Shown here: piece after piece, positions 1-64,000 of the stretch
Layout of the letters: every line of letters starts with the position of its first letter
Numbering within the stretch: position 1 is the first letter of the stretch
Virus record (IMG/VR): IMGVR_UViG_3300005518_000003
Coordinates: 1-64,000 of that record
Source of the DNA: a virus
Direction: 5' to 3' (one strand)
DNA length: 64,000 nucleotides
Program-made: the position numbers and the translations under genes
Notes under the pieces: generated by a model
What the model saw: the letters and a program-made list of their open reading frames with translations, nothing else
What the model was told of the DNA's origin: nothing
Databases searched by the model: none

Positions 1-642
1 CGCGTGGCGCGCGATGTGACGATCGCGCGAGACATTGCGGCGCACGTGCGCACGCTCGGTGCTGTCGTGATCACCGCGGACGGTATGTCCGACACGGAAG
101 ATCGAGCCGATGGCCGCCTAAAGCAGGGAATTAGTGACCTTTTTGCCGAGCACGAGCGTCACCAGATCGCCGATCGCACGCGCCAGGGGCTCGCAGTGAT
201 GCGCGCGAGGGGTCTCCGCACGGGAAAGGTGCCGTACGGCTTCCAGATCGCCTCCCAAGGGCCGCTGTCGAAGAAATCCGGACGTCCCCTTCCCTTGGAG
301 CTGCACGAGGCAGAGCAAACGGTGTGTGCGTACGTGGTGCGTCTACACGAGGGAGGAGCCAGCGTCTCACATATCGTCGACGAGCTTCAGGATCGCGGCT
401 TCAGATCGCGCGCCGACCGCGCTCTTGAGCCAAAGCAGGTACGACGCATCATTGACAACTGCGAAGGGCTTCGGAAGCTGTTTCCGGAACATGCCGGCGG
501 CAGGCTCGGAAAGATCCTTTCGTGTGGCCGCGGTCATGTGCACGAGGACGCGCGCGAAGGATCGTACTGTTGTCGAAACGAGTGTGCAGCCGACCGTGGG
601 ACGTACGAACCGATGAGACGAATCGAATGGAGAAAAAAATGA
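1..642 (+). CDS. Serine recombinase (resolvase/integrase family), 5' truncated
   Basis: EHERHQIADRTRQGL...G.RTGKVPYGF helix-E and recombinase-domain signature; catalytic N-terminus (YxRxS) not in the window and the frame is open from base 1. Confidence 0.85.
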   Translation, partial: RVARDVTIARDIAAHVRTLGAVVITADGMSDTEDRADGRLKQGISDLFAEHERHQIADRTRQGLAVMRARGLRTGKVPYGFQIASQGPLSKKSGRPLPLELHEAEQTVCAYVVRLHEGGASVSHIVDELQDRGFRSRADRALEPKQVRRIIDNCEGLRKLFPEHAGGRLGKILSCGRGHVHEDAREGSYCCRNECAADRGTYEPMRRIEWRKK

Positions 643-962
643 GTGATGGTCAGTTCAAGGAATTCAGTCCCGAAGAAATGCGTGCGGTTGCGTTTCGCAT
701 TGGAGATCTTCTGCTCAGGTTGCCTGCGCTCTCTCGACACCTGCGACACGAACATCCGTTCGATACTTACCGAGACTACGTGCAACTGGACCAGAGCACC
801 TCCGACAAAATTGAACGTGCAGCGGTGGAATATCTACACGATCTTTTGCGCGCCAGGACGTTGAAGACGCCGGACATCATGAAGAAGTGGTTCAGCGAAG
901 ATCCGTGGGAGTACAACCCGACAGAAAACCTAGGCGATCCGCCTGCTTGGTTGTTTGGCTGA
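639..962 (+). CDS. Hypothetical protein
   Basis: ATGA overlap with the recombinase stop; GGAG RBS. Confidence 0.6.
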   Translation: MSDGQFKEFSPEEMRAVAFRIGDLLLRLPALSRHLRHEHPFDTYRDYVQLDQSTSDKIERAAVEYLHDLLRARTLKTPDIMKKWFSEDPWEYNPTENLGDPPAWLFG

Positions 963-979
963 AGCCAGAGCGGCGCGAG

Positions 980-1501
980 TTACTTCTTGCCCCTAGGAAT
1001 GCGGTGCGGCAGGTCTTTCTTCGCGACCTTGGCTGGTGCCGCGGCGGAAGCGAGAGCTGCCAGCTCGGCCGGCGGTGCGAACGGCTTACTGGCCTCCGTG
1101 AGCTCTTCGATCAACGCGATGATCCATTCGCCCGTGTCGACGTTCTCGAGCACCGCGTACGGCTGATCGAACGCGTTGAGCACGTAGGTGAAAATGCGGC
1201 CGATCCATTTCGCAGGCTGATACTTGTTGGGACCCGAGTATTCGATCCCGCCGAAGGCCCAATTCACTTGCACGATCGTGCCGGGCTCGAAGCCTCCCGT
1301 GGGTAGGCTCGTCGCGTAGTTGAGATGGACGGCTTCGTTCGAGGCATCGTCGTCGCTCATGAAGAACGGCGACGCACTGTTTCCAGCGCCGCCGCCGATC
1401 GAGCATACGAGCCAGCCGTCGACTTCGTTTTCGACGCGAGGGAGCGTCAGTTGCCAAATGCGACGGAAGTCGAGCGTGATCGTATCGAATTGGTTGGCCA
1501 T
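980..1501 (-). CDS. Hypothetical protein
   Basis: 173-aa ORF in operon with upstream structural genes. Confidence 0.6.
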   Translation of the reverse strand: MANQFDTITLDFRRIWQLTLPRVENEVDGWLVCSIGGGAGNSASPFFMSDDDASNEAVHLNYATSLPTGGFEPGTIVQVNWAFGGIEYSGPNKYQPAKWIGRIFTYVLNAFDQPYAVLENVDTGEWIIALIEELTEASKPFAPPAELAALASAAAPAKVAKKDLPHRIPRGKK

Positions 1502-1511
1502 GAAAATAATG

Positions 1512-2627
1512 TTAGCGGCGTTTGCGCATTTCTGCTCGGATTTCGCTAACGAGGACCGTCGCTTTACCGCCGGCTCGTTTGGCTAGGGATTCGAGTCGTT
1601 CCACACGAGCGCGTAACTGAGTCTTCGATGGCGACGTCTGGAGACGTGCAAGCACTTCCGTTGCCTCAGATCGAACACGAGCAAGAAGAGGATTCGGGTC
1701 GCCACCGCTTCCTCCGTCACTTTCCGTAGCGAACGCAGCGATTGCGTTCATCATCAAATTGTCTTCGAGCTCGACGTTGCTCTGCGTAACAAAGGACGCA
1801 AGAGCCGCGAATGATTGCGCCAGCTCTTTGATCGACTCACTCGAGCCGATCAGTGCGCCCGTCGCAACGAGTTGCAGCACTACTTCTTCGACGAGCGCCG
1901 CCGCCGTCGTGAAGCTCGCCGCCGAGCTAAGCGTGAGCGCAGCATCTGCGGTTACCGCGGCCTGCGCGTTGAGACTCGAAGCTGTTGTAAGGGCCAGCTC
2001 CGGAGAGATCACGGCCTCGGAGAGAGAAGGCAACGCTGCGCCAGCTTGGAGCGATTGTGCTGTTTCGAGGGTAGCGTCAGAGCTTGAGGAGAGCGCGCTC
2101 GCGGCGCTGAGCGTCTCGGTAGCCTCTTGGATCTCGACCGCTTCGGTTTGAAAATCCGTCGCGACGGATAGCGCCAAGGCACCCTCACGAGATAGGGATG
2201 CATCCAATGCAATCGCCGCGGAGGCCGATAGAGACTGGGCGTCTTCTACGACCTTTCCGCCTTCCGTGGAGAAGGCCGATGCGGTCGTGAGTGTTTCGGA
2301 AGCCTCCAGAATGGCGATGTCGTCGGTCACTAGGGCGCTCGCTGCCGTCAAACTTTGCGCGGTCTCTTCCACCAGAGCAGCGTCTTCGGTGAGTGCCGCG
2401 GCGACATCGAACGCCACACTGTCTTCGTAGATTTGTGGAGCGACAGGTTGCTCGCCCTCAATAATGCTGGGGGCCGTTGGCGTATCGAACTCGTTGAAAA
2501 AGTTCGGAAGCAGCGCGCCGAAGTACGACCCGTTGACGAATCCAGCCGTGTTGATGTTGGCGCCCGTTCCGCCGTAGCCAATTTGCTGAATTGCAAAGGC
2601 GCTCGCTCCCGTTCGATAAACGGGCAC
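1512..2627 (-). CDS. Putative spike/fibre protein with ~12 x 20-aa Ala/Ser/Thr/Glu repeats
   Basis: Repeats such as EETAQSLTAASALVTDDIAI / LEASETLTTASAFSTEGGKV. Confidence 0.6.
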   Translation of the reverse strand: MPVYRTGASAFAIQQIGYGGTGANINTAGFVNGSYFGALLPNFFNEFDTPTAPSIIEGEQPVAPQIYEDSVAFDVAAALTEDAALVEETAQSLTAASALVTDDIAILEASETLTTASAFSTEGGKVVEDAQSLSASAAIALDASLSREGALALSVATDFQTEAVEIQEATETLSAASALSSSSDATLETAQSLQAGAALPSLSEAVISPELALTTASSLNAQAAVTADAALTLSSAASFTTAAALVEEVVLQLVATGALIGSSESIKELAQSFAALASFVTQSNVELEDNLMMNAIAAFATESDGGSGGDPNPLLARVRSEATEVLARLQTSPSKTQLRARVERLESLAKRAGGKATVLVSEIRAEMRKRR

Positions 2628-2630
2628 GGC

Positions 2631-3098
2631 TCACTCCTCCGTGAGGAACGAAACCTCGGAGGTCGGAAATATGATCGCGGCGCGGTTCACGAGTGCGAGC
2701 CCTCGACCTGGGCCGATCGCAATGCCTTCGGGGTACGGCTTCACGATGCCGGATGCCGCCACGGCCGCGAAGACCCACGCGTCGAGATCGCCCGCAACGA
2801 TCGTTGGCTGCGCGGTGTATGCGGCGAGATCGAGAAGGTAACCGGAAAGGGGGTTTGTTCCCGGATCCTCATCGGTCTCGTTGACGGCCGCGGGCGTCAC
2901 CGTCGATCCTGGCGTCCCGCGCGCGCTGAGACGACGAACGAGGAAGCCGGCGCCAGCTCCGGGAGCCGCGAAGGCCACGACGGAGATCTCACGACAGATG
3001 ATCGTCTTCGTCGCATGCGGATTCCAAAGCGCGCAAATCGCGTGTTGATCCGTCGCGGCGGTCGCTGCTGTCGTCCCTGAAACGCGATAGCGAGCCAT
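2631..3098 (-). CDS. Putative virion structural protein
   Basis: Small beta-rich Ala/Gly/Thr protein between fibre-like genes. Confidence 0.5.
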   Translation of the reverse strand: MARYRVSGTTAATAATDQHAICALWNPHATKTIICREISVVAFAAPGAGAGFLVRRLSARGTPGSTVTPAAVNETDEDPGTNPLSGYLLDLAAYTAQPTIVAGDLDAWVFAAVAASGIVKPYPEGIAIGPGRGLALVNRAAIIFPTSEVSFLTEE

Positions 3099-3101
3099 GA
3101 T

Positions 3102-3674
3102 TTAGGTCAAAGAAGCGGTGACGGTGACGTTGATCGTGTCACCATTCACGGCCGGACGATCTCCGCCCGTGAAATTGCCCTCGCCGAGGAGCGTCCCCGT
3201 TGTTCCGCCTTTCGTCGAATTGTCGGCCATAAAACTTCCTGCGATTGTCACCGTCGCGTTGATCGAAAAGCTCGCCTTTGCGGCCGAATTGTCCACGGAA
3301 CCCGACGCGATCGTTCCTGGCATGAACGCGGGTCTCGTCGCGTTGGAGTATCCGGTGTCCTCTGCCCAGCCGGCGTGAGAGCCCATCGTGTCGGCGGCGG
3401 CGTACGTGTTGCCTGCGCCAGGCCCCGTAATGAGCCCCACGAACCACGAAGGCGCCGCGAGTCCCGTTTTTAGTGTCGCATCGAGATATTTGTTTCGTCC
3501 GGCCGTGACAACGAGGTTCTTGAAGTCATCGGCCCACTTGAGGTTGCCGTCCTTGTCGAAACACTCGACGTGGTAGTGGTGCTCGATGGTGACGGTAAGA
3601 TGTTGTTCTCCGCTTTTGGCCAGCTCGGCACCCATGCCCAAAAAGGCCTTCATCTTCTCGATGAAGCGGCTCAT
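3102..3674 (-). CDS. Putative virion fibre/spike-associated protein
   Basis: NLVVTAGRNKYLD...GDTINVT pattern typical of small phage fibre/collar proteins. Confidence 0.6.
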   Translation of the reverse strand: MSRFIEKMKAFLGMGAELAKSGEQHLTVTIEHHYHVECFDKDGNLKWADDFKNLVVTAGRNKYLDATLKTGLAAPSWFVGLITGPGAGNTYAAADTMGSHAGWAEDTGYSNATRPAFMPGTIASGSVDNSAAKASFSINATVTIAGSFMADNSTKGGTTGTLLGEGNFTGGDRPAVNGDTINVTVTASLT

Positions 3675-3886
3675 AGCTTCAGCTCGCCGACGTCTGACGG
3701 GGTGATCGACACCGTCTCGAATCCTGGAAGCTTCAGCTCCTCGACCGTGATTTCGATTGTGTCACCCGTCGCTTCGAAGATCGTAACACGGCAGATGTGG
3801 CCGTCTTCGGTTTTGCCCGTCCAAGTGCGACCGCGCTTCCCGTTGACGTCCACGATGTGGGGATCCTTCAGCGCGACTAGCCGCAT
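3671..3886 (-). CDS. Small hypothetical protein
   Basis: 4-nt overlap with downstream gene. Confidence 0.5.
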   Translation of the reverse strand: MRLVALKDPHIVDVNGKRGRTWTGKTEDGHICRVTIFEATGDTIEITVEELKLPGFETVSITPSDVGELKL

Positions 3887-3918
3887 GCGGATAGCCTACA
3901 TGTAAGGCTTCGCAGAGT

Positions 3919-4785
3919 CTATTGCGGAAGCATCGCTGCCATACCCAGCACCCCGACCTGCGCGGTGAGCTGCGAATCGGCAACGCCGTCAGAGATATCG
4001 CCAAACGGGTTCTTGAAGACGCGTGTGAAACGCTCCAGAGATGGATTGTTCGGTGCCCATCCCAAGCATGTCGCTTCGTTGCGAAGCCAGTGCTCGCGAT
4101 GCATGAGAATGAGCATCGCGGCGAGCACTTCTTCCTCCGGCGGCACGCTTTGATCGTGGAAGTGCAGCGTTCCGCGGTCGGTTGCGTCCCAGCAAATCCG
4201 CCCATTTCGTTCGGCGATCATGCTCGAGCGGTGCGCAAGGATGTAGACGTGGCCCGTGAGACCGCCGCGAACGACGATGTAACGATCGCGCGCCCAAGTC
4301 CCGTGCTGCTCGACGGTGAGAAACGCGAGGAGCGATTCGGTCGCGGGTGCGCACGCATCGACGAAGCAATTCGGGCAGCACGGTGTGGGGCGATTCACGG
4401 TCGCCGCCGCTTCGGCTTCTTCTTTCTCGGCGACCTTCTCCAGCTCCTTCGACGTCACGCCAGAGTCGCGATGCTCGACGATCTCGATGTGGCCATCCTT
4501 GAATTTCACCGCCGAAAGCACGGCGGGACCGGGCCGGAGAACATTGACGATCTCGGGACCAACCTTTTCGAGCGGTGCGTTGATGAGCACCTCGGTTGCG
4601 TCTTCGGCGATCTCTTCTTTGATCCATCCGCGATCGAGCAGGATCGTTCCGATCTTCACGAGCGCTTTCTTCTCCAGCGGCGTCGGATCGACGATCGAGA
4701 GCTTCGTCTTCTTGTTTCGGTACGGCGATGCCGCTGGTTCGAGTCGAAGATCGCCGTTGAAGGTCGGCACGTACCAAGCTTTCAT
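3919..4785 (-). CDS. Hypothetical phage protein
   Basis: GAAGGAGA RBS before MKAWY; CCPNC motif; C-terminal TGHVY..C..P.EEVLA pattern. Confidence 0.7.
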   Translation of the reverse strand: MKAWYVPTFNGDLRLEPAASPYRNKKTKLSIVDPTPLEKKALVKIGTILLDRGWIKEEIAEDATEVLINAPLEKVGPEIVNVLRPGPAVLSAVKFKDGHIEIVEHRDSGVTSKELEKVAEKEEAEAAATVNRPTPCCPNCFVDACAPATESLLAFLTVEQHGTWARDRYIVVRGGLTGHVYILAHRSSMIAERNGRICWDATDRGTLHFHDQSVPPEEEVLAAMLILMHREHWLRNEATCLGWAPNNPSLERFTRVFKNPFGDISDGVADSQLTAQVGVLGMAAMLPQ

Positions 4786-4910
4786 GATGTCTCCTTCGAC
4801 TTGAATTTGATGAACCTGGAAGACGGACGATTCACGCGGCCGTTGGGCCACCAACCTACGAAGTCAACCGCAAACGGAGTCCTTGCTTGGTCGATTTCCG
4901 CAGAGGCTCT

Positions 4911-5489
4911 TCATCCCCCGAATCCTACCGCAGGTGGCGGCGGTTCAGTTGCCAGCGGCTTGACCGCGACCTGGTCGAGATAATCCTGCACCGTGGGCGC
5001 CTTGTCGACGGGCTTCTCTCCGTCGAGTTTCCTTCCGAGAAGTTTTTGTTCGAGCTCGGCGGCGATGTCGGTCATCCCTTCGCGGCGTGCAGTCGCGAGC
5101 GCTTCCACGAGGTTGTCGGGCGATTCCTTGCTCGTCTTCTGGTACTCCTGCCACGCCGCAATGATTTGCCGCATCATCTGCGCGCCGTAGGTCTCGGCGT
5201 TGTTTGGCATCACCCCGATCGGACCGGGGTTCAGCACTTTGTGTTCACCGAACATCACCGCTTCGGGTGCGCGCAAGCACATAAGGAGGTCATCGGACTG
5301 ATTCGCGATTCGCCCCAACTCACTGAGTCGATGCTCGAGTTTCGGATCATCGACGATCTTTTTCAGCTCCGTGCGAATTGCTTCGACGAGGTGCGCTGGA
5401 GCCGGCGCGTACTCACGCTGCGGAAGCTGCACGGAGCTTCCGTTCTGGATGGCGGCGAGCAGCGGAGGAATCGGTTGCGGTTGCATCAT
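4911..5489 (-). CDS. Hypothetical protein
   Basis: 192-aa ORF preceded by the repeated promoter-like motif. Confidence 0.65.
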   Translation of the reverse strand: MMQPQPIPPLLAAIQNGSSVQLPQREYAPAPAHLVEAIRTELKKIVDDPKLEHRLSELGRIANQSDDLLMCLRAPEAVMFGEHKVLNPGPIGVMPNNAETYGAQMMRQIIAAWQEYQKTSKESPDNLVEALATARREGMTDIAAELEQKLLGRKLDGEKPVDKAPTVQDYLDQVAVKPLATEPPPPAVGFGG

Positions 5490-5654
5490 GGGAGCTTACT
5501 GTACCACGACCGCGATTCGTGCCAAGGGTCACTCTTCGTCTTCATCGCGTATGTCTTCACCGCGGAAGAAGGCCACCCAGGCAAGCCATAGGTATTTCCC
5601 CAGCTCGGCGAGAACGATTGCAAACACGAGGATGATGACGATTTGCATTAGTTC

Positions 5655-6407
5655 TCAGCCGTGGGCCGCTTGATCTCGTGCGAATTGGTTGATGTCGAGG
5701 TTTCTTGCGTCGATGCCCCGTGCGCTGTGGTGCACGGGGAGTGCTTCGCGTGCCGCCCAGACCATGAACCCGGCTTGTTGCAAAGTTAGACACGCACCGT
5801 AGTCCTCACCGAACGAGCGCGGGATGTTGGGCTGATGCGCTCGATAGTGAATCCGCGATCGAAAGAGGAGAGGGTGCCTTTCGTCGAGCTTGCCCGTAAC
5901 GGACATCCTTCCAATGGGACAATAGGATTCGACGAGCTTTGATGCTTCTTCGATCGCGTGACGCGTCATCGCGAAGAATCCCGCGCCCGCTACCGCGATC
6001 CTGAAGTAGCCGTGACCGTTGATCTCGAGTGTTGGACCGACATAACCGGTTTCTTTGTCGACGTCGTGCGACAAAAATTCGAACGTCGGTGTGATCGGTT
6101 CGTTTTTGGTCATGTAAAGCCCAGCCACAACGTGCGCCTTGCCGGCGGCGATCGGTTCGAGGACGGCTTCGATGTCCTTGGTTTGCCACGACATGTCGCC
6201 GTCGATACAAAGCATCACTTCGTAGTCGCTGAGGAGAAAGCGACCGACGAGCGTTGCGCGAGCGAACTCGACGTGGCTGATACCCACAAGCTCATCGTAT
6301 TTGATACGCCGCGAAATCTGGAGCGTGCGACCGAGAGATCGCTTGAACTCCGGATGCACGAAGTCGTGGATCGGCGTCGAGATCAGCGTTCGAGGTGTCT
6401 CGATCAT
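5655..6407 (-). CDS. GT-A fold glycosyltransferase (GT2-like)
   Basis: AR..LV..FL, CIDGDMSW (DxD), GAGF and GEDY motifs. Confidence 0.85.
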   Translation of the reverse strand: MIETPRTLISTPIHDFVHPEFKRSLGRTLQISRRIKYDELVGISHVEFARATLVGRFLLSDYEVMLCIDGDMSWQTKDIEAVLEPIAAGKAHVVAGLYMTKNEPITPTFEFLSHDVDKETGYVGPTLEINGHGYFRIAVAGAGFFAMTRHAIEEASKLVESYCPIGRMSVTGKLDERHPLLFRSRIHYRAHQPNIPRSFGEDYGACLTLQQAGFMVWAAREALPVHHSARGIDARNLDINQFARDQAAHG

Positions 6408-6857
6408 GCGTCGAACGTTGCATGGATGCGGATTAGGTACGAAGGGAAGTCCGTAGCCATCTTTGCGACGAACTGCTTGCCGGTACGCAGATCGCGTACG
6501 AGCACCAACCCTCTTGCTTCACGCTTTCGAGCGTTTCGACGATGGCGGCGGAGTCTTCGCGTTCGGGGATTCATGGTCTTGCTTCTGTTTGAGGTCGTGG
6601 GTTGCTTGCTCCATCGCACTGACGATCGAATGGCTCCCGCGAGTGTAAAAACGCACGCGTTCGCTCCACCATTCGACGTCTTCGTCGGAGATCTCTCGCT
6701 TCGCAAGCCTTCGGACTTGAGGAAGATCGCCGAGTTTCGGGTTCCAAAGAAGGGGTGCTGCCATTTCGTTCCTTTCTTTGTTGCGGATCGCCGATTTGCA
6801 CGGCGCTTTTTCGGAGTATGAAACCGACGCGACTCTCAGCCGCCCATCCGCATTACT

Positions 6858-7112
6858 TCATCTAGTCGAAGGTGGAAGCTTGAGCAAATTCTGGTGATTG
6901 CAGTTTCGCCATCCGCCGATCGCTCCGATGTGGCCCTGGGACACGAACTGCATCACTTCCGCGAACATCATTGGCGGTGTGAGCGGAAGCTTCTCTAGCT
7001 CTTTCAAGAGCGACTCTTGAAACGCTACGGCTTGCGTTGGCGATAGCCAGAACTGAAGCTCGTGCTTCAGCGGGTTGTACCGCCACGACGGAGCGAAGGT
7101 GGATTCAGCCAC
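6858..7112 (-). CDS. Small hypothetical protein
   Basis: Coupled small-ORF string. Confidence 0.45.
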   Translation of the reverse strand: MAESTFAPSWRYNPLKHELQFWLSPTQAVAFQESLLKELEKLPLTPPMMFAEVMQFVSQGHIGAIGGWRNCNHQNLLKLPPSTR

Positions 7113-7308
7113 CGGATCGCGCCTTGTATTCGGCGTCGAGCTGGGCTTCGGTTTTGAGTCCGAGCTCGGTAGCTAGGCATCGAGCAAGATCGACCGAATG
7201 CTTGGCGATTTGTTGAGGATTGCCGCCCGTTGTATGCGCAGCGATCGAACCGGCGATTAGGGCCGATGACAGCAACGTGTACTCCTCGTGTGACGGACCT
7301 CGACTCAT
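7105..7308 (-). CDS. Small hypothetical protein
   Basis: Overlaps both neighbours by a few nt. Confidence 0.5.
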   Translation of the reverse strand: MSRGPSHEEYTLLSSALIAGSIAAHTTGGNPQQIAKHSVDLARCLATELGLKTEAQLDAEYKARSGG

Positions 7309-7691
7309 CCTCCACCTTGCCCTTGTTCTTTGAAGAGCATCGCGCGTACGGCTGCGTCCTTCGATTCGAGAAGCTTGCGGAGCGCGACGGTGCGCTCGGG
7401 ATTACGTGGAAGCTTCTCGACGAGATGATACGCCATGGCGTGGAACGGCCGCGAAACCTCCTGAAGGTGCGACGGAAGATGTTCGTAGGCGAAAAATTGG
7501 AGAATCGGCTCGTTTTCCATCACCACTCCTAGGTAGGCTTCTGCGTCTTCTTTCTCAGCAAACCGTGCGACGACTCGAGATGTGACACCGTGCTCGCCTT
7601 CGGGCGTCGGAACGAGAACGTTGACCGCCCACGGACAATCGCGCGTCGTGATGATGCGCGATACAAACACTTCGGGAAATTTGTTCATCAC
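7305..7691 (-). CDS. Conserved phage helical-hairpin protein, possibly Acb2/Tad1-like
   Basis: C-terminal FFAYEHLPSHLQEVSRPF...LPRNPERTVALRKLLESKDAAVRA. Confidence 0.55.
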   Translation of the reverse strand: MMNKFPEVFVSRIITTRDCPWAVNVLVPTPEGEHGVTSRVVARFAEKEDAEAYLGVVMENEPILQFFAYEHLPSHLQEVSRPFHAMAYHLVEKLPRNPERTVALRKLLESKDAAVRAMLFKEQGQGGG

Positions 7692-8149
7692 GCGACCTCT
7701 TTCCAGATCTGTCCGTCACGGATTCGACGGAGGGTCACACGTGAAACTCCGAACTCTTTGGACAACCTCAAGAGAGATTCTGAAGCCATGCGTTTACGCA
7801 GCGTCCGAACTTGTTTGGGCTTGAGCTTGCGCGTGTTGTCTCCAGCTCTGCGAGGAATGAAGCTACGAAGTGCGCGATCAATCTGTCCTTGTCGACGTTC
7901 GCCCATCAGAGGGCGCAAACGCTTCATGAGTACGGCGGCACGAAGACCTCGCAGAATGAGCTGGTAGCAGCGTTTGTAATACGAGGGACCGTTGCGTTTG
8001 ATCGAGAGATACTGCAATTCCCACAACGCTGCGACGCGCGAGACAACATCTCGATCTGTCATCGACAAAGAAATGCGAATTGCATTCGGAGCGCTCGGCG
8101 GACCACGCATGAAACTGCCTTCACCTTCCATAAGATCATCGCGGGTCAT
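7688..8149 (-). CDS. LAGLIDADG-type homing endonuclease with truncated motif helix and C-terminal HTH
   Basis: MEGEGSF...ISLSMTDRDVV...RPLMGERRQGQI; the usual WLAGL before EGEGS is missing. Confidence 0.7.
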   Translation of the reverse strand: MTRDDLMEGEGSFMRGPPSAPNAIRISLSMTDRDVVSRVAALWELQYLSIKRNGPSYYKRCYQLILRGLRAAVLMKRLRPLMGERRQGQIDRALRSFIPRRAGDNTRKLKPKQVRTLRKRMASESLLRLSKEFGVSRVTLRRIRDGQIWKEVA

Positions 8150-8157
8150 GAAAAATT

Positions 8158-8247
8158 CGGCCCGAGTGGCAGGTGCGCAAAAAGGTGGTTCCGTAGACCA
8201 CTGGAGTACAAGTCCAGCTTGCGTGTAGGCACCGACCTGCCGGGCCG
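8158..8247 (-). ncRNA. Candidate structured RNA (long stem closing a junction with two 7-nt-loop hairpins)
   Basis: Pairings CGGCCC/GGGCCG, GGCAGGU/ACCUGCC, ACGCAA/UUGCGC; hairpin loops CUUGUAC and CUACGGA; promoter-like motif at 8257-8267. Confidence 0.55.
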
Positions 8248-8284
8248 TGTGAAGAGACTACTCTACCACGGAGGTCCTGACCAA

Positions 8285-8758
8285 CTATTTGTGAAGCGTG
8301 AAGATGTGCGCTCCGCGGAACTCAGGAAGCTGCACGCCAGAGCCATCGGGCGGTTTCGTCGCCCATTGCCCTTGGTAGTCGTCTCCGCCGATCCCGAGAA
8401 TCTTCACGTTGAAGACCTTCGGGATCCCTTTGTCTCCGTACGTGAACACGAGCGAAGCGGTCATGCCGATATGAGCGTCCCTGTCCGGATCGAGATTGGC
8501 GGGACGAATTCCGCGAACATCGCGAAGAACCCACCCTCCACCGAAATCCGATTCGTCGAAATTCGGTGTCGTGCCCGCGTAGTACGACCCCGGCGGAAGG
8601 GAGAGCGGAAAGCCGGGTTGCCATCCATACGGTGGTTTGAGGTCTTGCGGCGGCGGAAGCTCTTTCTTTGAGCTTCGCCATCGCAGGAAGAATCCACCTA
8701 CGCTTGCGAGGACGAGTCCGCCTCCAGCAGCAAGGGCAATTCGTTGGCCGCGCTCCAT
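8285..8758 (-). CDS. N-terminally membrane-anchored protein
   Basis: IALAAGGGLVLASVGGFFLRWR TM segment. Confidence 0.65.
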   Translation of the reverse strand: MERGQRIALAAGGGLVLASVGGFFLRWRSSKKELPPPQDLKPPYGWQPGFPLSLPPGSYYAGTTPNFDESDFGGGWVLRDVRGIRPANLDPDRDAHIGMTASLVFTYGDKGIPKVFNVKILGIGGDDYQGQWATKPPDGSGVQLPEFRGAHIFTLHK

Positions 8759-8903
8759 CGGCCAAGAATAGCCGGACTATTTGATGAGCGCGACCGTTTT
8801 ACCGGCCGAATCTGGCCGACTCCAGCCCAGTCCTTCACTTTCTGCCAACGCATCAGAATGAGTCCGATGATCATGAACCAAACCGGAAGCGTTGTAATGA
8901 AAA

Positions 8904-9086
8904 TCATCGGGCTTTGTCCTTTGGCGGTTCGGGAACGGCAGGGATGGGTGGAAGTTCCTGACCCATGTCAGCGAGCGCGAGGCACGTGTTGCACATGCCG
9001 TTTCGTGCAACCGGTTGTCCCGGATGCCTGGGGCAGCTCGGCGACGCCGGCCGAGGAGTAACGCGTCGTGTGTGTGAACCTTTCAT
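8904..9086 (-). CDS. Small Cys/His protein
   Basis: CPRH...CNTC; 4-nt overlap with upstream ORF. Confidence 0.45.
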   Translation of the reverse strand: MKGSHTRRVTPRPASPSCPRHPGQPVARNGMCNTCLALADMGQELPPIPAVPEPPKDKAR

Positions 9087-9340
9087 ATTGACCTTTCCTT
9101 GGTGCATTCTTCGCAGTGTTCCGTCCGGTGTTCCCGTGCGATGTAGCACTTGGCACAAGTGCACCTGCACCGAGCGCGATCGATCACGCGCTGCGCACGC
9201 TGACCGATCTCGGAAGCGAAGTCGCGGATGTCTTCGGCGACACTTGCGGTCGCATGGTCTACGGCCTTCGTTGCAACGCGTCCGAGTCCTCGGAGGATGA
9301 ACTGCGCGGCCGGATGCATTGGTTCTTTCCGCGGCATCAC
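9083..9340 (-). CDS. Small hypothetical protein with Cys-rich C-terminus
   Basis: Coupled ORF; CRCTCAKC...HCEEC. Confidence 0.5.
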   Translation of the reverse strand: MMPRKEPMHPAAQFILRGLGRVATKAVDHATASVAEDIRDFASEIGQRAQRVIDRARCRCTCAKCYIAREHRTEHCEECTKERSI

Positions 9341-9945
9341 TTTGGTCCCTGATCGTTGGGCTCAAACTCGGCGTCGATCTCACCTGTCTGCGGAGCTTGC
9401 TTCTCCATGGTCGATCCGAAAACGATCATGCGAAGAAAGTCCTGAAGGACTTCGCCGATAGGCTGCTTCTCAGAGAGAATGCGCTCGATTTTTTCCTTCG
9501 TCTCGAAGCTGAAGACGTGAAAGTTCGATCCGCCTTGCCTCTTTTTGAAGGAAATCTCGACCTCGATCCTGTCGATGTTGTCGGCGAAAACGGCCACACC
9601 TTGGTCGACGACGAAGTTCACCATTTTGGCTGGACCAGCATCGGCCGCGGACTTGATCGCTTCGATGTCGATGAGATCTTTCCAGTTGATCCCGGCGAGT
9701 TTGCCCATTTTTTGGATAAGCGTCGTGTAACCGTACACCGCAAGGAGCACCGGCCATCCAAACGAAACGGTGAGAGCCACCAGCTTTAGGAACTTCGCAG
9801 GTTCCTTCACGCCGTGAAAGGCTGGAATCGCTCCGAGAAACGGCAGCATCGGTGTGATCTTCCAGATGAGGTACGCGTACGCGCCGCACGCGATCGTCAT
9901 GTAGATGAGCGACGAGACGATGATGAAAAGCTGCCAGTGAGCCAT
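9337..9945 (-). CDS. Membrane protein
   Basis: Two or three hydrophobic segments after MAHWQLF; start overlaps the GroES stop. Confidence 0.6.
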   Translation of the reverse strand: MAHWQLFIIVSSLIYMTIACGAYAYLIWKITPMLPFLGAIPAFHGVKEPAKFLKLVALTVSFGWPVLLAVYGYTTLIQKMGKLAGINWKDLIDIEAIKSAADAGPAKMVNFVVDQGVAVFADNIDRIEVEISFKKRQGGSNFHVFSFETKEKIERILSEKQPIGEVLQDFLRMIVFGSTMEKQAPQTGEIDAEFEPNDQGPK

Positions 9946-10535
9946 CAGTCCTCTTCGATCGCGGCGCGAAGCTGATCGTCTGCGACGACGACATGAGCTT
10001 CGCCGCCGATGGTGATCTCTGGCGAGTAGTTGTGGAAGTAGAGGACACGTTGCCCGATAACGACGTCTGGCATCGGCCACCGTTTTCCGCCCTTCTGTCG
10101 CATGCCAGGACCCATAGCCACGATCGTGCCAGAGACAAGGGCCTCTTTTTGCTGGCGCTCCTTTTGGTAGCTCTTCGGGATCACGATGCTGCCCACCTTT
10201 TCCTCGGGGGGATCGGGAAGAAGCAGCACTTTGTTGCCGATCGGTCGAAGCGTACCGTTCTCGAGCACGCCGTGGATGTCGAATTCTTCGAGGAGCAAGA
10301 ACTCGCCCTCCTCGAGCTTCACCACTTTGCCGGCAGAGCGAACGAACATGACGCGATCGTCCGTCTTCACGTCGAGAACGAACTCGGTCCCCACCGAGAC
10401 AACTTCACCTTCGGACGTCGGGATTTGCGCGGAGTCGGGGATGTGGATGAGTCCGATCTTTTTCTGGATCTCGTCGCGCTTGACGAGCACGCAGTCGTGG
10501 AGCGTCCGAAAATTCACCTTTCGTTCTTCGGTCAC
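9945..10535 (-). CDS. groES: Tandem two-domain GroES co-chaperonin
   Basis: Two Cpn10 units: FRTLHDCVLVKR..GLIHIPDSAQ..GEVVSVG..DIHGV and LRPIGNKVLL..GSIVIP..GTIVAMGPG..GQRVLY..DQLRA. Confidence 0.9.
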   Translation of the reverse strand: MTEERKVNFRTLHDCVLVKRDEIQKKIGLIHIPDSAQIPTSEGEVVSVGTEFVLDVKTDDRVMFVRSAGKVVKLEEGEFLLLEEFDIHGVLENGTLRPIGNKVLLLPDPPEEKVGSIVIPKSYQKERQQKEALVSGTIVAMGPGMRQKGGKRWPMPDVVIGQRVLYFHNYSPEITIGGEAHVVVADDQLRAAIEED

Positions 10536-10801
10536 TTTTCTTTCTTCTCCACGAGAACCCATTCCTGTTTCGCTTTGTCCCAGATCCATTCGTACCCGCG
10601 CTTTCTCTTCGTTGGCTTCCGTCCGCGAGGATTTCGCGAACCGGGGTTCTTTTTGTGACCGATCCGCGCCGCTCGCGCAGCCTCTTCGGGTGTGAAACGG
10701 TGAGGTCTCTTCTTCGAGCGAGCCGCAGCCAGACCACCCTGCCGAGCTGTCTCGCGGAGTGTTTCAGCGTCCATTCTGGCAAAACCGGTGCGTTTTCCCA
10801 C
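10532..10801 (-). CDS. KGG-motif (general stress protein-like) small protein
   Basis: GFARMDAETLRETARQGG...HRFTPEEAARAARIG. Confidence 0.75.
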   Translation of the reverse strand: MGKRTGFARMDAETLRETARQGGLAAARSKKRPHRFTPEEAARAARIGHKKNPGSRNPRGRKPTKRKRGYEWIWDKAKQEWVLVEKKEK

Positions 10802-10809
10802 GCGCGAAA

Positions 10810-10854
10810 CTTACTCTACCAGGCCCGAAACGATCAAGGTATAGGTAGAGTAAG
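10810..10854. promoter_or_regulatory. Divergent pair of GGTAGAGTAAG promoter-like motifs
   Basis: Inverted copies at 10810-10820 and 10844-10854 between divergent genes; related copies at 5495, 8257, 27422 and 53199. Confidence 0.55.
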
Positions 10855-10871
10855 CAAAAGGGATCAAAAAT

Positions 10872-11273
10872 ATGGCTCGTCGACATCGCTTCCATCGCAT
10901 TCGTCGCATCGACGTGGAAAAGAAGCGCTTTATGGAGCGCAAAAAAGCTGCCCAACAGCTTCTTCCGTGGAACGTCAACGCCTACTACGGCGGTTTCAAT
11001 CAGGCGTACGATCGCGCTCTTTTCAAAATTGTCGGCCGTTCAAGCGACGGCAGCGGCATGATGTTTGGCGACGGAGAACGAGATCACGGCTGGAGTTTCA
11101 AAACATATAAAGAAGCTCGTGAAGCGGCCAATACGCTCGTCGATTTTCCCGGCATCACACGTGTAGAAATCGTGGGGAACCTCACTGAAGAACGTGAGGT
11201 CGTTCTTATGAGCGGACCGTTCGAACCACGTTACGAACGCCGTCGTCGTCGTCGTCGTCGATCGAAGAAATAG
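10872..11273 (+). CDS. Hypothetical protein with Arg-rich termini
   Basis: 133-aa ORF ending in a poly-Arg (CGT) run just before tRNA-Arg. Confidence 0.65.
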   Translation: MARRHRFHRIRRIDVEKKRFMERKKAAQQLLPWNVNAYYGGFNQAYDRALFKIVGRSSDGSGMMFGDGERDHGWSFKTYKEAREAANTLVDFPGITRVEIVGNLTEEREVVLMSGPFEPRYERRRRRRRRSKK

Positions 11274-11278
11274 CTCTC

Positions 11279-11352
11279 GGGCTCGTAGCTCAATTGGATA
11301 GAGCGCCGCTCTACGGAAGCGGAGGTTGAAGGATCATTCCCTTCCGGGCTCA
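11279..11352 (+). tRNA. tRNA-Arg(ACG) with atypical T-loop
   Basis: Acceptor GGGCTCG/CGGGCTC, D arm GCTC-AATTGGATA-GAGC, anticodon arm CCGCT-CTACGGA-AGCGG, T arm GAAGG-ATCATTC-CCTTC. Confidence 0.85.
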
Positions 11353-11359
11353 CTCTTTT

Positions 11360-11617
11360 TTACGGAATCGGTCCGCCACCCGGCGGAACCGGCGGCGGCA
11401 CGGGAATCGGAACCGTTTTGCCCGTCCACGGCTGCGCGAACGATGCAGGCGGCTGCGGTGTGGGCGGAAGGTTCGTGTTCGGGTTGAGCGCGACGTTCGT
11501 CGGCAGCGAGTCGTTCGGCTCGTGTGGGAACGTCAGCTCCCAAAGCTTCTGCGTCTGCGCGATCGGGTACGGAAACGGTTCACGTTTCGAGAGTGCGATT
11601 GCTCTTTTCCAGCCCAT
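11360..11617 (-). CDS. Small Pro-rich hypothetical protein
   Basis: TATTCT-N6-ATG leaderless-type start. Confidence 0.5.
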   Translation of the reverse strand: MGWKRAIALSKREPFPYPIAQTQKLWELTFPHEPNDSLPTNVALNPNTNLPPTPQPPASFAQPWTGKTVPIPVPPPVPPGGGPIP

Positions 11618-11723
11618 GGGAAGAGAATAGCACGCGACCCCGTGGTACGTTCTATGTGCTTCGCGTGTGCGTTCCTGGGAGTTTCCGGATCGACTTGTCG
11701 GCGCGCACGCGAAGCTTCTCTAG

Positions 11724-11796
11724 AGCTCGGGGCCGGATTCGAACCGACATGGTTCCGCTTACGAAACGGGGGCTCTGCCAATTGAGTTACCCGAGC
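11724..11796 (-). tRNA. tRNA-Thr(CGT)
   Basis: Acceptor GCTCGGG/CCCGAGC, anticodon loop TTCGTAA, T arm GTCGG-TTCGAAT-CCGGC. Confidence 0.85.
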
Positions 11797-11800
11797 GCGG

Positions 11801-11872
11801 AGAGGGCGGTGAGATTCGAACTCACACTGCACGGTTTGGAAGACCGGCCTACGACCGTCGTATTGCGCCCTC
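11801..11872 (-). tRNA. tRNA-Gly(TCC) with atypical D arm
   Basis: Acceptor GAGGGCG/CGCCCTC, loop CTTCCAA, T arm GTGAG-TTCGAAT-CTCAC. Confidence 0.8.
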
Positions 11873-11876
11873 GCGC

Positions 11877-12218
11877 TTAGCTGACGGGCGTCACCCGTGT
11901 GCCACCTGTCGTCCCGGTGGTCAGCCGCTCGGTGTATTTGATTTCGCCTGGTCCCGCGGGTTCTTCGCGAAACCAATCGTTTCCTTCGCGCGCGAAACAG
12001 ATCGGTTCGCTCATTTCCACCTGATCACGGTGGAGAAGACCAATCGGCACGCCTTCTTCGATCAAGTAGGGGACCTCGAGCGTTCGAAACTCGGAGTTGC
12101 CGCGGAGCATGTGACGGAGGTCCATGCCGCCGTACAGCGCAGGCTTCGGACGCAGGAAGGGGAAGATCGCGTACACGATCGCCAAGAGTCCGGCGACGAT
12201 GAAGTTGCGACGTTCCAT
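11877..12218 (-). CDS. Small membrane/Tat-like protein containing a copied segment of the putative major capsid protein
   Basis: MERRNF + hydrophobic helix, then YGGMDLRHMLRGNSEFR..PY.I..G.PIGL shared with 16008..17390. Confidence 0.7.
   Translation of the reverse strand: MERRNFIVAGLLAIVYAIFPFLRPKPALYGGMDLRHMLRGNSEFRTLEVPYLIEEGVPIGLLHRDQVEMSEPICFAREGNDWFREEPAGPGEIKYTERLTTGTTGGTRVTPVS
12096..12134. repeat. 39-bp exact direct repeat, copy 1 (copy 2 at 16437-16475)
   Basis: gttgccgcggagcatgtgacggaggtccatgccgccgta at both sites. Confidence 0.95.
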
Positions 12219-12249
12219 GCAGGAGAGACTACACGATCGCGGCCCAATG

Positions 12250-12696
12250 TCACGCCGCGACGAGCGTGACAAGAGCTTGCCAGATGACCTGGTCTTTCGT
12301 GCCGACGCTGAGAGTGAGAGCACCGCGGGATCCCGGATCCGTTCCTGGAGGGATCATTAGATAGAGCTGCCCGAGCTCTCTTTTTTCCCAAAGCATTGCA
12401 AAGTCACCCGTAAACATTTCGTTATCGCCGATATCATTCCGAGCAACGATCTCGGGAGGGATTTTGATCCACAAAAAGTCCGCTGTCGGTCGAAGGAGAA
12501 ACGCCCCGTTGTCTCCGTCATGAAGAAGAAGCGGTGCATTGAGGTTGACTGACTTCGGCTGCGCTTTGGATGGAAGAAACGCGATTGGAACGCCTTGGGC
12601 CGCTGCTTTTTTCGGCCAGAAGACGATCGCTCCTGCGGCAACTCCCGCCACTCCCGCAGCAGCGAGCCACGCCCACTTTTTTGTTTCGGGTGTCAT
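12250..12696 (-). CDS. N-terminally membrane-anchored virion protein (putative)
   Basis: KKWAWLAAAGVAGVAAGAIVFWPKK TM. Confidence 0.65.
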   Translation of the reverse strand: MTPETKKWAWLAAAGVAGVAAGAIVFWPKKAAAQGVPIAFLPSKAQPKSVNLNAPLLLHDGDNGAFLLRPTADFLWIKIPPEIVARNDIGDNEMFTGDFAMLWEKRELGQLYLMIPPGTDPGSRGALTLSVGTKDQVIWQALVTLVAA

Positions 12697-12700
12697 GACG

Positions 12701-13291
12701 TCACGCGTGCCGGCGTCGACGGTGGCGAGCTCCGCCCTTTTTTGGTTTCGCAAGGACGGCCCACCCGATGATGCCAAGTCCGAGCACCGCCGCGCCGCCG
12801 AGAATCCACGGCGTGTAATCAGACTCCGTGGTCGTCCCGGTCGGTGGAACGGACACGGGAGTGATTCCGCCGCCACCGCCTTGAACAGGACCCGTTCCGT
12901 TGTGTGACTTCGTGTAGCCGACGCCACCGAGGTAGTCGGTCGCGACGTAGCCTTCTTTGCCGGAAAGCTCACCGCTCAAGACTTTGACGTGTGCCCAGTT
13001 GTGGCCACCGGCGTTGTAAACCATTTGCGCGTCCGTATCGACCGTATCGACCGGTTCGACGACGACGTTGTTGTTCGCGCCGTATCTGTTGTTGAAGCGA
13101 CCGATCTCGGCTCCGTTCGCTGTTTGACGAAGCGCCACCTGCGTCCCCGTGATCTCGTACGTGCCGGCAGGAACTTTTTCGCGAAGATTTGGATCCCCGA
13201 GAATGCCGAGACCCTCGTAGACGGACCCGAACCACGCCCCGAGACCAGCGGCGAGTTGAACTTCTTCGTGTTTGACGAGTTGCGTGTCCAT
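12701..13291 (-). CDS. SH3b-like domain protein with C-terminal TM anchor
   Basis: ALRQT...WAHVKV...EGYVATDYL SH3 pattern; TM followed by RHRRRR; GLG leader. Confidence 0.7.
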   Translation of the reverse strand: MDTQLVKHEEVQLAAGLGAWFGSVYEGLGILGDPNLREKVPAGTYEITGTQVALRQTANGAEIGRFNNRYGANNNVVVEPVDTVDTDAQMVYNAGGHNWAHVKVLSGELSGKEGYVATDYLGGVGYTKSHNGTGPVQGGGGGITPVSVPPTGTTTESDYTPWILGGAAVLGLGIIGWAVLAKPKKGGARHRRRRHA

Positions 13292-13301
13292 GTTCTGTCC
13301 T

Positions 13302-14384
13302 TTATGCAGGCGCGAGATGGCGCGGTCGAGATTCCTTGAGGGCCTTCCAAACGAGAAAGCCTCCTCCTCCGATCGTAGCTGCGATGGCAGTGCCGAGCAG
13401 CACCTTGCTTGTGGTGCTCATTCCCTGCGGAGGAGTCATCGGGGTCGGAGACGGAGATGGTTGCGGCTGCGGCTGTTTGATCTGCGTTCCAGCACCCGGT
13501 TCAACATACAACTGCGCGACCCAGCCAGCTCCGTGTGTCTGCGTTCCGACGCGCACGTAATCGATTCCGGCAAAATTCGGATCATTGTTCGGAGCTACGG
13601 TTTCGTCTTGCTTGACCATCCACTTGGGATCGGTCTCGACATCACCGAAGACGTACACATTTTCGCCGTTCTGAAGCGTTGCGATCGCGGTGGACTCGTA
13701 CTCCGGCTTCGCACGAAGAATCACCCCGGTACCTTTGATGTGGTAGTTCCCCGGCGTCGGATGTTCGTCGTATTCCATCCCGAGTCCGCGCTTTGACGGG
13801 CGGTAGTACGGATAGATGCCGACCCGCGCGCCTGGCGACGAAACCGGATTGACGGGACCCATCTGCGAGGCACCGTGTTCCGGCGAGCCAACTGGCCACA
13901 CCGGTCCCATTCGTTCGCTGCTTGGCATGTAGTAGGGATAGATCCCACCAGGGGCTCCAGCCGATGACGGACGAAACGATTCGATGTCTCCGAGCCCAGC
14001 GACACCGTAAAGACCCGTGATGAAACTGGCCGCGACGACGCAAACGAAGTACGCATGCGGCGAAGCTCGCTCACCCCACCATCCACCGCCTACGAATGCT
14101 GCACGCCATCCAGCTTGGAAAGGAAGCTTCGAGAGCGTGGCAACGACGTCGGAAGGAACCGGACCCGCGGGAGGCATCCACGAACACGATGCCGGCTCGA
14201 CGTAAACGTTAGGACCCCAAAACCAGGGCCAATCGAACCACGGCCCGCCACCGCGGAAGCGACGAAATCTACCCCCGTGGGAAACTGTATGATGAAATCC
14301 ACCATGCGGGTGTCCCCCACCGCCCATAGGTGGAGCGCCGAGTCCGATGATCGCACTTACGAGCTCGAGGTCTTGCGCGTTCAT
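13302..14384 (-). CDS. Multi-segment protein with SH3b-like domain and C-terminal TM anchor
   Basis: VILRAKP..IATLQNGENV..YVRV..GWVAQLYV; three GLG motifs; duplicated GIYPYY. Confidence 0.7.
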   Translation of the reverse strand: MNAQDLELVSAIIGLGAPPMGGGGHPHGGFHHTVSHGGRFRRFRGGGPWFDWPWFWGPNVYVEPASCSWMPPAGPVPSDVVATLSKLPFQAGWRAAFVGGGWWGERASPHAYFVCVVAASFITGLYGVAGLGDIESFRPSSAGAPGGIYPYYMPSSERMGPVWPVGSPEHGASQMGPVNPVSSPGARVGIYPYYRPSKRGLGMEYDEHPTPGNYHIKGTGVILRAKPEYESTAIATLQNGENVYVFGDVETDPKWMVKQDETVAPNNDPNFAGIDYVRVGTQTHGAGWVAQLYVEPGAGTQIKQPQPQPSPSPTPMTPPQGMSTTSKVLLGTAIAATIGGGGFLVWKALKESRPRHLAPA

Positions 14385-15250
14385 TCTTCGGGGTCGTCGA
14401 TCTCGAAGACCAACGCTCCTGCCACACGCCAGATGATGGCGGTTGGGAAATTGAGAAGAAATTGTTCTTCGGGCGAGAGGCCGCCTTCAAAAAACGGATT
14501 CGGTGCGGGAATTCGAACACGGCCTTCTTGCGAATCAGGATTCGTTTGCTGCACGCTCGCGTAGAACGCGATTCGGCACGGTCCCTGAAGACGAATGTCG
14601 AGTGCGTTCCAGTCGTGCGCATCGTCCCAGCGCGTTTTGAGATCGTAGAACGTATCGAGCTCACCCGTTACGCCCTCACCTGGTGGTTTTCCTCCGAGCG
14701 GAGGCGTGTACGCCGTGAGCTGCACGTAAAACGGCGTTGGTGTCGCAACGGTATTGAAGAGCAATCCAGGTCCAGCGGAATCGCGGAACGCGAGGTTCTG
14801 CTGATTTCCGCCGGTAAGCGGATCCATCCTTTGCTCTTGAAGTGGCGGACGACCATACGGTTCGTTCTTCCCCATTAGGCGCATGTGCCACGAGATATTT
14901 CCGTCCGGCAGCTTGAAATTCGGCGTTGTTACCCACTGCTCGACGACGCGCGGTCCCGCAGGAGGTCCTGTCACGTCGAGCCTGGTACCGAGCGACCAGC
15001 CCATGCGAAATCCGCGAAGCCAAACGTTGCACGCTTCCGGAAAATTCGCCGTGCAGAGCAAAAAGAGGAAACGGTTCGTCGGACCGTGGGTGACGAGCGC
15101 AGGCACACGAAGGCCAATCGATGACGTTCCGCCGTACGGATCGCCAGCGAGACCCTGCAATGCTTCGTCGATGCCGGTCGAGACGAGCTCGACTCGGCGT
15201 CTTGGAATCACCAGGCTTGGATATCGTCGGAGGTGAGCGACTGCGCCCAT
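14381..15250 (-). CDS. Putative capsid-associated structural protein
   Basis: Beta-rich soluble protein cotranscribed with the capsid candidate. Confidence 0.5.
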   Translation of the reverse strand: MGAVAHLRRYPSLVIPRRRVELVSTGIDEALQGLAGDPYGGTSSIGLRVPALVTHGPTNRFLFLLCTANFPEACNVWLRGFRMGWSLGTRLDVTGPPAGPRVVEQWVTTPNFKLPDGNISWHMRLMGKNEPYGRPPLQEQRMDPLTGGNQQNLAFRDSAGPGLLFNTVATPTPFYVQLTAYTPPLGGKPPGEGVTGELDTFYDLKTRWDDAHDWNALDIRLQGPCRIAFYASVQQTNPDSQEGRVRIPAPNPFFEGGLSPEEQFLLNFPTAIIWRVAGALVFEIDDPEE

Positions 15251-15258
15251 TCAGCCTC

Positions 15259-15927
15259 CTACGACTTGCACGCCGTGATGTAGCAGTCCGGAATCTGGAT
15301 TCCGCACATATCACGAAGTCGAAGCAGCGCTTCGCGATCCGTGATGTTGACGCCGTCGAACTTGTCCGTGTCGGGCGTAAGCGTTTTGAACGTCATCACG
15401 ACCGTGATTGGGAAGTCCGGGAGCTGGACACGCGCGAGAAAATCGACCTGGAGCTGCTGTTGGTACGTCATCACCCAGATGCCGTTTGGAAATCCGGGTC
15501 CTGGCGTTCCGGCGGCTTTCGCGAGCGTCGAGAGTGGCGTGAACTTCGATGCGATCGACGGCCGCGGCATGCCGACGACGTTGATCTTCGCTTCGATGCC
15601 GCTTTGGAGCGAAAAGAAGAAGTCGCTCTGCGGTTGAAGCACGTTCTGCGGCGTGCGGTCGCGTGTGATCGTGTACTCGATCTCCTCGATGATCGTGTCC
15701 GCGACGATCTTCACGTCGCTTCCGACTTCCGGATTCAGATTGCGATCCGGGTTGTCGAACGTCGTACGGACGTTGATGTAGTAGGGCACGAACGGAATGC
15801 CCTGCGCGCGCGCGAGTGCGAGTCGCGGATACCCGAGTGAGAGAAATCGGTAGATGTCCCTCAGCCAGTGATCGATCCCGCATGCCCCGGCGCAGTCGCC
15901 GAATCCCTTCTTGAGCTCGTCATTCAT
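15259..15927 (-). CDS. Putative minor/second capsid protein
   Basis: Alternating beta-strand pattern, strong codon bias, directly downstream of the capsid candidate. Confidence 0.5.
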   Translation of the reverse strand: MNDELKKGFGDCAGACGIDHWLRDIYRFLSLGYPRLALARAQGIPFVPYYINVRTTFDNPDRNLNPEVGSDVKIVADTIIEEIEYTITRDRTPQNVLQPQSDFFFSLQSGIEAKINVVGMPRPSIASKFTPLSTLAKAAGTPGPGFPNGIWVMTYQQQLQVDFLARVQLPDFPITVVMTFKTLTPDTDKFDGVNITDREALLRLRDMCGIQIPDCYITACKS

Positions 15928-15940
15928 GGGGTCTCTCGAC

Positions 15941-16001
15941 GCCTCAGCCCCTCGGCCTTTCGGCGTCGGGGCTTGGCGTAGCTAGCGCGGCTTTCGCCGC
16001 G
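15941..16001 (-). promoter_or_regulatory. Two GAAA-tetraloop hairpins downstream of the capsid gene
   Basis: CGCGGC-GAAA-GCCGCG and AGCCCC..GCC-GAAA-GGC..GGGGCU. Confidence 0.65.
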
Positions 16002-16007
16002 TCAGCG

Positions 16008-17390
16008 TTAGATGTTGACGAAGCCGCACTCGCACTCCGAGCAGAGTGCATCGCGCGCGTCCGCGTTGTTGCGGAGGAACGTCATGAGGTCGCCGTCGAG
16101 CTCGCGGCCCTTGACGAGCATCGAGAGCTTGAGGTCGCCCATCTTGTAGAAGGCGCGCTCCGCGAAGACCGCCTGCGAGTAGTTGACGATCGCCGCGGGC
16201 GGCACGTCGAGCGATTGCTCGAGCATGACCGGCGAGCCGCTGACCGTTCCGCCGAAGTTGATGTTCGTCGCGTCGACGATGAACGGAGGAATCACGCCGT
16301 TGCCCTGACGGCCCTGCGTGACCGAGAGGTAGTCGCGCATGATGTCGCCCTGGGTGTCGTCGACCTGCTGGAGGACGAGACCGATCGGGATGCCTGCGCC
16401 GATGATGTACGGCAAATCGAGCTTTCGGAACTCGCTGTTGCCGCGGAGCATGTGACGGAGGTCCATGCCGCCGTAGGTGACGGGCGCGAGCTCGAACGCG
16501 CGCGACGGACGGAATTCACCGACCGGTACGCCGCCGACCGTGAGCACGCCCTCGCGGATGAAGTCGATCTTGAGGAAGTCGAACGCCGTTCCGAGCGAGT
16601 CGTAGTAGTCGTTCGTGCGACGAATCTCGGCGAGAACTGCGTCCTCGCTGAGACCCGACGAGCCGTCCTGAGCGTTCGGCGGCATGTACGCCGTGTGACG
16701 GAGGATTTCGTCGAGGATGTTCCACTTCGTGCCGATCGCCCAGCGGAGATCGTACGCGCGCACGAGGTGCCACGCGACGTAGTTGGCCCACGCACCCCAC
16801 TGAAGGATGGCAGGACGCATGAACTGCGTCGGCGTCTGACCGTCGAAATTGTCACCGAGGGCTCCGTTCACGATGTCGGCGACGGTGAAGACATCGGGGC
16901 TCGGCGGCTTCGCTTGGCCGACGACCGGGTGCGTCCACGCGTTGCCGAGAATCGACCACGACTTCGGCTCGGGTTCGAGGTGAAATCCGATCGCGCACGC
17001 GAGCATGTGGGTGTTGAGCTCGCCGTTCTGCGGCATCGTCGATTCGACGAATGCCACACCTTCGACGCTCTTCGAATTTCCGAAGAGATCGATCTCGCTC
17101 GAGAAGTTCTTCTCGATCGCCTGGTCGGTGATCGGGCCGACGAGCGTCCAGCGCGTTTGATGGATCGTGTCCATCGCGTAGGACGCGCAGTCCATCGAGC
17201 TCTTGAGGAGGTTCGTGACGCCAACCGCGCCAAGACCCTTCTTCACGCCGCCTTCGTAAGAGCGGACCTTCTCGATGCTGATCGGCTCGCCAAGGCCGAC
17301 TTTCTTGATCTCGATCTCCCGCTTGATTTGGCGGAACTTCGGGCGGAACGGGTGTTTCGGAGTCGACGGTTTGGCAAGTGCGGTGTCCAT
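16008..17390 (-). CDS. Putative major capsid protein (non-HK97; jelly-roll suspected)
   Basis: Appears to have the strongest C/G third-position bias in the window, AGGAG RBS, flanking RNA hairpins, beta-rich, central in the structural cluster; fold not verifiable by eye. Confidence 0.55.
   Translation of the reverse strand: MDTALAKPSTPKHPFRPKFRQIKREIEIKKVGLGEPISIEKVRSYEGGVKKGLGAVGVTNLLKSSMDCASYAMDTIHQTRWTLVGPITDQAIEKNFSSEIDLFGNSKSVEGVAFVESTMPQNGELNTHMLACAIGFHLEPEPKSWSILGNAWTHPVVGQAKPPSPDVFTVADIVNGALGDNFDGQTPTQFMRPAILQWGAWANYVAWHLVRAYDLRWAIGTKWNILDEILRHTAYMPPNAQDGSSGLSEDAVLAEIRRTNDYYDSLGTAFDFLKIDFIREGVLTVGGVPVGEFRPSRAFELAPVTYGGMDLRHMLRGNSEFRKLDLPYIIGAGIPIGLVLQQVDDTQGDIMRDYLSVTQGRQGNGVIPPFIVDATNINFGGTVSGSPVMLEQSLDVPPAAIVNYSQAVFAERAFYKMGDLKLSMLVKGRELDGDLMTFLRNNADARDALCSECECGFVNI
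16437..16475. repeat. 39-bp exact direct repeat, copy 2
   Basis: Identical to 12096-12134. Confidence 0.95.
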
Positions 17391-17455
17391 GCTGTTCTCC
17401 TCTGCTCTCGTGGTTGCCGCAGCCGGGTCACGAGGTGCAGTTTGGTTTTTTCAAT

Positions 17456-17493
17456 GCCTCAGCCCCTCGGGCTTGCGCCGTTGGGGCTCTGGC
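17456..17493 (-). promoter_or_regulatory. GNRA hairpin upstream of the capsid gene, homologous to 15941-15977
   Basis: 15-bp exact match gcctcagcccctcgg and compensatory stem changes. Confidence 0.7.
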
Positions 17494-17510
17494 ACGCTAT
17501 GTCGAAGCGG

Positions 17511-19247
17511 TTACTCGGCCGCTTCGTCGTTGCGACGGTGTCTCGACGTTCCGGGGAACCGGAGCGAGGAGTTGTCCTCTTCCACCACGAGTCCGAGACC
17601 GCGCGCCGCGCTGTCGAGAACCTGCGGATGGAATTGTCCGAGCGTCGCGAAGCTGCCGCGATGCTTGGCGATGAGCTGATCGGCGTACTTGCGCTGATCC
17701 GGTGTCGCATGTCCTGCCGCATGCGCAGCGAGCACTTCGCGATTCTTTCGAAGCGCGACGTAGGCTTCTCCGTGCGAGCGTAGGACGTCCGTTGCTCCCG
17801 AAACGTCGCCGAGTCCACGGACTCCCACCGGAGCGTACGCGGAAACCGGAGGGCTTTGTGGCGTCGTCGGAACCATGATGCCCGGAGGCATTTGTTCCGG
17901 CGGAACTTGTGGCTGACGCGAAATCGCCGGAGGCGGCACGAATCCGCCTGGCGGGGTGTACGGGCCTTGATTCACGACGGGCGGATATCCTCCGCCCGGT
18001 GGAATCGTCGGATGCGGACCGCCTTGTGGAAGTTGCATTTGCGGCATCACGCTCGGCCCGGTTGAAGGACCGGACGGAATCATGCTGCGACATCCGCAAG
18101 AACCGCCGAGGCCAGGGTACTGACCGCAGGTCGAGCACGGGGCTCCGGCGAGACCGACCGCCGTGCGCTGTCCGATTTCTCCCGAGAAAAGCTTCTTCCC
18201 GGTCGAGTCGGATGCGCTGTCCTTGAAGAGGTACGCCGCGAGATCGTCGACGGCTTTTCCGACGAGACGAACGGCTGCGCCGAATCCGAAGAACTGAAGC
18301 GCGCTGCGCCCCATCGGCGATCGAATGAACTGCGCGACGACGAGCGGTGTTCCGGCCACGGCGACGCCCGCACCAACGCGCGGAAGGAAGTCGTCCATGA
18401 GCGGAGCTTCGATGAAGCGCATCGCGAGCGCTTGACCTTTGTCGTCCTTGCGTTCTCGCATCGTCACGAGACGATCGATCACGTCGGCAGCGGTGTAACC
18501 GATGGCGCCCGTGACGAGGCCGACGACGAGCTCCCAGCCAGTGACCGGGTTCTCCATCGCTCCGCGACGGGAGTGACGACGGCGACGGAGACGCTCACCC
18601 GTGATGTGTCCGACGAGGCGCGTGCGGTAGCGCTTGCCGTGCGACTTGCCTCCGCGGCGACGTGTGAAACGTCCGCGACGGGTGCGACGCACCTGGCGCG
18701 GGAACTCGCGCGCACGCGCGCGACGACGACGACCACCTCGACGGCGACGGCGGCGGCGCGGAGCTTCGGCTGCACGCGCGTAGCGGCGGCGACGGCGGCG
18801 GCGCGGAGCTTCTCGAGAACGACGTGCGCGACCTCGACGACGGCGACGGCGGCGCGGAGCTTCCTCACGCGATTGACGACGACGACGACGACCACCCTTG
18901 CGACGTTTGCGGGCCATGTGCACGGTCTCCTTGGAATGAGAACGGCGTCTCGCCCGCACGCGAGATCGTTTTCTTCGCTTGAGTGAACCGCGACGGCGGC
19001 GCTTCGTCAAGCCCTCTTCTTTCGCATGACGACGGCGACGGCGTTTGCCGGCACGACGCTTTGCAGCTTTCCCGCCGAAACCAGCCTTGATCTGCGCAGG
19101 AGTCAGCCTGCGTCGTTTTCCTCTTCGCGCCATCTTTCTGCCTCGTTTTCGTGGGGTGTCTGCATGAAGGACCACCGCCCGCCTCGAAGCAGCCTGCTCT
19201 GGCTCGGAACGCGCTCGCGAGAGAATCTCTCGATAGTCGACGGGCAT
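17511..19247 (-). CDS. Protamine-like Arg-rich core protein fused to membrane and Pro-rich segments (alternative start 19133)
   Basis: ~190 aa of poly-Arg blocks with EAPRRRRRRR repeats, then ENPV, hydrophobic helices, a CxxC motif, a Pro-rich linker and GLG motifs. Confidence 0.75.
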   Translation of the reverse strand: MPVDYREILSRARSEPEQAASRRAVVLHADTPRKRGRKMARRGKRRRLTPAQIKAGFGGKAAKRRAGKRRRRRHAKEEGLTKRRRRGSLKRRKRSRVRARRRSHSKETVHMARKRRKGGRRRRRQSREEAPRRRRRRRGRARRSREAPRRRRRRRYARAAEAPRRRRRRRGGRRRRARAREFPRQVRRTRRGRFTRRRGGKSHGKRYRTRLVGHITGERLRRRRHSRRGAMENPVTGWELVVGLVTGAIGYTAADVIDRLVTMRERKDDKGQALAMRFIEAPLMDDFLPRVGAGVAVAGTPLVVAQFIRSPMGRSALQFFGFGAAVRLVGKAVDDLAAYLFKDSASDSTGKKLFSGEIGQRTAVGLAGAPCSTCGQYPGLGGSCGCRSMIPSGPSTGPSVMPQMQLPQGGPHPTIPPGGGYPPVVNQGPYTPPGGFVPPPAISRQPQVPPEQMPPGIMVPTTPQSPPVSAYAPVGVRGLGDVSGATDVLRSHGEAYVALRKNREVLAAHAAGHATPDQRKYADQLIAKHRGSFATLGQFHPQVLDSAARGLGLVVEEDNSSLRFPGTSRHRRNDEAAE

Positions 19248-19322
19248 GACGGTGTTCCCACGTCACCCGCACGTAACGCTTGGGAGAAGTCTACGCGCAG
19301 ATCGAGAGATTACGCAACAAGG

Positions 19323-19838
19323 TCACGGAACCACGATTCCGCGGTCATCGACGATGCATCCGTCCGGCAGCTCGATCCGATAGAACTGCTCCGAGGTCTT
19401 TCGACGCCAAAAGGAATAGAGCACCGCGGGTTTCTTGAACGCTCGGCTCTTGAATGGATAGAGAAGAAGCTGCGTGAGATTCTTCGCCTTGTTGAATTTA
19501 TGGTGAAAGAACCCCGGATGCTTTGTGCCTGCTCGGTCGTAGTAGATCTCGTTGATCTCTCCGAGCTTGTGCCACGTGGAAATATTTTCTGGCGGAAGAT
19601 CGATTCCGCCTTCGAACACGGTTGCGCTGCGACCAAAATAATCTGAACCTTCGTCGCTCTCTGTCTTTCCACGATCGAACTCACCGATCAGCAAGCTGCA
19701 CGTGGGCCAGTCTTCACCACTCTCGTCGTAGAGCATCGCCGCGTCGCGAGCCGGCTTGACCCTCTTACTCCCGCTACCGAGACCGATTCCCGGAGCGCGT
19801 AGGTTGATCTCGATCTTGCGTCCCATGCAGATCAGCAT
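19323..19838 (-). CDS. Hypothetical virion-cluster protein
   Basis: 171-aa ORF with N-terminal GIGLG. Confidence 0.6.
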   Translation of the reverse strand: MLICMGRKIEINLRAPGIGLGSGSKRVKPARDAAMLYDESGEDWPTCSLLIGEFDRGKTESDEGSDYFGRSATVFEGGIDLPPENISTWHKLGEINEIYYDRAGTKHPGFFHHKFNKAKNLTQLLLYPFKSRAFKKPAVLYSFWRRKTSEQFYRIELPDGCIVDDRGIVVP

Positions 19839-19844
19839 GGAGCC

Positions 19845-20681
19845 TCACTTCGCTCGACGACTCGCCCACCAAGCTTTGATGTCGTCTTTGTACACAAAGC
19901 CGAGAACACCCGCGGTGACGACTGTTCCGCCAAGCATCCACCAACCCCACGGGAACTCCGGCCCGGCCTTTGGCGTAGTGCATCCGCCAGCCACGAACTT
20001 CTGCGCTTCGAGAAGATCGTCGCGCGCCTTCAAATCTTCCTTCGACCAGGGCGCGTTCGGATTCTGGATGTGATAGTCGACGATTTTGTTGTAGTCCGCA
20101 TGCAATCGAATGAGCTCGCGATCACATTCGATCTTCGAAAGAATGTCGTCGATGACGAGCGACGCGAAGTAGATCAAAGCGATGGCGATCGCTGTAACCG
20201 CAAGCATCTGCGCGATGACGGCAACGATCATCACGGGGATGAGCACCTCGATGTTTCCCGTCGAGTTGTTTTTCATCTGCGTGGCGTCAGCCGGCGTTGG
20301 CGTTTTGATTCCGCGTCGCTTCGCAATAATCTGAAGCGTACGAGCCAGCGTATCTGTCGGATTGTCCGAGCCGCCAGCGCTGATATTTTTGTCGTTCGCG
20401 AGCTTCGCGTTGATCGCACTCGAGACCATGAGCGTGATGAAGTCTTGCTTCGAAGGGTTGTCGTTCGCGATCCACTTTTTGGCGGTGGCTCTTGCATTCG
20501 CGGAGGCGAACGCCTGATCCCACGAGCGGCCCTGTACTTGTGCCCAAAACTGTTTGATGAGTACGTACGGATTGAGCGAAAACGCAGGAAGTTTGAGCGC
20601 TGCGGTGACGTCGTCGATGGGTGCGCCAAGGCCCACGATGCGAAGTGCTTTCTGAAAATCTTCGTAGCGTACGAGGGTCAT
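19845..20681 (-). CDS. Membrane protein (internal and C-terminal TM)
   Basis: GLG leader; long hydrophobic stretch; WGWWMLGGTVVTAGVLGFVY. Confidence 0.7.
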   Translation of the reverse strand: MTLVRYEDFQKALRIVGLGAPIDDVTAALKLPAFSLNPYVLIKQFWAQVQGRSWDQAFASANARATAKKWIANDNPSKQDFITLMVSSAINAKLANDKNISAGGSDNPTDTLARTLQIIAKRRGIKTPTPADATQMKNNSTGNIEVLIPVMIVAVIAQMLAVTAIAIALIYFASLVIDDILSKIECDRELIRLHADYNKIVDYHIQNPNAPWSKEDLKARDDLLEAQKFVAGGCTTPKAGPEFPWGWWMLGGTVVTAGVLGFVYKDDIKAWWASRRAK

Positions 20682-21565
20682 CGGCTTCTCACCTTTCGAA
20701 TGACGACGGCAGCGAGAGCCGACGCAGCGACGATACCACCGCCGACCACGGCCGCCTGCTTGTTCGTGAGCTTCGGAAGTGAGGGCAGATCGGGAAAGAA
20801 ATCGCCAAGCTCACCGAGACCACGAACGAGACCGCGAATCGGCTTCGCGAGCTGCGGTGCTGCGGCTTGGACGCCCTGACCGACGTTATACCAAACCTGT
20901 TCTTGCGGATCCGGACCGAGCACCATCTCGCTCGGAAGTTGATGGTACTGGCCGTCACTTCCAAGACCAAGCACCGGTAGTGCTCCGATTCCGACGAACT
21001 CGGCTTGAAGACCCGCGTACGCCGGATCCTTCCACGGGTTCATGCGTGTCTCACGCGACGCCTTCGCCTTTTCACCCGCCGTGAAGCGCGGCGTGGTCGC
21101 ATCGAGTGGAAACCATTTCCCATCTTCGAGTTTCACTTCGCAAATCACGTGCTGTTGATGCTCCGACCCGAAGAACTGGCGAACAATCTCAACTTCGAGT
21201 CCCGACGCCGCGCAAAGCGACGCGAGTGCCGTCACGAAGCCATCGCAATCCTCGATCGGAATGCACGCCAAGGCCCCTTCAACGCAGAGCGTGATCGGCG
21301 CGGCTTGGATCAACTCCGTGCCCGGTGGATCGTGCGTGTACCCAATGCTTCGTTTGCAATGGTTGAAGTGCGCGGTCGCTTTCTCTTTGTTCGTTCGCGG
21401 AAACATCGCTTGGCGAAGGATGTTGCCCGCGAAGCTGCGAAAAATTGGCATGGGAGCAGCCTCCCGAACCTTTTCGCAGATTTTGTGCAGCGACTTTTGG
21501 ATCCCTTCCTCGCCGTCCGGATACGACTCACGAAGGTACGGAACGCCAGCGGAGGAGGTGTTCAT
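20678..21565 (-). CDS. Transglutaminase-like (papain-fold) cysteine protease with C-terminal TM
   Basis: Y..DP.G.E, EDCDG (Cys), QHVICEV (His), WFPLDAT (Asp) triad order. Confidence 0.85.
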   Translation of the reverse strand: MNTSSAGVPYLRESYPDGEEGIQKSLHKICEKVREAAPMPIFRSFAGNILRQAMFPRTNKEKATAHFNHCKRSIGYTHDPPGTELIQAAPITLCVEGALACIPIEDCDGFVTALASLCAASGLEVEIVRQFFGSEHQQHVICEVKLEDGKWFPLDATTPRFTAGEKAKASRETRMNPWKDPAYAGLQAEFVGIGALPVLGLGSDGQYHQLPSEMVLGPDPQEQVWYNVGQGVQAAAPQLAKPIRGLVRGLGELGDFFPDLPSLPKLTNKQAAVVGGGIVAASALAAVVIRKVRSR

Positions 21566-21568
21566 CGA

Positions 21569-21961
21569 TCAGTCCTGAATGCACATATACGGGAAGTTCG
21601 GCATTCCCGTAGGAACGGAGTGATATCCCGGAGGACACGGATTCGCTTTCGGGTTGGAAAGATTCTGCGCGAGCTGACTCGCAACATTTGCAAGATTGAC
21701 GGGTTGCAATTGCGGCGGCGGCTGCGGTGGTGGCGTCGTATCGACCGGCTTGACGTTTCCAGGCGGACCGGTTGTCGTCGGCGTCGATCCAGGAGGAAGC
21801 GGTTGCTTTCCGCTCGCGATGTCCTCGGTCGTCGATTTCTTCGTAAGGTAGTTCGTGAGGAGAACGGCGACGGTCGTTGTTATCGCGGCTGTTGCCCCGG
21901 CAATAAGGAGCTGCATCCCCGTGCTCTCGACCGGATTTCTTCGCGCTCTTCGCATCACCAC
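21569..21961 (-). CDS. Small membrane protein
   Basis: RRARRNPV, then TM, then Pro-rich tail. Confidence 0.65.
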   Translation of the reverse strand: MVMRRARRNPVESTGMQLLIAGATAAITTTVAVLLTNYLTKKSTTEDIASGKQPLPPGSTPTTTGPPGNVKPVDTTPPPQPPPQLQPVNLANVASQLAQNLSNPKANPCPPGYHSVPTGMPNFPYMCIQD

Positions 21962-22533
21962 ACCGGAAGCGGGTTGGCTGGGAGCAGAAACCCAATCTGC
22001 GAAGCGATGGCTTGAACGCTCTTATAGAGCGCGTTGATCAACTCCGAAGAGAGCTGGAGCCCTTTCATCGCGTTCACCCATGCGGCAACGTCGTTCAAGA
22101 GCTGTTGGTTATTCTGCTGGTTCGGCTGACCGTACGCTTGCGGATTCGGCGCGGGCGGTGGTGTTCCGCCTCCTCCGCCTCCGCCTGGTGGAAGAGTTTT
22201 TCCACCGCCACCCATTTGCGCTGAACTTGGACGCAGCGCGAAGTAGAGGCCCGTCCCTAGGATGGCTGCACCGCCGAGACCACCGAGGATGTAGAGCGTC
22301 GATTTTTTCATGACCGGATTGCTGCGTGCACTTCTTCGGCGTGCGCGTCGACGTTTTACGTAGCGACGAGAATAATCGCGTCGATCAAGGCTTGCAGATC
22401 CACGCGAACCGTGAGGAAGCCATCGCAGAGCTTCTCGTTTGTTCCTCGCTTGGACGTAAAAGTACGACGACCTGCTTTCCCCAGGATAGCGGTAGGTCAC
22501 CTTGTACGATTTGAAATCCCACATCGCGGGCAT
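21955..22533 (-). CDS. Basic membrane protein
   Basis: Arg-rich segment, RSNPV, TM LYILGGLGGAAILGTGLYFAL. Confidence 0.65.
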   Translation of the reverse strand: MPAMWDFKSYKVTYRYPGESRSSYFYVQARNKREALRWLPHGSRGSASLDRRDYSRRYVKRRRARRRSARSNPVMKKSTLYILGGLGGAAILGTGLYFALRPSSAQMGGGGKTLPPGGGGGGGTPPPAPNPQAYGQPNQQNNQQLLNDVAAWVNAMKGLQLSSELINALYKSVQAIASQIGFLLPANPLPVW

Positions 22534-22597
22534 CCCTCTTTCACGCACGACGCGCCCGCACGAGCGCCTGCATGTCGTCAGCATACGACGAGGTGGG

Positions 22598-23698
22598 TCA
22601 CTTCGACAATTCGGCCAATTTGTTGATGGTGGTGGCGATCTTTATAACGACGCTCAGCGCAGAGAGTGCGGGGCCGAAAGCCAAGGAAAACACTGTTCCG
22701 ATCGTGGCCATGAACATCTCGAAGACCATCCCAGCATCGACCACTTTGATGCATGGATTTACCTTCTCGTCGTGCGACTCGAACATGTCGATCAGTCCCG
22801 CGATCATCATTCCGCCAACAGACGCGTGGAGCATCGTGAGCGATTTTTGCGGAAGAGGTTTCCCTTCGCTGTCGGTCGTCGGAAGCGTTTTGTCGTTTTT
22901 CTTTGCGAGGTCGCGTGCAAATTGTGCGAGCCGATCGCGCGTCCACGCGGGCATTGCGAACATAAAGAGCGAAGAAACATCACCTGGAAGAGAAAACGGC
23001 AACGTGATCCCGTATTTCTTCAACGCGGTGAGCACACCTCCGAAGTCTCCGCTGTCCAGTCCTTTTTTGATGCTGGCCTCCATCGAAGCGACGACCGCTG
23101 CGTTGAATGCTCCTGGATCTGCGTGAGGATCGATCGCGTTCCCAGCGTAGCGAATCTGTTTTCCTTTGTCTCGCGGGTCGCATTGGAGATCGACTCCACA
23201 CGTCTTGATGATGTCAGGACCGCGATAGACCGTGTTGAAGAACGGGTAGGCCCAATCGTTTCCGAGCTGAACAACCGCTGCGGCCAACGTCTGGCAATGC
23301 GAATGACTCGCAAGTTCGTCGGTCGTGAATTTATTTTCTTTGTTGTAGAAGGCCGCCAGAATGAGATCGATCACTTTTACGCCGCCGTGCGTGAAGATTT
23401 TTCGAAACGCATCGGCTTGAAGAAAAATCGGCGTGCCATTCCCGAGTAGATCCGCCATGGCCGTCAGCCGTTTCGTAAGCGCTGCGATCTCGATTCCTCG
23501 AAGCACGGACACTTGTGCGTACGTCGAGCTCACGGCGAGCATGCTCTCGATCGCGGATTTTTTCTTTGGCCTTGTCGCCGCGTAGACGATTCCGCCGAAG
23601 AGAGCAACGCCAGCACCGATGCCACCGTAAACCGTGAGCTTCGGGTGCTTGTGATAGAAGCGCTTCGCACTCCTCTTGACGTCGCTGACGAGTTTCAT
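22598..23698 (-). CDS. Membrane-anchored helical protein
   Basis: N-terminal TM and hydrophobic C-terminus. Confidence 0.65.
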   Translation of the reverse strand: MKLVSDVKRSAKRFYHKHPKLTVYGGIGAGVALFGGIVYAATRPKKKSAIESMLAVSSTYAQVSVLRGIEIAALTKRLTAMADLLGNGTPIFLQADAFRKIFTHGGVKVIDLILAAFYNKENKFTTDELASHSHCQTLAAAVVQLGNDWAYPFFNTVYRGPDIIKTCGVDLQCDPRDKGKQIRYAGNAIDPHADPGAFNAAVVASMEASIKKGLDSGDFGGVLTALKKYGITLPFSLPGDVSSLFMFAMPAWTRDRLAQFARDLAKKNDKTLPTTDSEGKPLPQKSLTMLHASVGGMMIAGLIDMFESHDEKVNPCIKVVDAGMVFEMFMATIGTVFSLAFGPALSALSVVIKIATTINKLAELSK

Positions 23699-24006
23699 GA
23701 CCGAGTCGCTGAAATCACACCACCGCCGCCACCGTTACTTCCGCCGCCACCGATCTGATTTCCGTGTTCATCGACCCACGACACGTTTGGAGAGTATGGA
23801 GCGAACGCTGCGTAGACTCCCGGAACAGCAGTGGGAGAGATCGTCGTTACGTTTGGCTTGGCTCCATCACCGCTTGTCGGTGGTCTCGTTCCTTGGGGAG
23901 AGACGATCTGCTTCGGCCTAGTGGCGTAGTAGACCGCCCCGCCGATGCCAGCCGCACCTGCGAGGAGTCCAACGATCCACGCTGCCTTCTTTGCACCCTT
24001 CGTCAT
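23695..24006 (-). CDS. Small N-anchored membrane protein
   Basis: AAWIVGLLAGAAGIGGAVYYATRPK. Confidence 0.65.
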   Translation of the reverse strand: MTKGAKKAAWIVGLLAGAAGIGGAVYYATRPKQIVSPQGTRPPTSGDGAKPNVTTISPTAVPGVYAAFAPYSPNVSWVDEHGNQIGGGGSNGGGGGVISATRS

Positions 24007-24018
24007 CCGGCAACGATA

Positions 24019-24207
24019 TCACTGGTCGGACACCGCCACCAAGATCGCGATCAGAGTGAGCGGCCAAAACGCGGAAACGAACATCGCTCCGATCGTTACT
24101 TCGACCAATTCTTCCGTCGTCGCGCGGTGTTTCCAGGGACGGATCACGGCCGCGCAGAGGCCCATTGATCCAGTAAACCCGAGAAGCCAGATGTGAAAGA
24201 TTGTCAC
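24019..24207 (-). CDS. Small two-TM protein
   Basis: Two hydrophobic helices (holin-like size). Confidence 0.45.
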   Translation of the reverse strand: MTIFHIWLLGFTGSMGLCAAVIRPWKHRATTEELVEVTIGAMFVSAFWPLTLIAILVAVSDQ

Positions 24208-24209
24208 GA

Positions 24210-25721
24210 TCAGAAGCCTCCCCAACCTCCTTCGCCTGAACCCGTCCCTGGATTTTGCGGAGGCTGCGGTGGTTGCTGCGGTTGAAGTTGTTGCATCGGC
24301 GGCGGCTGTTGAAATTGCGGTGTCTGCTCTTCTTCTTCGGGCGATCCGGCGAGACCACGACGCTTGGTGGCTTGAGCTTCGAGCCATGCAGCTCCCGCAT
24401 CCATAAGCCTCTGCGACGGACGCGGATTCATGAGAAGCATCCCGAGCGGATCGACCTTGCCCGTTTCCTTGTCGCGAACGAGCTTCGCCTTGGTTCCGTC
24501 GTCCCACACCGAGGGCAGCTCGGTGATCTGGTACGGGAGATCGTCCTCTTCCTTCACCTCGGGCGGTGCAGGAAGCATTGGAACGGTCGTCGTCTCTTCC
24601 GGCTCTTCGGCCGCAAATCGTTCGCGCATCTTTTCACCGAACGCGACGTAGCGATCGAAAATCTTGAAACCCTGATCCATCGCCGTAAGCGGATCCATCT
24701 GCGTTGACGACGTTGGTGGAGCGCCGAGACCGGCTGCTTTGACGGCAGCGATCATCGCGGTCGCAAGACCTTCGACGGTCATCTGCGTGATCGGGGTTTG
24801 ACCCGGAGGAGCTCCGACACCCGGTCGATGTTGTGGTTGTGGTGATTGCGGTTGCTGCCTCAGCCGCCGATTCTCTTCTTCGAGCGCAGCGAGACGCTTC
24901 TCGAGATCGGATTGCTGCGGCGGCGGAAACCCGTATTGAGGTGGGTAGCCGTAGGGCTGGTAGCCGTACGGAGCCGGAGGTTGCGGAGGTTGCTGCGGCT
25001 GCTGTTGCTGCGGCTGCTGCGGTGGTTGTCCAGGAGCAGCGGGGAGCCGGGGAATTTGGCCGAAGCCCGGTTGCGGGCCGTACTGGCTCGCCATTCGCTG
25101 TTGCCACTGGGCTTGACGAAGCGCGTTGATCTCGCCTTGCGACTGAAGCGAGATGTAGCCGTTGACGATGTACTGTCCGTTCGCTTTCCAGACGAACTGG
25201 AGCTCGTAGCGAGCCGGACCGCGCGCGATGTTGTGGTAGTAGTCCTCGACGTACTGTTTGATCGCCGTTGTCGGCGACATCTCTTGGTTGCCAACGACCG
25301 CGCTCGCCTCGAACGCATACCCAATGCTCTGACGCGGCGGCGGATCGATTCGAATCACGTTGACGACGACGTCATACGCAGATCGTCCGTGCGCCTCGAG
25401 CCATTCGAGAACTTCGGGCCAAAGAACTTCTACTTCTCGGCTCGTCCACTTCGGAGCTCCGTCTGCACTCGCATCGAATCGATCAGGGATGGCTCCTGCT
25501 TTTCCGCTCGGTCTTCCAGGAGTTTTCGGAGCGCCAACACCCGTTTGAGTTGGACCGCGACGCCTGCCCGCGGGATGTGTTTTTTCTTTCTCTTGAGGTG
25601 GAGGCGTTGGAGGAGGAACGACCGGTGCTGTTTCAACTGGTACACCATTCGCTCCTTCCGGCGGCGGTTCCCAATCTGGTCCCTGACCCGGCGTTGCCGG
25701 ATCTTGCGTTTCATTGTCCAT
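24210..25721 (-). CDS. Pro/Gln-rich protein, putative scaffold/assembly protein
   Basis: Low-complexity P/Q tracts, short coiled coil, GVGAP x2, GLGAP and GLAG motifs. Confidence 0.65.
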   Translation of the reverse strand: MDNETQDPATPGQGPDWEPPPEGANGVPVETAPVVPPPTPPPQEKEKTHPAGRRRGPTQTGVGAPKTPGRPSGKAGAIPDRFDASADGAPKWTSREVEVLWPEVLEWLEAHGRSAYDVVVNVIRIDPPPRQSIGYAFEASAVVGNQEMSPTTAIKQYVEDYYHNIARGPARYELQFVWKANGQYIVNGYISLQSQGEINALRQAQWQQRMASQYGPQPGFGQIPRLPAAPGQPPQQPQQQQPQQPPQPPAPYGYQPYGYPPQYGFPPPQQSDLEKRLAALEEENRRLRQQPQSPQPQHRPGVGAPPGQTPITQMTVEGLATAMIAAVKAAGLGAPPTSSTQMDPLTAMDQGFKIFDRYVAFGEKMRERFAAEEPEETTTVPMLPAPPEVKEEDDLPYQITELPSVWDDGTKAKLVRDKETGKVDPLGMLLMNPRPSQRLMDAGAAWLEAQATKRRGLAGSPEEEEQTPQFQQPPPMQQLQPQQPPQPPQNPGTGSGEGGWGGF

Positions 25722-25745
25722 GTTGGTCCCTTTTCTGAAATTCGT

Positions 25746-26921
25746 TTACGCGACGAGAGGTGTCGCACTCGTGACCGGCGTGATCGCGATCTGCTGAATC
25801 GTTCCCTGAAGGAACTGAAAAAACGCTTCTGCTTGCGCTTGCGTATTTCCAGTAACGGGCGGAAAGAATTCCTCGAACTGAGGTGTGATCGTGAACGTCG
25901 TTCCCGGAAAGTAGCCTTCGCCTTCGGCGATCGTGTCGATGCGACCGAGACCCATCCGTGCATGCGCTGTTGCACCGGTTCCTGGAGCGACGCCCGTGTC
26001 GCGAATGAGAATCGATGGAACGGTGACGTAGTTGTCACCAGGATCGGTGACCGTAATGGCCGTGATGGGAAATCCAGGGCCAGCCCCAACCGTGACGACA
26101 CCTTGCGCAGGAAGACCTTCGGCCATGACGGCGAAGAGTTTCGCAGGACGGCGAGGAGCGATTCCGGTCGTCGTCGTAATGAAGACATCCGGCACCGATT
26201 CGTAGACGCGACCCATATCGACGATCGTGATCGACTGAACGCGACCTCGGGCGTCGAGCTGAAGAATTCCCTGCGCAGGAATCGGTGGCGAATTTCCTTC
26301 CGGACCGCCACCCTGAATGTTGAGGATCGCTGTTGCCGGGTCATATCCCTCGCCTGGATCCGCGATGTTGATGTAGCGAACCGCTCCGCCACGTCCACCC
26401 TTACGCGTGTCGAAGTTGAAGCCCGCAGGCGGAAGGCCTCCAAGCCACGTGATCCTCGTCGTCGAGGCCGTGTATCCGGCCCCTCCGGTGTCGAGCGCAG
26501 TTTCGTACGCAGCCATGTACGCCCTGAAGAGCGCATCACGTTGGGTCGGTCTCCTCGGAACGACGTTTCCGTTCACGATGGGAGCGAGCGGTTCGCGCTG
26601 GTTGTTGTTCGCCCGAATGATCGGCGGAAGAATGAAATCACGACCGCGATTCGCAACGTCCACGGTTACCTGCTGGATGCGACTTGTGTTCGTGATCGTC
26701 GGCGGGTTCAAGAGCGCGGCGACTGAAGGCTCAAAGCCGAGCACGATCGTACGCACGATTGGATTCACGGCAGGGATCGTGATGGAGTCCGAAATGATCC
26801 GCAGGCCGAGCGCCTGAAGAATGTCTGGCGGGATGGGGGCGCTCGCAATGAACGGCTGAATCTTGGTCGAGCTGATCCCGAGCGCCTGGACCGTGTAAAC
26901 GAGCGTGACCTGGGTACCCAT
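25746..26921 (-). CDS. Virion structural protein with I.DPG.GY...P.V beta repeats
   Basis: INIADPGEGY, ITIVDMGRVYESVP, ITVTDPGDNYVTVP, IAEGEGY. Confidence 0.65.
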   Translation of the reverse strand: MGTQVTLVYTVQALGISSTKIQPFIASAPIPPDILQALGLRIISDSITIPAVNPIVRTIVLGFEPSVAALLNPPTITNTSRIQQVTVDVANRGRDFILPPIIRANNNQREPLAPIVNGNVVPRRPTQRDALFRAYMAAYETALDTGGAGYTASTTRITWLGGLPPAGFNFDTRKGGRGGAVRYINIADPGEGYDPATAILNIQGGGPEGNSPPIPAQGILQLDARGRVQSITIVDMGRVYESVPDVFITTTTGIAPRRPAKLFAVMAEGLPAQGVVTVGAGPGFPITAITVTDPGDNYVTVPSILIRDTGVAPGTGATAHARMGLGRIDTIAEGEGYFPGTTFTITPQFEEFFPPVTGNTQAQAEAFFQFLQGTIQQIAITPVTSATPLVA

Positions 26922-26933
26922 GCCGCGAGACTA

Positions 26934-27398
26934 CTATGTGCTAGGAGGCGAGACCACCGCCGTGGTCGGTTGACCGTTTTCTACTTCTTCGTCTTCGTCG
27001 AGAACCTCGTCGAATTCGGCTGCGTATCCACCCAAATCGGCCGCAAGCGAATCGAAAAGGGTATCCGTGTCGAGGTACCGCGTGAGGCTATGTGTCGGTG
27101 CCGTTTTCTGGACGGTCCACCTCACCGGGAAACGTTCCGGTGCCGGCTTCTCGGGAACTCCGTAGATTCGCGCGCAAACTTCGTCTTCGAAGATCGCCAC
27201 GATCTTGTGCTCCGCGCTGAGCGGTGAAGTCTCTCCGACCTGGAACTTCTGAAGCTCTCGCTTGAAGTTGAACCAGTCGAACGAAAACGTCTGCGGCACG
27301 TTGGACGGATACCCCTCTTCGCCTTCTGGACGCTCGACGTTCGCACGCACGCAGATCCGTCCCCAAATGTCAGCTTTCTTCGATTGTTCTTCCGGCAT
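26934..27398 (-). CDS. Acidic hypothetical protein
   Basis: RBS and promoter-like motif upstream. Confidence 0.6.
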   Translation of the reverse strand: MPEEQSKKADIWGRICVRANVERPEGEEGYPSNVPQTFSFDWFNFKRELQKFQVGETSPLSAEHKIVAIFEDEVCARIYGVPEKPAPERFPVRWTVQKTAPTHSLTRYLDTDTLFDSLAADLGGYAAEFDEVLDEDEEVENGQPTTAVVSPPST

Positions 27399-27427
27399 GT
27401 TGGTCCCTTTCAAAAAGGGAGCTTACT

Positions 27428-29377
27428 CTACCGGGAACGCACCTTGTGAAGCTTTTTGTCGGCGAACGAATAGAACTCGCCTTCGCCCATCACCACGTGG
27501 TCGATGAACGCGATTCCAGAGGCTTTGCAAGCATTTTTCATTGCTTTGGTCAGGTCGGCATCGGCATCCGAAAAATCCGCTCCGCCGCTCGGATGGTTGT
27601 GCAGGATCGCAAGCCCTTTCGCGCCGCGATCGATGGCCGGCTTGAGGACGTCAGCAGGATCGACGGCAACGCGATCGCGCTGACCTACGTGAACGATGGC
27701 GACCCCGCGGAGGTCGGAATGGATATCGAGCAGGATCGCGCAGAGGTGCTCCTTGTCCTGCTTCGAAGCCCACGGATGCATCATGTTGTAGATGTCGCGT
27801 GAATTCTTGATCGGACCGATTTGTTGCGCGACCTCGCGAATCTCTCGAAAGTCATCCGCGTTGCGCTCGACCTTCACGAACGGAATTCCATCCGTCACCT
27901 CAACGGGATTCTCACCCACGTGTTTTGCATGTGGCCAGTGCTGTCGCGCGCTTGCTCGTACTTGATCTTCAGATTCACCACGAATGATGTTGATCGAGTA
28001 CCCGTGACGATCACGCGCAACCGCTTCCCACTCTTGGCGGACTTCGTCGTACGCGATCTCTACGGTCACGACCTTTCGCTCGCGTCCCTCGGCCGCCCCG
28101 CCACATCCGTGCTCGCAGCCGCATTCGTTCGCTTCACGCGAGATGCCACCAGGAACACCTCGTTGCGGATCCAACTTAGACAAAGCCTCGGCATTGCTCG
28201 GGAGCTTCCTCACCCGCTTACCAGTGTTTGGCCAGTGATAGAGCCCCTTCTTGTAAAAGAGCTCGCGCTCGGTGTAGCTGCCGTCATCCCGCGGCGTGTA
28301 CGTCCGAACGACCCATTTCTTTTTGTCGTCCCAATACTTCACGAAGTGCGTCGCTGAGAACATTCCACGATGAGCTTCATGGCGAAGCGCATCGTCGATG
28401 TTGTTGAAGTCGCGCGCTTCACGTGGCCCGCTCTCTGGAGGAAGTAGTGGAGGAGTCTCCGGTCCCGAGTGGAGAATGAGATGCTCCGATTTCATCTTGC
28501 CTTTAGAGCCGTCGCGCCAGAGAACGGTGATCTTTTCGCCTTCGACGGAGATCACGACGCCGGGATTGAGTTTCTTTGCAAGCCTTGGAAGAACGCCAGG
28601 CGCAAGCTGCACGTCGTCACCGCGTTGGAAATCGCGCGCCTGGACTGGGTTCTCGCGGAGCAACCGATCGACGCCCGACTTCGCCTGTCGCAACGCCTCA
28701 CCACGTGTGGTCGCACCCCAATGACCTCCACGAACGATGGCCGACCACCACGTGGTTCCGTCGTCCATGAGATATTTTTCGAGTCGAATGTTCTCGCCGT
28801 GGTAGTCGACCGTCTCGCGTTGTTGGATTCGATCGCGCGCCTCGACGGGGTTCTCGCGAACAAACGAGACGCTCGGACGCACCGCAGGCTGCGAATTCGC
28901 AAAAGCTTCTGCTTCGCCTTTCGTCTTGAACGGGCCGTGATACTCGCTGCTCCGATCACTTGGTCTGCGGCCGTATGCGTACCAGACCGTGCTCCCGTCT
29001 TTCGGACGCTCTGATGGATGCATCTGATCACTCGAAACGATTCGCCAAGGAATCGGTTGCCTCCATGCCGGCTGAGGACCGCGACGAGGATTCTCTCGCG
29101 CACCCGGACGTCGGATCAGTCCAATGTGCACCGCGTAGTCGTACGCGCTCTCGTGCATCTTTCGTGGATTGAGGAAGCCGTCTTGAATCGCTTCGCCGAC
29201 TTGATCATCCCACCACTCAATGATGGTCGCGTCGTTCTTCGCGTTGATCAGCTCGACGTGTGCTCGGTCACGCTCCTCCCAGGTCGAGAGCCGCGTGTCA
29301 CTGAGAGACAATTCGGGCACGGAATGACGTCCACGGCGACGGGCTTCTTCGGCGGCGGCGGGATTCATTCGAGGCAT
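27428..29377 (-). CDS. Modular polyprotein-like protein with C-terminal RadC/JAB domain
   Basis: KEHL..ILLD, HNHPSG..FSDAD..LT..M...GI.FIDHVV JAB motif; upstream modules separated by ENP motifs. Confidence 0.85.
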   Translation of the reverse strand: MPRMNPAAAEEARRRGRHSVPELSLSDTRLSTWEERDRAHVELINAKNDATIIEWWDDQVGEAIQDGFLNPRKMHESAYDYAVHIGLIRRPGARENPRRGPQPAWRQPIPWRIVSSDQMHPSERPKDGSTVWYAYGRRPSDRSSEYHGPFKTKGEAEAFANSQPAVRPSVSFVRENPVEARDRIQQRETVDYHGENIRLEKYLMDDGTTWWSAIVRGGHWGATTRGEALRQAKSGVDRLLRENPVQARDFQRGDDVQLAPGVLPRLAKKLNPGVVISVEGEKITVLWRDGSKGKMKSEHLILHSGPETPPLLPPESGPREARDFNNIDDALRHEAHRGMFSATHFVKYWDDKKKWVVRTYTPRDDGSYTERELFYKKGLYHWPNTGKRVRKLPSNAEALSKLDPQRGVPGGISREANECGCEHGCGGAAEGRERKVVTVEIAYDEVRQEWEAVARDRHGYSINIIRGESEDQVRASARQHWPHAKHVGENPVEVTDGIPFVKVERNADDFREIREVAQQIGPIKNSRDIYNMMHPWASKQDKEHLCAILLDIHSDLRGVAIVHVGQRDRVAVDPADVLKPAIDRGAKGLAILHNHPSGGADFSDADADLTKAMKNACKASGIAFIDHVVMGEGEFYSFADKKLHKVRSR

Positions 29378-29392
29378 CTTACACCGAGTGTA

Positions 29393-29575
29393 CTACCCCT
29401 GCTTCTGCGGCGTCGGATCGACCTTGTGGGCGATGAGAGTGATCCCTTGACCCCTGAAATAAAGCTTGGCGCTCGGTGATTTGAGCGTGTCGTCGAGCTT
29501 TTTCGTGAGCATCGCAGCTTGAGCGTCATCCTTCGCATCGAAGACCGCTTCCAGTTTCATCACATACCTCGGCAT
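29393..29575 (-). CDS. Small hypothetical protein
   Basis: GAGGAGG RBS; coupled start. Confidence 0.5.
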   Translation of the reverse strand: MPRYVMKLEAVFDAKDDAQAAMLTKKLDDTLKSPSAKLYFRGQGITLIAHKVDPTPQKQG

Positions 29576-30072
29576 CACTTCCTCCTCTTTCTCCTCAGTT
29601 TTTTCACACCTTGTGGAGAACCGTGTCGCGGTGGTCCGCCAGCACATTCGCGCACCAATCGATGCGCTTCGTCGATCACGAATGGGTGTTTCCTCCAACC
29701 GAATTTCGTGTGGTAGAGGAATTTCATCATCGCGTTGTAGGCAATGGCCACGAGGTGACGCCGCGGGTCGCCCTCAAAGTGATCGTACGGCACGCCGGTC
29801 ACGTACTCGACGTAGTGCTTGAGCACGTGGTTGAGCGGATCCGCATCCTCAGTGAGCTCGCTCAACGAATACTGGAAGCAGTCTTCGTACTTCTCGTCAG
29901 CGTACGCGCCGATCTCCGCCATCATCAACAAAAACTCGGGATTGATGGCGTCGTAGCGGTAGCGAACCTTGTTACGTGTTGCTTTGACTAGCTTTCCCCC
30001 CATCCGAACGGGATCGAGCATGTCGCGAACGGTTTCTTCCACCTGCGGACTGAATTTTTTCTTTCGTTTCAT
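29575..30072 (-). CDS. dATP/dGTP diphosphohydrolase-like domain (DUF5664)
   Basis: RYDAINPEFL..MAEIGAYADEKY...NHVLKH...HLVAIAYNAM. Confidence 0.75.
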   Translation of the reverse strand: MKRKKKFSPQVEETVRDMLDPVRMGGKLVKATRNKVRYRYDAINPEFLLMMAEIGAYADEKYEDCFQYSLSELTEDADPLNHVLKHYVEYVTGVPYDHFEGDPRRHLVAIAYNAMMKFLYHTKFGWRKHPFVIDEAHRLVRECAGGPPRHGSPQGVKKLRRKRRK

Positions 30073-30500
30073 TGCGTGGTCTTCTGAAGAGCTTGATTCC
30101 AGGTTTCCAAAAGCTGGAACACGTGCTCTTCGTCCCGGATATTGACGAACTCGATCATCTCCTTCGGTGTTACCGGTCGGATGATCTTCTCCGTCGTGCG
30201 AATCTTTCGCACCTCACCGTCGACCGTGACCTCTTGAACTTTCTCGACGGTGAATTCGATTCCAGCCTTCATCCACGCGAGATACGCGATGCGCGCCTGA
30301 AGAAATTCGTTCCGGTTGATCGGTTCGGGCGGTTTCGAGATTCGCGGCGTGGTACTCGCCGGTCGAGCAGCTACGAGCGCATCGCGCTGCGCCGTCAGTC
30401 GCGCAACTTTTTTGGTGAGGAATTTGTCGTACGCCCACCCGATAAAGTACACGACGACAAATCCCAGAAGGACGTAGCTCACCCAAGCCGGCGCGTTCAT
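30069..30500 (-). CDS. N-anchored membrane protein
   Basis: N-terminal TM. Confidence 0.55.
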   Translation of the reverse strand: MNAPAWVSYVLLGFVVVYFIGWAYDKFLTKKVARLTAQRDALVAARPASTTPRISKPPEPINRNEFLQARIAYLAWMKAGIEFTVEKVQEVTVDGEVRKIRTTEKIIRPVTPKEMIEFVNIRDEEHVFQLLETWNQALQKTTQ

Positions 30501-30772
30501 GGACCGAGAAGCTCCGAAAATGCTTCGAGTGCCTTCTCGACTTTCTCGCCTTTGCCGAGCTTACGCGCCCACTCCTTGAGCGCCGTCGCGCATTCGTTCG
30601 CTTCACGAATCTGCGGATCGTCTCCTCGTTGACCCATCGCCGTACGCATCTGGATCCAGAAAAGAACCACGAACGGCGCGGTAGGATCGCGACCGAGCAA
30701 CGTGAAGTGCGGCTCATCGGGGTCTGCTTTCGTGTGGCAGTCGAACTTACCGGGGTTGTTTTTGGTCGCCAT
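30497..30772 (-). CDS. Conserved small phage protein
   Basis: KNNPGKFDC..KADPDEP.F.LLGRDP.AP..V..W pattern. Confidence 0.65.
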   Translation of the reverse strand: MATKNNPGKFDCHTKADPDEPHFTLLGRDPTAPFVVLFWIQMRTAMGQRGDDPQIREANECATALKEWARKLGKGEKVEKALEAFSELLGP

Positions 30773-31196
30773 CGCTTTTCCTTTCTCGAAGTATCTGAAC
30801 GAGCCTCGTGCACCATCGCGTCTGACCTTCTTTGGTCATCCTCCCGAAGAATTCGTTCGCTTCTTCGTCGGTGAGATCTTCGACTTCTAGATCGACGATC
30901 GATTCGCCGCGTTTGATTCGAACGAAGATGCCGGAGCCAGTCTCCGGCGAGCGCTCGCGGACGCCAGGTCTGTCGTTGTGGAGATCCCCTTCCTTGGTGG
31001 GCCCAGCAAGTGCCCATATTCCGCACTTGTCACATTGAAGCCTACGAACCCAGGGTGACCACGCCTGGTATCGATAGGTACCGCCACATTGTTCGGCTTC
31101 GTGCGTCGGGTACTTCTCACGAAGCGGGCAGCCGCGGAAGTGCCGCGTCGGATCGCGATTCATGATCTCGGCGCAGTGACACTCTTGCTCAACCAT
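30747..31196 (-). CDS. Cys-rich hypothetical protein
   Basis: ORF coupled to neighbours. Confidence 0.45.
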   Translation of the reverse strand: MVEQECHCAEIMNRDPTRHFRGCPLREKYPTHEAEQCGGTYRYQAWSPWVRRLQCDKCGIWALAGPTKEGDLHNDRPGVRERSPETGSGIFVRIKRGESIVDLEVEDLTDEEANEFFGRMTKEGQTRWCTRLVQILRERKSDGDQKQPR

Positions 31197-31941
31197 AATC
31201 CGCTCCCGCGTTCATGCGCACGAGCGCGCGTTCCGCCATCGCTTCGATCTCTTTCGGGATCGCCTTACGAGGTTCGGCGCTCACCCACTTCTCTCCGTGC
31301 GGGAAGCATACGTACGCGTGTTCGGTGTCTTCACGAAACTCGCGCTCGATGATCGTGACCGTTCCTGACTCGGGCTTCGATTCGTGGAACGCATCCGCGG
31401 TGAGGCTGTACGAATCGCCTTCAACGAAGGTGACTTCCTGAAGCTTCTCGACGAGTACGGATTCGGATTCTCCAACCGCGCATCCGCCAGGACCGCATAC
31501 GATCTTTTGCCTGGAGTGCGTAGGCGTCTTGAATCCGAAGTTGCTCACCTCGTAGAGCACGTCGGTCATCCGCCCCGAGATGACCGTCGAACGGAAGTGC
31601 CACGGATGCGAATGAATCGTCGAGACACTCTCTGTACGGAAGCGATCGTCCCAAACGTGAAGACGCATCGATTTCGACAAGTAGAGTCGGAACATTCCGA
31701 ATCCCTGGAGCGTCCACGTGTCGAACGCGAGCGGTGCCATGAGAATTCGGCGAACCGTCTCGCGAAGCATTCGCTGCTTTGGTTGGTCTATCGTATTCCA
31801 AAGCTCCCACGCTTTCGGGCGCTCCATTCGTCCTTTTCCATCCGAGAACGCACCGCAGTTGGGACACCACGCGGGAATCAGTCGAGTGTCTCGCGCTTCG
31901 ACGATCGTCACCGGGTTCCGACAAAAATTACAGACCGCCAT
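31189..31941 (-). CDS. Zn-ribbon plus cupin (DSBH) protein
   Basis: CNFC..CPNC; RLHVW..IHSHPWHF.S.VISG...FH. Confidence 0.75.
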   Translation of the reverse strand: MAVCNFCRNPVTIVEARDTRLIPAWCPNCGAFSDGKGRMERPKAWELWNTIDQPKQRMLRETVRRILMAPLAFDTWTLQGFGMFRLYLSKSMRLHVWDDRFRTESVSTIHSHPWHFRSTVISGRMTDVLYEVSNFGFKTPTHSRQKIVCGPGGCAVGESESVLVEKLQEVTFVEGDSYSLTADAFHESKPESGTVTIIEREFREDTEHAYVCFPHGEKWVSAEPRKAIPKEIEAMAERALVRMNAGADYG

Positions 31942-31942
31942 C

Positions 31943-32842
31943 TCAACCCTCCGCCTTCATCCAAGGAACGGGAAATAGATTCGGCCACCGCTCGACGCAA
32001 ATGCGCCGGAGCTTCTTCGCAAAGCGCTGCATCTCGAGATCAGCGGCTTCGCCCGCGCGCTCTTTGACGAGCTTCGCGATGGCGGCGGGGTTGGTTGTCC
32101 AGATGAAGCTCGTCTCCGCCTGATGCGGTAGGAAGCTCGACGCCGCTTCGTAGATGCGTTTCTTGTCCATGCTCGTCGGCGGCTTTCCGTACCGCGCCGC
32201 AAAAGAGTCGACTTCCTCTTGAACCGCGCTGAGATAAAAGTCGTACGAAGTCTGCATCGCATGAACGAAGCGTTCCCGCATCGGGTGGCCAAAGTCGTCC
32301 ATCGGCAGGGTTTCACGCGCCTGCAAATAGCGTGGCGGCATGATGAAAAACCCGTAGTGGTGCGTGAACCGCGTGCTCTCTTGTGACGGCGCCCCCTCTT
32401 CGCTGCGATCGGCGCCGACGTAGTTTCGGATCAACTCGTGGCTCACACGTCGCGAGATGCCAGCGAAGAAGAAGCTCATCTTCGCGTGGTACAAAATCGA
32501 CGCATGTGGGGGATCCATCTCCTGCGTGTGCGCGATGTACTCGGCGTTCGACTTGCGACCGGCCTTGAGTCCGAACGAGTCGTAGCACTTTCGACCGGCC
32601 AGCTCGACGAGCAGCTCGTTGTCAGAAACTTTGTCGGCATGTGGAAAGAGCGAGAGCGTCCGTCGAGGATCCTTCGACACACCGCGCACCGACCAATCGA
32701 TGCTGTCACCGTCCGGTAAACACTCCGGTCGATGATCGCGAACCCAATCGACCATGTTGTTGATGCCCTCATGCGACAAGCACATCTCGGCGATGACCTC
32801 GATCGTCGGATCACCTGTCAGAATCGTGACTTCCTTTTTCAT
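31943..32842 (-). CDS. thyX: ThyX-like flavin-dependent thymidylate synthase, deviant motifs
   Basis: ELAGRKCY.SF, HASILYH, GISRRVSHELIR, SQESTRF, LP..AET, ER...AD.EM. Confidence 0.85.
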   Translation of the reverse strand: MKKEVTILTGDPTIEVIAEMCLSHEGINNMVDWVRDHRPECLPDGDSIDWSVRGVSKDPRRTLSLFPHADKVSDNELLVELAGRKCYDSFGLKAGRKSNAEYIAHTQEMDPPHASILYHAKMSFFFAGISRRVSHELIRNYVGADRSEEGAPSQESTRFTHHYGFFIMPPRYLQARETLPMDDFGHPMRERFVHAMQTSYDFYLSAVQEEVDSFAARYGKPPTSMDKKRIYEAASSFLPHQAETSFIWTTNPAAIAKLVKERAGEAADLEMQRFAKKLRRICVERWPNLFPVPWMKAEG

Positions 32843-32850
32843 CTGGTCAC

Positions 32851-33060
32851 CTAGTTTTTCGGCTTTCGCTTTTGATCCCAACACGCGAGCGCTTCTTCGA
32901 TTGCTTCGACGAGTGTTCCGCCTTCACCTGGAAACACGCCAAGCTCGGGGTCGTCGGCTGCGTATAGCCACACGACGATGCATGCGTTTTGCGTACTGAA
33001 GATCTGTAAGCTCAGATCGCGCTCGCGCAGAGCTGCTTCGAGCTCTTCGATCGTCTTCAT
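32851..33060 (-). CDS. Small hypothetical protein
   Basis: 4-nt overlap with the ATPase stop. Confidence 0.5.
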   Translation of the reverse strand: MKTIEELEAALRERDLSLQIFSTQNACIVVWLYAADDPELGVFPGEGGTLVEAIEEALACWDQKRKPKN

Positions 33061-34838
33061 GCGTCCTCCGCAAGCATCTCTGCCATCTTCACGCGCTCGC
33101 GAGACGTCTCTTCGGCGAGCTCGCGTCGTGTGAGCCTCTGGATGTACGCATTGCGCGAAGACGTTGCCCAGCGCTCTTCCTCCAGCGCTTCCCCAATCTC
33201 TTCGCGCGTCATGTCCTTTGGATACGCGTCAGCGAGAACGCGAAGACACTTTGCTTCGGGTCCTGGAAGCTTGCGAAGCCAGTGTTCGAGCAGCGCTACG
33301 CCGGTCGGAAGCTCTTCGTAGTCATCGCCAAGCCATTCGACGCCCTCCAGAGTGATGCGGTGGCGATCTCCGACCTCCTCAAAGATGCCGGCATTCCGAC
33401 CGCGCTGGAAATACGCGTTGCGTGTGCTTCCCTTCGCCCCGGTGATTTGTGTGATCTGCGAGCGCGTCACTCCGCTTTCTCCGAACTGCGCGACCGCAGC
33501 CACGAACGACCGCGGAACTTTCACTTCTCCTTCAACCTTCGACGCATCCCCATTCGACTGAGGTCTCGACGCAACCCTCTTCTTTTCTTTTGGTACGACG
33601 ACGATCGCCGGAACAACGATCTTTCCGACAGCGAGATGTTGCATCTGCTGGCGAAGTCGCTTGAGCTCATCGAGCGCTGACTGCGCCATACCCTCGGCTC
33701 GGAGCGTTTTCTCTTTCGCATCTTCGGTTGCTTTGCGCGACGAACCCAAAGCTTCAACCAACGCGTCGACCTGCTTCTCGAGTTTCTTTTCTTGTCGCTT
33801 CGTAAGAACCGGTACCTCGATACGCTTTGGGATACGCGCGGGAGATGGATCGGGTTGAAGCTTCTTGAATTTTCCCGCTGCCTCGAGCTCCTTTTTGAGT
33901 CGCATGACTTCTGCCTTCAATGCTTTCGGATCGTTCGCTTTCGCTTGTTCTACGGTCGCCGCCATCTGCGCAGAGAGCGCACCAAGATCGACGTCAGCAA
34001 GTGTCTTGGGAGGCTTGACCTTCTTCCCATCCGGCGTCCGACTGGAGTCGAACGTCTTTCGTTCACGGAATGAAACGCATTCGAGCATCCCGTTCATGAG
34101 ACCTGGCGCCCAAAACCAACCCGTGCCGCGTTCGAGCGACGAAAGCGTTCCTAGCACTTGCTTTTGCTCTTCTTTGGTCCCGTTGTGTTCGATCCAGTCC
34201 CCGAATGCGTTGATGTCCTGCGGTCCCGTGAGGCGAAACGCGATCAAGATCTCGATTTGTGTGAGCACGTCTTTCGCGATGCGTGCAGGACGCTGCGAAA
34301 TGAGCGTCACACCGATGCCGCGCGTACGACCACGCAGAACGAAATCGTTGATCGCCCCAACGAGCGGAAGCATGTCCGCAGAATCGACGCGCTGCGGGAC
34401 GAAGAGATCGCACTCATCGATGACGATGTGAAGAGGCTCTCGTTGCTTGTTCTTGAGGAGGTAGAGCTTATCGGCGAAGTCGCGAACGAACCGGCGCATC
34501 GCGCTCTTCGAGAAGTCGGAGAGATCGAGCACACACGAGAGACGATTTTCGACGACGTACTCGGCGAGGACGGTACCTCCACGCTCCTCGAGTGGCATAT
34601 CCGCATGGAGACCCCCGAAGATCGGAATCGGATAGCCGCCTTCCTTTTTTCCATTGCTCCCCGCACGAAGCCCCCAGGCTCCGCCTGTCGGATCGATGAC
34701 AATGGTCTGCACCTTTGCGTCGAGTAGCTCCTCGACGAGGAGCATCCCGGTGTGGGTCTTACCCGAACCGCGCTTACCGATGATTCCGATGGTCTCGGTT
34801 GCGATGTTCGGGATCTTGAGCTTGGGGGCGAGACGCAC
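33057..34838 (-). CDS. HerA/FtsK-superfamily ATPase (DUF87-like) with coiled coil and probable wHTH C-terminus
   Basis: GKRGSGKT Walker A, VIDPTG, IVIDECD Walker B, RGRTRGIG, ISQRPA. Confidence 0.9.
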   Translation of the reverse strand: MRLAPKLKIPNIATETIGIIGKRGSGKTHTGMLLVEELLDAKVQTIVIDPTGGAWGLRAGSNGKKEGGYPIPIFGGLHADMPLEERGGTVLAEYVVENRLSCVLDLSDFSKSAMRRFVRDFADKLYLLKNKQREPLHIVIDECDLFVPQRVDSADMLPLVGAINDFVLRGRTRGIGVTLISQRPARIAKDVLTQIEILIAFRLTGPQDINAFGDWIEHNGTKEEQKQVLGTLSSLERGTGWFWAPGLMNGMLECVSFRERKTFDSSRTPDGKKVKPPKTLADVDLGALSAQMAATVEQAKANDPKALKAEVMRLKKELEAAGKFKKLQPDPSPARIPKRIEVPVLTKRQEKKLEKQVDALVEALGSSRKATEDAKEKTLRAEGMAQSALDELKRLRQQMQHLAVGKIVVPAIVVVPKEKKRVASRPQSNGDASKVEGEVKVPRSFVAAVAQFGESGVTRSQITQITGAKGSTRNAYFQRGRNAGIFEEVGDRHRITLEGVEWLGDDYEELPTGVALLEHWLRKLPGPEAKCLRVLADAYPKDMTREEIGEALEEERWATSSRNAYIQRLTRRELAEETSRERVKMAEMLAEDA

Positions 34839-34840
34839 GA

Positions 34841-35203
34841 TTACTCCTCTTCGTCGCCAGCTTCTCGATCGGGCCTACGCACTTCGTCGTCCGAGGGCGG
34901 CTTGGGAGCTTCGAGACTGCGAATCGTGTTGCGAAGCTTGAGGAGCTTGTCCTGTACCTTGTCGAATTTTCTCTGCGACGGAAGCTTGCTATCGAAGATG
35001 TTGTCGCGTTTGTTTTCGAGCTTCGAGATCCAATCGTCGAGCTTGTCGATCTCGCGCTGATTCGTCCTTCGTTCGCGATCGAGGCTCTTGTCGATCTTCT
35101 TCGATTCGCGTGTGAGTTTTACCTCTGCTTTCTTCAGCTTCGCGAGACGCTTCTCTCGTGCGATTTCTTTCTTCGACTTCTTTCCCGGTCTCTTCGTGCC
35201 CAT
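34841..35203 (-). CDS. Basic coiled-coil protein
   Basis: AGGAG RBS; Lys/Arg/Glu heptads. Confidence 0.6.
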   Translation of the reverse strand: MGTKRPGKKSKKEIAREKRLAKLKKAEVKLTRESKKIDKSLDRERRTNQREIDKLDDWISKLENKRDNIFDSKLPSQRKFDKVQDKLLKLRNTIRSLEAPKPPSDDEVRRPDREAGDEEE

Positions 35204-35211
35204 GGTTTCTC

Positions 35212-35640
35212 CTATTTGTTCACTACGGTTCCGTTGAACATTTTCGCGAGCGCGATTGCATCGCGAACCTGAAACGACGTCGCATCGCCCGGCACTCGTC
35301 CCTCGACCTCCGCGATCGCTTCGTAATATTTGTGCTCCGGGTTTGCTTCGTAGTCTTTGAGCGTGAACCCTTTCGGTAGAGGATTCGGTGGAGGCAAGAC
35401 CTTCGGACCAAACTCCCGGATGTAGTACGTCGAGCCGTACCTCCGAAGCCTCACGAGGCACGGGTAGCGGAGATGTTGAATGCCCGAGGCACGCGCTATG
35501 CGACGCTTCGTGCATTCGGTTGGATTCCAACAGTAGCCGGCGGGAGTGAGCCGTTGCCCGGTCACCCCGCATGTTCGGCACTTGTCGTTCGACGTCTTTC
35601 CCTCTGCCGTTCCGGCGGTGAGCTCTCCAACGATGGTCAT
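35212..35640 (-). CDS. Hypothetical protein
   Basis: GGAGG RBS, CxxC motif. Confidence 0.55.
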   Translation of the reverse strand: MTIVGELTAGTAEGKTSNDKCRTCGVTGQRLTPAGYCWNPTECTKRRIARASGIQHLRYPCLVRLRRYGSTYYIREFGPKVLPPPNPLPKGFTLKDYEANPEHKYYEAIAEVEGRVPGDATSFQVRDAIALAKMFNGTVVNK

Positions 35641-35957
35641 CGTTTCCTCCTCTTTCGTTTCTTTTTCGGTTCGATAAGCGAACTTGAAAATCTCATCCGA
35701 ATGAACGACGAGCCGTCCGGTTCGATTGGGACAACGCCGACTTCAACGGTTCGCACTTCTCGACCGAGCTGGTTCTTCCCCCATTCCGAACCGGCAGGGA
35801 GCACCATCCATCCGAGCGCGCGATACTGTCTTCCCTCGAAGTGAGGAAGCACATCGTCATGGCAAATCGTTTCGGAGCGTTCCACGCTCACGCGTGCCAC
35901 GTACTGCTTGAAGTCGTCACCGACGTCGATGATGCGAATCGATTCCACGGTGGGCAT
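35637..35957 (-). CDS. Hypothetical protein
   Basis: Coupled ORF. Confidence 0.5.
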   Translation of the reverse strand: MPTVESIRIIDVGDDFKQYVARVSVERSETICHDDVLPHFEGRQYRALGWMVLPAGSEWGKNQLGREVRTVEVGVVPIEPDGSSFIRMRFSSSLIEPKKKRKRRKR

Positions 35958-35959
35958 TC

Positions 35960-36208
35960 CTAGTTCTCGGTAAAGGGTTGAGCAGAGCGCTTGCGTACTC
36001 GAAGAATCATTGGTCGACGAACGGCGCGCATGCGACGAACTTTTTTCTTCCACCAATAGAGTGGGTACGAGATCGCGTAGATGCAGATCGCCCAGAACAC
36101 AAACACGGGCCAGAACACCTCGGGATGTGCATGCCAGCACCAGCAGCACAAAACGACACCTGCCCATTCGTCTATGCAGATGAAGATGCGCTGCTGGAGC
36201 TTGGTCAT
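35960..36208 (-). CDS. Small membrane protein
   Basis: Two Trp-rich hydrophobic segments. Confidence 0.45.
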   Translation of the reverse strand: MTKLQQRIFICIDEWAGVVLCCWCWHAHPEVFWPVFVFWAICIYAISYPLYWWKKKVRRMRAVRRPMILRVRKRSAQPFTEN

Positions 36209-36214
36209 GGCCCG

Positions 36215-36871
36215 TCAGTATTTGGCTGCGGGGCTCGGTTGCTGCGCTTCCGGCGGAGGAGGAGCCGGCGGCGCTGCGGGAAGCGGCGCAGCTTGTTGCG
36301 GCGCGGGCTGTCCGGTCGGGGGTGCGTTCGCTCCAAAGTCGAAGCTCTCTGCCTGCGCGCGCGTCGGAGTCGGTTGATTGCGGCGCTGACGCGCTGCGAG
36401 GATTGAGCCGGCGAAGCGAGAGGCGAACTGCTTCGCTTCCTGAACCTCCATCGGCTTGTGAACGCTTGCGCTGCGCGCGGGATCATTTACCCACTGCACG
36501 CGATTCGAACGACGGGTTTCCTGGACGATGATCGTCGCACCGGTCGTCTCGTCGGTCTTCTCGACGTCTTGCTTGTATTCCTCTTCGTCGACGACGATGA
36601 GCACCTCGTTCTTGTTGATGCCGACCGGGTTCGAGAGATCGTCTCCCTCGAGACCGCAGAGGAGAAGCGCTTCGATCGTGCGCGCTTCCGTACTCTCCGT
36701 AAGCCAGCCATCCCAAGGAACACGCTTGCCTTTGGACTCACCCGCCTCGGTGATCTCGAAGAGGATGAAGAACTCCGGAGTCCCTGCTTTCTTCGATGTG
36801 CGAAGACCGCTGATCGGCTTGCCTTCGTGATCGACGCCGATGACTGCTTTTGCTCTGAATGTACCTTTCAT
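36215..36871 (-). CDS. Putative single-stranded DNA-binding protein (DUF669-like OB fold)
   Basis: SKKAGTP..F.I.E...G.RV.W pattern, flexible tail, immediately downstream of the Sak4-like gene. Confidence 0.65.
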   Translation of the reverse strand: MKGTFRAKAVIGVDHEGKPISGLRTSKKAGTPEFFILFEITEAGESKGKRVPWDGWLTESTEARTIEALLLCGLEGDDLSNPVGINKNEVLIVVDEEEYKQDVEKTDETTGATIIVQETRRSNRVQWVNDPARSASVHKPMEVQEAKQFASRFAGSILAARQRRNQPTPTRAQAESFDFGANAPPTGQPAPQQAAPLPAAPPAPPPPEAQQPSPAAKY

Positions 36872-36925
36872 GATCGTTTCTCCTTGTTCACAAACACAAA
36901 ACACAAACAAACATCCGTCGCTGCC

Positions 36926-37885
36926 TCACTTCGGCAGCTTTTCCTTCGCGTCCGTGAGCTGCGCTTCGAGCGCGCGGAGCTTGCCGATGTCATCTCCGAA
37001 CGTCGCGAGGTTCGCTGGAGTCGCCCACAAAAGGAGGTTCTTCGTAACGACGTCATCCGTTGCGGGAAAAGACTTCGCCAGCGCAATGACGCGCGTGCGC
37101 ACGTTCTCCGCGGTCTCGTTGAGCTCGCGCGTGAACGAGACGTGATCAAGCCGAACGATAGGCGGTAGGCGAAATCCGCCGCGTACGCCAGCCTCGAAAC
37201 CGCTGTTCTCGGCGGTTTGGCACGAGTAGAGCCAGCGGTTCTCCTTCACGATCGCTCGTGTGTGGATGTTCTCGCCGGGATCGTGGATGGCTCGCTCCTT
37301 CGCCGCGTAGAGGACGATGTCCGCCCAGTTGCTCGTGGCGTTCCAGAGAGCACGATGCATGTCGCCCTGCCAGATGTAGTATTTGTCGCCGAGCTGCGAA
37401 TCGTTCACGCCAGCTTGCACCGCGTGCGCGAGAAGAACGATCGTCATGCCGCGCTTGTTACGGCAGTGTTCGAGAAGCGACATCCAAACGCGCCACTCGC
37501 GAACGAGGTCTTCTTCCTTGCCCCAGCCCATTTTTTCCCACGAGCCCTTCTTTGACTCGTTGACGACGTGATCGAGACAGACCGCGGAAAGCGGCCCAAG
37601 GGTGTCTCCAACGAGCGTTTTGAAGTCGTGGTTTCCGTACGCGAGCGCGCGCGTGTAGTTGAGCAGCTCGGTCCACGTCGTAACGTGACCTTCGTTCGGG
37701 AACCGAAAGTCGGCGATCCCATGCGCTCCATCTTCACCGCAAATGAATGCGGGCTTTGGAAACGCGGCGGCGAAGGTGGTCTTGCCGATCTTCTTCTCGC
37801 CGTAGGTGAGGAGAATGGGCGGTCTCTTGGCTTTTTGTTTCGATCCTGTCGCGAGGATCGCGGTGTAGTCGACGGTTTGGGTCAT
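36926..37885 (-). CDS. Sak4-like AAA ATPase recombinase
   Basis: YGEKKIGKTTFAA, EDG, FKTLVGDTL, IVLLAH, WADIVLY. Confidence 0.85.
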   Translation of the reverse strand: MTQTVDYTAILATGSKQKAKRPPILLTYGEKKIGKTTFAAAFPKPAFICGEDGAHGIADFRFPNEGHVTTWTELLNYTRALAYGNHDFKTLVGDTLGPLSAVCLDHVVNESKKGSWEKMGWGKEEDLVREWRVWMSLLEHCRNKRGMTIVLLAHAVQAGVNDSQLGDKYYIWQGDMHRALWNATSNWADIVLYAAKERAIHDPGENIHTRAIVKENRWLYSCQTAENSGFEAGVRGGFRLPPIVRLDHVSFTRELNETAENVRTRVIALAKSFPATDDVVTKNLLLWATPANLATFGDDIGKLRALEAQLTDAKEKLPK

Positions 37886-37929
37886 TTTCTTTCTCCTGGT
37901 TCACTCACTCACAATTCAAAAAAAAATCT

Positions 37930-38259
37930 TTAGTGACGCTCGCCCTCAGGCGGCGGTGTTTCGTCGTCGTCGTCGTCGTCCGACGCATCGATCATCATGC
38001 AGAGCTCGTCGTGAGCGAACTCGATAAGCGCCGTTCGCGCTTGATCGAAAGGAATCGGAACCTTCAGCGGATCGATCATCGTCGCAAGGTTGTAATCGAC
38101 CTTTTTGCCTTCTTTTCCCGTAAAGACCACGAACGCCAACATGGCCTCTGGCTCGAAGCCCTTCTCCTGAAGCTCGGTCATCATCCGTCCCATGTGTCGG
38201 TTGACGATCTCGTTCTCTTTTTCGGCGTCGCGCGGCATCACTTTGTCTTCTTCCGTCAC
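37930..38259 (-). CDS. Acidic hypothetical protein
   Basis: GTGA overlap with the PLD stop. Confidence 0.55.
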   Translation of the reverse strand: MTEEDKVMPRDAEKENEIVNRHMGRMMTELQEKGFEPEAMLAFVVFTGKEGKKVDYNLATMIDPLKVPIPFDQARTALIEFAHDELCMMIDASDDDDDDETPPPEGERH

Positions 38260-38984
38260 GTTCCATCTCTCCATTCTGGATTTGCGTATTCGTTCTCCCA
38301 GTCGAGTGGTTCGCTCAAACACGCAACTTGCTCGAACTCCTTCAGATACGAAGCAGCGACACCTTCGTCTCGAATGAAGACAGCATTTTCGAGCGACCGC
38401 CGACCATTGTTTGTCCAGTTGAAGGACCCCGTCCATACGGCCTTTGCGACGTAACGCGGCATTTCTGCGCTAAGCGAAAAAACTGCATCGCAGAACACGA
38501 CGAACTTGTGGTGCATCCTCGGAACCGACCTTGAACCAGGATCGACCATGCCAACACATCGAACGCCGTCCATTTCTGGATCGCCGGAGGACGACATGCG
38601 CGACAGCGATGAAAAGAACATGCGATTAGAACCGCGAACTGCCTCGTACAGCGCCCTGAGCTTCGACTTGCTTGGCCCGCCCACATCGGGGCGAAGAAAA
38701 TCTTCTTTTTGAACGATGATGGTCGCTTGTTTTAGTCGACTGAGAGCGTCGAGAATCGGTTCGTGTGTGAGCCATGCAACACAACCGAAGGCAAATTCAA
38801 ATTGACAGAGATAAGAGATCAAGGCGTCAGGCAACCGCTTGAAGTGCACTGTCACTTGGCCAAAAGGTGCACTGAAATCGCGTTGAGGATCCCGGTCATT
38901 CCCATCTGTTCTGATGCGCATCTCGTTGAGGTCTTCGCGAGCTCGCTCAGCTTCGTCTCTGTCAATTTTTTCCCACCATTCCAT
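38256..38984 (-). CDS. PLD-family (HKD) nuclease-like protein
   Basis: CVAWLT, MHHKFVVFCD, WTGSFNWT...SLEN. Confidence 0.85.
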   Translation of the reverse strand: MEWWEKIDRDEAERAREDLNEMRIRTDGNDRDPQRDFSAPFGQVTVHFKRLPDALISYLCQFEFAFGCVAWLTHEPILDALSRLKQATIIVQKEDFLRPDVGGPSKSKLRALYEAVRGSNRMFFSSLSRMSSSGDPEMDGVRCVGMVDPGSRSVPRMHHKFVVFCDAVFSLSAEMPRYVAKAVWTGSFNWTNNGRRSLENAVFIRDEGVAASYLKEFEQVACLSEPLDWENEYANPEWRDGT

Positions 38985-38988
38985 CGAC

Positions 38989-40044
38989 CTAAATCTCCTT
39001 CAGCTCCTCGTGTTTGTCCTCGACGATCGGAAACTCTTCGATGCGCGCCGTTCCCGAGCACACACTGAAGTACGGGCACATCCCGCCGTAGCGTTTGCAC
39101 GAGCCGCGATGTCGCGGTGCGCGCTTGGCAAGCTCGTTGTCGCGAATGATCTGAGCGGTCTGCCAGAGATCGTCAGCGTGCTCGCGCTCGTCTTGTTCGA
39201 GACGGACAATATCACCACGTGCGAAATACTTCATCGACGCATCGCGAGCTTTTTCTTCGTCGATCACGAGCGGAACCGTCCCGAGCGGTTGGCCAAGGAT
39301 GTCTTCCGAGACCCGTTGCTCGTACTCGTCCGGCGTTTCGTCGGTCTTGCGCATGTTCGAGTAGAGCTCGCCGTCCTTCTGACGAAACTTCTGCGACTCC
39401 GGCGGCGTTGCCTTGAGCGGGAGGAGCTTTGGTTTGTGAACCACATCGTAGACACACCGGACGGCTTCTTCTTTCAAACCAACGTCAGATAGAATTTTCC
39501 GCGCACCCTTGAAGTAGGTCGAGACCTGGGGATCGAGTGCCGTGATGGTTCGCCAGTACGACGACTCGCGTTCAATCTTGTCCGACGTCGTCTTCGTCTC
39601 GACGATCAAAATCTCGCGCGTACGAACGTCGCGAACGAGTACGTCGAGCTTACCGCCAAGCTCATACACCTTCGAAGGACGACCGGTCCGCGGGTTGACG
39701 ATCGCGGTCCGAAACATCGGTTGGACGCGAATCACTTCGTACGGCTCGTTCACCCAACGTGCGTCATACCCGAGGAGGAGAGCTCGAGCTTTCGCAACGT
39801 CGAACCGATCAGTCCTCTGCTCCTTCGCGAATTCTTCGAGTCGCGCGAGCATGGAATCGCATCCGTGGAGTGGTCCTGCCGTCCACCACGCCTGGAGCGC
39901 TTCGTCGAACATCTTCCCGAAACGAAGCGCGTACGACTCCGAACGCGGACGACGGCGAAGCTTGTATCGATAAAAATGCTCTCGCGGGCACCTTTGAAAA
40001 GTCTGGACTTCGCTATGGGTAAGGAGTGGAAGCGGTTCGCTCAT
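38989..40044 (-). CDS. PD-(D/E)xK Cas4/RecB-like exonuclease
   Basis: S..TFQRCPR, GKLDVL..IVETKTT, Q...Y, C..YGGMCPY..VC. Confidence 0.85.
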   Translation of the reverse strand: MSEPLPLLTHSEVQTFQRCPREHFYRYKLRRRPRSESYALRFGKMFDEALQAWWTAGPLHGCDSMLARLEEFAKEQRTDRFDVAKARALLLGYDARWVNEPYEVIRVQPMFRTAIVNPRTGRPSKVYELGGKLDVLVRDVRTREILIVETKTTSDKIERESSYWRTITALDPQVSTYFKGARKILSDVGLKEEAVRCVYDVVHKPKLLPLKATPPESQKFRQKDGELYSNMRKTDETPDEYEQRVSEDILGQPLGTVPLVIDEEKARDASMKYFARGDIVRLEQDEREHADDLWQTAQIIRDNELAKRAPRHRGSCKRYGGMCPYFSVCSGTARIEEFPIVEDKHEELKEI

Positions 40045-40499
40045 ACGTGCCTCCAATTCTTCCCACGAACGATTCTCGACACCGTCATTCGGTGAACCAA
40101 AAATCCGCGAGCGATCTCTTTGTTCGTTCGACCTTTCTTCGATTCTCTTCGAATGGTGCGAACGTCTTCTTCCGTCAATTTATGACGCGCGTTCCTAGTT
40201 CCTACGATCGATCGTCCCTTGGCAATCATGTCGCGTGAATTCTGAGCCTTAGTTCCGACGAACAGATGCCTCGGGTTGCAACAAGCCGGGTTATCGCAAC
40301 GATGAAGTGCGCACGATTTGCCAAGATTTTTTCCAGAAAGAAGAAGCGCAACGCGAGAAGCCTTGATCGGTCTTCCCTTCACATTGATCTGTCCGTAGCC
40401 GTGTTGATCTTTTGATCCCACCCACGGCCAGCACACCTTTTTGGTGCCGACAGCGACCTTCGACCAGAAGCGTGCGATGGTTTCCCACGAAAGCCTCAC
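40041..40499 (-). CDS. HNH homing endonuclease with C-terminal HTH
   Basis: CWPW.G..GYG, ALHRCDNPACCNPRHL.GT..N. Confidence 0.9.
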   Translation of the reverse strand: MRLSWETIARFWSKVAVGTKKVCWPWVGSKDQHGYGQINVKGRPIKASRVALLLSGKNLGKSCALHRCDNPACCNPRHLFVGTKAQNSRDMIAKGRSIVGTRNARHKLTEEDVRTIRRESKKGRTNKEIARGFLVHRMTVSRIVRGKNWRHV

Positions 40500-40683
40500 T
40501 TCGTGTTCTCCAGACGTTCGAGCGCTTTCCTAATTTCATCTCGATGCGATCGCTCGACCGAGTGCGTACCTGGAACGGCAATGATGCGATCGAGCTTCTT
40601 GAGCGCACGTTTGAGCTGCGTCTCTGCGTATTCGACGTTGAGCTGCCAGTCCGTGAGGTACTCGTTACACGAGATGCGGAGCA

Positions 40684-40974
40684 TTAGTAGCCCTCCCATT
40701 CGATATCGCGAATCAGGTACGTGTCCGCGAGCTCACCTGCGCGAATTTTTTCGATCTCGTCGGCTGCAACTTCGAGAGCCTTCGCGACCGCACGAAGACC
40801 AGCCGGCGTTCCTGGCATCATCATCCGCACGTGACGCGGAGGATCGCGTGGGTCGCTGCCTTCTTGAGGAACGGGCTTATAGCCTTCTCGAATGACGTAT
40901 TCCAGTCGAACACCTTCGACACCGTACGCGTCCGGACCACGACTGATGAAGAATCTTGCGGCGTGGTCGCTCAT
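40684..40974 (-). CDS. Hypothetical protein
   Basis: Coupled ORF. Confidence 0.5.
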   Translation of the reverse strand: MSDHAARFFISRGPDAYGVEGVRLEYVIREGYKPVPQEGSDPRDPPRHVRMMMPGTPAGLRAVAKALEVAADEIEKIRAGELADTYLIRDIEWEGY

Positions 40975-41390
40975 GTGAGCACCGCTCCGATCGTCTCTTG
41001 ATTCGCGAGGTCGTACGCCTGCTGAAGAGCACACGCGATCTTCCACGCATGTGTCCCCTCACTGAGAGTCGTAAGCGTTTCTTTGAATTTCTCGTTGATG
41101 CCACGCGATTGGTACAGTTCTTTACCAAGCTCGACAGCAATATCCCCGAAGCGTTTCTCAAACGGCATCATCGCGCTTCCGTCCTTTTTCTTTGCGATCT
41201 CTGCCGCGAGCGCCGTCAGTTCGCCTTGCGTCTTGTCAATCAGCTCCGCCGCCGCGAATAGCCGCATGAAATCGGCAGCGCCCTTCAATTCAGTCTGCGC
41301 GCCTCTGATCGCCATTGCCGCAACGACGAGATCGCAGCGAGCGCGACCGATCGCGCTCTGAAGCTGTCCGATGAATTCTTCGACGTTCAC
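40971..41390 (-). CDS. Hypothetical helical protein
   Basis: Coupled ORF. Confidence 0.5.
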   Translation of the reverse strand: MNVEEFIGQLQSAIGRARCDLVVAAMAIRGAQTELKGAADFMRLFAAAELIDKTQGELTALAAEIAKKKDGSAMMPFEKRFGDIAVELGKELYQSRGINEKFKETLTTLSEGTHAWKIACALQQAYDLANQETIGAVLT

Positions 41391-41677
41391 GGCTTCCACC
41401 CCTGCTTCTTGAGCTCGCCCTCGATATGCTCGCGATTCTCGAACGCCACGTACACGTGGTAGCGACCCACCGTGCCGCTCGGCGACGGACGATGCACCCA
41501 CGCGCAAGGCCAACGAAGCTGGATTCGTTTGATCTGATTTATGAAATACGAAAAGTCTTCGGGCCGATCGATGTCAATGAAGAGCTCGTTCGGCTTCGGC
41601 TCGACGATGATGCAGCCCTTCTCCTTCGCCTGCTCTTCGGCGGCTTCGCGACGGAGCTTTCCGGTGTCGGCGCTCAC
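41387..41677 (-). CDS. Miniature AEP/primase-motif protein
   Basis: LFIDID and SPSG..GRYHVYV. Confidence 0.5.
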   Translation of the reverse strand: MSADTGKLRREAAEEQAKEKGCIIVEPKPNELFIDIDRPEDFSYFINQIKRIQLRWPCAWVHRPSPSGTVGRYHVYVAFENREHIEGELKKQGWKP

Positions 41678-41907
41678 GAATCGTCCTCCGAAAGTTTTTC
41701 GATCTCTTCACGCTCTCGCTTCTGAAGCGCTTCGAGATTTTTGACCGCGAATTGAATTGCGCAGCGGGTCGAGCACACGTGATACCCCCTGGCCTCGCCG
41801 AACAAACAAATGAGGTCCCACGGTTTCGGAGGAGCTACGTCAAACGACTCTTTCGTTTGCTCTTCTTTGCCGCAGTTGTCGCAGGTACAGATCTTTCGAG
41901 CGCTCAT
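41674..41907 (-). CDS. Small Zn-finger protein
   Basis: CDNCG...CSTRC. Confidence 0.55.
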   Translation of the reverse strand: MSARKICTCDNCGKEEQTKESFDVAPPKPWDLICLFGEARGYHVCSTRCAIQFAVKNLEALQKREREEIEKLSEDDS

Positions 41908-42554
41908 GGCTTCATCTCTGCGAGCATTTTCCGTGCAACGCCCTGATCGATTTCACCAAGCCCCGGAATCATTCGCTCGATGAAGACTTCGAGCTTCTTG
42001 ATGTAGAGCGACGCCTCCGAAGGCGTCCCGTCCGGCTTCACGCCGAACAAATTCTCGCGCGAGGCAAACGCGAGGTGGACGCGATGCTCCTTCAAATCCT
42101 TATCGAGCTTGGCGTTGCGAACGAGAAGCCAGTTGATGAGCGCGACGATCGCGCCCTTACTGTAGCGGTTGGTCACCATCTTCATCGCGGTCGCGTACTG
42201 CTCGTGTGACTCCGAACGCGTTGGATGCGCTTCGTGAATCGCTTCGCTCCATTCGTCCTTCGCATCGATCCACGCGTCGCTATCGGTGGTCGCAGTCGAA
42301 GCCAAAAGCGATTCTTCTAGCGCCTTCAAACGCTTTACCGCTTCGGGACCATAGAGAACCTGAAGTGCCTCGTCGTAGGTTCCCAATGCTCTGCGACCGC
42401 AGTTTTCGATGCAATGTTCGAGCTTGTAGATGAACGCTTTGTTGTCGAGCGCGGGGACCAGCAATCGCCATTCCTCGGAGTTGCAGCGAAGCTCTTGAAG
42501 CTCGGCGAGCGTCACGTTCCCACGCGCGATGAGCGCTTCGACTTCGGGTTTCAT
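41904..42554 (-). CDS. Hypothetical protein
   Basis: 216-aa coupled ORF. Confidence 0.55.
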   Translation of the reverse strand: MKPEVEALIARGNVTLAELQELRCNSEEWRLLVPALDNKAFIYKLEHCIENCGRRALGTYDEALQVLYGPEAVKRLKALEESLLASTATTDSDAWIDAKDEWSEAIHEAHPTRSESHEQYATAMKMVTNRYSKGAIVALINWLLVRNAKLDKDLKEHRVHLAFASRENLFGVKPDGTPSEASLYIKKLEVFIERMIPGLGEIDQGVARKMLAEMKP

Positions 42555-43006
42555 ATCGTCCCCGCTTCAATACGATCGGCGAATCCGAGAAGCGTTCCTT
42601 TCGCGACCGCCATAACACCTTCGACAATCGCGCCGGCAAACCCCGGAGTTTTTTTCGCCGTGACATCTTTCGCGACTTCGTCTCGCAGCATCTTTACGAT
42701 GCGAGCGCGTTCATTTTCCGCACCCTGCGCGTACGCTTGCGTGATTTCCGATCGAAGTGCCGGGATCGTGTGCTGATCCATCTCGTAGACCTGGTCGTAG
42801 AGCTTCGGACATGTGAGGCAGTCCGTGTGCCATGTGATGCTCGCCTCGTATGCATCGATCCGATCGAGCAAGAGAGCGACATCCGATATTCGGATCCCTT
42901 CAGCGCCAGCGGTGGGGCTTCGCTGCGCTCCCACGAAATCGCGAACGCGCTGCTCAGCCGCTTTCATCTTTGCGATGCGCGCCTTGTGCTCTTCGAGGGT
43001 AGTCAT
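42551..43006 (-). CDS. Hypothetical protein
   Basis: GAGGAG RBS. Confidence 0.55.
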   Translation of the reverse strand: MTTLEEHKARIAKMKAAEQRVRDFVGAQRSPTAGAEGIRISDVALLLDRIDAYEASITWHTDCLTCPKLYDQVYEMDQHTIPALRSEITQAYAQGAENERARIVKMLRDEVAKDVTAKKTPGFAGAIVEGVMAVAKGTLLGFADRIEAGTI

Positions 43007-43416
43007 GTCTCCTCTCCCAAGTACCGAAAGAACTTTCGAATGCACTCCGGACACACCTCGACGTGTTTCGTTCCGTTTCCAGAAGCATGCTGGATTTGAA
43101 AGTGTTCCCAGCCCTTCGGTGGCACCGCGCTTCGGATAACGAACACGTTGGAGTCCACTTTCCCCGTCTCGTACTCCATGCTGTCGTAGCCGACCGGAAT
43201 GCTCTTCGCTTCGGCGCCACACTTCGCGCAAATGTGATCGAGTGTGATCCCCTTCGTGCGATCGACGCGAATGGTCACTTCAACGATGTTCGTGTTTTCG
43301 TTTTCTTCGTGCATGAGACGCGTTGCCTCTTCGATCATGTCCTGGCGTACGAAAGGATCGACGTCGGGCCGCTTGATCTTTTCTTCAAGCTTTGAGATCC
43401 GCTGTTTGCGGTTCAC
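43003..43416 (-). CDS. Zn-finger hypothetical protein
   Basis: CAKCG...PKGW...CPEC. Confidence 0.55.
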   Translation of the reverse strand: MNRKQRISKLEEKIKRPDVDPFVRQDMIEEATRLMHEENENTNIVEVTIRVDRTKGITLDHICAKCGAEAKSIPVGYDSMEYETGKVDSNVFVIRSAVPPKGWEHFQIQHASGNGTKHVEVCPECIRKFFRYLGEET

Positions 43417-43964
43417 TTCTTTTCCACGCGCGGAATTGCTTTCTTGAAGAGCGAGTACGCGTACATGGCGACGCCACCGATGAGGAGATAGCCAAGCCAC
43501 GGCGATCCCCAGAGCGAAGACGAGCTGCGATCGTGTTTGACCTGGGCGTAAAGCGCTTCGAATTCGTGCATGCGAGCCGCGCCGACCATGCGAATGTGAT
43601 GAAGCTGTTGCGCCAGATTGAGCGCTCGTTCCCGTTCGTTGCCCGTCGAACCCACGGGAGGAGCGGTGAGATCAATCTGCGCAAGCTCGAAGAGATGAAC
43701 TGTTTCGAGGTACGTCTTCTCCAGCGAGACGAGCTCGACCTGAAGTTGCGCGAGCTTTTCGTCCTGCGCTTTTTCTTTCGCTAGACGCTCTTCGCGTTCT
43801 TTCCGAACCAGCTCGTCGGTCTCGCGGCGTTCGCGCTCGGCTCGTTCCGCCGCTTCGCGATCGGCTATATGTCTCGCCTCGAATTCGTCGCGCTCCTGCT
43901 GCTCTGCTGCTTCACGAGCTTCGCGTCGAATGCGCTGCGCCTTCGTCTCTCGCTTCTTCTTCAC
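43413..43964 (-). CDS. Coiled-coil protein with C-terminal TM
   Basis: E/R-rich helix; WLGYLLIGGVAMYAYSLF. Confidence 0.6.
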   Translation of the reverse strand: MKKKRETKAQRIRREAREAAEQQERDEFEARHIADREAAERAERERRETDELVRKEREERLAKEKAQDEKLAQLQVELVSLEKTYLETVHLFELAQIDLTAPPVGSTGNERERALNLAQQLHHIRMVGAARMHEFEALYAQVKHDRSSSSLWGSPWLGYLLIGGVAMYAYSLFKKAIPRVEKK

Positions 43965-44512
43965 GCCGCACCCCAATCCTTGGTCCAATGTTGACCATGT
44001 ACGATTCGAAAAATCTGCGTGATACCGACTCCGAAACGGTGGGCTAACTCTCGGTAGACCGCTCCCGACTTTCGGAGCTGACGAATTTGCTCAACCTGGG
44101 TTGATGAAAGTTTCGCTGCGCCATTTCTCTCCCCACGCGGTTCCACTTTCAGCGGCGGAGCAGCAATTTTCTTCGATGCCAATTTTTCTCTCCATTTCGC
44201 GACGTAAGCGAAGACTGGAACAGAATTTGGATGAGTGATCAGTCCTTCAATCGTGTTGCATCGCACACAAAGCAAGCCGCGAGGTTCACCAGTCAAGTGA
44301 CAATGATCGATGACGGGTTCTTTCTTCTTTTCGAGAAACTTCGAACCGCAACATTCGCATCGACCATCGGCTCGTTTTTCAGCGGCCACAAACCACTCGT
44401 AGAATTCGTTGGCCGACATGTTGATGCCGGCGTGACCAGCGATTCGAGCTTCCATGTTCGCTCTTACGCGTCGATACCCAATGTTCTTTCGCTTCGAGTC
44501 AGCCCAGCCCAC
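43961..44512 (-). CDS. Endonuclease VII-like protein with C-terminal HTH
   Basis: CECCG..VIDHCH.TG..RGLLC.RCN. Confidence 0.9.
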   Translation of the reverse strand: MGWADSKRKNIGYRRVRANMEARIAGHAGINMSANEFYEWFVAAEKRADGRCECCGSKFLEKKKEPVIDHCHLTGEPRGLLCVRCNTIEGLITHPNSVPVFAYVAKWREKLASKKIAAPPLKVEPRGERNGAAKLSSTQVEQIRQLRKSGAVYRELAHRFGVGITQIFRIVHGQHWTKDWGAA

Positions 44513-44741
44513 GTCGAACCTTCGCTTTCACTGTTGCGACGCACTTTTTGTGAAGCCCAGTCTGAGACTCCAAGCTGCCCCCGCCCACGACGATCGCCAA
44601 ATCGCAGTTGAATCGCCCGCACGCGATGCAAACGAGATGGCTCTCGTCGGTGGGCGAGAGCTCCACCCGGAGGAAAGTGTTCCGCACGTTGTTTGGATCC
44701 CTTTCACGACCTGGTCTACAGGTCGCGTCTGACAAAGTCAA
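44499..44741 (-). CDS. Small Cys-containing protein
   Basis: CIACG...HKKC. Confidence 0.4.
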   Translation of the reverse strand: MTLSDATCRPGRERDPNNVRNTFLRVELSPTDESHLVCIACGRFNCDLAIVVGGGSLESQTGLHKKCVATVKAKVRRGLG

Positions 44742-44743
44742 CT

Positions 44744-44944
44744 CTAAGCAGCCTGCGCTTTTACTTTCGAACGTTCGAGCGCTTCATCAACAACTCGTCG
44801 AAGCCAGGCGGAAGGATTCTCGAACCCGTTCTGACGTGCAGCATCTTCGATGCGCTTCTTGTTACGCCGTGTCGTGCGAAAGAAGATCTGCACGTCCTTC
44901 GTCTGTTTCGTGGCCATGATTTTGTCTAGCATTGTCTTGACCAC
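44744..44944 (-). CDS. Ribbon-helix-helix DNA-binding regulator
   Basis: VQIFFR strand, KRIEDAA helix, SAWLRRVVDEAL helix; first gene of the leftward unit at the divergence point. Confidence 0.7.
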   Translation of the reverse strand: MVKTMLDKIMATKQTKDVQIFFRTTRRNKKRIEDAARQNGFENPSAWLRRVVDEALERSKVKAQAA

Positions 44945-44996
44945 TTTCGCAAGCGCGAGTTAGGTTGGATCCTCCTGGCTCGTTCAGCGGGAATCA

Positions 44997-45069
44997 AATT
45001 CCAATCCCCGGCTCCGGTGCCCGATCGCCTTCGGGCGCTCTCGACAAGGCACCGACCGGGCACGGAATT
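44997..45069 (+). other. Long imperfect hairpin with cUUCGg tetraloop at the divergence point
   Basis: AATTCC/GGAATT, CCCGG/CCGGG, CGGTGCC/GGCACCG, CGCC-TTCG-GGCG. Confidence 0.55.
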
Positions 45070-45083
45070 GAAAAGGGATAAAA

Positions 45084-45521
45084 GTGGACGCTTCGGTGTT
45101 GGGCGCAGAGACGCAGCTCATGTACGTGAAGTTTGCCGCCAAGGAGGGCAACTGGCGTTCGCTAAATCGTCGTGGCTTCGAGCCGACCGAAACAATGCGA
45201 CGTCTCTTCATCTCGATGCGTGCAAAGTACCTCGAATGGAAGAAACGTCGTGACCTCGAAGATGCGATCGAAGAAGCACAACCAAAGTTCTGGTTCGAGC
45301 TTGAGCCCGGTCATTGGGTTCGCGCGTCGAGTGAAGAAAAAGCTCGCGCGTTCGCCGAGTCCGTGAAGCCGATCGAAGTCATCGAAGCCGAGGAACGCGA
45401 ACGAAAATATCCAGAAATCGATACGAGTCACACCTGCGATCACTGCGGGTGTAGGACGCTTGGGCCAGGAATTGAAAAGTGTTCGGCGTGCTGGGCGATC
45501 AACAGAAAGTGGACGCAGTAA
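45084..45521 (+). CDS. Hypothetical protein with C-terminal Zn ribbon
   Basis: CDHCG..CSAC. Confidence 0.5.
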   Translation: MDASVLGAETQLMYVKFAAKEGNWRSLNRRGFEPTETMRRLFISMRAKYLEWKKRRDLEDAIEEAQPKFWFELEPGHWVRASSEEKARAFAESVKPIEVIEAEERERKYPEIDTSHTCDHCGCRTLGPGIEKCSACWAINRKWTQ

Positions 45522-47147
45522 ATGGCAGCACCTCTCCTGAGACCTTACCAGGACTTCGCCCTCGTCAACGGTCGCGTCCACATTCTCGCCGGACGAAAGC
45601 GCATCATTCTTTGCGCGTGCACGGGCGGCGGAAAGACCGTTATCGCCTCCGCGATCATCCACTCCGCGCGTAAGAACTTCAACGCGAAGATTCTCTTTGT
45701 CGCGCATCGCCTGGAGCTGATCGATCAAGCGGTCGCGCAGCTCGAACGTTGGGGTATCACCGAGGTCGGCGTCATCCGCGCCGACGATAAACGAACCGCT
45801 CCGCTCATGCCCGTGCAAGTAGCGTCGATCCAGACGCTTGCGCGCCGCGAGCTTCCTTGGATCCCCGACATCATCTTCATCGATGAATGCCATCGCTCGG
45901 CAGCGGAGAGCTACCAGAAGCACATCTTTGAGAAGTTCCCGGACTCAATCATTTTCGGCCTCACGGCGACGCCATGTCGTGCAGATGGAAAACCGCTTGG
46001 CAAAATCGTCGGAGGTCCATTCGACGCGCTCGAGATCGCAGCATCGTACTCGCACTGCATCACGGACGGTTTTATCTCGGAGCCGCGTTGCTTCTCGTGT
46101 CCTCCAATGCAAGCGCCTGATCTTTCGAAGGTGCATACCGTGGGTGGCGATTTCGACATCGGCGAGCTCGAAGAGATTATGGTCGGTGAAGCGCTCGTCG
46201 CCGGCATCTACGATCGGTGGGCCGAGCTTCACGACGGACGAAAGACCGTCATCTTCGCGACCGGCGTCCAGCACTCGCAGTCGATCGTAAAGAAGTTCCA
46301 CGAGAAAGGCGTAAAGGCCGCGCATCTAGACGGCAACACGCCCGAAGGACTTCGTCGAGAAATTCTGGCGATGCTCGAAGACGGTAGGCTCGACGTCGTC
46401 TCGAACTGCCAGATTCTCACGGAGGGTTGGGACCAACCGAGCGTGAAATGCATCATCCTCGCGCGCCCGACGAAGTCACTCGTCCTCTACATGCAGATGT
46501 GCGGTCGTCCGCTTCGTCCGTGCTGCGAATGCGGACACCCACCCGAAACACATCCGGAAAAAGGGCCGTGCACGATTTGTACGAGTTTGCTCTGTCATCC
46601 AGGTTTTCGTCCGATCACGCCCCTCATTCTCGATCACGCCGGTAACTACGATCGCCATCGCGCTCCCCACATCGATCGTGAATGGTCGCTCGACACGCCC
46701 CCGAAGCATCCGAAGGAGAGCAAGTTCAAAACGTGCCCAGAGTGCTTCGCATACATCCCATCGAACGCGCGCGAGTGTCCACACTGCAAGCATTCGTTCG
46801 TCGTCGTGCAGCCGTTCACCCCACCGAGAGAGCACAATGTTCCGCTCGTCGAGCGAAAGCCGGTGAGTGAGAAGCGAGAATTTTTCGAGAAGAAGCTCCG
46901 CGAGGCACGCGCGAACGGATACAAGCCCGGCTACGTGTCGGCGAAGTACAAGGACGAGTACGGCGCGTGGCCTCCGTGGTCGTGGAGCGAAGAAGTATCG
47001 CTGATCTTCGATCAAGACCCCACCTGGCAATCTCGCCTCGCCCGCAAAGAAGAGTGGCGCGCGAAAAGGCGCGCCGAAGAGGGTCAGACGACCGACGACC
47101 GACTCGTTCAAATGGCTGAGGCCGCGATGAAGGAATGGGACACGTGA
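45522..47147 (+). CDS. SF2 (DEAD/DEAH-like) helicase with C-terminal Zn ribbon
   Basis: LRPYQ, TGGGKT, DECH, TATP, LTEGWD, QMCGR.LR, CPEC..CPHC. Confidence 0.95.
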   Translation: MAAPLLRPYQDFALVNGRVHILAGRKRIILCACTGGGKTVIASAIIHSARKNFNAKILFVAHRLELIDQAVAQLERWGITEVGVIRADDKRTAPLMPVQVASIQTLARRELPWIPDIIFIDECHRSAAESYQKHIFEKFPDSIIFGLTATPCRADGKPLGKIVGGPFDALEIAASYSHCITDGFISEPRCFSCPPMQAPDLSKVHTVGGDFDIGELEEIMVGEALVAGIYDRWAELHDGRKTVIFATGVQHSQSIVKKFHEKGVKAAHLDGNTPEGLRREILAMLEDGRLDVVSNCQILTEGWDQPSVKCIILARPTKSLVLYMQMCGRPLRPCCECGHPPETHPEKGPCTICTSLLCHPGFRPITPLILDHAGNYDRHRAPHIDREWSLDTPPKHPKESKFKTCPECFAYIPSNARECPHCKHSFVVVQPFTPPREHNVPLVERKPVSEKREFFEKKLREARANGYKPGYVSAKYKDEYGAWPPWSWSEEVSLIFDQDPTWQSRLARKEEWRAKRRAEEGQTTDDRLVQMAEAAMKEWDT

Positions 47148-47422
47148 CGCCTGTTCAAATCAAAAACCTGCGGAAGTCTTTTGATCTCGAACGAGCTTCG
47201 TTCGCAGCTCTCCTCGGCTGTAACGAACGCACGCTCACTCGTTGGGAAGATGGTTCCAACTCTCCCCAAGGACTTCACCGAACCCTTTTGAGTTGGCTCA
47301 TTCGAGTCGAACGCGAAACTCCAGCCATCGACATGAAGCTCTGGGGAAAGAAATGCTGGGACCTCATGTTCGACAAAGGCCATTTGATCGCCCTTCGAGA
47401 ACTTCTCCGAGGTCCCCAGTGA
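47144..47422 (+). CDS. XRE-like HTH protein
   Basis: IKNLR..FAALLGCNERTLTRWE.G..P. Confidence 0.8.
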   Translation: MTPVQIKNLRKSFDLERASFAALLGCNERTLTRWEDGSNSPQGLHRTLLSWLIRVERETPAIDMKLWGKKCWDLMFDKGHLIALRELLRGPQ

Positions 47423-47823
47423 CCTGGCGCGATCACCTCTACGAGCTGAAGAAAGCCACGGAGACGGAGCTGCGTCCGTACTTCGTCGCGTGGTGTACCG
47501 AAACGATCACCGACGCGCGCTTCCTCATTCGGAACGTCGGCAATGTCGAGACCGAGGGGAGGCACTTCAAGGCCGGCGTCCGTGGACAAAGTGATGTTTA
47601 CGGCTGGCTCTTTCGCGATCCGTATCCAATGGAATTCGAGATCGAGCTCAAGAACGTCAAAACCAAACAAAGCGATGAGCAGAAGGCGTGGGCGGCGTTC
47701 TGCACGAAGTTCAAAATCCCGTACATCCTGCTTCGCGCGAACGAAGGTGAAACGCCGTACCGCATCGTTGAACAGTGGGCGAGGGAAACATGGGAATGGA
47801 TGAAGGAGCTGCGAAAACGATGA
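47419..47823 (+). CDS. VRR-NUC family nuclease
   Basis: GVRGQSD..G....EIELK...QSDEQKAW. Confidence 0.8.
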   Translation: MTWRDHLYELKKATETELRPYFVAWCTETITDARFLIRNVGNVETEGRHFKAGVRGQSDVYGWLFRDPYPMEFEIELKNVKTKQSDEQKAWAAFCTKFKIPYILLRANEGETPYRIVEQWARETWEWMKELRKR

Positions 47824-48299
47824 AAGAAGTCTGGAAACAAATAGCTAAGCACCCTCGATACATGGTGAGCAACCTTGGGAGAATTCGGTCTCGCACTAAG
47901 ATTCGGAAGTTGGTCCCGAATAATCGTCGAGGCGGGTACCTAGGATGCAGCGTCGTCAAGAATGGGAAACATTTCCTTCTTCTCGTTCATGTTCTTGTTG
48001 CTGAAAATTTTGTTGGTCCACGCCCGTTCGCCAGAGCCGAAGTGAGGCACCTGGATGGAGATGTAACAAACAATCGGTTCGACAATCTAAGGTGGGGAGA
48101 TCGCGATGATCAATTCGCTGATCAAGTTCGTCATGGCACTGACACTCGCGGACCACGAAACGGAAACGCCAGACTGACGCAGCGTGAAGCCGACACGATT
48201 CGATCCAGCTTTCGGTCTGGAAAAATTCTCTCTGAGACCTACGGCGTGTCGCAATCAACGATCAGTAGGATTCGGGGAGGGCAGAGGTACGCGTCATGA
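47820..48299 (+). CDS. NUMOD4-HNH homing endonuclease
   Basis: EVWK..Y.VSNLGRIRS; VH.LVA..F.G; VRHLDGD..NN..DNL.W. Confidence 0.9.
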   Translation: MKEVWKQIAKHPRYMVSNLGRIRSRTKIRKLVPNNRRGGYLGCSVVKNGKHFLLLVHVLVAENFVGPRPFARAEVRHLDGDVTNNRFDNLRWGDRDDQFADQVRHGTDTRGPRNGNARLTQREADTIRSSFRSGKILSETYGVSQSTISRIRGGQRYAS

Positions 48300-49129
48300 G
48301 TGCACGACCGTTTGTTAAGTGGGCTGGGGGGAAAACGAAACTTCTTCCGGAGCTGCTCAAACATGTGCCCGAGAAGATCGATACGTATGTCGAACCGTTC
48401 GTGGGTGGGGGAGCATTGTTCTTCGAGCTGGCGAACCAACGTCGGTTCAGGAAGGCGATCATCTGCGACATGAACGCGGAGCTGATCAACGCGTTCGTCG
48501 TCGTCTGGCGATCGTTTCCCGCGCTCGTCATCCAGCTCGAACGGCACAAAGAGAAACACTCCGAAGAATATTTCTATGAGGTGCGAGCCCTCGATACGAG
48601 CGCTCTCTCGGACGTCGCGCGCGCCGCTCGATTCATCTACTTGAACAAGACGTGCTTCAACGGCCTCTACCGTGTGAACAAGGCCGGGAAGTTCAACGTG
48701 CCGTTCGGTAAGTACAAAAACCCAACCGTCTGCGATCTCGAAAATCTTCGCGAGGTCTCGAAGCTTCTTCGCGAGGTCGAAATCGAATTCGTCGTCGCCG
48801 ATTACGGCAGGCTTCTTGAAAACCTCGATGTTTTCGGGAAGGGCGGATTCCACTTCGTTTACTGCGATCCGCCATACGACACCATCTCCAAAAACGCCGA
48901 CTTCACGAGCTACACCGAGGGCGGTTTCGGCTGGAAAGAACAAGAACGGCTCGAAGCAATCGCTCGTGCGATTCCTGCCGGACGAACAAAAATCGTTCTC
49001 AGCAATGCCGACACGCCCCGCGTCCGAAAACTCTACGAGAAGTGGACGCTTCACGAGGTGAGGGCGGAGCGATCCATCAATTCGAACCCTGACAAGCGCG
49101 GCAAGGTCGGGGAGCTCGTCATCACGTGA
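48296..49129 (+). CDS. dam: DNA adenine methyltransferase, Dam/D12 class
   Basis: KWAGGK, YVEPFVGGGA, YLNKTCFNGLYRVN..G.FNVPFG, DPPY. Confidence 0.95.
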   Translation: MSARPFVKWAGGKTKLLPELLKHVPEKIDTYVEPFVGGGALFFELANQRRFRKAIICDMNAELINAFVVVWRSFPALVIQLERHKEKHSEEYFYEVRALDTSALSDVARAARFIYLNKTCFNGLYRVNKAGKFNVPFGKYKNPTVCDLENLREVSKLLREVEIEFVVADYGRLLENLDVFGKGGFHFVYCDPPYDTISKNADFTSYTEGGFGWKEQERLEAIARAIPAGRTKIVLSNADTPRVRKLYEKWTLHEVRAERSINSNPDKRGKVGELVIT

Positions 49130-49782
49130 ACGAGCACGAAGAGAAGGTACGTCGCTTGATCGCGCTCGCTCTCAACGCGGGCGCCACGGACGGCGAATCG
49201 AGGAATGCTGCCATTCAAGCGCTGCGTCTCATCGAGAAGCACGGACTCATCGGAAATAGTTCTGGTCCGCAGGCTCCCACGGGTCGAGATGACACCGCAT
49301 ACAACCACATCGTCATCGCGAACCTTCAGGAGCGCATCCGCCTCCTCGAGTCGATGGTGCGCGGCGCGCGCATGAACGACGCACTTTTGCAAGGTCAGAT
49401 CCGACGCCTCAACGAGGATCTTGCGAGGGCGCACAACGAAATCGCTGGCCTCAAACACGAGGTCATGGAGGAGAAAGACAAAAAGCGCGATGCCGAGGAT
49501 CGTGCTCGACGCTTCCGTGATCATCGCTTTCCAACAACGGTGACTGAGCCTGTATGGAGACCCGGTCCGCATCCCATGAGCCAACCTGGTCGAGGGACGG
49601 TGCGGGACCCCGAACCATCAAACGGATCAAAGCCACGTCGCAAAATCATCCGTTCCCAGTATTCAGGGACGTGCAGCCGGTGTAAGGAACCGTTCGAAGT
49701 GGGCGATCGGATCGCCTGGCGAAAGGGCGCCGGGGCTCTGCATCTGCTCTGTTACGAGCGCGAGCTCCAGGAGCCTGCATGA
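49126..49782 (+). CDS. DUF2786-like protein with coiled coil
   Basis: KVRRLIALA....E.RNAA..A.RLI.KH. Confidence 0.65.
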   Translation: MNEHEEKVRRLIALALNAGATDGESRNAAIQALRLIEKHGLIGNSSGPQAPTGRDDTAYNHIVIANLQERIRLLESMVRGARMNDALLQGQIRRLNEDLARAHNEIAGLKHEVMEEKDKKRDAEDRARRFRDHRFPTTVTEPVWRPGPHPMSQPGRGTVRDPEPSNGSKPRRKIIRSQYSGTCSRCKEPFEVGDRIAWRKGAGALHLLCYERELQEPA

Positions 49783-52094
49783 TGCACGCCCCCGCATCGA
49801 CCATCCGATTCGACTTCAGCACTGATCCGGACATTCGCGTGCTCGACGCCGCGATCGAATACTTCCGCGCGGGCGCTGTTCCGGTCTTCTTGCATGGCAT
49901 CGAGGGCGGCAAGTGTACGTGCGGTAAGTCGCACGACCAGAAGACGAACGGAAAACACCCAATCCTTCGCAATTGGCAAAGCTCGATCCCAAAGGACGAG
50001 AACGCCATCCACGATCAATTTCAGTCGATCAAGGTCGCCGCTCCGAACGTCGGTCTCGTACTCGGTGCGCAGCAAACCGGCGACTACCTCATCGCGATCG
50101 ACAAGGACAGCGAAGAGCGGTTCGACGAGCTTACGGGCGAATTCGGAGCGCTTCCGAAAACACCACGCTGCGATTCAGGCCGCGGACACCGTCTCTTCTA
50201 TCGCCTGCCCGCGGGCATCCCTACGGATCGCCTAAAGAACGTCACCGGTATCGGGGGTCAACCCGGCGTCGATGCGAAGGTAAAAGGCGGACAAGTCGTC
50301 GTCGCACCGTCGAAGCATTTTCTTGGCGGCGTTTACTCATGGGTCGCCGACACCATGGGCGCGCTCGCCGAGCTACCCATGACGTGGGTCGATGCGCTCA
50401 TCGCCGAACCACTGCCGCCGCCATTCGCGCGCGAGTACACGCCGGAGACAATTCGCGCCGACGATCGTGCAAAACGAAAGCTCGAACGGTACCTCGAACG
50501 TGCTGTCATCGAAGAGTGCTCGCGTCTTTCGCGCATGCCCGAAGGACTTCGGAACACGTATCTCCATCGCAAAGCGATCTCGCTCCTCTCGCTCGTCAAC
50601 GGATGCTTCATTCCTGCACGTTGGGGCTACGTTCTCTCCGAGCTCGATAGAGCTGCGCGTGCGGCTGGTCTCTCTGGATCGGAAGTTCGAAAGACGCTGA
50701 CCTCTGCCGAAAACTTCGTCACGCGCGAAGGTGCGACGCGCGGTCCGCGTCCTGTTGTCGATCCGCCAACGTCGTCGCCTCCGTCCGGAGGTGAACCACC
50801 AACGAATGGCGCTGCGCCCTCTGCGCAGCCTGCGCCCGAGGGAGAACCGTCGCCGCAGCGCTATCCGCTCATCGTTCTTGTTCAAGATCGAGGACAGAAC
50901 GCAGCGATCGCAGAGAACGTCGCGCGCGTCCTGTCCCATCATCCGGAATGGAATGGAGGTCCGCGTCGAGACATGCTCGGGCAAACCGTACGCTGGTCAA
51001 ATCCTCTTCCTTCCCCGATCGCAGACATCCCGCGATCACGTTCAGCGATTGCGGACGAAGATCGAGCAGTGGTCCAAGCGTGGGCGTTAGGGAACTTTCA
51101 GGTTCGAGCCGGCCTCGATGTCGTTCGAGAAGGAATTGATCTCGCTGCGCGCCGTCACTCGTACGACAGTCTTATGGAGTACGTCGAAAGGCTCCCTCAG
51201 CACGACGGTGCACCTCGCCTCGACTTTTGGCTTACGACTTACTTTGGAGCTGCCGATGCGAGGGTTATTCGTCGCATCGGCCGCGCTTGGCTCACGAGTG
51301 CGATGGCTCGTGCGCTCTACCCTGGGTGCGTGGCCGATGGAATGCTCATTCTCGAAGGCCAAGAGGGAACGGGAAAAAACTGGGGCATCGAAGAGCTTTT
51401 TGGAAATGAGTGGGTAAGCCAACTCGGAAGATACAAAATTGGTGAGGATTCTGAAGCGGATCGTCTTGCCGGAATGTGGTGGGTTCTTCACGACGACGAG
51501 CTTCGCTTTCGGAAAATGCAGAAGGACGCGATGTTCTCGTGGATCACACGAAAGACCGACACCTTTCGTCTCCAGCACAAGAAGGAAATTCTAACGGTGC
51601 CGCGTCGAGCGGTGGTCGTCGGATCGAAGAATCCTCCGTACCAATACCTCGACGACGGAGAAAATCGTCGCTTCTGGCCCGTGCGTACCGGAAGGATCGA
51701 CATCGCAGCGATCAAACGAGATCGCGAACAACTTCTGGCCGAAGCACTGCTTCTCGCTCGAAGACAGGATCCAAGCGAATGGATCATTGAAAAGGACGAT
51801 CCCATTTGGGAAGACCTCGCCGAAGAGCGCGCCGAACGCATCATCAACGACCCGTTGGTGATGGACGTCATGCAGGTCCTTCCTCACGACGCAGAGATCG
51901 TCACCACGCGATGGATCCTGAACGAGCTCGGCGTTCCGCCCGAGCGGCGAAAGCAGATGGACCAAGCGGTTGCGACCGCGCTCGAGCGACTTGGCTACAC
52001 GAGTCAACGTGCACCTCGGACCGTTCCGGGTCGTCCCCGGATCCATGTCCGGTCCGGGGTGGTCCTAGGTGGAAAAATGAAAGTTTATTCGTGA
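49779..52094 (+). CDS. Bifunctional prim-pol fused to VapE/VirE-type helicase
   Basis: GKHP, NVG, IAIDKD, GRGHRLFY, VVVAPS.H; ILEGQEGTGK, DDEL, GENRRFWP. Confidence 0.9.
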   Translation: MMHAPASTIRFDFSTDPDIRVLDAAIEYFRAGAVPVFLHGIEGGKCTCGKSHDQKTNGKHPILRNWQSSIPKDENAIHDQFQSIKVAAPNVGLVLGAQQTGDYLIAIDKDSEERFDELTGEFGALPKTPRCDSGRGHRLFYRLPAGIPTDRLKNVTGIGGQPGVDAKVKGGQVVVAPSKHFLGGVYSWVADTMGALAELPMTWVDALIAEPLPPPFAREYTPETIRADDRAKRKLERYLERAVIEECSRLSRMPEGLRNTYLHRKAISLLSLVNGCFIPARWGYVLSELDRAARAAGLSGSEVRKTLTSAENFVTREGATRGPRPVVDPPTSSPPSGGEPPTNGAAPSAQPAPEGEPSPQRYPLIVLVQDRGQNAAIAENVARVLSHHPEWNGGPRRDMLGQTVRWSNPLPSPIADIPRSRSAIADEDRAVVQAWALGNFQVRAGLDVVREGIDLAARRHSYDSLMEYVERLPQHDGAPRLDFWLTTYFGAADARVIRRIGRAWLTSAMARALYPGCVADGMLILEGQEGTGKNWGIEELFGNEWVSQLGRYKIGEDSEADRLAGMWWVLHDDELRFRKMQKDAMFSWITRKTDTFRLQHKKEILTVPRRAVVVGSKNPPYQYLDDGENRRFWPVRTGRIDIAAIKRDREQLLAEALLLARRQDPSEWIIEKDDPIWEDLAEERAERIINDPLVMDVMQVLPHDAEIVTTRWILNELGVPPERRKQMDQAVATALERLGYTSQRAPRTVPGRPRIHVRSGVVLGGKMKVYS

Positions 52095-52309
52095 TTTCAC
52101 ATATTTATCTTGCCGGTCCGGGGTACCTTGGATCCAAGCGGTCCAACTTTTCCCTACGCGCGCACACGCGCTCGCGCGCGCCCGCGGGCACGGGTGGGCT
52201 ACAGTTTTCTTATTCTTCTTCTATTCTTCAAAAAACCTTGGACCACCTTGGACCATGGCCACATCATTGAAAAAAAACCTTGGCCCACCCCTTGGACCAT
52301 CTTGGACCA
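52060..52309. repeat. Putative replication origin with CCTTGGACCA iterons
   Basis: Copies at 52236, 52246, 52278, 52290 and 52300, a variant at 52126, an inverted variant at 52060; AT-rich tracts; directly after the primase-helicase. Confidence 0.7.
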
Positions 52310-52322
52310 CCACGGTACCAAA

Positions 52323-52832
52323 GTGAAAATTCGAGCGAAATTCATTCCCTGGCTGCTTCATCAGGTCGAGCGACGGGATCCCGTGGGCGACCTCGCAAAA
52401 GACGTCATGCAAGACATGGCGGATTACGATGCCGGCACTGAGCTCGATGGCGACAGACCCGACTTGGGCTGGTCGTGGAAGAATTTGTACAGACATATCC
52501 ACGCCTTCGCAGCATTCGACGTGAAGCTCGCGATCATCGAGGCAGCGAAACTCTGGCGGTCCAATCCTTTTCTCGAATTCCGAGATCCACCGACATGCGC
52601 GGGCGTGTACTGCGTGAGCTACGGAAGTTTGCCTCAGCTCGTGAAGATCGGACGAGCGAACAACATCGCGAAACGATTGAGGGGTTTGGGAACTGGAGCA
52701 CCGGGTGGAGTCGTACTTCGCGCCGTTCTTAGTCTCGATCCCGACGACGAGAAGGTCTTTCATGAAAAATTTGCACGTCATCACTTCGACGGTGAGTGGT
52801 TTCGCGCCGATCTCCTCAAAGAAGTCGAATGA
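52323..52832 (+). CDS. YozE-like plus GIY-YIG (T5orf172-like) protein
   Basis: WL..Q..R.DPVGDLAKD; GVY..VKIGRA.N..KRL..L.TG; E...H.KF...GEWF. Confidence 0.75.
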   Translation: MKIRAKFIPWLLHQVERRDPVGDLAKDVMQDMADYDAGTELDGDRPDLGWSWKNLYRHIHAFAAFDVKLAIIEAAKLWRSNPFLEFRDPPTCAGVYCVSYGSLPQLVKIGRANNIAKRLRGLGTGAPGGVVLRAVLSLDPDDEKVFHEKFARHHFDGEWFRADLLKEVE

Positions 52833-53053
52833 TGAACGGCACTTACGTCCCTGGTCGGATCAAACCTTCGGAGCGCAGCATTCCGGTCCGAGGAAAACTG
52901 CTCGACCGTCTTCGACGTGCGATCGAGCTCCACGGGCGCGCGCGGGTCGCCAAGATACTCGGGATCGATCGCGCAAAGCTCGACCGGATCTGGAAGCTTC
53001 GCGTCGTTTACCGGTCGACACACGAGCTTCTCTTGCGAAAGTTGCCGCCCTGA
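52829..53053 (+). CDS. Small HTH-like protein
   Basis: RVAKILGIDRAKL. Confidence 0.5.
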   Translation: MMNGTYVPGRIKPSERSIPVRGKLLDRLRRAIELHGRARVAKILGIDRAKLDRIWKLRVVYRSTHELLLRKLPP

Positions 53054-53228
53054 ACGTAAAGTGTGGGCAGAGCCAAACTCGCAAGGGTCCCTTTCGCCGC
53101 TTCGACGGCGTCCAATGCCCCGCGGGGCAGTGCTCTGAAACGGTTGGTTTCGCGCCCGCACGCGCCAAGCCCACCGTTTCTCTTTCCCTAGCTCACGTGG
53201 CAGAGTAAGCTCCGCTCAAAGGGATCCC

Positions 53229-53444
53229 ATGGGAAAGAAAGACGAGACGCAAGAGAAGCCGCAGCGAACGCACACCAAGTTCATCCAGCTCTTGGGCGAT
53301 GCAGAAGCGATTTACGCCCTCGATGCTGAGGGTCGCGTGTTCATCTACGTCGACGACGACTCCACCGACGAACACGGTTGGTATCAGCTCGAATACGACG
53401 ACGTTCGAGTGATCGCACAAACGCCGGACGCCGACGAAGATTGA
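53229..53444 (+). CDS. Small acidic protein
   Basis: Promoter-like motif and RBS upstream. Confidence 0.55.
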   Translation: MGKKDETQEKPQRTHTKFIQLLGDAEAIYALDAEGRVFIYVDDDSTDEHGWYQLEYDDVRVIAQTPDADED

Positions 53445-53447
53445 GTC

Positions 53448-53786
53448 ATGGTGGTCCTCGTGTGCGGAGGTCGCGACTACAAGGATCGCAACCTCGTCTT
53501 CCGGGTGCTCGACTCGTTTTTGTTCGACGAGCTTGTCCACGGCGCATGTCCAACCGGCGCTGACTTCTTTGCGGATATGTGGGCTCGCAACCGCGGACAC
53601 AAGAAGGTGAAGACGTACCCCGCGGATTGGGACGCTCACGGACGCGCCGCTGGACCGATTCGCAATGCGTTCATGCTCGACGACGCGAAACCGAACTTCG
53701 TGATCGCGTTCCCTGGCGGACCGGGAACAGCCAACATGGTCGCGCTCGCAACTGGGAAGGTTCCCGTTCTCAAAGTGGACTGGTGA
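53448..53786 (+). CDS. SLOG family (YspA/DUF2493-like) protein
   Basis: VLVCGGRDY, VHGAC.TGAD, ADW..HGRAAGPIRN..M, AFPGG.GT.NM. Confidence 0.9.
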   Translation: MVVLVCGGRDYKDRNLVFRVLDSFLFDELVHGACPTGADFFADMWARNRGHKKVKTYPADWDAHGRAAGPIRNAFMLDDAKPNFVIAFPGGPGTANMVALATGKVPVLKVDW

Positions 53787-53797
53787 AGGAGAAAAAA

Positions 53798-54085
53798 ATG
53801 GCATCCGAAAGCAATTGGATCTGCGATTGGTGCGGTGTGCGTGTAGAGAATTCGGATCAATTTCCGAAGAACTGGGCGGTGCTCGATACACATCGCGCTA
53901 CAGCACGTCGCGGTTACGGACAACACAACGAAATTCAGCTCTTTCCGAAAGAGATGTCCGTCGAAAAGACCGATGAGCATCCTCGCAACTACGAAGCCGA
54001 GTTTTGCGGTGAGTGCTTTCAAGCCATACTCGACGCTCTCAAGAACACGCGAGAAATCCGCATCTCGAAGCGCTCGAGAAAATAA
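53798..54085 (+). CDS. Zn-finger hypothetical protein
   Basis: CDWCG...CGEC. Confidence 0.55.
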   Translation: MASESNWICDWCGVRVENSDQFPKNWAVLDTHRATARRGYGQHNEIQLFPKEMSVEKTDEHPRNYEAEFCGECFQAILDALKNTREIRISKRSRK

Positions 54086-54253
54086 GGTAGGCTCGATGCA
54101 TGAAGCGCAACCCCACCACCTGGACGCGTTCACCGTTCGGTCTCGGTCTCGTCGGTCTCGCAATGGTCGGGACGGGTCTCTTCGCCGCTTGGGCGTGGAA
54201 GAACATGAGCGAGCGCGAGCGCGAGAAATTCGTCAAGAACCTCTGAGGCCCGC

Positions 54254-54490
54254 GTGATGGGCCGGTTGCGCACCAAACTGCGCCAACCGATGACGAACAG
54301 GCAGTTCATCGTAACGATGGTCGTGTTCGTGGTCTTCTTCGTCGGGATGGAGATCAAAATAGCGCTCATTCAGCGCGATACCATGCGGCACCTCGACAAC
54401 ATCAACGCGTCGCTCGACGAGATGGACAAATCTTTCGTCGCCATCAACGCTTCGCTCGATCACATGCTTGACGGAGGAGGTGATCCGTGA
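54254..54490 (+). CDS. Small membrane protein with heptad repeat
   Basis: TM, then INASLD twice. Confidence 0.5.
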   Translation: MMGRLRTKLRQPMTNRQFIVTMVVFVVFFVGMEIKIALIQRDTMRHLDNINASLDEMDKSFVAINASLDHMLDGGGDP

Positions 54491-54693
54491 CCGGTCTCCG
54501 AACTTCGCTCAGCGTAGACGGCAAGACGATCGTATTTCTCTGTCACAAATGTGGTCGCGAGCAGGCGTACGCGTCGGAGGAGAATCCCGGCGGCGTCACG
54601 CATCAGGAAGCTAAAAACTTCGGCTGGAAGGTCACAACGAGACACTGGCCGAGAACGGTCGAAACGCAACTCTGTCCCTTCTGCGAGCCATGA
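54487..54693 (+). CDS. Small Zn-finger protein
   Basis: CHKCG...GW...CPFC. Confidence 0.55.
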   Translation: MTGLRTSLSVDGKTIVFLCHKCGREQAYASEENPGGVTHQEAKNFGWKVTTRHWPRTVETQLCPFCEP

Positions 54694-54956
54694 GCATGGG
54701 TTTTTCGCGCGAGGACCAACGGCGCGTGTTTGTCCTTTGCAAGGACCGCAGCATCACGGTTGTATGGAATTATTCACCGAAGAGCTTCATCTATCACGCA
54801 ACTGCGAACGGTTTGAAAGCCGTGTGTGGAGCGCAAACCGTACTTCAGGAAGAGGAGCCCGGCATCGGTGCGTTTGATCGATCCAAAAACGTCATGACGT
54901 GCCAAAAATGCGCAGGTCTGGTCGCGCGAACGATGCGTGTGAGAGAGCCGGCCTGA
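54690..54956 (+). CDS. Small hypothetical protein
   Basis: H..CG...CQKC. Confidence 0.5.
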   Translation: MSMGFSREDQRRVFVLCKDRSITVVWNYSPKSFIYHATANGLKAVCGAQTVLQEEEPGIGAFDRSKNVMTCQKCAGLVARTMRVREPA

Positions 54957-55447
54957 TGAAGGAGCGCGAGACCGTCGATCGACTGATCGCGCTCGCGCTC
55001 GATCGGGGAGCATCCGAAAACGAATCCCGGAATGCCGCGCTTCTCGCGGTCAAGCTCATCGACGAGCACGACATGCTTGGCGCTCATCTCTTCGAGGAGA
55101 AAACGAAAAGGAAGCGTCCATCGATCTCGATCATGATCGAATTCAAGTCGGTGTTGGAAAAGATTCAGTCCGCCGACTTCGAGGGTGCGATTCGCGAGAT
55201 CGAAGTGATCAAGCGTCGCGCCGAACGGCTATCGCACGAGCGCATTCGAAACATGCGCGACGACATGGAGGCGAAACCGACGTGGACCGAGCAGACTACC
55301 CACCATGCCCGGCATGCGTCGCAAATCCACGAGTGTGCGCACTGCCACGAGACCATCATGCTCTGGTCGTGGATGGTGAATCCGCACCGCGGATCGATCG
55401 CGATGCACCTCCGGTGCTTTAGAGAAGGTGGCCATGGAAAACGTTGA
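54956..55447 (+). CDS. DUF2786-like paralogue of 49126..49782
   Basis: RLIALALDRGASENESRNAA. Confidence 0.6.
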   Translation: MKERETVDRLIALALDRGASENESRNAALLAVKLIDEHDMLGAHLFEEKTKRKRPSISIMIEFKSVLEKIQSADFEGAIREIEVIKRRAERLSHERIRNMRDDMEAKPTWTEQTTHHARHASQIHECAHCHETIMLWSWMVNPHRGSIAMHLRCFREGGHGKR

Positions 55448-55856
55448 TCCGAATTTGCTCGAGATCGCCGAGTACCTCCGCGAATCGGCCAAGATGTGGA
55501 AGTACGTCGGGCCTCGCCCATACGAGGGATGGGAGATCCTGGTGTACGCACCGAACTTCCCGAGGCCTCAAGGAGTTCCAGAGGAATGGCGACTCTCGGC
55601 ACGCCGAAGTAATCGCAGGACACCTACAGACAATGATCTCCGATGGCTGACGAAGCTCGCGAAGGCCGTGAGCGAAGACAAGGCGGAAGGACCGTTCGAG
55701 GCGACCGGAAAAGTCGAACACAACTTGAACGGATTTCGCGACAACATCACGTTCACGCACTATTTCACGTGGTCGGTGAAGAGAGAAGACAATGATTGGG
55801 ATGGATTCGAAAATGACGACGGAGATTCGGAGGACGAAGATGCAACTCGAGGATGA
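55428..55856 (+). CDS. Hypothetical protein
   Basis: ORF with acidic tail. Confidence 0.5.
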   Translation: MAMENVDPNLLEIAEYLRESAKMWKYVGPRPYEGWEILVYAPNFPRPQGVPEEWRLSARRSNRRTPTDNDLRWLTKLAKAVSEDKAEGPFEATGKVEHNLNGFRDNITFTHYFTWSVKREDNDWDGFENDDGDSEDEDATRG

Positions 55857-56163
55857 GACGAAGGCGTTGATCAATCGATCGAACCAGCTCCATGCGGCGC
55901 TCATGGAACAGAAGAAAATTCAGGCCGCGTTCTGGGATCGCTTCCACGGCGCTTCGAAGAAGCTCCATGAGGTAAGCGATGCATTCGCAGCATCACTTAT
56001 CTCCAAGGAGGAGTGGGCGGCCTTCTACGTCGAGTGGCAAAAGATTCGCGAAGAGGATCCGCCGAAACCGCCGGACGCGACGGATTGGACGATCGCAAAA
56101 GAGGAAGCGATGATGGCTGTCGCTCAAGACGCCGGTCTTCGTCTACGCATCGACGGACTATGA
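55813..56163 (+). CDS. Hypothetical helical protein
   Basis: Coupled ORF. Confidence 0.5.
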   Translation: MTTEIRRTKMQLEDETKALINRSNQLHAALMEQKKIQAAFWDRFHGASKKLHEVSDAFAASLISKEEWAAFYVEWQKIREEDPPKPPDATDWTIAKEEAMMAVAQDAGLRLRIDGL

Positions 56164-56492
56164 AGAACCAACGCATATTCCTCAAGCTCTGCGAGCCGTG
56201 CAGAAAAAAGTCTTGCACTCCAGGCGCGAAATCTCCGCACACCGTACTGCGTATCCAAACGTCTTCCGAGAATGCCGGTCCCCTTCTTCCATGGCCGATG
56301 GAAGAGGATTGGGTCGATCTCTGCAACGAATGCAAAGCGAAGATCATGCAGGCCGTGCGGCTCTTGATCTCGGACAACCTTCAGCCTGCGGCCGTCGTCG
56401 TCGAGATGACGGAGATACCGATCCGAAAGGAACTTGATCGAACGTGCCGTACCGACCTGCTCCTTCTTATCGAGGAGCTACGAGGGTCGTGA
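56160..56492 (+). CDS. Zn-finger hypothetical protein
   Basis: CEPC...DLCNEC. Confidence 0.5.
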   Translation: MKNQRIFLKLCEPCRKKSCTPGAKSPHTVLRIQTSSENAGPLLPWPMEEDWVDLCNECKAKIMQAVRLLISDNLQPAAVVVEMTEIPIRKELDRTCRTDLLLLIEELRGS

Positions 56493-56732
56493 TCCACATC
56501 ATCCTACGCATCTATCTCCTTCTTTTTCCGCGGTGCGAGATGATGGTGAGCTTTCTTACCGACTTTTCGCACTGCAACGACTCGTCGGCGTGGGCGACGC
56601 ATTGCTACGCGAAGAGTGATTGGGACTACGGCGGGGCAATGCCAGCGGAGCCACTGACACGTCGCTACGATCCCGAGGCGTTCATCATCCAACTGCCGTT
56701 CGTTCGCAGCGTGAGCTGCTGGCGTTAGGCGA

Positions 56733-57065
56733 TCACCGAAGTCTCTTCGCGAGTTGCCAGCCGAGCAAACCGCCGCCAATAATTCCGGCGCCGGCAGCGA
56801 TGAGGCTGTACTTCACAACGGCGGAACGCGCAGCCTGCGCGCCCGTTTCTCCGGCCATGGCAGCTTGTTGATGGACGTAGTCTTTCGAGCTGTTGATGAC
56901 GCTCTGAGCGAGGCTATCGAGCTGCGGTTTCACCTGGGCGATGATCTGGGCTCGGATGTTCGCTTCGAGTCTAGCAATCTCGCTATCGACGGTCTTGCGA
57001 ACGTCGAGCAGATCTCCGGGTGAGAGCCCGAGACCGATGCGCGCGGCGAGCTCGGCGTCGTTCAT
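56733..57065 (-). CDS. Small C-anchored membrane protein with GLG leader
   Basis: MNDAELAARIGLG...SLIAAGAGIIGGGLLGWQLAKRLR. Confidence 0.65.
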   Translation of the reverse strand: MNDAELAARIGLGLSPGDLLDVRKTVDSEIARLEANIRAQIIAQVKPQLDSLAQSVINSSKDYVHQQAAMAGETGAQAARSAVVKYSLIAAGAGIIGGGLLGWQLAKRLR

Positions 57066-57280
57066 CGAATCCCTGCTGCTCGCTGAAGCTCTGGAATTTG
57101 ATCCGTAGGGATAAGGAATCCGCCCTGGGCTGCCGTAGCCCAACCAGCCTTCCAGAGGGATTCATAGATGCTCCAACCTTCGTCGCTCGGGACGAGAATG
57201 CGACCACGAGCGAGAAGAAGCTTCACGAGTGCGCGAAGTTGCGGAGGTCGGAGCTGTTCGAGAGATTTTTTCTTTTTCAT
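57062..57280 (-). CDS. Small hypothetical protein
   Basis: 4-nt overlaps on both sides. Confidence 0.5.
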   Translation of the reverse strand: MKKKKSLEQLRPPQLRALVKLLLARGRILVPSDEGWSIYESLWKAGWATAAQGGFLIPTDQIPELQRAAGIR

Positions 57281-58077
57281 CCGAACCTCACGACGGCTTT
57301 GATCGGCGTACCCTGAAATTGAATCGTGCGCATGCGCCCGCCGGGCGGAAGCTGGCGCAAACGGATGTACTGGTCAGTGACGTCGACCTTTCCGCTTTTG
57401 AAACCGTGCTTCTTCGCCCATGTTTGCGCAGTCTCCGGTGTGAAACTCGAACGCGGAAAGAGGAGCGTCTGCACGCGACCGCCGCCGGCTCCAGGAGCTT
57501 TCGATGCTGGACGTTTTCCAGGAAGACGCTTGACCGGATTTTCTTCAGCGGCTGCAAGACGTCCAACGACAGGGATTTGCCGAAAGAGATCAGGGCGGAA
57601 GTAGTAGACCGCCCCGCCCGTGGCGGCAGCGATGAGTGCGACCGTGACGACTGGATGCTCTTTCACCCAAGCAGCAGCTCCTCCCGAACCGATCGCACCC
57701 TCGTACTCATTTTGGTATTGGAGAACTTTTTGGACGTAGTTTTGCGTTTCCGCGTACGGAGGAATGCCTCCAGCTTGAGCGACCGCACCTGGACCTGCGT
57801 TGTACGCAGCCACCGCCAAAGGTGTGGAGCCAAACCTCTGCAAGTTCTGTTTCATGAGGCGCGCAGCGCCGTCGATCGCTTGCGCCGGATCCATGGGGTT
57901 CACCCCGAGGTTTGCTGCCACTTCAGGCATGATTTGCATGAGACCCCGTGCGCCCGCTGGGCTCATCGCGTTCGGATTGAATCCGGATTCCGCCCTCGCC
58001 ATCGCAGCGAGCAAGGCAGGGTCGACGTGGTATTTCTTACCGGCGGCGACGAAGAGCGAAGCGTACGGAATGCTCAT
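57277..58077 (-). CDS. Lytic transglycosylase (SLT) with TM anchor and extra C-terminal domain
   Basis: AESGFNPNA.SPAGARGLMQ.MP, AAYNAGPG, PPY.ETQNYV; TM VVTVALIAAATGGAVYYF. Confidence 0.95.
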   Translation of the reverse strand: MSIPYASLFVAAGKKYHVDPALLAAMARAESGFNPNAMSPAGARGLMQIMPEVAANLGVNPMDPAQAIDGAARLMKQNLQRFGSTPLAVAAYNAGPGAVAQAGGIPPYAETQNYVQKVLQYQNEYEGAIGSGGAAAWVKEHPVVTVALIAAATGGAVYYFRPDLFRQIPVVGRLAAAEENPVKRLPGKRPASKAPGAGGGRVQTLLFPRSSFTPETAQTWAKKHGFKSGKVDVTDQYIRLRQLPPGGRMRTIQFQGTPIKAVVRFG

Positions 58078-58718
58078 CGGCGGAAGTATCCTTTGCGCCA
58101 GAGGACCGCAGCGGTCGCGATCGCTCCGACAGCGCCAACTGCAACGAATATCTTCGTCGTGCTGCTCCATTGGCTGCTAATGGCTTTCGCAACAGCGCTT
58201 GCCCACGTTTGAGCTCCAGCACCGTAGAGATGTACGCCATCGCCTTGGCCGGCGTTCACCGCTGCTTGCGTCGCCGGCCTGGAATCGAAGACGGCAGAAC
58301 CGGCTGCCTTGTAGAACGCCGCGACGGCAGCATTCGTGTAGTACGGCACGTTCCCACGCGTCGCGGGCGGACCAATCCAGAACGTTTGCTTCGCGTTGTA
58401 GCTCGCGATCGCCTTTTTGATGTCGGCGACGGCTTGCGTGACGGAGCGACCGCCCGCGGCGGCATTCGCTGCATCGTTCGTCCCGAGCGAGACGATAAGC
58501 AGATCAGGTGAGTGCGGGAGCTTCGACTGGTCGACGCACCACGAGTTGTCAGGTCGACAAACGGTCTGTCTCGTGGCCCACATCAGGCCGTTCGAGGATC
58601 CAACGCCCGCGACGGTGACGATGTAACCCTGCGCCTGGAGAAGCTTCGCGAGATCCGGCCCGAATGCACCCACCGGCTCGACATGGCTGTCGCCAATAAT
58701 GAGCGCGGTTTTCGCCAT
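58074..58718 (-). CDS. SGNH/GDSL esterase with C-terminal TM
   Basis: IGDSH, GVGS, SLGTND and DGVH blocks. Confidence 0.9.
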   Translation of the reverse strand: MAKTALIIGDSHVEPVGAFGPDLAKLLQAQGYIVTVAGVGSSNGLMWATRQTVCRPDNSWCVDQSKLPHSPDLLIVSLGTNDAANAAAGGRSVTQAVADIKKAIASYNAKQTFWIGPPATRGNVPYYTNAAVAAFYKAAGSAVFDSRPATQAAVNAGQGDGVHLYGAGAQTWASAVAKAISSQWSSTTKIFVAVGAVGAIATAAVLWRKGYFRR

Positions 58719-58743
58719 GGGGAGAGCTTACCTTTCCCGACCG

Positions 58744-59337
58744 TCAGGCCGCAACCATAGGTACAGTCCGCCCCTGATAGTCCGCGTAAACGAAGTCGAT
58801 GTCGACCTCGACGCCCGCACGTTCGACCTCGCACACGCATTGGTACATGCACCATCCGCACTTCGGTGCGGCTTCGGCACCGTTTCGATCGAGAACGCGC
58901 GAGCACGAGTGCCAGTATCGAACGACCGCAAGCTTGTAGAGCTCGAGACTCGTAAGAAGCGCGCCTGCGCCAACATAGAGACCTGGGATGTAGCCCGCGG
59001 CTTTGAGCGCGTTCGCCCACGTGTTGATCCGATTTTGTAGCGTGACGACGTCGTCGGTAACGCCTTCGACGTCGAGCCACACCACGGTGCCTTTTGGAAT
59101 ACCGAGACGCTGGAGCGCAGCGATCTCGTCAGACGGATCGAAGCTGTTCGCGTAGGAGATGAGCGTGACCGCGAGTCCTGCGCGAAGGATGTCCGAAAGT
59201 TCGGCTGCCGATAGAGATACGACGTATCGACCGACGAATCGAAAACCCGCGTCGAAGAGCTTGAGGCTGTCCATGTATGTGAGTTTGACAACGGTATCCG
59301 CACCTTTGGATCCGGCTTCAAGCGTGACGACGTTCAT
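58744..59337 (-). CDS. DUF1906-like (GH25-related) glycoside hydrolase, putative endolysin
   Basis: GADT, GFRFVGRY, VWLDVEG, GY.PGLYVG, Q......ID.D. Confidence 0.75.
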   Translation of the reverse strand: MNVVTLEAGSKGADTVVKLTYMDSLKLFDAGFRFVGRYVVSLSAAELSDILRAGLAVTLISYANSFDPSDEIAALQRLGIPKGTVVWLDVEGVTDDVVTLQNRINTWANALKAAGYIPGLYVGAGALLTSLELYKLAVVRYWHSCSRVLDRNGAEAAPKCGWCMYQCVCEVERAGVEVDIDFVYADYQGRTVPMVAA

Positions 59338-60232
59338 CGGCTTGCTCCTGTTCGTTCTCCGTTTCCCACGGGTAGCTGCACGAAACATAAAGCGACTCGC
59401 AGGGAAATTCTTCGGTGAGGGGGACAATGATCTCCTGGTCGCGCATCAGTCGAGCGAGTTGGGCGCTGGAGACTTTCATCTCTCCGAGCGACTCTTTGAG
59501 CTGCTCTTTCGTAATGCGAAGCTTGCGCTCTTTTTCTCCACGAGTCGTAGGTGTCCAGCTCGTGAAGGCTGCATCGGAAAGATTGACGCGAACGACCGCC
59601 TCTTCAAGCCCAAGCCACGCGAGAAGCGCGCTGAAAGATTCGCCGTCCCAGTCTTCGAACGCGCGCGGGAAGACCGTGCCGTAACCACCACCATCTTGCT
59701 CAGGACCGCTTCCTTCGGTCGAGATTTGCTCCCAATACGCATTCGCAAAGATCCGTTCGGGCATCTTCTCGAAGAGCGCTTCCACTGTTTCGCGAAGCTC
59801 TGGGTCGGCGCGGCCGGCAAGTTCGTCTCGCGTATCACGAAGGCCGTAGTCGTTCCAATTCTCGTCCTGGATTTCTTGGGTGAGATCACTCTCGTCGCTT
59901 TCACTTAGAATTGGATACTCTTCGAGTGCGTCGATCGCTTCTTTCTGATCGGTCGGCGCAATGTCGATGCGAACGAAGATGCCGCTGCTTCCGAGATCCC
60001 ACCACGTTTTTCCTTCGGTCTCCGCGAAGTCGTCTTTCCACACGCGATAGTTCGATTCATTCGTCGGCCCACCCGAGTCATACGAGCGCGAGTGGTACGT
60101 GTACGGCACCATCGTGAAGGCCTTCGGCCATCGCTTGATCATGTACTCTGCGTCGCTGTAGTCCGGTTCGTGATCGCGAAGGTACGCGAGCGGTTTGTTT
60201 CGAAACTCGCCGTACTCGAGGTCATAGCTCAT
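59318..60232 (-). CDS. Acidic hypothetical phage protein
   Basis: ESNY...LEEYPILSESD.S pattern. Confidence 0.65.
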   Translation of the reverse strand: MSYDLEYGEFRNKPLAYLRDHEPDYSDAEYMIKRWPKAFTMVPYTYHSRSYDSGGPTNESNYRVWKDDFAETEGKTWWDLGSSGIFVRIDIAPTDQKEAIDALEEYPILSESDESDLTQEIQDENWNDYGLRDTRDELAGRADPELRETVEALFEKMPERIFANAYWEQISTEGSGPEQDGGGYGTVFPRAFEDWDGESFSALLAWLGLEEAVVRVNLSDAAFTSWTPTTRGEKERKLRITKEQLKESLGEMKVSSAQLARLMRDQEIIVPLTEEFPCESLYVSCSYPWETENEQEQADERRHA

Positions 60233-60438
60233 AGCCGGATCCCCAAGATGCGTAGTGCGATACTGGCGTCTGCGCGATGGCGAAGCTCCGAAGCAATTTT
60301 GGAAAGCCGCTGGTGTTCACGAATTTCTTCTTCGGCCGGAAGTGCCGGACGTCCGTTGACGATTCGATTCACGATCGCATCCTGCGCCTCGAGATCAAAG
60401 AGGCGAGAGAGCTCCTGAAGCATCGCCGGTTTCATCAT
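60229..60438 (-). CDS. Small hypothetical protein
   Basis: Coupled ORF. Confidence 0.45.
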   Translation of the reverse strand: MMKPAMLQELSRLFDLEAQDAIVNRIVNGRPALPAEEEIREHQRLSKIASELRHRADASIALRILGIRL

Positions 60439-60665
60439 CGCCGGACGACGACCATTCCGAGACCGATGAGATCGTAGATGCCGCCAACCACCTTAGTCAG
60501 AGCTTTGCCTTTGACAATCGCGTACGTTCCCGATCCGAGAAGAAGAGCGCCGCCAAGTTGCGGAGCTCCCAGCACGGCGGAAGCGATACCAACGAGACCA
60601 CCGATCGTGAGGACGGAATCGACGTTCTCGGGCGGATTCCGTTTTGCTTTTCTTCGACGTCGCAT
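60435..60665 (-). CDS. Small hydrophobic membrane protein
   Basis: MRRRRKAKRNP, then Gly-rich TMs. Confidence 0.6.
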   Translation of the reverse strand: MRRRRKAKRNPPENVDSVLTIGGLVGIASAVLGAPQLGGALLLGSGTYAIVKGKALTKVVGGIYDLIGLGMVVVRR

Positions 60666-61003
60666 CAGTCCTCCTCGCGTTTGATCGGTGGTCTAAACGG
60701 TGCGGGATCCGTATCTGGGGCAGGTTCGAGCGGTGGAGGTCTTTCGAGAGCTTGCCTCGATTCGGGTGAAGTTGGAACATCATCCTCATCGTCCTCGGGA
60801 AGCCCATGCTGCTTGCGCCATTCTTTGTAGCGATCGGGCTTGACGTACCGAAGATGGCGCTTTTCTTCGTTGTCCCAGCACCACGCACAAGGCCCTTCGA
60901 TCTCCGTCGATGGGCGCTTTTGCGAGTTACACTGCGGACAGTGAAGCCACCCGAAGGCTTGGAGCACACCGCTCGGTTTTGCCCACGGACGCTTCTCGCT
61001 CAT
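60665..61003 (-). CDS. Zn-finger hypothetical protein
   Basis: CPQC..CAWC. Confidence 0.5.
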   Translation of the reverse strand: MSEKRPWAKPSGVLQAFGWLHCPQCNSQKRPSTEIEGPCAWCWDNEEKRHLRYVKPDRYKEWRKQHGLPEDDEDDVPTSPESRQALERPPPLEPAPDTDPAPFRPPIKREED

Positions 61004-61023
61004 TGCTCCCGTATCATAGCCGG

Positions 61024-61212
61024 ATGAGCCCGCATCGTCGTCGCTGTCTCACGAAAGCGATCTTGGAACTGAAAGGTGCGCTCGCTGGAGTCACCGCGGA
61101 AAAACTCCTCAAGATGAGCGATAGGGAGCTCACCACGGTCTACGAAGAAATCGAGAAGTCGCTGGCGGCGGCAAACGCCACCGAACCGATGCCTCCGCCA
61201 AGAGAAGGCTAG
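61024..61212 (+). CDS. Small hypothetical protein
   Basis: TATCAT-N6-ATG start. Confidence 0.45.
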   Translation: MSPHRRRCLTKAILELKGALAGVTAEKLLKMSDRELTTVYEEIEKSLAAANATEPMPPPREG

Positions 61213-61652
61213 ATGGGTGCGATTCGGCGAATGGAAACCACCTGGAGGTCGATGGGGTTTCCTGCAATCGGGTTTGTGACGCTGAAATCGACGTTGGTCC
61301 CATTGATCGCGGGAGCATTGACGGTCGGAGGATTCGCAAGTCCAGGCTGAATGACTTGGAATTCATTCTGCGTCGCGATGAACGGGGTATTGAGATTCAC
61401 CTCCGAACGAAGCGTGGTGTACATGTTTCGTTCGAGAGTGTGATCGCGGAACATGAACGTCGTTTCGAGGAGGACCGGGTTCGTTGTCACCGGCACCGAC
61501 AACACGATGACGGGCGCGCCGCTGTCGGGCACCGTCAGTACCGCAGAGAAAGGCGTACCGAAAGAGAGAAGCTGCGTAAGCGCTGACGATGCGGATGTGA
61601 GGGCGCGCCTAATCAGCTTTTCAAGCCGTTCGACACGACCGAGGAGTTTCAT
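61209..61652 (-). CDS. Putative spike-associated protein
   Basis: N-terminal RVERLE coil, then beta-rich domain. Confidence 0.55.
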   Translation of the reverse strand: MKLLGRVERLEKLIRRALTSASSALTQLLSFGTPFSAVLTVPDSGAPVIVLSVPVTTNPVLLETTFMFRDHTLERNMYTTLRSEVNLNTPFIATQNEFQVIQPGLANPPTVNAPAINGTNVDFSVTNPIAGNPIDLQVVSIRRIAPI

Positions 61653-61942
61653 TGCGGCGGCTCGGAATCGAGCGTCCCGAGCGTTTCGGGAATCGTCTCG
61701 TGGAGAACCTCATCGACAGCTTCGGGATCGACGACGGCTGGAGGATCGGTATCTGCGGACAATCCGATCCCGATGGCGTCCGCCCAATCGTCCGCGTTGC
61801 GATGGTCTTCGTCGAAGTGACCTCGGTTCACGTTGTTCGGGTCGGTGACGTCTTCCACACCGCGACCGATGCGAAAGATTTTACCGTCGCGCGTGACCTC
61901 TCCACCGCGCTTGAGAATTTCGAGAGCTTCTTCGAACGTCAT
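61649..61942 (-). CDS. DUF2829/Tad2-like small protein
   Basis: MTFEEALE.LK.G..V.R.G ... A.DW. Confidence 0.55.
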   Translation of the reverse strand: MTFEEALEILKRGGEVTRDGKIFRIGRGVEDVTDPNNVNRGHFDEDHRNADDWADAIGIGLSADTDPPAVVDPEAVDEVLHETIPETLGTLDSEPPQ

Positions 61943-61955
61943 GTTGATCCTCTTT

Positions 61956-62486
61956 TCAGACTTGATATGCGCGGATGCCGTAGACGTTGACCCCGCTCGT
62001 CCCGTCTCCGGTATACGAGAGCCCGTCGTCGACGTCGGAGAGACCGAGGGATGCATCCGTGATCTCCGCGTCGTGGCCACGCACGATCAGGGTGAGATGA
62101 TACCAACCGGATTCCGAAGCCGAGATCTGAAGCTCCACCTTGCCATTCGGCGAGTATTGAGTCCCGCGCGTACCGTCCACGGGTTTGAAGAACGCGTACC
62201 AATCTTGCTCGTCTTCCCCTGCCTCCAAAAAGAGAAGCGACATCCAGAACCACCGGCTGCCCGAATTGTTCTTGACCCAACACTCGAGCCGGACCTCTTC
62301 TCCCGCTGGCGTGGTTGGGTAGACGTCGGATGTCACTTCGTGCGCCGACGCAGAGGAGTCTTCCTTCACGAAGACGGCCGTCGATCCACCATCGGGATCA
62401 GATTGCCCGCCTGTCGTCGTTGTATGGACGAGATACCAGAGATCTCCAGCAGCATTTTCGATCTTCGAGGGAACGATCGTCTTCAT
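61956..62486 (-). CDS. Carbohydrate-binding-like spike/fibre domain protein
   Basis: SGWYHLTL...SYTGDGTSGVNVYG pattern of phage spike fibre domains. Confidence 0.6.
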   Translation of the reverse strand: MKTIVPSKIENAAGDLWYLVHTTTTGGQSDPDGGSTAVFVKEDSSASAHEVTSDVYPTTPAGEEVRLECWVKNNSGSRWFWMSLLFLEAGEDEQDWYAFFKPVDGTRGTQYSPNGKVELQISASESGWYHLTLIVRGHDAEITDASLGLSDVDDGLSYTGDGTSGVNVYGIRAYQV

Positions 62487-62503
62487 GGCAATTCAGCTCC
62501 TCG

Positions 62504-63547
62504 TTATGTGGTCGCGACTTCCCAGTCGATGGTTGAGGTGTCCGCGCCGTTGACCGCTCCGCCGCCCGCCGCGACGAGCGCCGAGATCTGGAACGAGCCT
62601 GGATTTCCGTTGACGCGATCCGCAGCAAGCGCCGCGTACTTTATGGTGAGGGCATCACCAACAGGTGTCTTGAGAGACACGAGAATGCGGCTGTTTGCGT
62701 TGAGAAACGCGGGGATAGCCGCCGTCTTTCCCGTTCCAGCCACGATTGCGGTCGAGCCGCGAGCGACCATCCCGAGAGGAATGACCGCTGCGGCAGCAAC
62801 CTGCGTGTTGTACGGAAGGAGTCCGGGGAATGCCGTCGATGAGACGAAGACGTTTCCCGTGACGCCGACGCCAACGGAAAGCATGTTCGCGTCGAGAACG
62901 GCGGTGTCTTCGATGAAGATCTGAAGCACTCCGCCGACCGATGCGCGAACGGCGATCGAGCCGCCGTCGAGCGTGGAAATGAACGCTCCGTCCTGCATGT
63001 AGAGATTGAGTGATCCCGCCGTCATAGCGAGAAACGAAACGCCGGCACCCGAAAGAACGCTCTGGTAGATCGCCGAGAATCCGCCCATGTAGTAATCGAC
63101 CTGGTTTGCGGCGGTCACGGAGATGACATTCGATGTCGATCGGTTGTCGATCTGAACGTCGAATTGCCCGGAGAGCCCATGGATAGTCACGGCGGCATTC
63201 GCGATCGTGATGAACGGCGCCGAGTTGGTCTTGCTCGCGTTGACCAAGTAAACGGGGCCAGAAATGCCAGGCGGTCGAAGATCCCATGCACCAGCAGGGA
63301 TAACGGCGGCGGCGAGATCAGTGTCGACACCGATCGTAACGTCGCCGTTCACTTTTGCGACGGCAGCAACGACCTCAGCCCAAGTTGCGTAGACGTTGTC
63401 CGCGCTGACGCCACCTGGACGCCAGATGACGCTCGTCGATTGAGCAAAGGAGGTTGCAGAAGCGACGGCGGCAGCGAAAGCTCGATTTTTTTTGAGCAGG
63501 CTTTCGATCCGATCAATGCGCGGTCGACCTGCGGGAATAAACGTCAT
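62504..63547 (-). CDS. Putative spike/fibre protein
   Basis: WRPGG...NVYATWA.V, then Ala/Gly/Val-rich beta-helix-like region. Confidence 0.6.
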   Translation of the reverse strand: MTFIPAGRPRIDRIESLLKKNRAFAAAVASATSFAQSTSVIWRPGGVSADNVYATWAEVVAAVAKVNGDVTIGVDTDLAAAVIPAGAWDLRPPGISGPVYLVNASKTNSAPFITIANAAVTIHGLSGQFDVQIDNRSTSNVISVTAANQVDYYMGGFSAIYQSVLSGAGVSFLAMTAGSLNLYMQDGAFISTLDGGSIAVRASVGGVLQIFIEDTAVLDANMLSVGVGVTGNVFVSSTAFPGLLPYNTQVAAAAVIPLGMVARGSTAIVAGTGKTAAIPAFLNANSRILVSLKTPVGDALTIKYAALAADRVNGNPGSFQISALVAAGGGAVNGADTSTIDWEVATT

Positions 63548-63591
63548 GGCGATCTCCCTAAAACGCTAGAAGTTGACGGACCTCGACGCGG

Positions 63592-64000
63592 TTAGATCAC
63601 TTCTTCGAGGAGAAGCGCTGCGCCATCGATGCCGGCGCCGGCCACACCGCCGAGCGTAACGGCATCGTCCCCTGCGGTCGTCTGCCAGTGCACCGAGATC
63701 ACCGTGCCGGCCGGAGCTCCTGAATCGAACTCGAACACGGTGCTCGCACCGTCGACGACTCCTGCGGTCGCAACCGGAGCCCACGAATACACCGTGGTGA
63801 AAGCACCCGCGCCGACCTTCACCTGAAGGAACGCGTTGACGCCGCCTGCACCGCCGCCTCCCACGCCGGAGTAGCTCGCATTGATGAGGATTTTTCCGGT
63901 CGGCCCTTTCGTCGTGATCGATGCGTCCGGGGTGATTGTGGTGCCCGCAGCGACGACCACACCGGAGAGCGCGACTTGCTGTACGCGGTTTCCGAGGATC
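63592..64000 (-). CDS. Putative spike/fibre protein, 5' part outside the window
   Basis: Frame open to the window edge; Gly/Ala/Thr-rich beta domain. Confidence 0.55.
   Translation of the reverse strand, partial: ILGNRVQQVALSGVVVAAGTTITPDASITTKGPTGKILINASYSGVGGGGAGGVNAFLQVKVGAGAFTTVYSWAPVATAGVVDGASTVFEFDSGAPAGTVISVHWQTTAGDDAVTLGGVAGAGIDGAALLLEEVI

What the first reader, a model, noticed from the sequence alone, without database searches (positions are those of the whole stretch)
27428..29377. RadC/JAB-tipped polyprotein punctuated by ENP motifs that recur in other virion proteins
Seen: ARENPR (29087-29095), VRENPVEARD (28847-28855), LRENPVQARD (28646-28654) and VGENPVE (27905-27913), plus PREARD and SREANE, cut the 649-aa protein into ~65-95-aa unrelated modules. 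One module is SH3/KOW-like (FQRGDDVQL..GVV..ITVLW.DG) and the last is an intact JAB domain. The same NP mark sits at domain junctions in the Arg-rich protein (AMENPV), the transglycosylase (AEENPV), 21569 (RRNPV), 21955 (RSNPV) and 60435 (KRNP), usually next to a basic tract or TM. Known: RadC-JAB occurs in polyvalent proteins of mobile elements, and T4 gp21 and phiKZ gp175 cleave head-packaged proteins after Glu. Inference: a second processing or packaging code delivering a string of small effector/anti-defence domains inside the virion.
Basis: partly seen in the sequence, partly recalled or inferred. Interest (0 to 1): 0.82.

Follow-up and report, generated by a model that had tools for sequence, protein, structure and literature searches.

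The report
Asn-Pro-seamed modular RadC viral protein
One 649-residue protein of an uncultured 78.5-kb bacterial virus is a chain of seven unrelated small domains ending in a RadC/JAB enzyme. The domains are joined by a conserved Arg-x-Asn-Pro "seam" that recurs in hundreds of related modular proteins and looks like a cut-here or dock-here mark, but no cutting has been shown.

Summary
ORF 27428-29377(-) encodes 649 aa with four ENP tripeptides (0.10 expected; 0 of 100,000 shuffles reach four). It also has two E-A seams and an intact C-terminal RadC/JAB domain.

AlphaFold2 places all six marks in low-confidence coil between separately folded modules. Homologues gain, lose and permute modules at these marks.

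The mark is family-wide. In 243 relatives that share the N-terminal module, NP is by far the most over-represented dipeptide (389 vs 136 expected). The consensus is hydrophobic-R-[R/K/E]-N-P, the commonest spacing is 60-80 aa, and RadC-less proteins carry up to eight marks.

The mark is positionally conserved in a second, syntenic 77.9-kb virus, including at the boundary between basic tract and membrane helix of virion-module proteins.

This is a polyvalent protein (a known class) with a conserved module delimiter that I did not find described. Cleavage, packaging and the agent that reads the mark remain unshown.

This scan has already noted Asn-Pro seams in at least five other uncultured viruses, and an E-A-seamed RadC protein in a sixth.

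Novelty: new variant of a known kind. Interest 0.6.

The parts
27428..29377 (-). Whole gene: 649-aa polyvalent 'beads-on-a-string' protein (P0001)
   Evidence: ORF list and translation. AF2 model: mean pLDDT 71, pTM 0.39, confident domains separated by low-confidence coil.
29333..29368 (-). N-terminal seam-like leader M-N-P-AAA-E-E-A-R-R-R (residues 4-15)
   Evidence: Sequence. Predicted helix 6-15 capped by Asn5-Pro6. E-A-R-R is a second enriched linker word in the family (32 vs 3.2; contexts).
29102..29320 (-). Module M1 (residues ~20-92): widespread beta3-alpha2 domain of unknown function
   Evidence: 454 representative clusters hit, nearly all through this module. Folded alone: pLDDT 92.9, pTM 0.81. 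No Pfam hit, no PDB sequence hit, best structural Z 3.9. Stand-alone or embedded in 137 long proteins. Present on 5 plasmids and in none of 50,697 phage records.
29084..29101 (-). Seam 1: A-R-E-N-P-R (residues 93-98)
   Evidence: coil; the 10-residue block 91-100 averages pLDDT 64, and the low-pLDDT segment 99-108 follows directly. Homology to relatives ends at residues 91-111.
28883..29050 (-). Module M2 (residues ~110-165)
   Evidence: AF2 strands 112-115, 132-137, 144-150 and helix 153-162, pLDDT 70-87. Absent from P0003, P0004 and P0005.
28832..28861 (-). Seam 2: V-R-E-N-P-V-E-A-R-D (residues 173-182)
   Evidence: low-pLDDT segment 166-176. Shares 25 of 27 nt and 7 of 8 codons with seam 3 (P=0.005 from codon usage alone).
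28661..28831 (-). Module M3 (residues ~183-239): four strands plus a helix
   Evidence: pLDDT about 90. Found in another order in P0003 and P0152. Only weak fold matches, Z about 5.
28631..28660 (-). Seam 3: L-R-E-N-P-V-Q-A-R-D (residues 240-249)
   Evidence: helix 225-242 ends at the mark; 242-272 is low pLDDT. Identical seam in P0003.
28475..28630 (-). Module M4 (residues ~250-301): the proposed SH3/KOW-like module, not confirmed
   Evidence: Low pLDDT 31-60. No Pfam hit. Present only in P0001. The insertion is flanked by a duplicated A-R-D-F.
28409..28429 (-). Seam 4: G-P-R-E-A-R-D (residues 317-323), an E-A-type seam without NP
   Evidence: segment 300-328 below pLDDT 50. Homology blocks of 11 relatives start at residues 307-323.
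28175..28408 (-). Module M5 (residues ~324-401): second most widely shared module
   Evidence: Shared with P0004-7, P0011-13, P0024, P0042, P0049 and the G001 protein. pLDDT 57-89.
28100..28141 (-). Seam 5 with Cys cluster: S-R-E-A-N-E-C-G-C-E-H-G-C-G (residues 413-426)
   Evidence: E418, C419 and C421 are invariant in the alignment. Segment 402-439 is below pLDDT 50.
27923..28087 (-). Module M6 (residues ~431-485)
   Evidence: Sits between M5 and RadC here, but between M1 and M3 in P0003, flanked there by R-E-N-P-V and R-E-S-P-V. pLDDT 41-61.
27896..27919 (-). Seam 6: V-G-E-N-P-V-E-V (residues 487-494), directly before the RadC unit
   Evidence: E489, N490, P491 and V492 are invariant in 6 homologues. 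The equivalent is ENPA in P0007 and P0011, DNPI in P0024 and ENPI in virus G001. Segment 481-505 is below pLDDT 50. Uses different codons from seams 2 and 3.
27431..27895 (-). RadC/JAB unit (residues 495-649) with intact JAMM motif
   Evidence: Pfam PF04002 E 2e-28. NCBIfam RadC models match only their C-terminal halves and score below cut-off. Foldseek 2qlc TM 0.84-0.87. VIA Z 19.6.
18543..18554 (-). E-N-P-V between the ~230-aa protamine-like Arg tract and the hydrophobic domain of the 578-aa protein (17511-19247)
   Evidence: The orthologous position in virus G001 reads F-D-N-P-M, in a protein pair 32% identical overall.
21929..21937 (-). N-P-V after an N-terminal M-R-R-A-R-R and before a membrane helix (gene 21569-21961)
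   Evidence: G001 has three small proteins built the same way.
22312..22323 (-). S-N-P-V after an Arg tract and before a membrane helix (gene 21955-22584)
   Evidence: Matches the G001 2150-2491 region.
57532..57543 (-). E-N-P-V after the membrane helix of the SLT transglycosylase (gene 57277-58170)
   Evidence: (PF01464, E 1e-27).
60633..60641 (-). R-N-P after M-R-R-R-R-K-A-K and before a membrane helix (gene 60435-60665)
20678..21565 (-). Transglutaminase-like (papain-fold) protein: candidate trans-acting reader or protease. This role is inference only.
   Evidence: Pfam PF01841 E 1.7e-6. Candidate catalytic residues C107, H136/H139 and D155 are invariant between the G000 and G001 orthologues, which are 43% identical. 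No activity or binding shown.

Best explanation
P0001 is a polyvalent "cargo" polyprotein of an uncultured virus. The virus is probably not a typical tailed phage: its packaging enzyme is a HerA-type ATPase and it has many membrane proteins.

SHOWN:
- The protein has seven independently folding, mutually unrelated cassettes: M1 to M6 plus a catalytically intact RadC/JAB domain.
- The cassettes are strung on disordered spacers, and each spacer carries a short conserved linear motif. Family-wide this is hydrophobic-R-[R/K/E]-N-P-[V/I/A/R]. In this subfamily it is R-E-N-P-V-(E/Q)-A-R-D or x-R-E-A-R.
- The motif is kept at the protein level, marks where cassettes are gained, lost and permuted, and sits where stand-alone versions of a cassette have their own start or end.
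- Two of the seams are also near-identical at the DNA level.

INFERRED:
- Recombination within seam-coding DNA swaps cassettes in frame.
- The seam is a recognition motif read by a trans-acting factor. Most likely it is a cut site that frees the small domains after the precursor has been made, packaged or delivered as one unit.
- The same mark trims or sorts Arg-rich and membrane-anchored virion-module proteins.
- Candidate chemistries are cleavage by a virus-encoded cysteine peptidase (the transglutaminase-like protein at 20678-21565) or Asn-Pro self-cleavage.

My odds: about 0.8 that it is a cassette polyprotein with a selected delimiter, about 0.6 that the delimiter is read by a partner, and about 0.4 that it is actually cut.
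For: - Motif excess in the protein: 4 ENP vs 0.10 expected.
- All six marks lie in low-pLDDT coil, 9-13 residues after the last helix (directly after it for seam 3) and 4-18 before the next element. Low pTM (0.39) fits independent domains.
- Homologues: ENPV before RadC is invariant; M4 is inserted with a duplicated A-R-D-F; M6 is permuted between seams; M2 and M3 are present or absent.
- Family-wide, in 243 proteins with M1 and RadC masked: NP is the top dipeptide, 389 vs 135.6 (z 21.8; the next best has z 5.7). RRNP, RKNP and RENP each occur 21-24 times against about 0.8-0.9 expected.
- The logo shows R at -2 in 39% of sites, and the spacing mode is 60-80 aa.
- After collapsing homologous flanks, 138 independent contexts remain against 33.6 expected occurrences.
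- Homology break-points are enriched 1.8-fold within 6 aa of a mark and exceed all 200 randomisations.
- Marks sit at distances from M1 comparable to the protein termini of stand-alone M1 proteins.
- Seams 2 and 3 share 25 of 27 nt (P=0.005 by codon usage), while seams 1 and 6 use other codons, which points to selection on the peptide.
- In the syntenic virus G001 the mark is conserved before RadC, at the protamine/membrane boundary and in small Arg-NP-membrane-helix proteins.
- The residue after NP shifts from V in G000 (11 V, 3 I) to I in G001 (2 V, 8 I), Fisher p=0.011. This hints at a common reader.
- Glu in the protamine tract prefers [A/S]-x-E (7 of 13, p=0.001).
- The Cys-His-Asp residues of the transglutaminase-like protein are conserved.
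- Published proposal that polyvalent proteins are delivered with the DNA and may be processed: PMC5512222.
Against: - No experiment or dataset shows cleavage, packaging or binding.
- X-Pro bonds resist most endopeptidases.
- Known Asn-Pro self-cleavage (FlhB/YscU N|PTH, reovirus mu1) needs a folded catalytic context (PMC3207474), whereas these marks are in disordered linkers.
- Not every junction has a mark; for example, P0006 and P0010 lack one after M1.
- The NPV/NPI contrast rests on two genomes and includes non-independent sites.
- Asn-Pro is an intrinsically good turn and helix-cap former, so part of the excess could be structural.
- No recognised maturation protease family was found.
- The protein's presence in virions is inferred only from gene position.
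Confidence: 0.45

Rival explanations
1. Uncut structural seam. Asn-Pro, with the E-A-R-R/D that follows, is a turn or helix-capping signal that ends one module and starts the next. It insulates folding and gives a hinge. The protein works as one tethered array, and conservation of the motif plus recombination in its coding DNA explain the shuffling without any reader.
For: - Asn5-Pro6 caps predicted helix 6-15, and helix 225-242 ends exactly at seam 3.
- N-P-x-E matches the classical capping-box pattern (own knowledge).
- In membrane proteins the NP lies 3-7 residues before the hydrophobic helix.
- Seams 2 and 3 are DNA-level repeats.
- Some junctions lack a mark.
Against: - Only 1 of 5 NP marks starts a predicted helix and only 1 of 5 ends one. 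The others sit in the middle of coil.
- Simple capping does not explain the preference for Arg at -2 and a hydrophobic residue at -3.
- Marks also occur at extreme N-termini, where nothing needs insulating, at the same elevated density as inside the proteins.
Confidence: 0.3
2. Docking or packaging motif. The basic-x-Asn-Pro seam is a multivalent short linear motif that binds packaged DNA (in the manner of SPKK or AT-hooks) or an inner virion component. This would load the polyprotein and the Arg-rich membrane proteins into the particle without any cleavage.
For: - Family-wide, seams are embedded in Arg/Lys-rich stretches: basic residues reach 0.52-0.67 at positions -2 and -1.
- The same mark follows the protamine-like tract and the Arg-rich N-termini of small membrane proteins in two viruses.
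- Up to 8 copies occur per protein.
Against: - P0001's own seams (R-E-N-P-V-E-A-R-D) carry a net charge near zero, which suits DNA binding poorly.
- No partner has been identified.
- The motif is also found on plasmid-borne and stand-alone proteins.
Confidence: 0.15
3. One reading: a T4 gp21 or phiKZ gp175-type head protease cuts after Glu (x-R-E|N-P, x-x-E|A-R).
For: - In this subfamily Glu precedes nearly every seam. P0003 keeps R-E-S-P-V, so Glu is more conserved than Asn there.
- E-A-R-R is enriched family-wide (32 vs 3.2; 56 E-A-R-[R/D/E/K] sites in 41 proteins).
- The [A/S]-x-E bias in the protamine tract has p=0.001.
- T4 gp21 mostly cuts Glu-Ala bonds (own knowledge).
Against: - No Pfam S77, S78 or ClpP match at E<=1 in the complete genome. 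This is inconclusive for divergent enzymes.
- Family-wide, the residue before N-P is R, K or E in equal shares (59/53/54).
- The virus has a HerA-type ATPase, and no portal, HK97 capsid or tail hit was found among the roughly 38 proteins I scanned with PHROGs and Pfam. A Caudoviricetes-type prohead protease is therefore not expected.
Confidence: 0.12
4. Self-processing by the C-terminal RadC/JAB metallopeptidase-like domain, which would cut the seams in cis.
For: - The JAMM motif is intact.
- The fold is related to JAMM deubiquitinases and Cap3, Z 7-9.
- An invariant seam lies directly upstream of RadC.
- RadC-bearing relatives have the highest seam density: 0.345 per 100 aa against 0.201 in long RadC-less relatives.
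Against: - RadC-less relatives carry up to 8 seams (P0187, P0227).
- Iyer et al. argue that RadC lacks the ubiquitin-tail groove and more likely acts on nucleic acids (PMC5512222).
- No peptidase activity of RadC is known.
Confidence: 0.07
5. Chance or compositional artefact.
For: None beyond the general abundance of Asn-Pro in turns.
Against: 0 of 100,000 shuffles reach the observed count. The dipeptide z-score is 21.8, with 138 independent contexts. The mark is positionally conserved in an orthologue that is 32% identical.
Confidence: 0.01

Closest known systems
Polyvalent proteins of phages and conjugative elements, RadC-bearing subset (Iyer, Burroughs, Anand, de Souza, Aravind 2017, PMC5512222)
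   Same: Many unrelated domains in one polypeptide of a mobile element. Architectures vary rapidly between relatives. RadC/JAB is one of the domains. Occurs in viruses and plasmids. The authors propose co-delivery with the DNA and possible proteolytic release of domains.
   Different: That paper does not use the word 'linker' at all, and I found no conserved inter-domain delimiter in the passages I read. Apart from RadC, none of this protein's modules has a Pfam family. The hallmark module M1 has no Pfam or PDB relative.
Head-maturation processing of internal proteins by T4 gp21 (L/I-x-E|) and phiKZ gp175 (S/A/G-x-E|) (own knowledge)
   Same: A short motif ending in Glu lies in unstructured leaders and linkers of particle-internal proteins. 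This subfamily has x-R-E|N and x-x-E|A, and the protamine tract has [A/S]-x-E.
   Different: No such protease was detected. Family-wide the invariant residues are Asn-Pro, not Glu. The virus lacks recognisable tailed-phage head genes.
Asparagine peptide lyases cutting Asn|Pro: FlhB/YscU N|PTH (family N6) and reovirus mu1 (family N7) (PMC3207474)
   Same: The Asn-Pro bond is the scissile bond. It is used by a virus capsid protein for maturation. It needs no separate protease.
   Different: Those sites lie in a folded catalytic context and occur once per protein. Here the marks are multiple and sit in disordered linkers. No NPTH occurs in 243 proteins.
Adenovirus protease (adenain) trimming Arg-rich core proteins pVII and mu and membrane-lytic pVI at a shared short motif (own knowledge)
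   Same: One motif would be shared by protamine-like DNA-condensing proteins and other particle-internal proteins. A papain-fold cysteine peptidase candidate is encoded in the virion module.
   Different: The motif differs (adenain uses (M/I/L)-x-G-x|G). The transglutaminase-like protein is not homologous to adenain as far as tested. No activity is shown.
2A / CHYSEL 'ribosome-skipping' peptides D-[V/I]-E-x-N-P-G|P of eukaryotic viruses (own knowledge)
   Same: An E-x-N-P or E-N-P core lies at the joints of a viral polyprotein, and the downstream product would begin with Pro.
   Different: The G-P that defines 2A is missing: NPGP occurs only twice in 243 proteins. 2A is not known to work on bacterial ribosomes.
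Cellular RadC/YicR (PDB 2qlc)
   Same: Same JAB fold and metal-site motif (Z 19.6, 28% identity).
   Different: The cellular protein's N-terminal half is replaced by six unrelated modules. NCBIfam RadC models match only through their C-terminal halves and score below cut-off.

Membership tests
RadC-like JAB domain (PF04002) | Profile match above the curated cut-off | tested here: met
   99 bits against a cut-off of 22.1, residues 523-642 covering 120 of 121 profile positions.
RadC-like JAB domain (PF04002) | JAMM metal-site motif E...H-x-H-x7-S-x2-D | tested here: met
   E543, H593, H595, S603 and D606 are present and invariant in 6 homologues.
RadC-like JAB domain (PF04002) | JAB/MPN fold | tested here: met
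   2qlc: Z 19.6, rmsd 1.8, 123 residues aligned. Foldseek TM 0.84-0.87.
Full-length cellular RadC/YicR (NCBIfam NF000642 / TIGR00608) | Whole-protein match including the N-terminal half | tested here: not met
   94.8 bits against a cut-off of 180; only profile positions 85-210 match.
Polyvalent proteins (Iyer et al. 2017) | Several unrelated domains in one polypeptide of a virus or plasmid | tested here: met
   Seven modules with no mutual similarity, in a complete viral record with terminal repeats.
Polyvalent proteins (Iyer et al. 2017) | Domain architecture varies among close relatives | tested here: met
   P0003-P0007, P0011, P0024, P0152 and the syntenic G001 protein each carry a different module set or order.
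Polyvalent proteins (Iyer et al. 2017) | Carries recognised conflict or effector domains | tested here: inconclusive
   Only RadC is recognisable. The other modules have no Pfam, PHROG or NCBIfam hit. Upstream genes include a Lar-like restriction-alleviation domain and a MazZ-like dATP/dGTP diphosphohydrolase domain.
Polyvalent proteins (Iyer et al. 2017) | Packaged in the particle and delivered with the DNA | not testable with these tools
   The only evidence is gene position, next to the virion module and syntenic in G001.
Glu-specific prohead-protease substrates (T4 gp21 / phiKZ gp175 type) | Cognate protease gene in the genome | tested here: inconclusive
   PF03420 (S77), PF04586 (S78) and PF00574 (ClpP) give no match at E<=1. 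Divergent assemblin-fold enzymes could be missed.
Glu-specific prohead-protease substrates (T4 gp21 / phiKZ gp175 type) | Glu invariant at the position before the cut | tested here: not met
   Met within the closest subfamily. Family-wide, the residue before N-P is R 59, K 53, E 54.
Asparagine peptide lyases N6/N7 | Asn-Pro scissile bond | tested here: met
   Asn-Pro is the invariant core of the mark.
Asparagine peptide lyases N6/N7 | Site embedded in a folded catalytic domain (N-P-T-H loop, or the mu1 fold) | tested here: not met
   The marks lie in low-pLDDT coil. No NPTH occurs in the family.
Asparagine peptide lyases N6/N7 | Self-cleavage | not testable with these tools
   Needs protein chemistry.
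2A/CHYSEL peptides | D-[V/I]-E-x-N-P-G-P | tested here: not met
   After N-P come V, I, A, R or S. NPGP occurs twice in 243 proteins and once in the genome.

The most novel reading that the evidence does not exclude
The seams are genuine cut sites. On this reading, a lineage of uncultured bacterial viruses and plasmids makes effector polyproteins of up to nine small domains. These are separated at Arg-x-Asn|Pro (and x-x-Glu|Ala-Arg) seams, either by Asn-Pro self-cleavage in a disordered context or by a dedicated virus-encoded cysteine peptidase. The same code would mature the protamine-like DNA-condensing protein and the Arg-tailed inner-membrane proteins, giving an adenovirus-like one-motif maturation system in a prokaryotic virus.
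Probability: 0.35. Interest if true: 0.85.

Novelty: new variant of a known kind. Interest (0 to 1): 0.6.

Why it matters
Polyvalent proteins are thought to be the first viral weapons to enter a cell, but how a string of unrelated small domains is built, exchanged and deployed is unknown.

A conserved, family-wide delimiter gives a concrete handle on this:
- It predicts domain boundaries in hundreds of proteins that have no family annotation.
- It explains in-frame cassette swapping.
- If it is cut, it would be a new processing code, possibly a new use of Asn-Pro chemistry, linking effector delivery to particle maturation.

The work also defines a large uncharacterised domain family, M1. It has at least 454 sequence clusters, a confident fold model and no Pfam or PDB relative. 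M1 flags such proteins in viruses and plasmids.

Tried and rejected
- The search for related loci found nothing with P0001 alone or with the capsid candidate. The one metagenome scan returned only contigs of 1.8-2.4 kb. The test of whether the residue after NP differs by genome therefore rests on two genomes.
- A search for short stand-alone versions of residues 96-520 found none. The word index has limited sensitivity.
- The ESM Atlas gave no usable hit for M1 or M5.
- M1 has no structural relative: best Z 3.9 in the PDB, and one BFVD hit at E 8e-4 without a name.
- M3 gave only Z about 5 (an anti-Cas complex chain, profilin-like and START-like chains). This is below the tool's noise level, so I do not use it.
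- SH3/KOW for M4: no Pfam hit and a poor model, so it cannot be decided.
- Helix-cap explanation: checked against the model, it fits 1 of 5 marks as an N-cap and 1 of 5 as a C-cap.
- 2A-like and FlhB-like motifs are absent.
- N-terminal enrichment of the mark: neither enriched nor depleted relative to the already high internal density.
- Complex prediction with the transglutaminase-like core and residues 160-200 of P0001 returned no verdict. This is not evidence either way.
- Phage database: there is no near relative at the DNA level, and protein matches cover the RadC part only.


Full report
**The observation**

The ORF 27428-29377 on the minus strand encodes 649 residues. ENP lies at residues 95, 175, 242 and 489, exactly at the coordinates given. 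R-E-A-R-D is at 319 and R-E-A-N at 414.

From composition, 0.10 ENP are expected, and none of 100,000 shuffles reached four ENP or three ENPV. The seven intervals are unrelated to each other; the only inter-module similarities are the linker words themselves.

The C-terminus is a RadC/JAB domain:
- Pfam PF04002, E 2e-28, residues 523-642.
- An intact E...H-x-H-x7-S-x2-D motif.
- The RadC fold: 2qlc at Z 19.6, JAMM deubiquitinases and Cap3 at Z 7-9.

**Genomic setting**

The window is bases 1-64000 of a 78,563-bp IMG/VR virus record with direct terminal repeats, rated complete. My own gene calls give 109 genes.

The gene sits between two blocks on the same strand.
- Upstream: a HerA/DUF87-type ATPase (labelled terminase by PHROGs, but with Pfam DUF87 and HerA_C hits), ThyX, a Lar-like restriction-alleviation domain and a MazZ-like dATP/dGTP diphosphohydrolase domain.
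- Downstream: a block of proteins with no family hits. It includes a 391-aa protein with weak virion-protein hits, a protamine-like 578-aa protein, a transglutaminase-like protein and many small membrane proteins.

A second complete virus, G001 (77,874 bp, terminal repeats), is syntenic at 25-75% protein identity. It has a RadC protein at the same place.

**Structure**

AlphaFold2 with 70 homologues gave mean pLDDT 71 and pTM 0.39.
- Confident domains: about 20-92 (pLDDT about 97), 110-165, 183-242 (about 90), 327-400 and 506-649 (about 95).
- Segments below pLDDT 50: 99-108, 166-176, 242-272, 300-328, 402-439 and 481-505.

Five of the six marks fall inside one of these segments, and the first (residues 95-97) lies in coil directly before one. 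Only one NP starts a predicted helix (Asn5-Pro6) and only one ends a helix (seam 3), so simple helix capping is not a general explanation.

**Homologues and shuffling**

Word-index and exhaustive HMMER searches found close relatives P0003-P0007 and 454 representative clusters. Nearly all of the latter match only module M1.

The alignment of the close relatives shows the following.
- E-N-P-V directly before the RadC unit is invariant. It reads ENPA, DNPI or ENPI in more distant relatives and in G001.
- The seam before M5 is conserved.
- M4 exists only in P0001, inserted after A-R-D-F, with A-R-D-F duplicated at its far end.
- M6 lies between M5 and RadC in P0001 but between M1 and M3 in P0003, where R-E-N-P-V and R-E-S-P-V flank it.
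- Local alignments to 20 relatives end at about residues 91-111, 182-188, 249, 307-323, 396-418 and 489.

Seams 2 and 3 share 25 of 27 nt and 7 of 8 codons (P=0.005 from codon usage alone). Seams 1 and 6 use other codons. So there is both DNA-level copying and peptide-level selection.

G001's RadC protein lacks M1 altogether.

**The mark is family-wide**

I analysed 243 M1-containing proteins with M1 and RadC masked.
- NP is the most over-represented dipeptide: 389 vs 135.6 expected, z 21.8, against z 5.7 for the next.
- RNP, NPR, KNP and ENP head the tripeptides.
- RRNP, RKNP and RENP each occur 21-24 times against about 0.8-0.9 expected.
- The logo is hydrophobic(-3), R(-2, 39%), R/K/E(-1), N, P, then R/V/S. 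Successive marks are most often 60-80 residues apart.
- After collapsing homologous flanks, 138 independent contexts remain against 33.6 expected occurrences.
- RadC-less proteins such as P0187 and P0227 carry eight marks each. When split at Asn|Pro they fall into pieces of about 55-130 residues, and some pieces recur with identical boundaries in different proteins.
- Homology break-points lie within 6 residues of a mark 1.8 times more often than random, above all 200 randomisations.
- Around M1, the nearest marks sit at about the distances at which stand-alone M1 proteins start and end.
- A second seam word, E-A-R-R, is also enriched (32 vs 3.2) and lies in Gly/Pro-rich spacers ahead of Arg-rich leaders.

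**Other proteins of the virus**

Excluding P0001, NPV occurs 8 times against 2.6 expected and ENPV twice against 0.18.

The fifth, in the transglycosylase, follows the membrane helix.

In G001 the equivalent sites are kept:
- D-N-P-M at the protamine/membrane boundary, in a protein pair 32% identical.
- Three small proteins that begin with 6-8 basic residues, then N-P, then a membrane helix.

G000 prefers NPV (11 V, 3 I) and G001 prefers NPI (2 V, 8 I), Fisher p=0.011. This is suggestive of a shared reader, but it rests on two genomes and on partly dependent sites.

In the protamine tract, 7 of 13 Glu have Ala or Ser two residues before them (p=0.001).

**What reads the mark?**
- No Pfam S77, S78 or ClpP protease is found.
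- The transglutaminase-like protein keeps candidate Cys, His and Asp residues in both viruses. That makes it a candidate, no more.
- RadC is not required in cis.
- Published Asn|Pro self-cleavage (FlhB/YscU, reovirus mu1) occurs in folded contexts (PMC3207474).

**Comparison with known systems**

The protein meets the tested criteria for polyvalent proteins, a class that includes RadC-bearing members (PMC5512222). That paper does not use the word "linker", and my literature searches found no report of an Asn-Pro delimiter.

M1 has no Pfam, PDB-sequence or fold relative despite a confident model. It occurs on five plasmids (Deinococcus, Rhizobium, Hydrogenophaga, Piscinibacter) and in none of 50,697 deposited phage records.

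**Earlier notes of this scan**

Asn-Pro seams between swappable modules have been reported before on at least five other uncultured viruses. An E-A-seamed RadC polyprotein was reported in a tailless virus. Those notes led me to test the E-A-R-R word and the [A/S]-x-E bias.

**Verdict**

The thing is a polyvalent cassette protein with a conserved, selected delimiter that doubles as the cassette-exchange point. Whether the delimiter is cut, bound or merely structural is open. I rate cutting at about 0.4.

Noticed in passing
window 33057-34838 (-): PHROGs labels this 593-aa protein a terminase large subunit, but it has a Walker A motif and Pfam DUF87/HerA_C hits, so it is an FtsK/HerA-type ATPase. 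It is 61-66% identical in virus G001. No portal, HK97 capsid, tape-measure or tail hit was found among the roughly 38 proteins I scanned. Together with the many membrane proteins, this suggests a large non-tailed, membrane-containing virus.
   Followed up: partly
window 17511-19247 (-): A 578-aa protein has a first ~230 residues that are a protamine-like run of Arg blocks, followed by E-N-P-V, hydrophobic helices, a Cys pair and a Pro-rich tail. The orthologue in G001 is 640 aa. Glu in the basic tract prefers [A/S]-x-E (7 of 13, p=0.001).
   Followed up: partly
window 20678-21565 (-); L010 4734-6353: A transglutaminase-like (papain-fold) protein in the virion module has conserved candidate Cys-His-Asp residues. 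The longer G001 orthologue has an N-P before a membrane helix and ends in G-E-A-R-R-R-R-R.
   Followed up: partly
window 29575-30072, 31189-31941, 31943-32884 (-): The genes just upstream of the polyprotein carry a dATP/dGTP diphosphohydrolase N-terminal domain (MazZ-like, a family linked to modified-base DNA), a Lar-like restriction-alleviation zinc ribbon, and ThyX. This may be a counter-defence and nucleotide-modification neighbourhood. I did not search for PurZ.
   Followed up: no
window 29102-29320 (-); proteins P0010-P0244: Module M1 (conserved core T-W-x-E-R-D-R ... E-W-W-D ... D-G-F-L-x-P) is a large uncharacterised domain family. It has at least 454 clusters at 50% identity, occurs stand-alone (66-100 aa) or in proteins up to 1313 aa, gives a confident beta3-alpha2 model, and has no Pfam or PDB relative.
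   Followed up: yes
L019 (Deinococcus wulumuqiensis plasmid pDrdI) 5989-6201: A stand-alone 70-aa M1 gene sits in a run of small hypothetical genes next to a PcfJ-domain gene on a 669-kb plasmid. The same record has two more M1 matches.
   Followed up: no
window 16008-17390 (-): A 460-aa protein has the highest codon-usage score and GC3 (0.86) in the genome and is 43% identical in G001. It is the likely major capsid protein, but it has no Pfam, PHROG or NCBIfam hit, and its fold was not determined.
   Followed up: no
proteins P0187, P0227, P0161, P0176: These RadC-less metagenomic proteins have 4-8 R-x-N-P marks. Split at Asn|Pro, several pieces recur between proteins with exactly the same boundaries; one example is a 58-residue Cys-containing piece shared by P0187 and P0227.
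   Followed up: partly
window 28100-28129 (-): A conserved E-C-G-C-x-H-G-C cluster sits between M5 and the last seam; E418, C419 and C421 are invariant in homologues. It may be a small metal site. It lies in a low-confidence part of the model.
   Followed up: no
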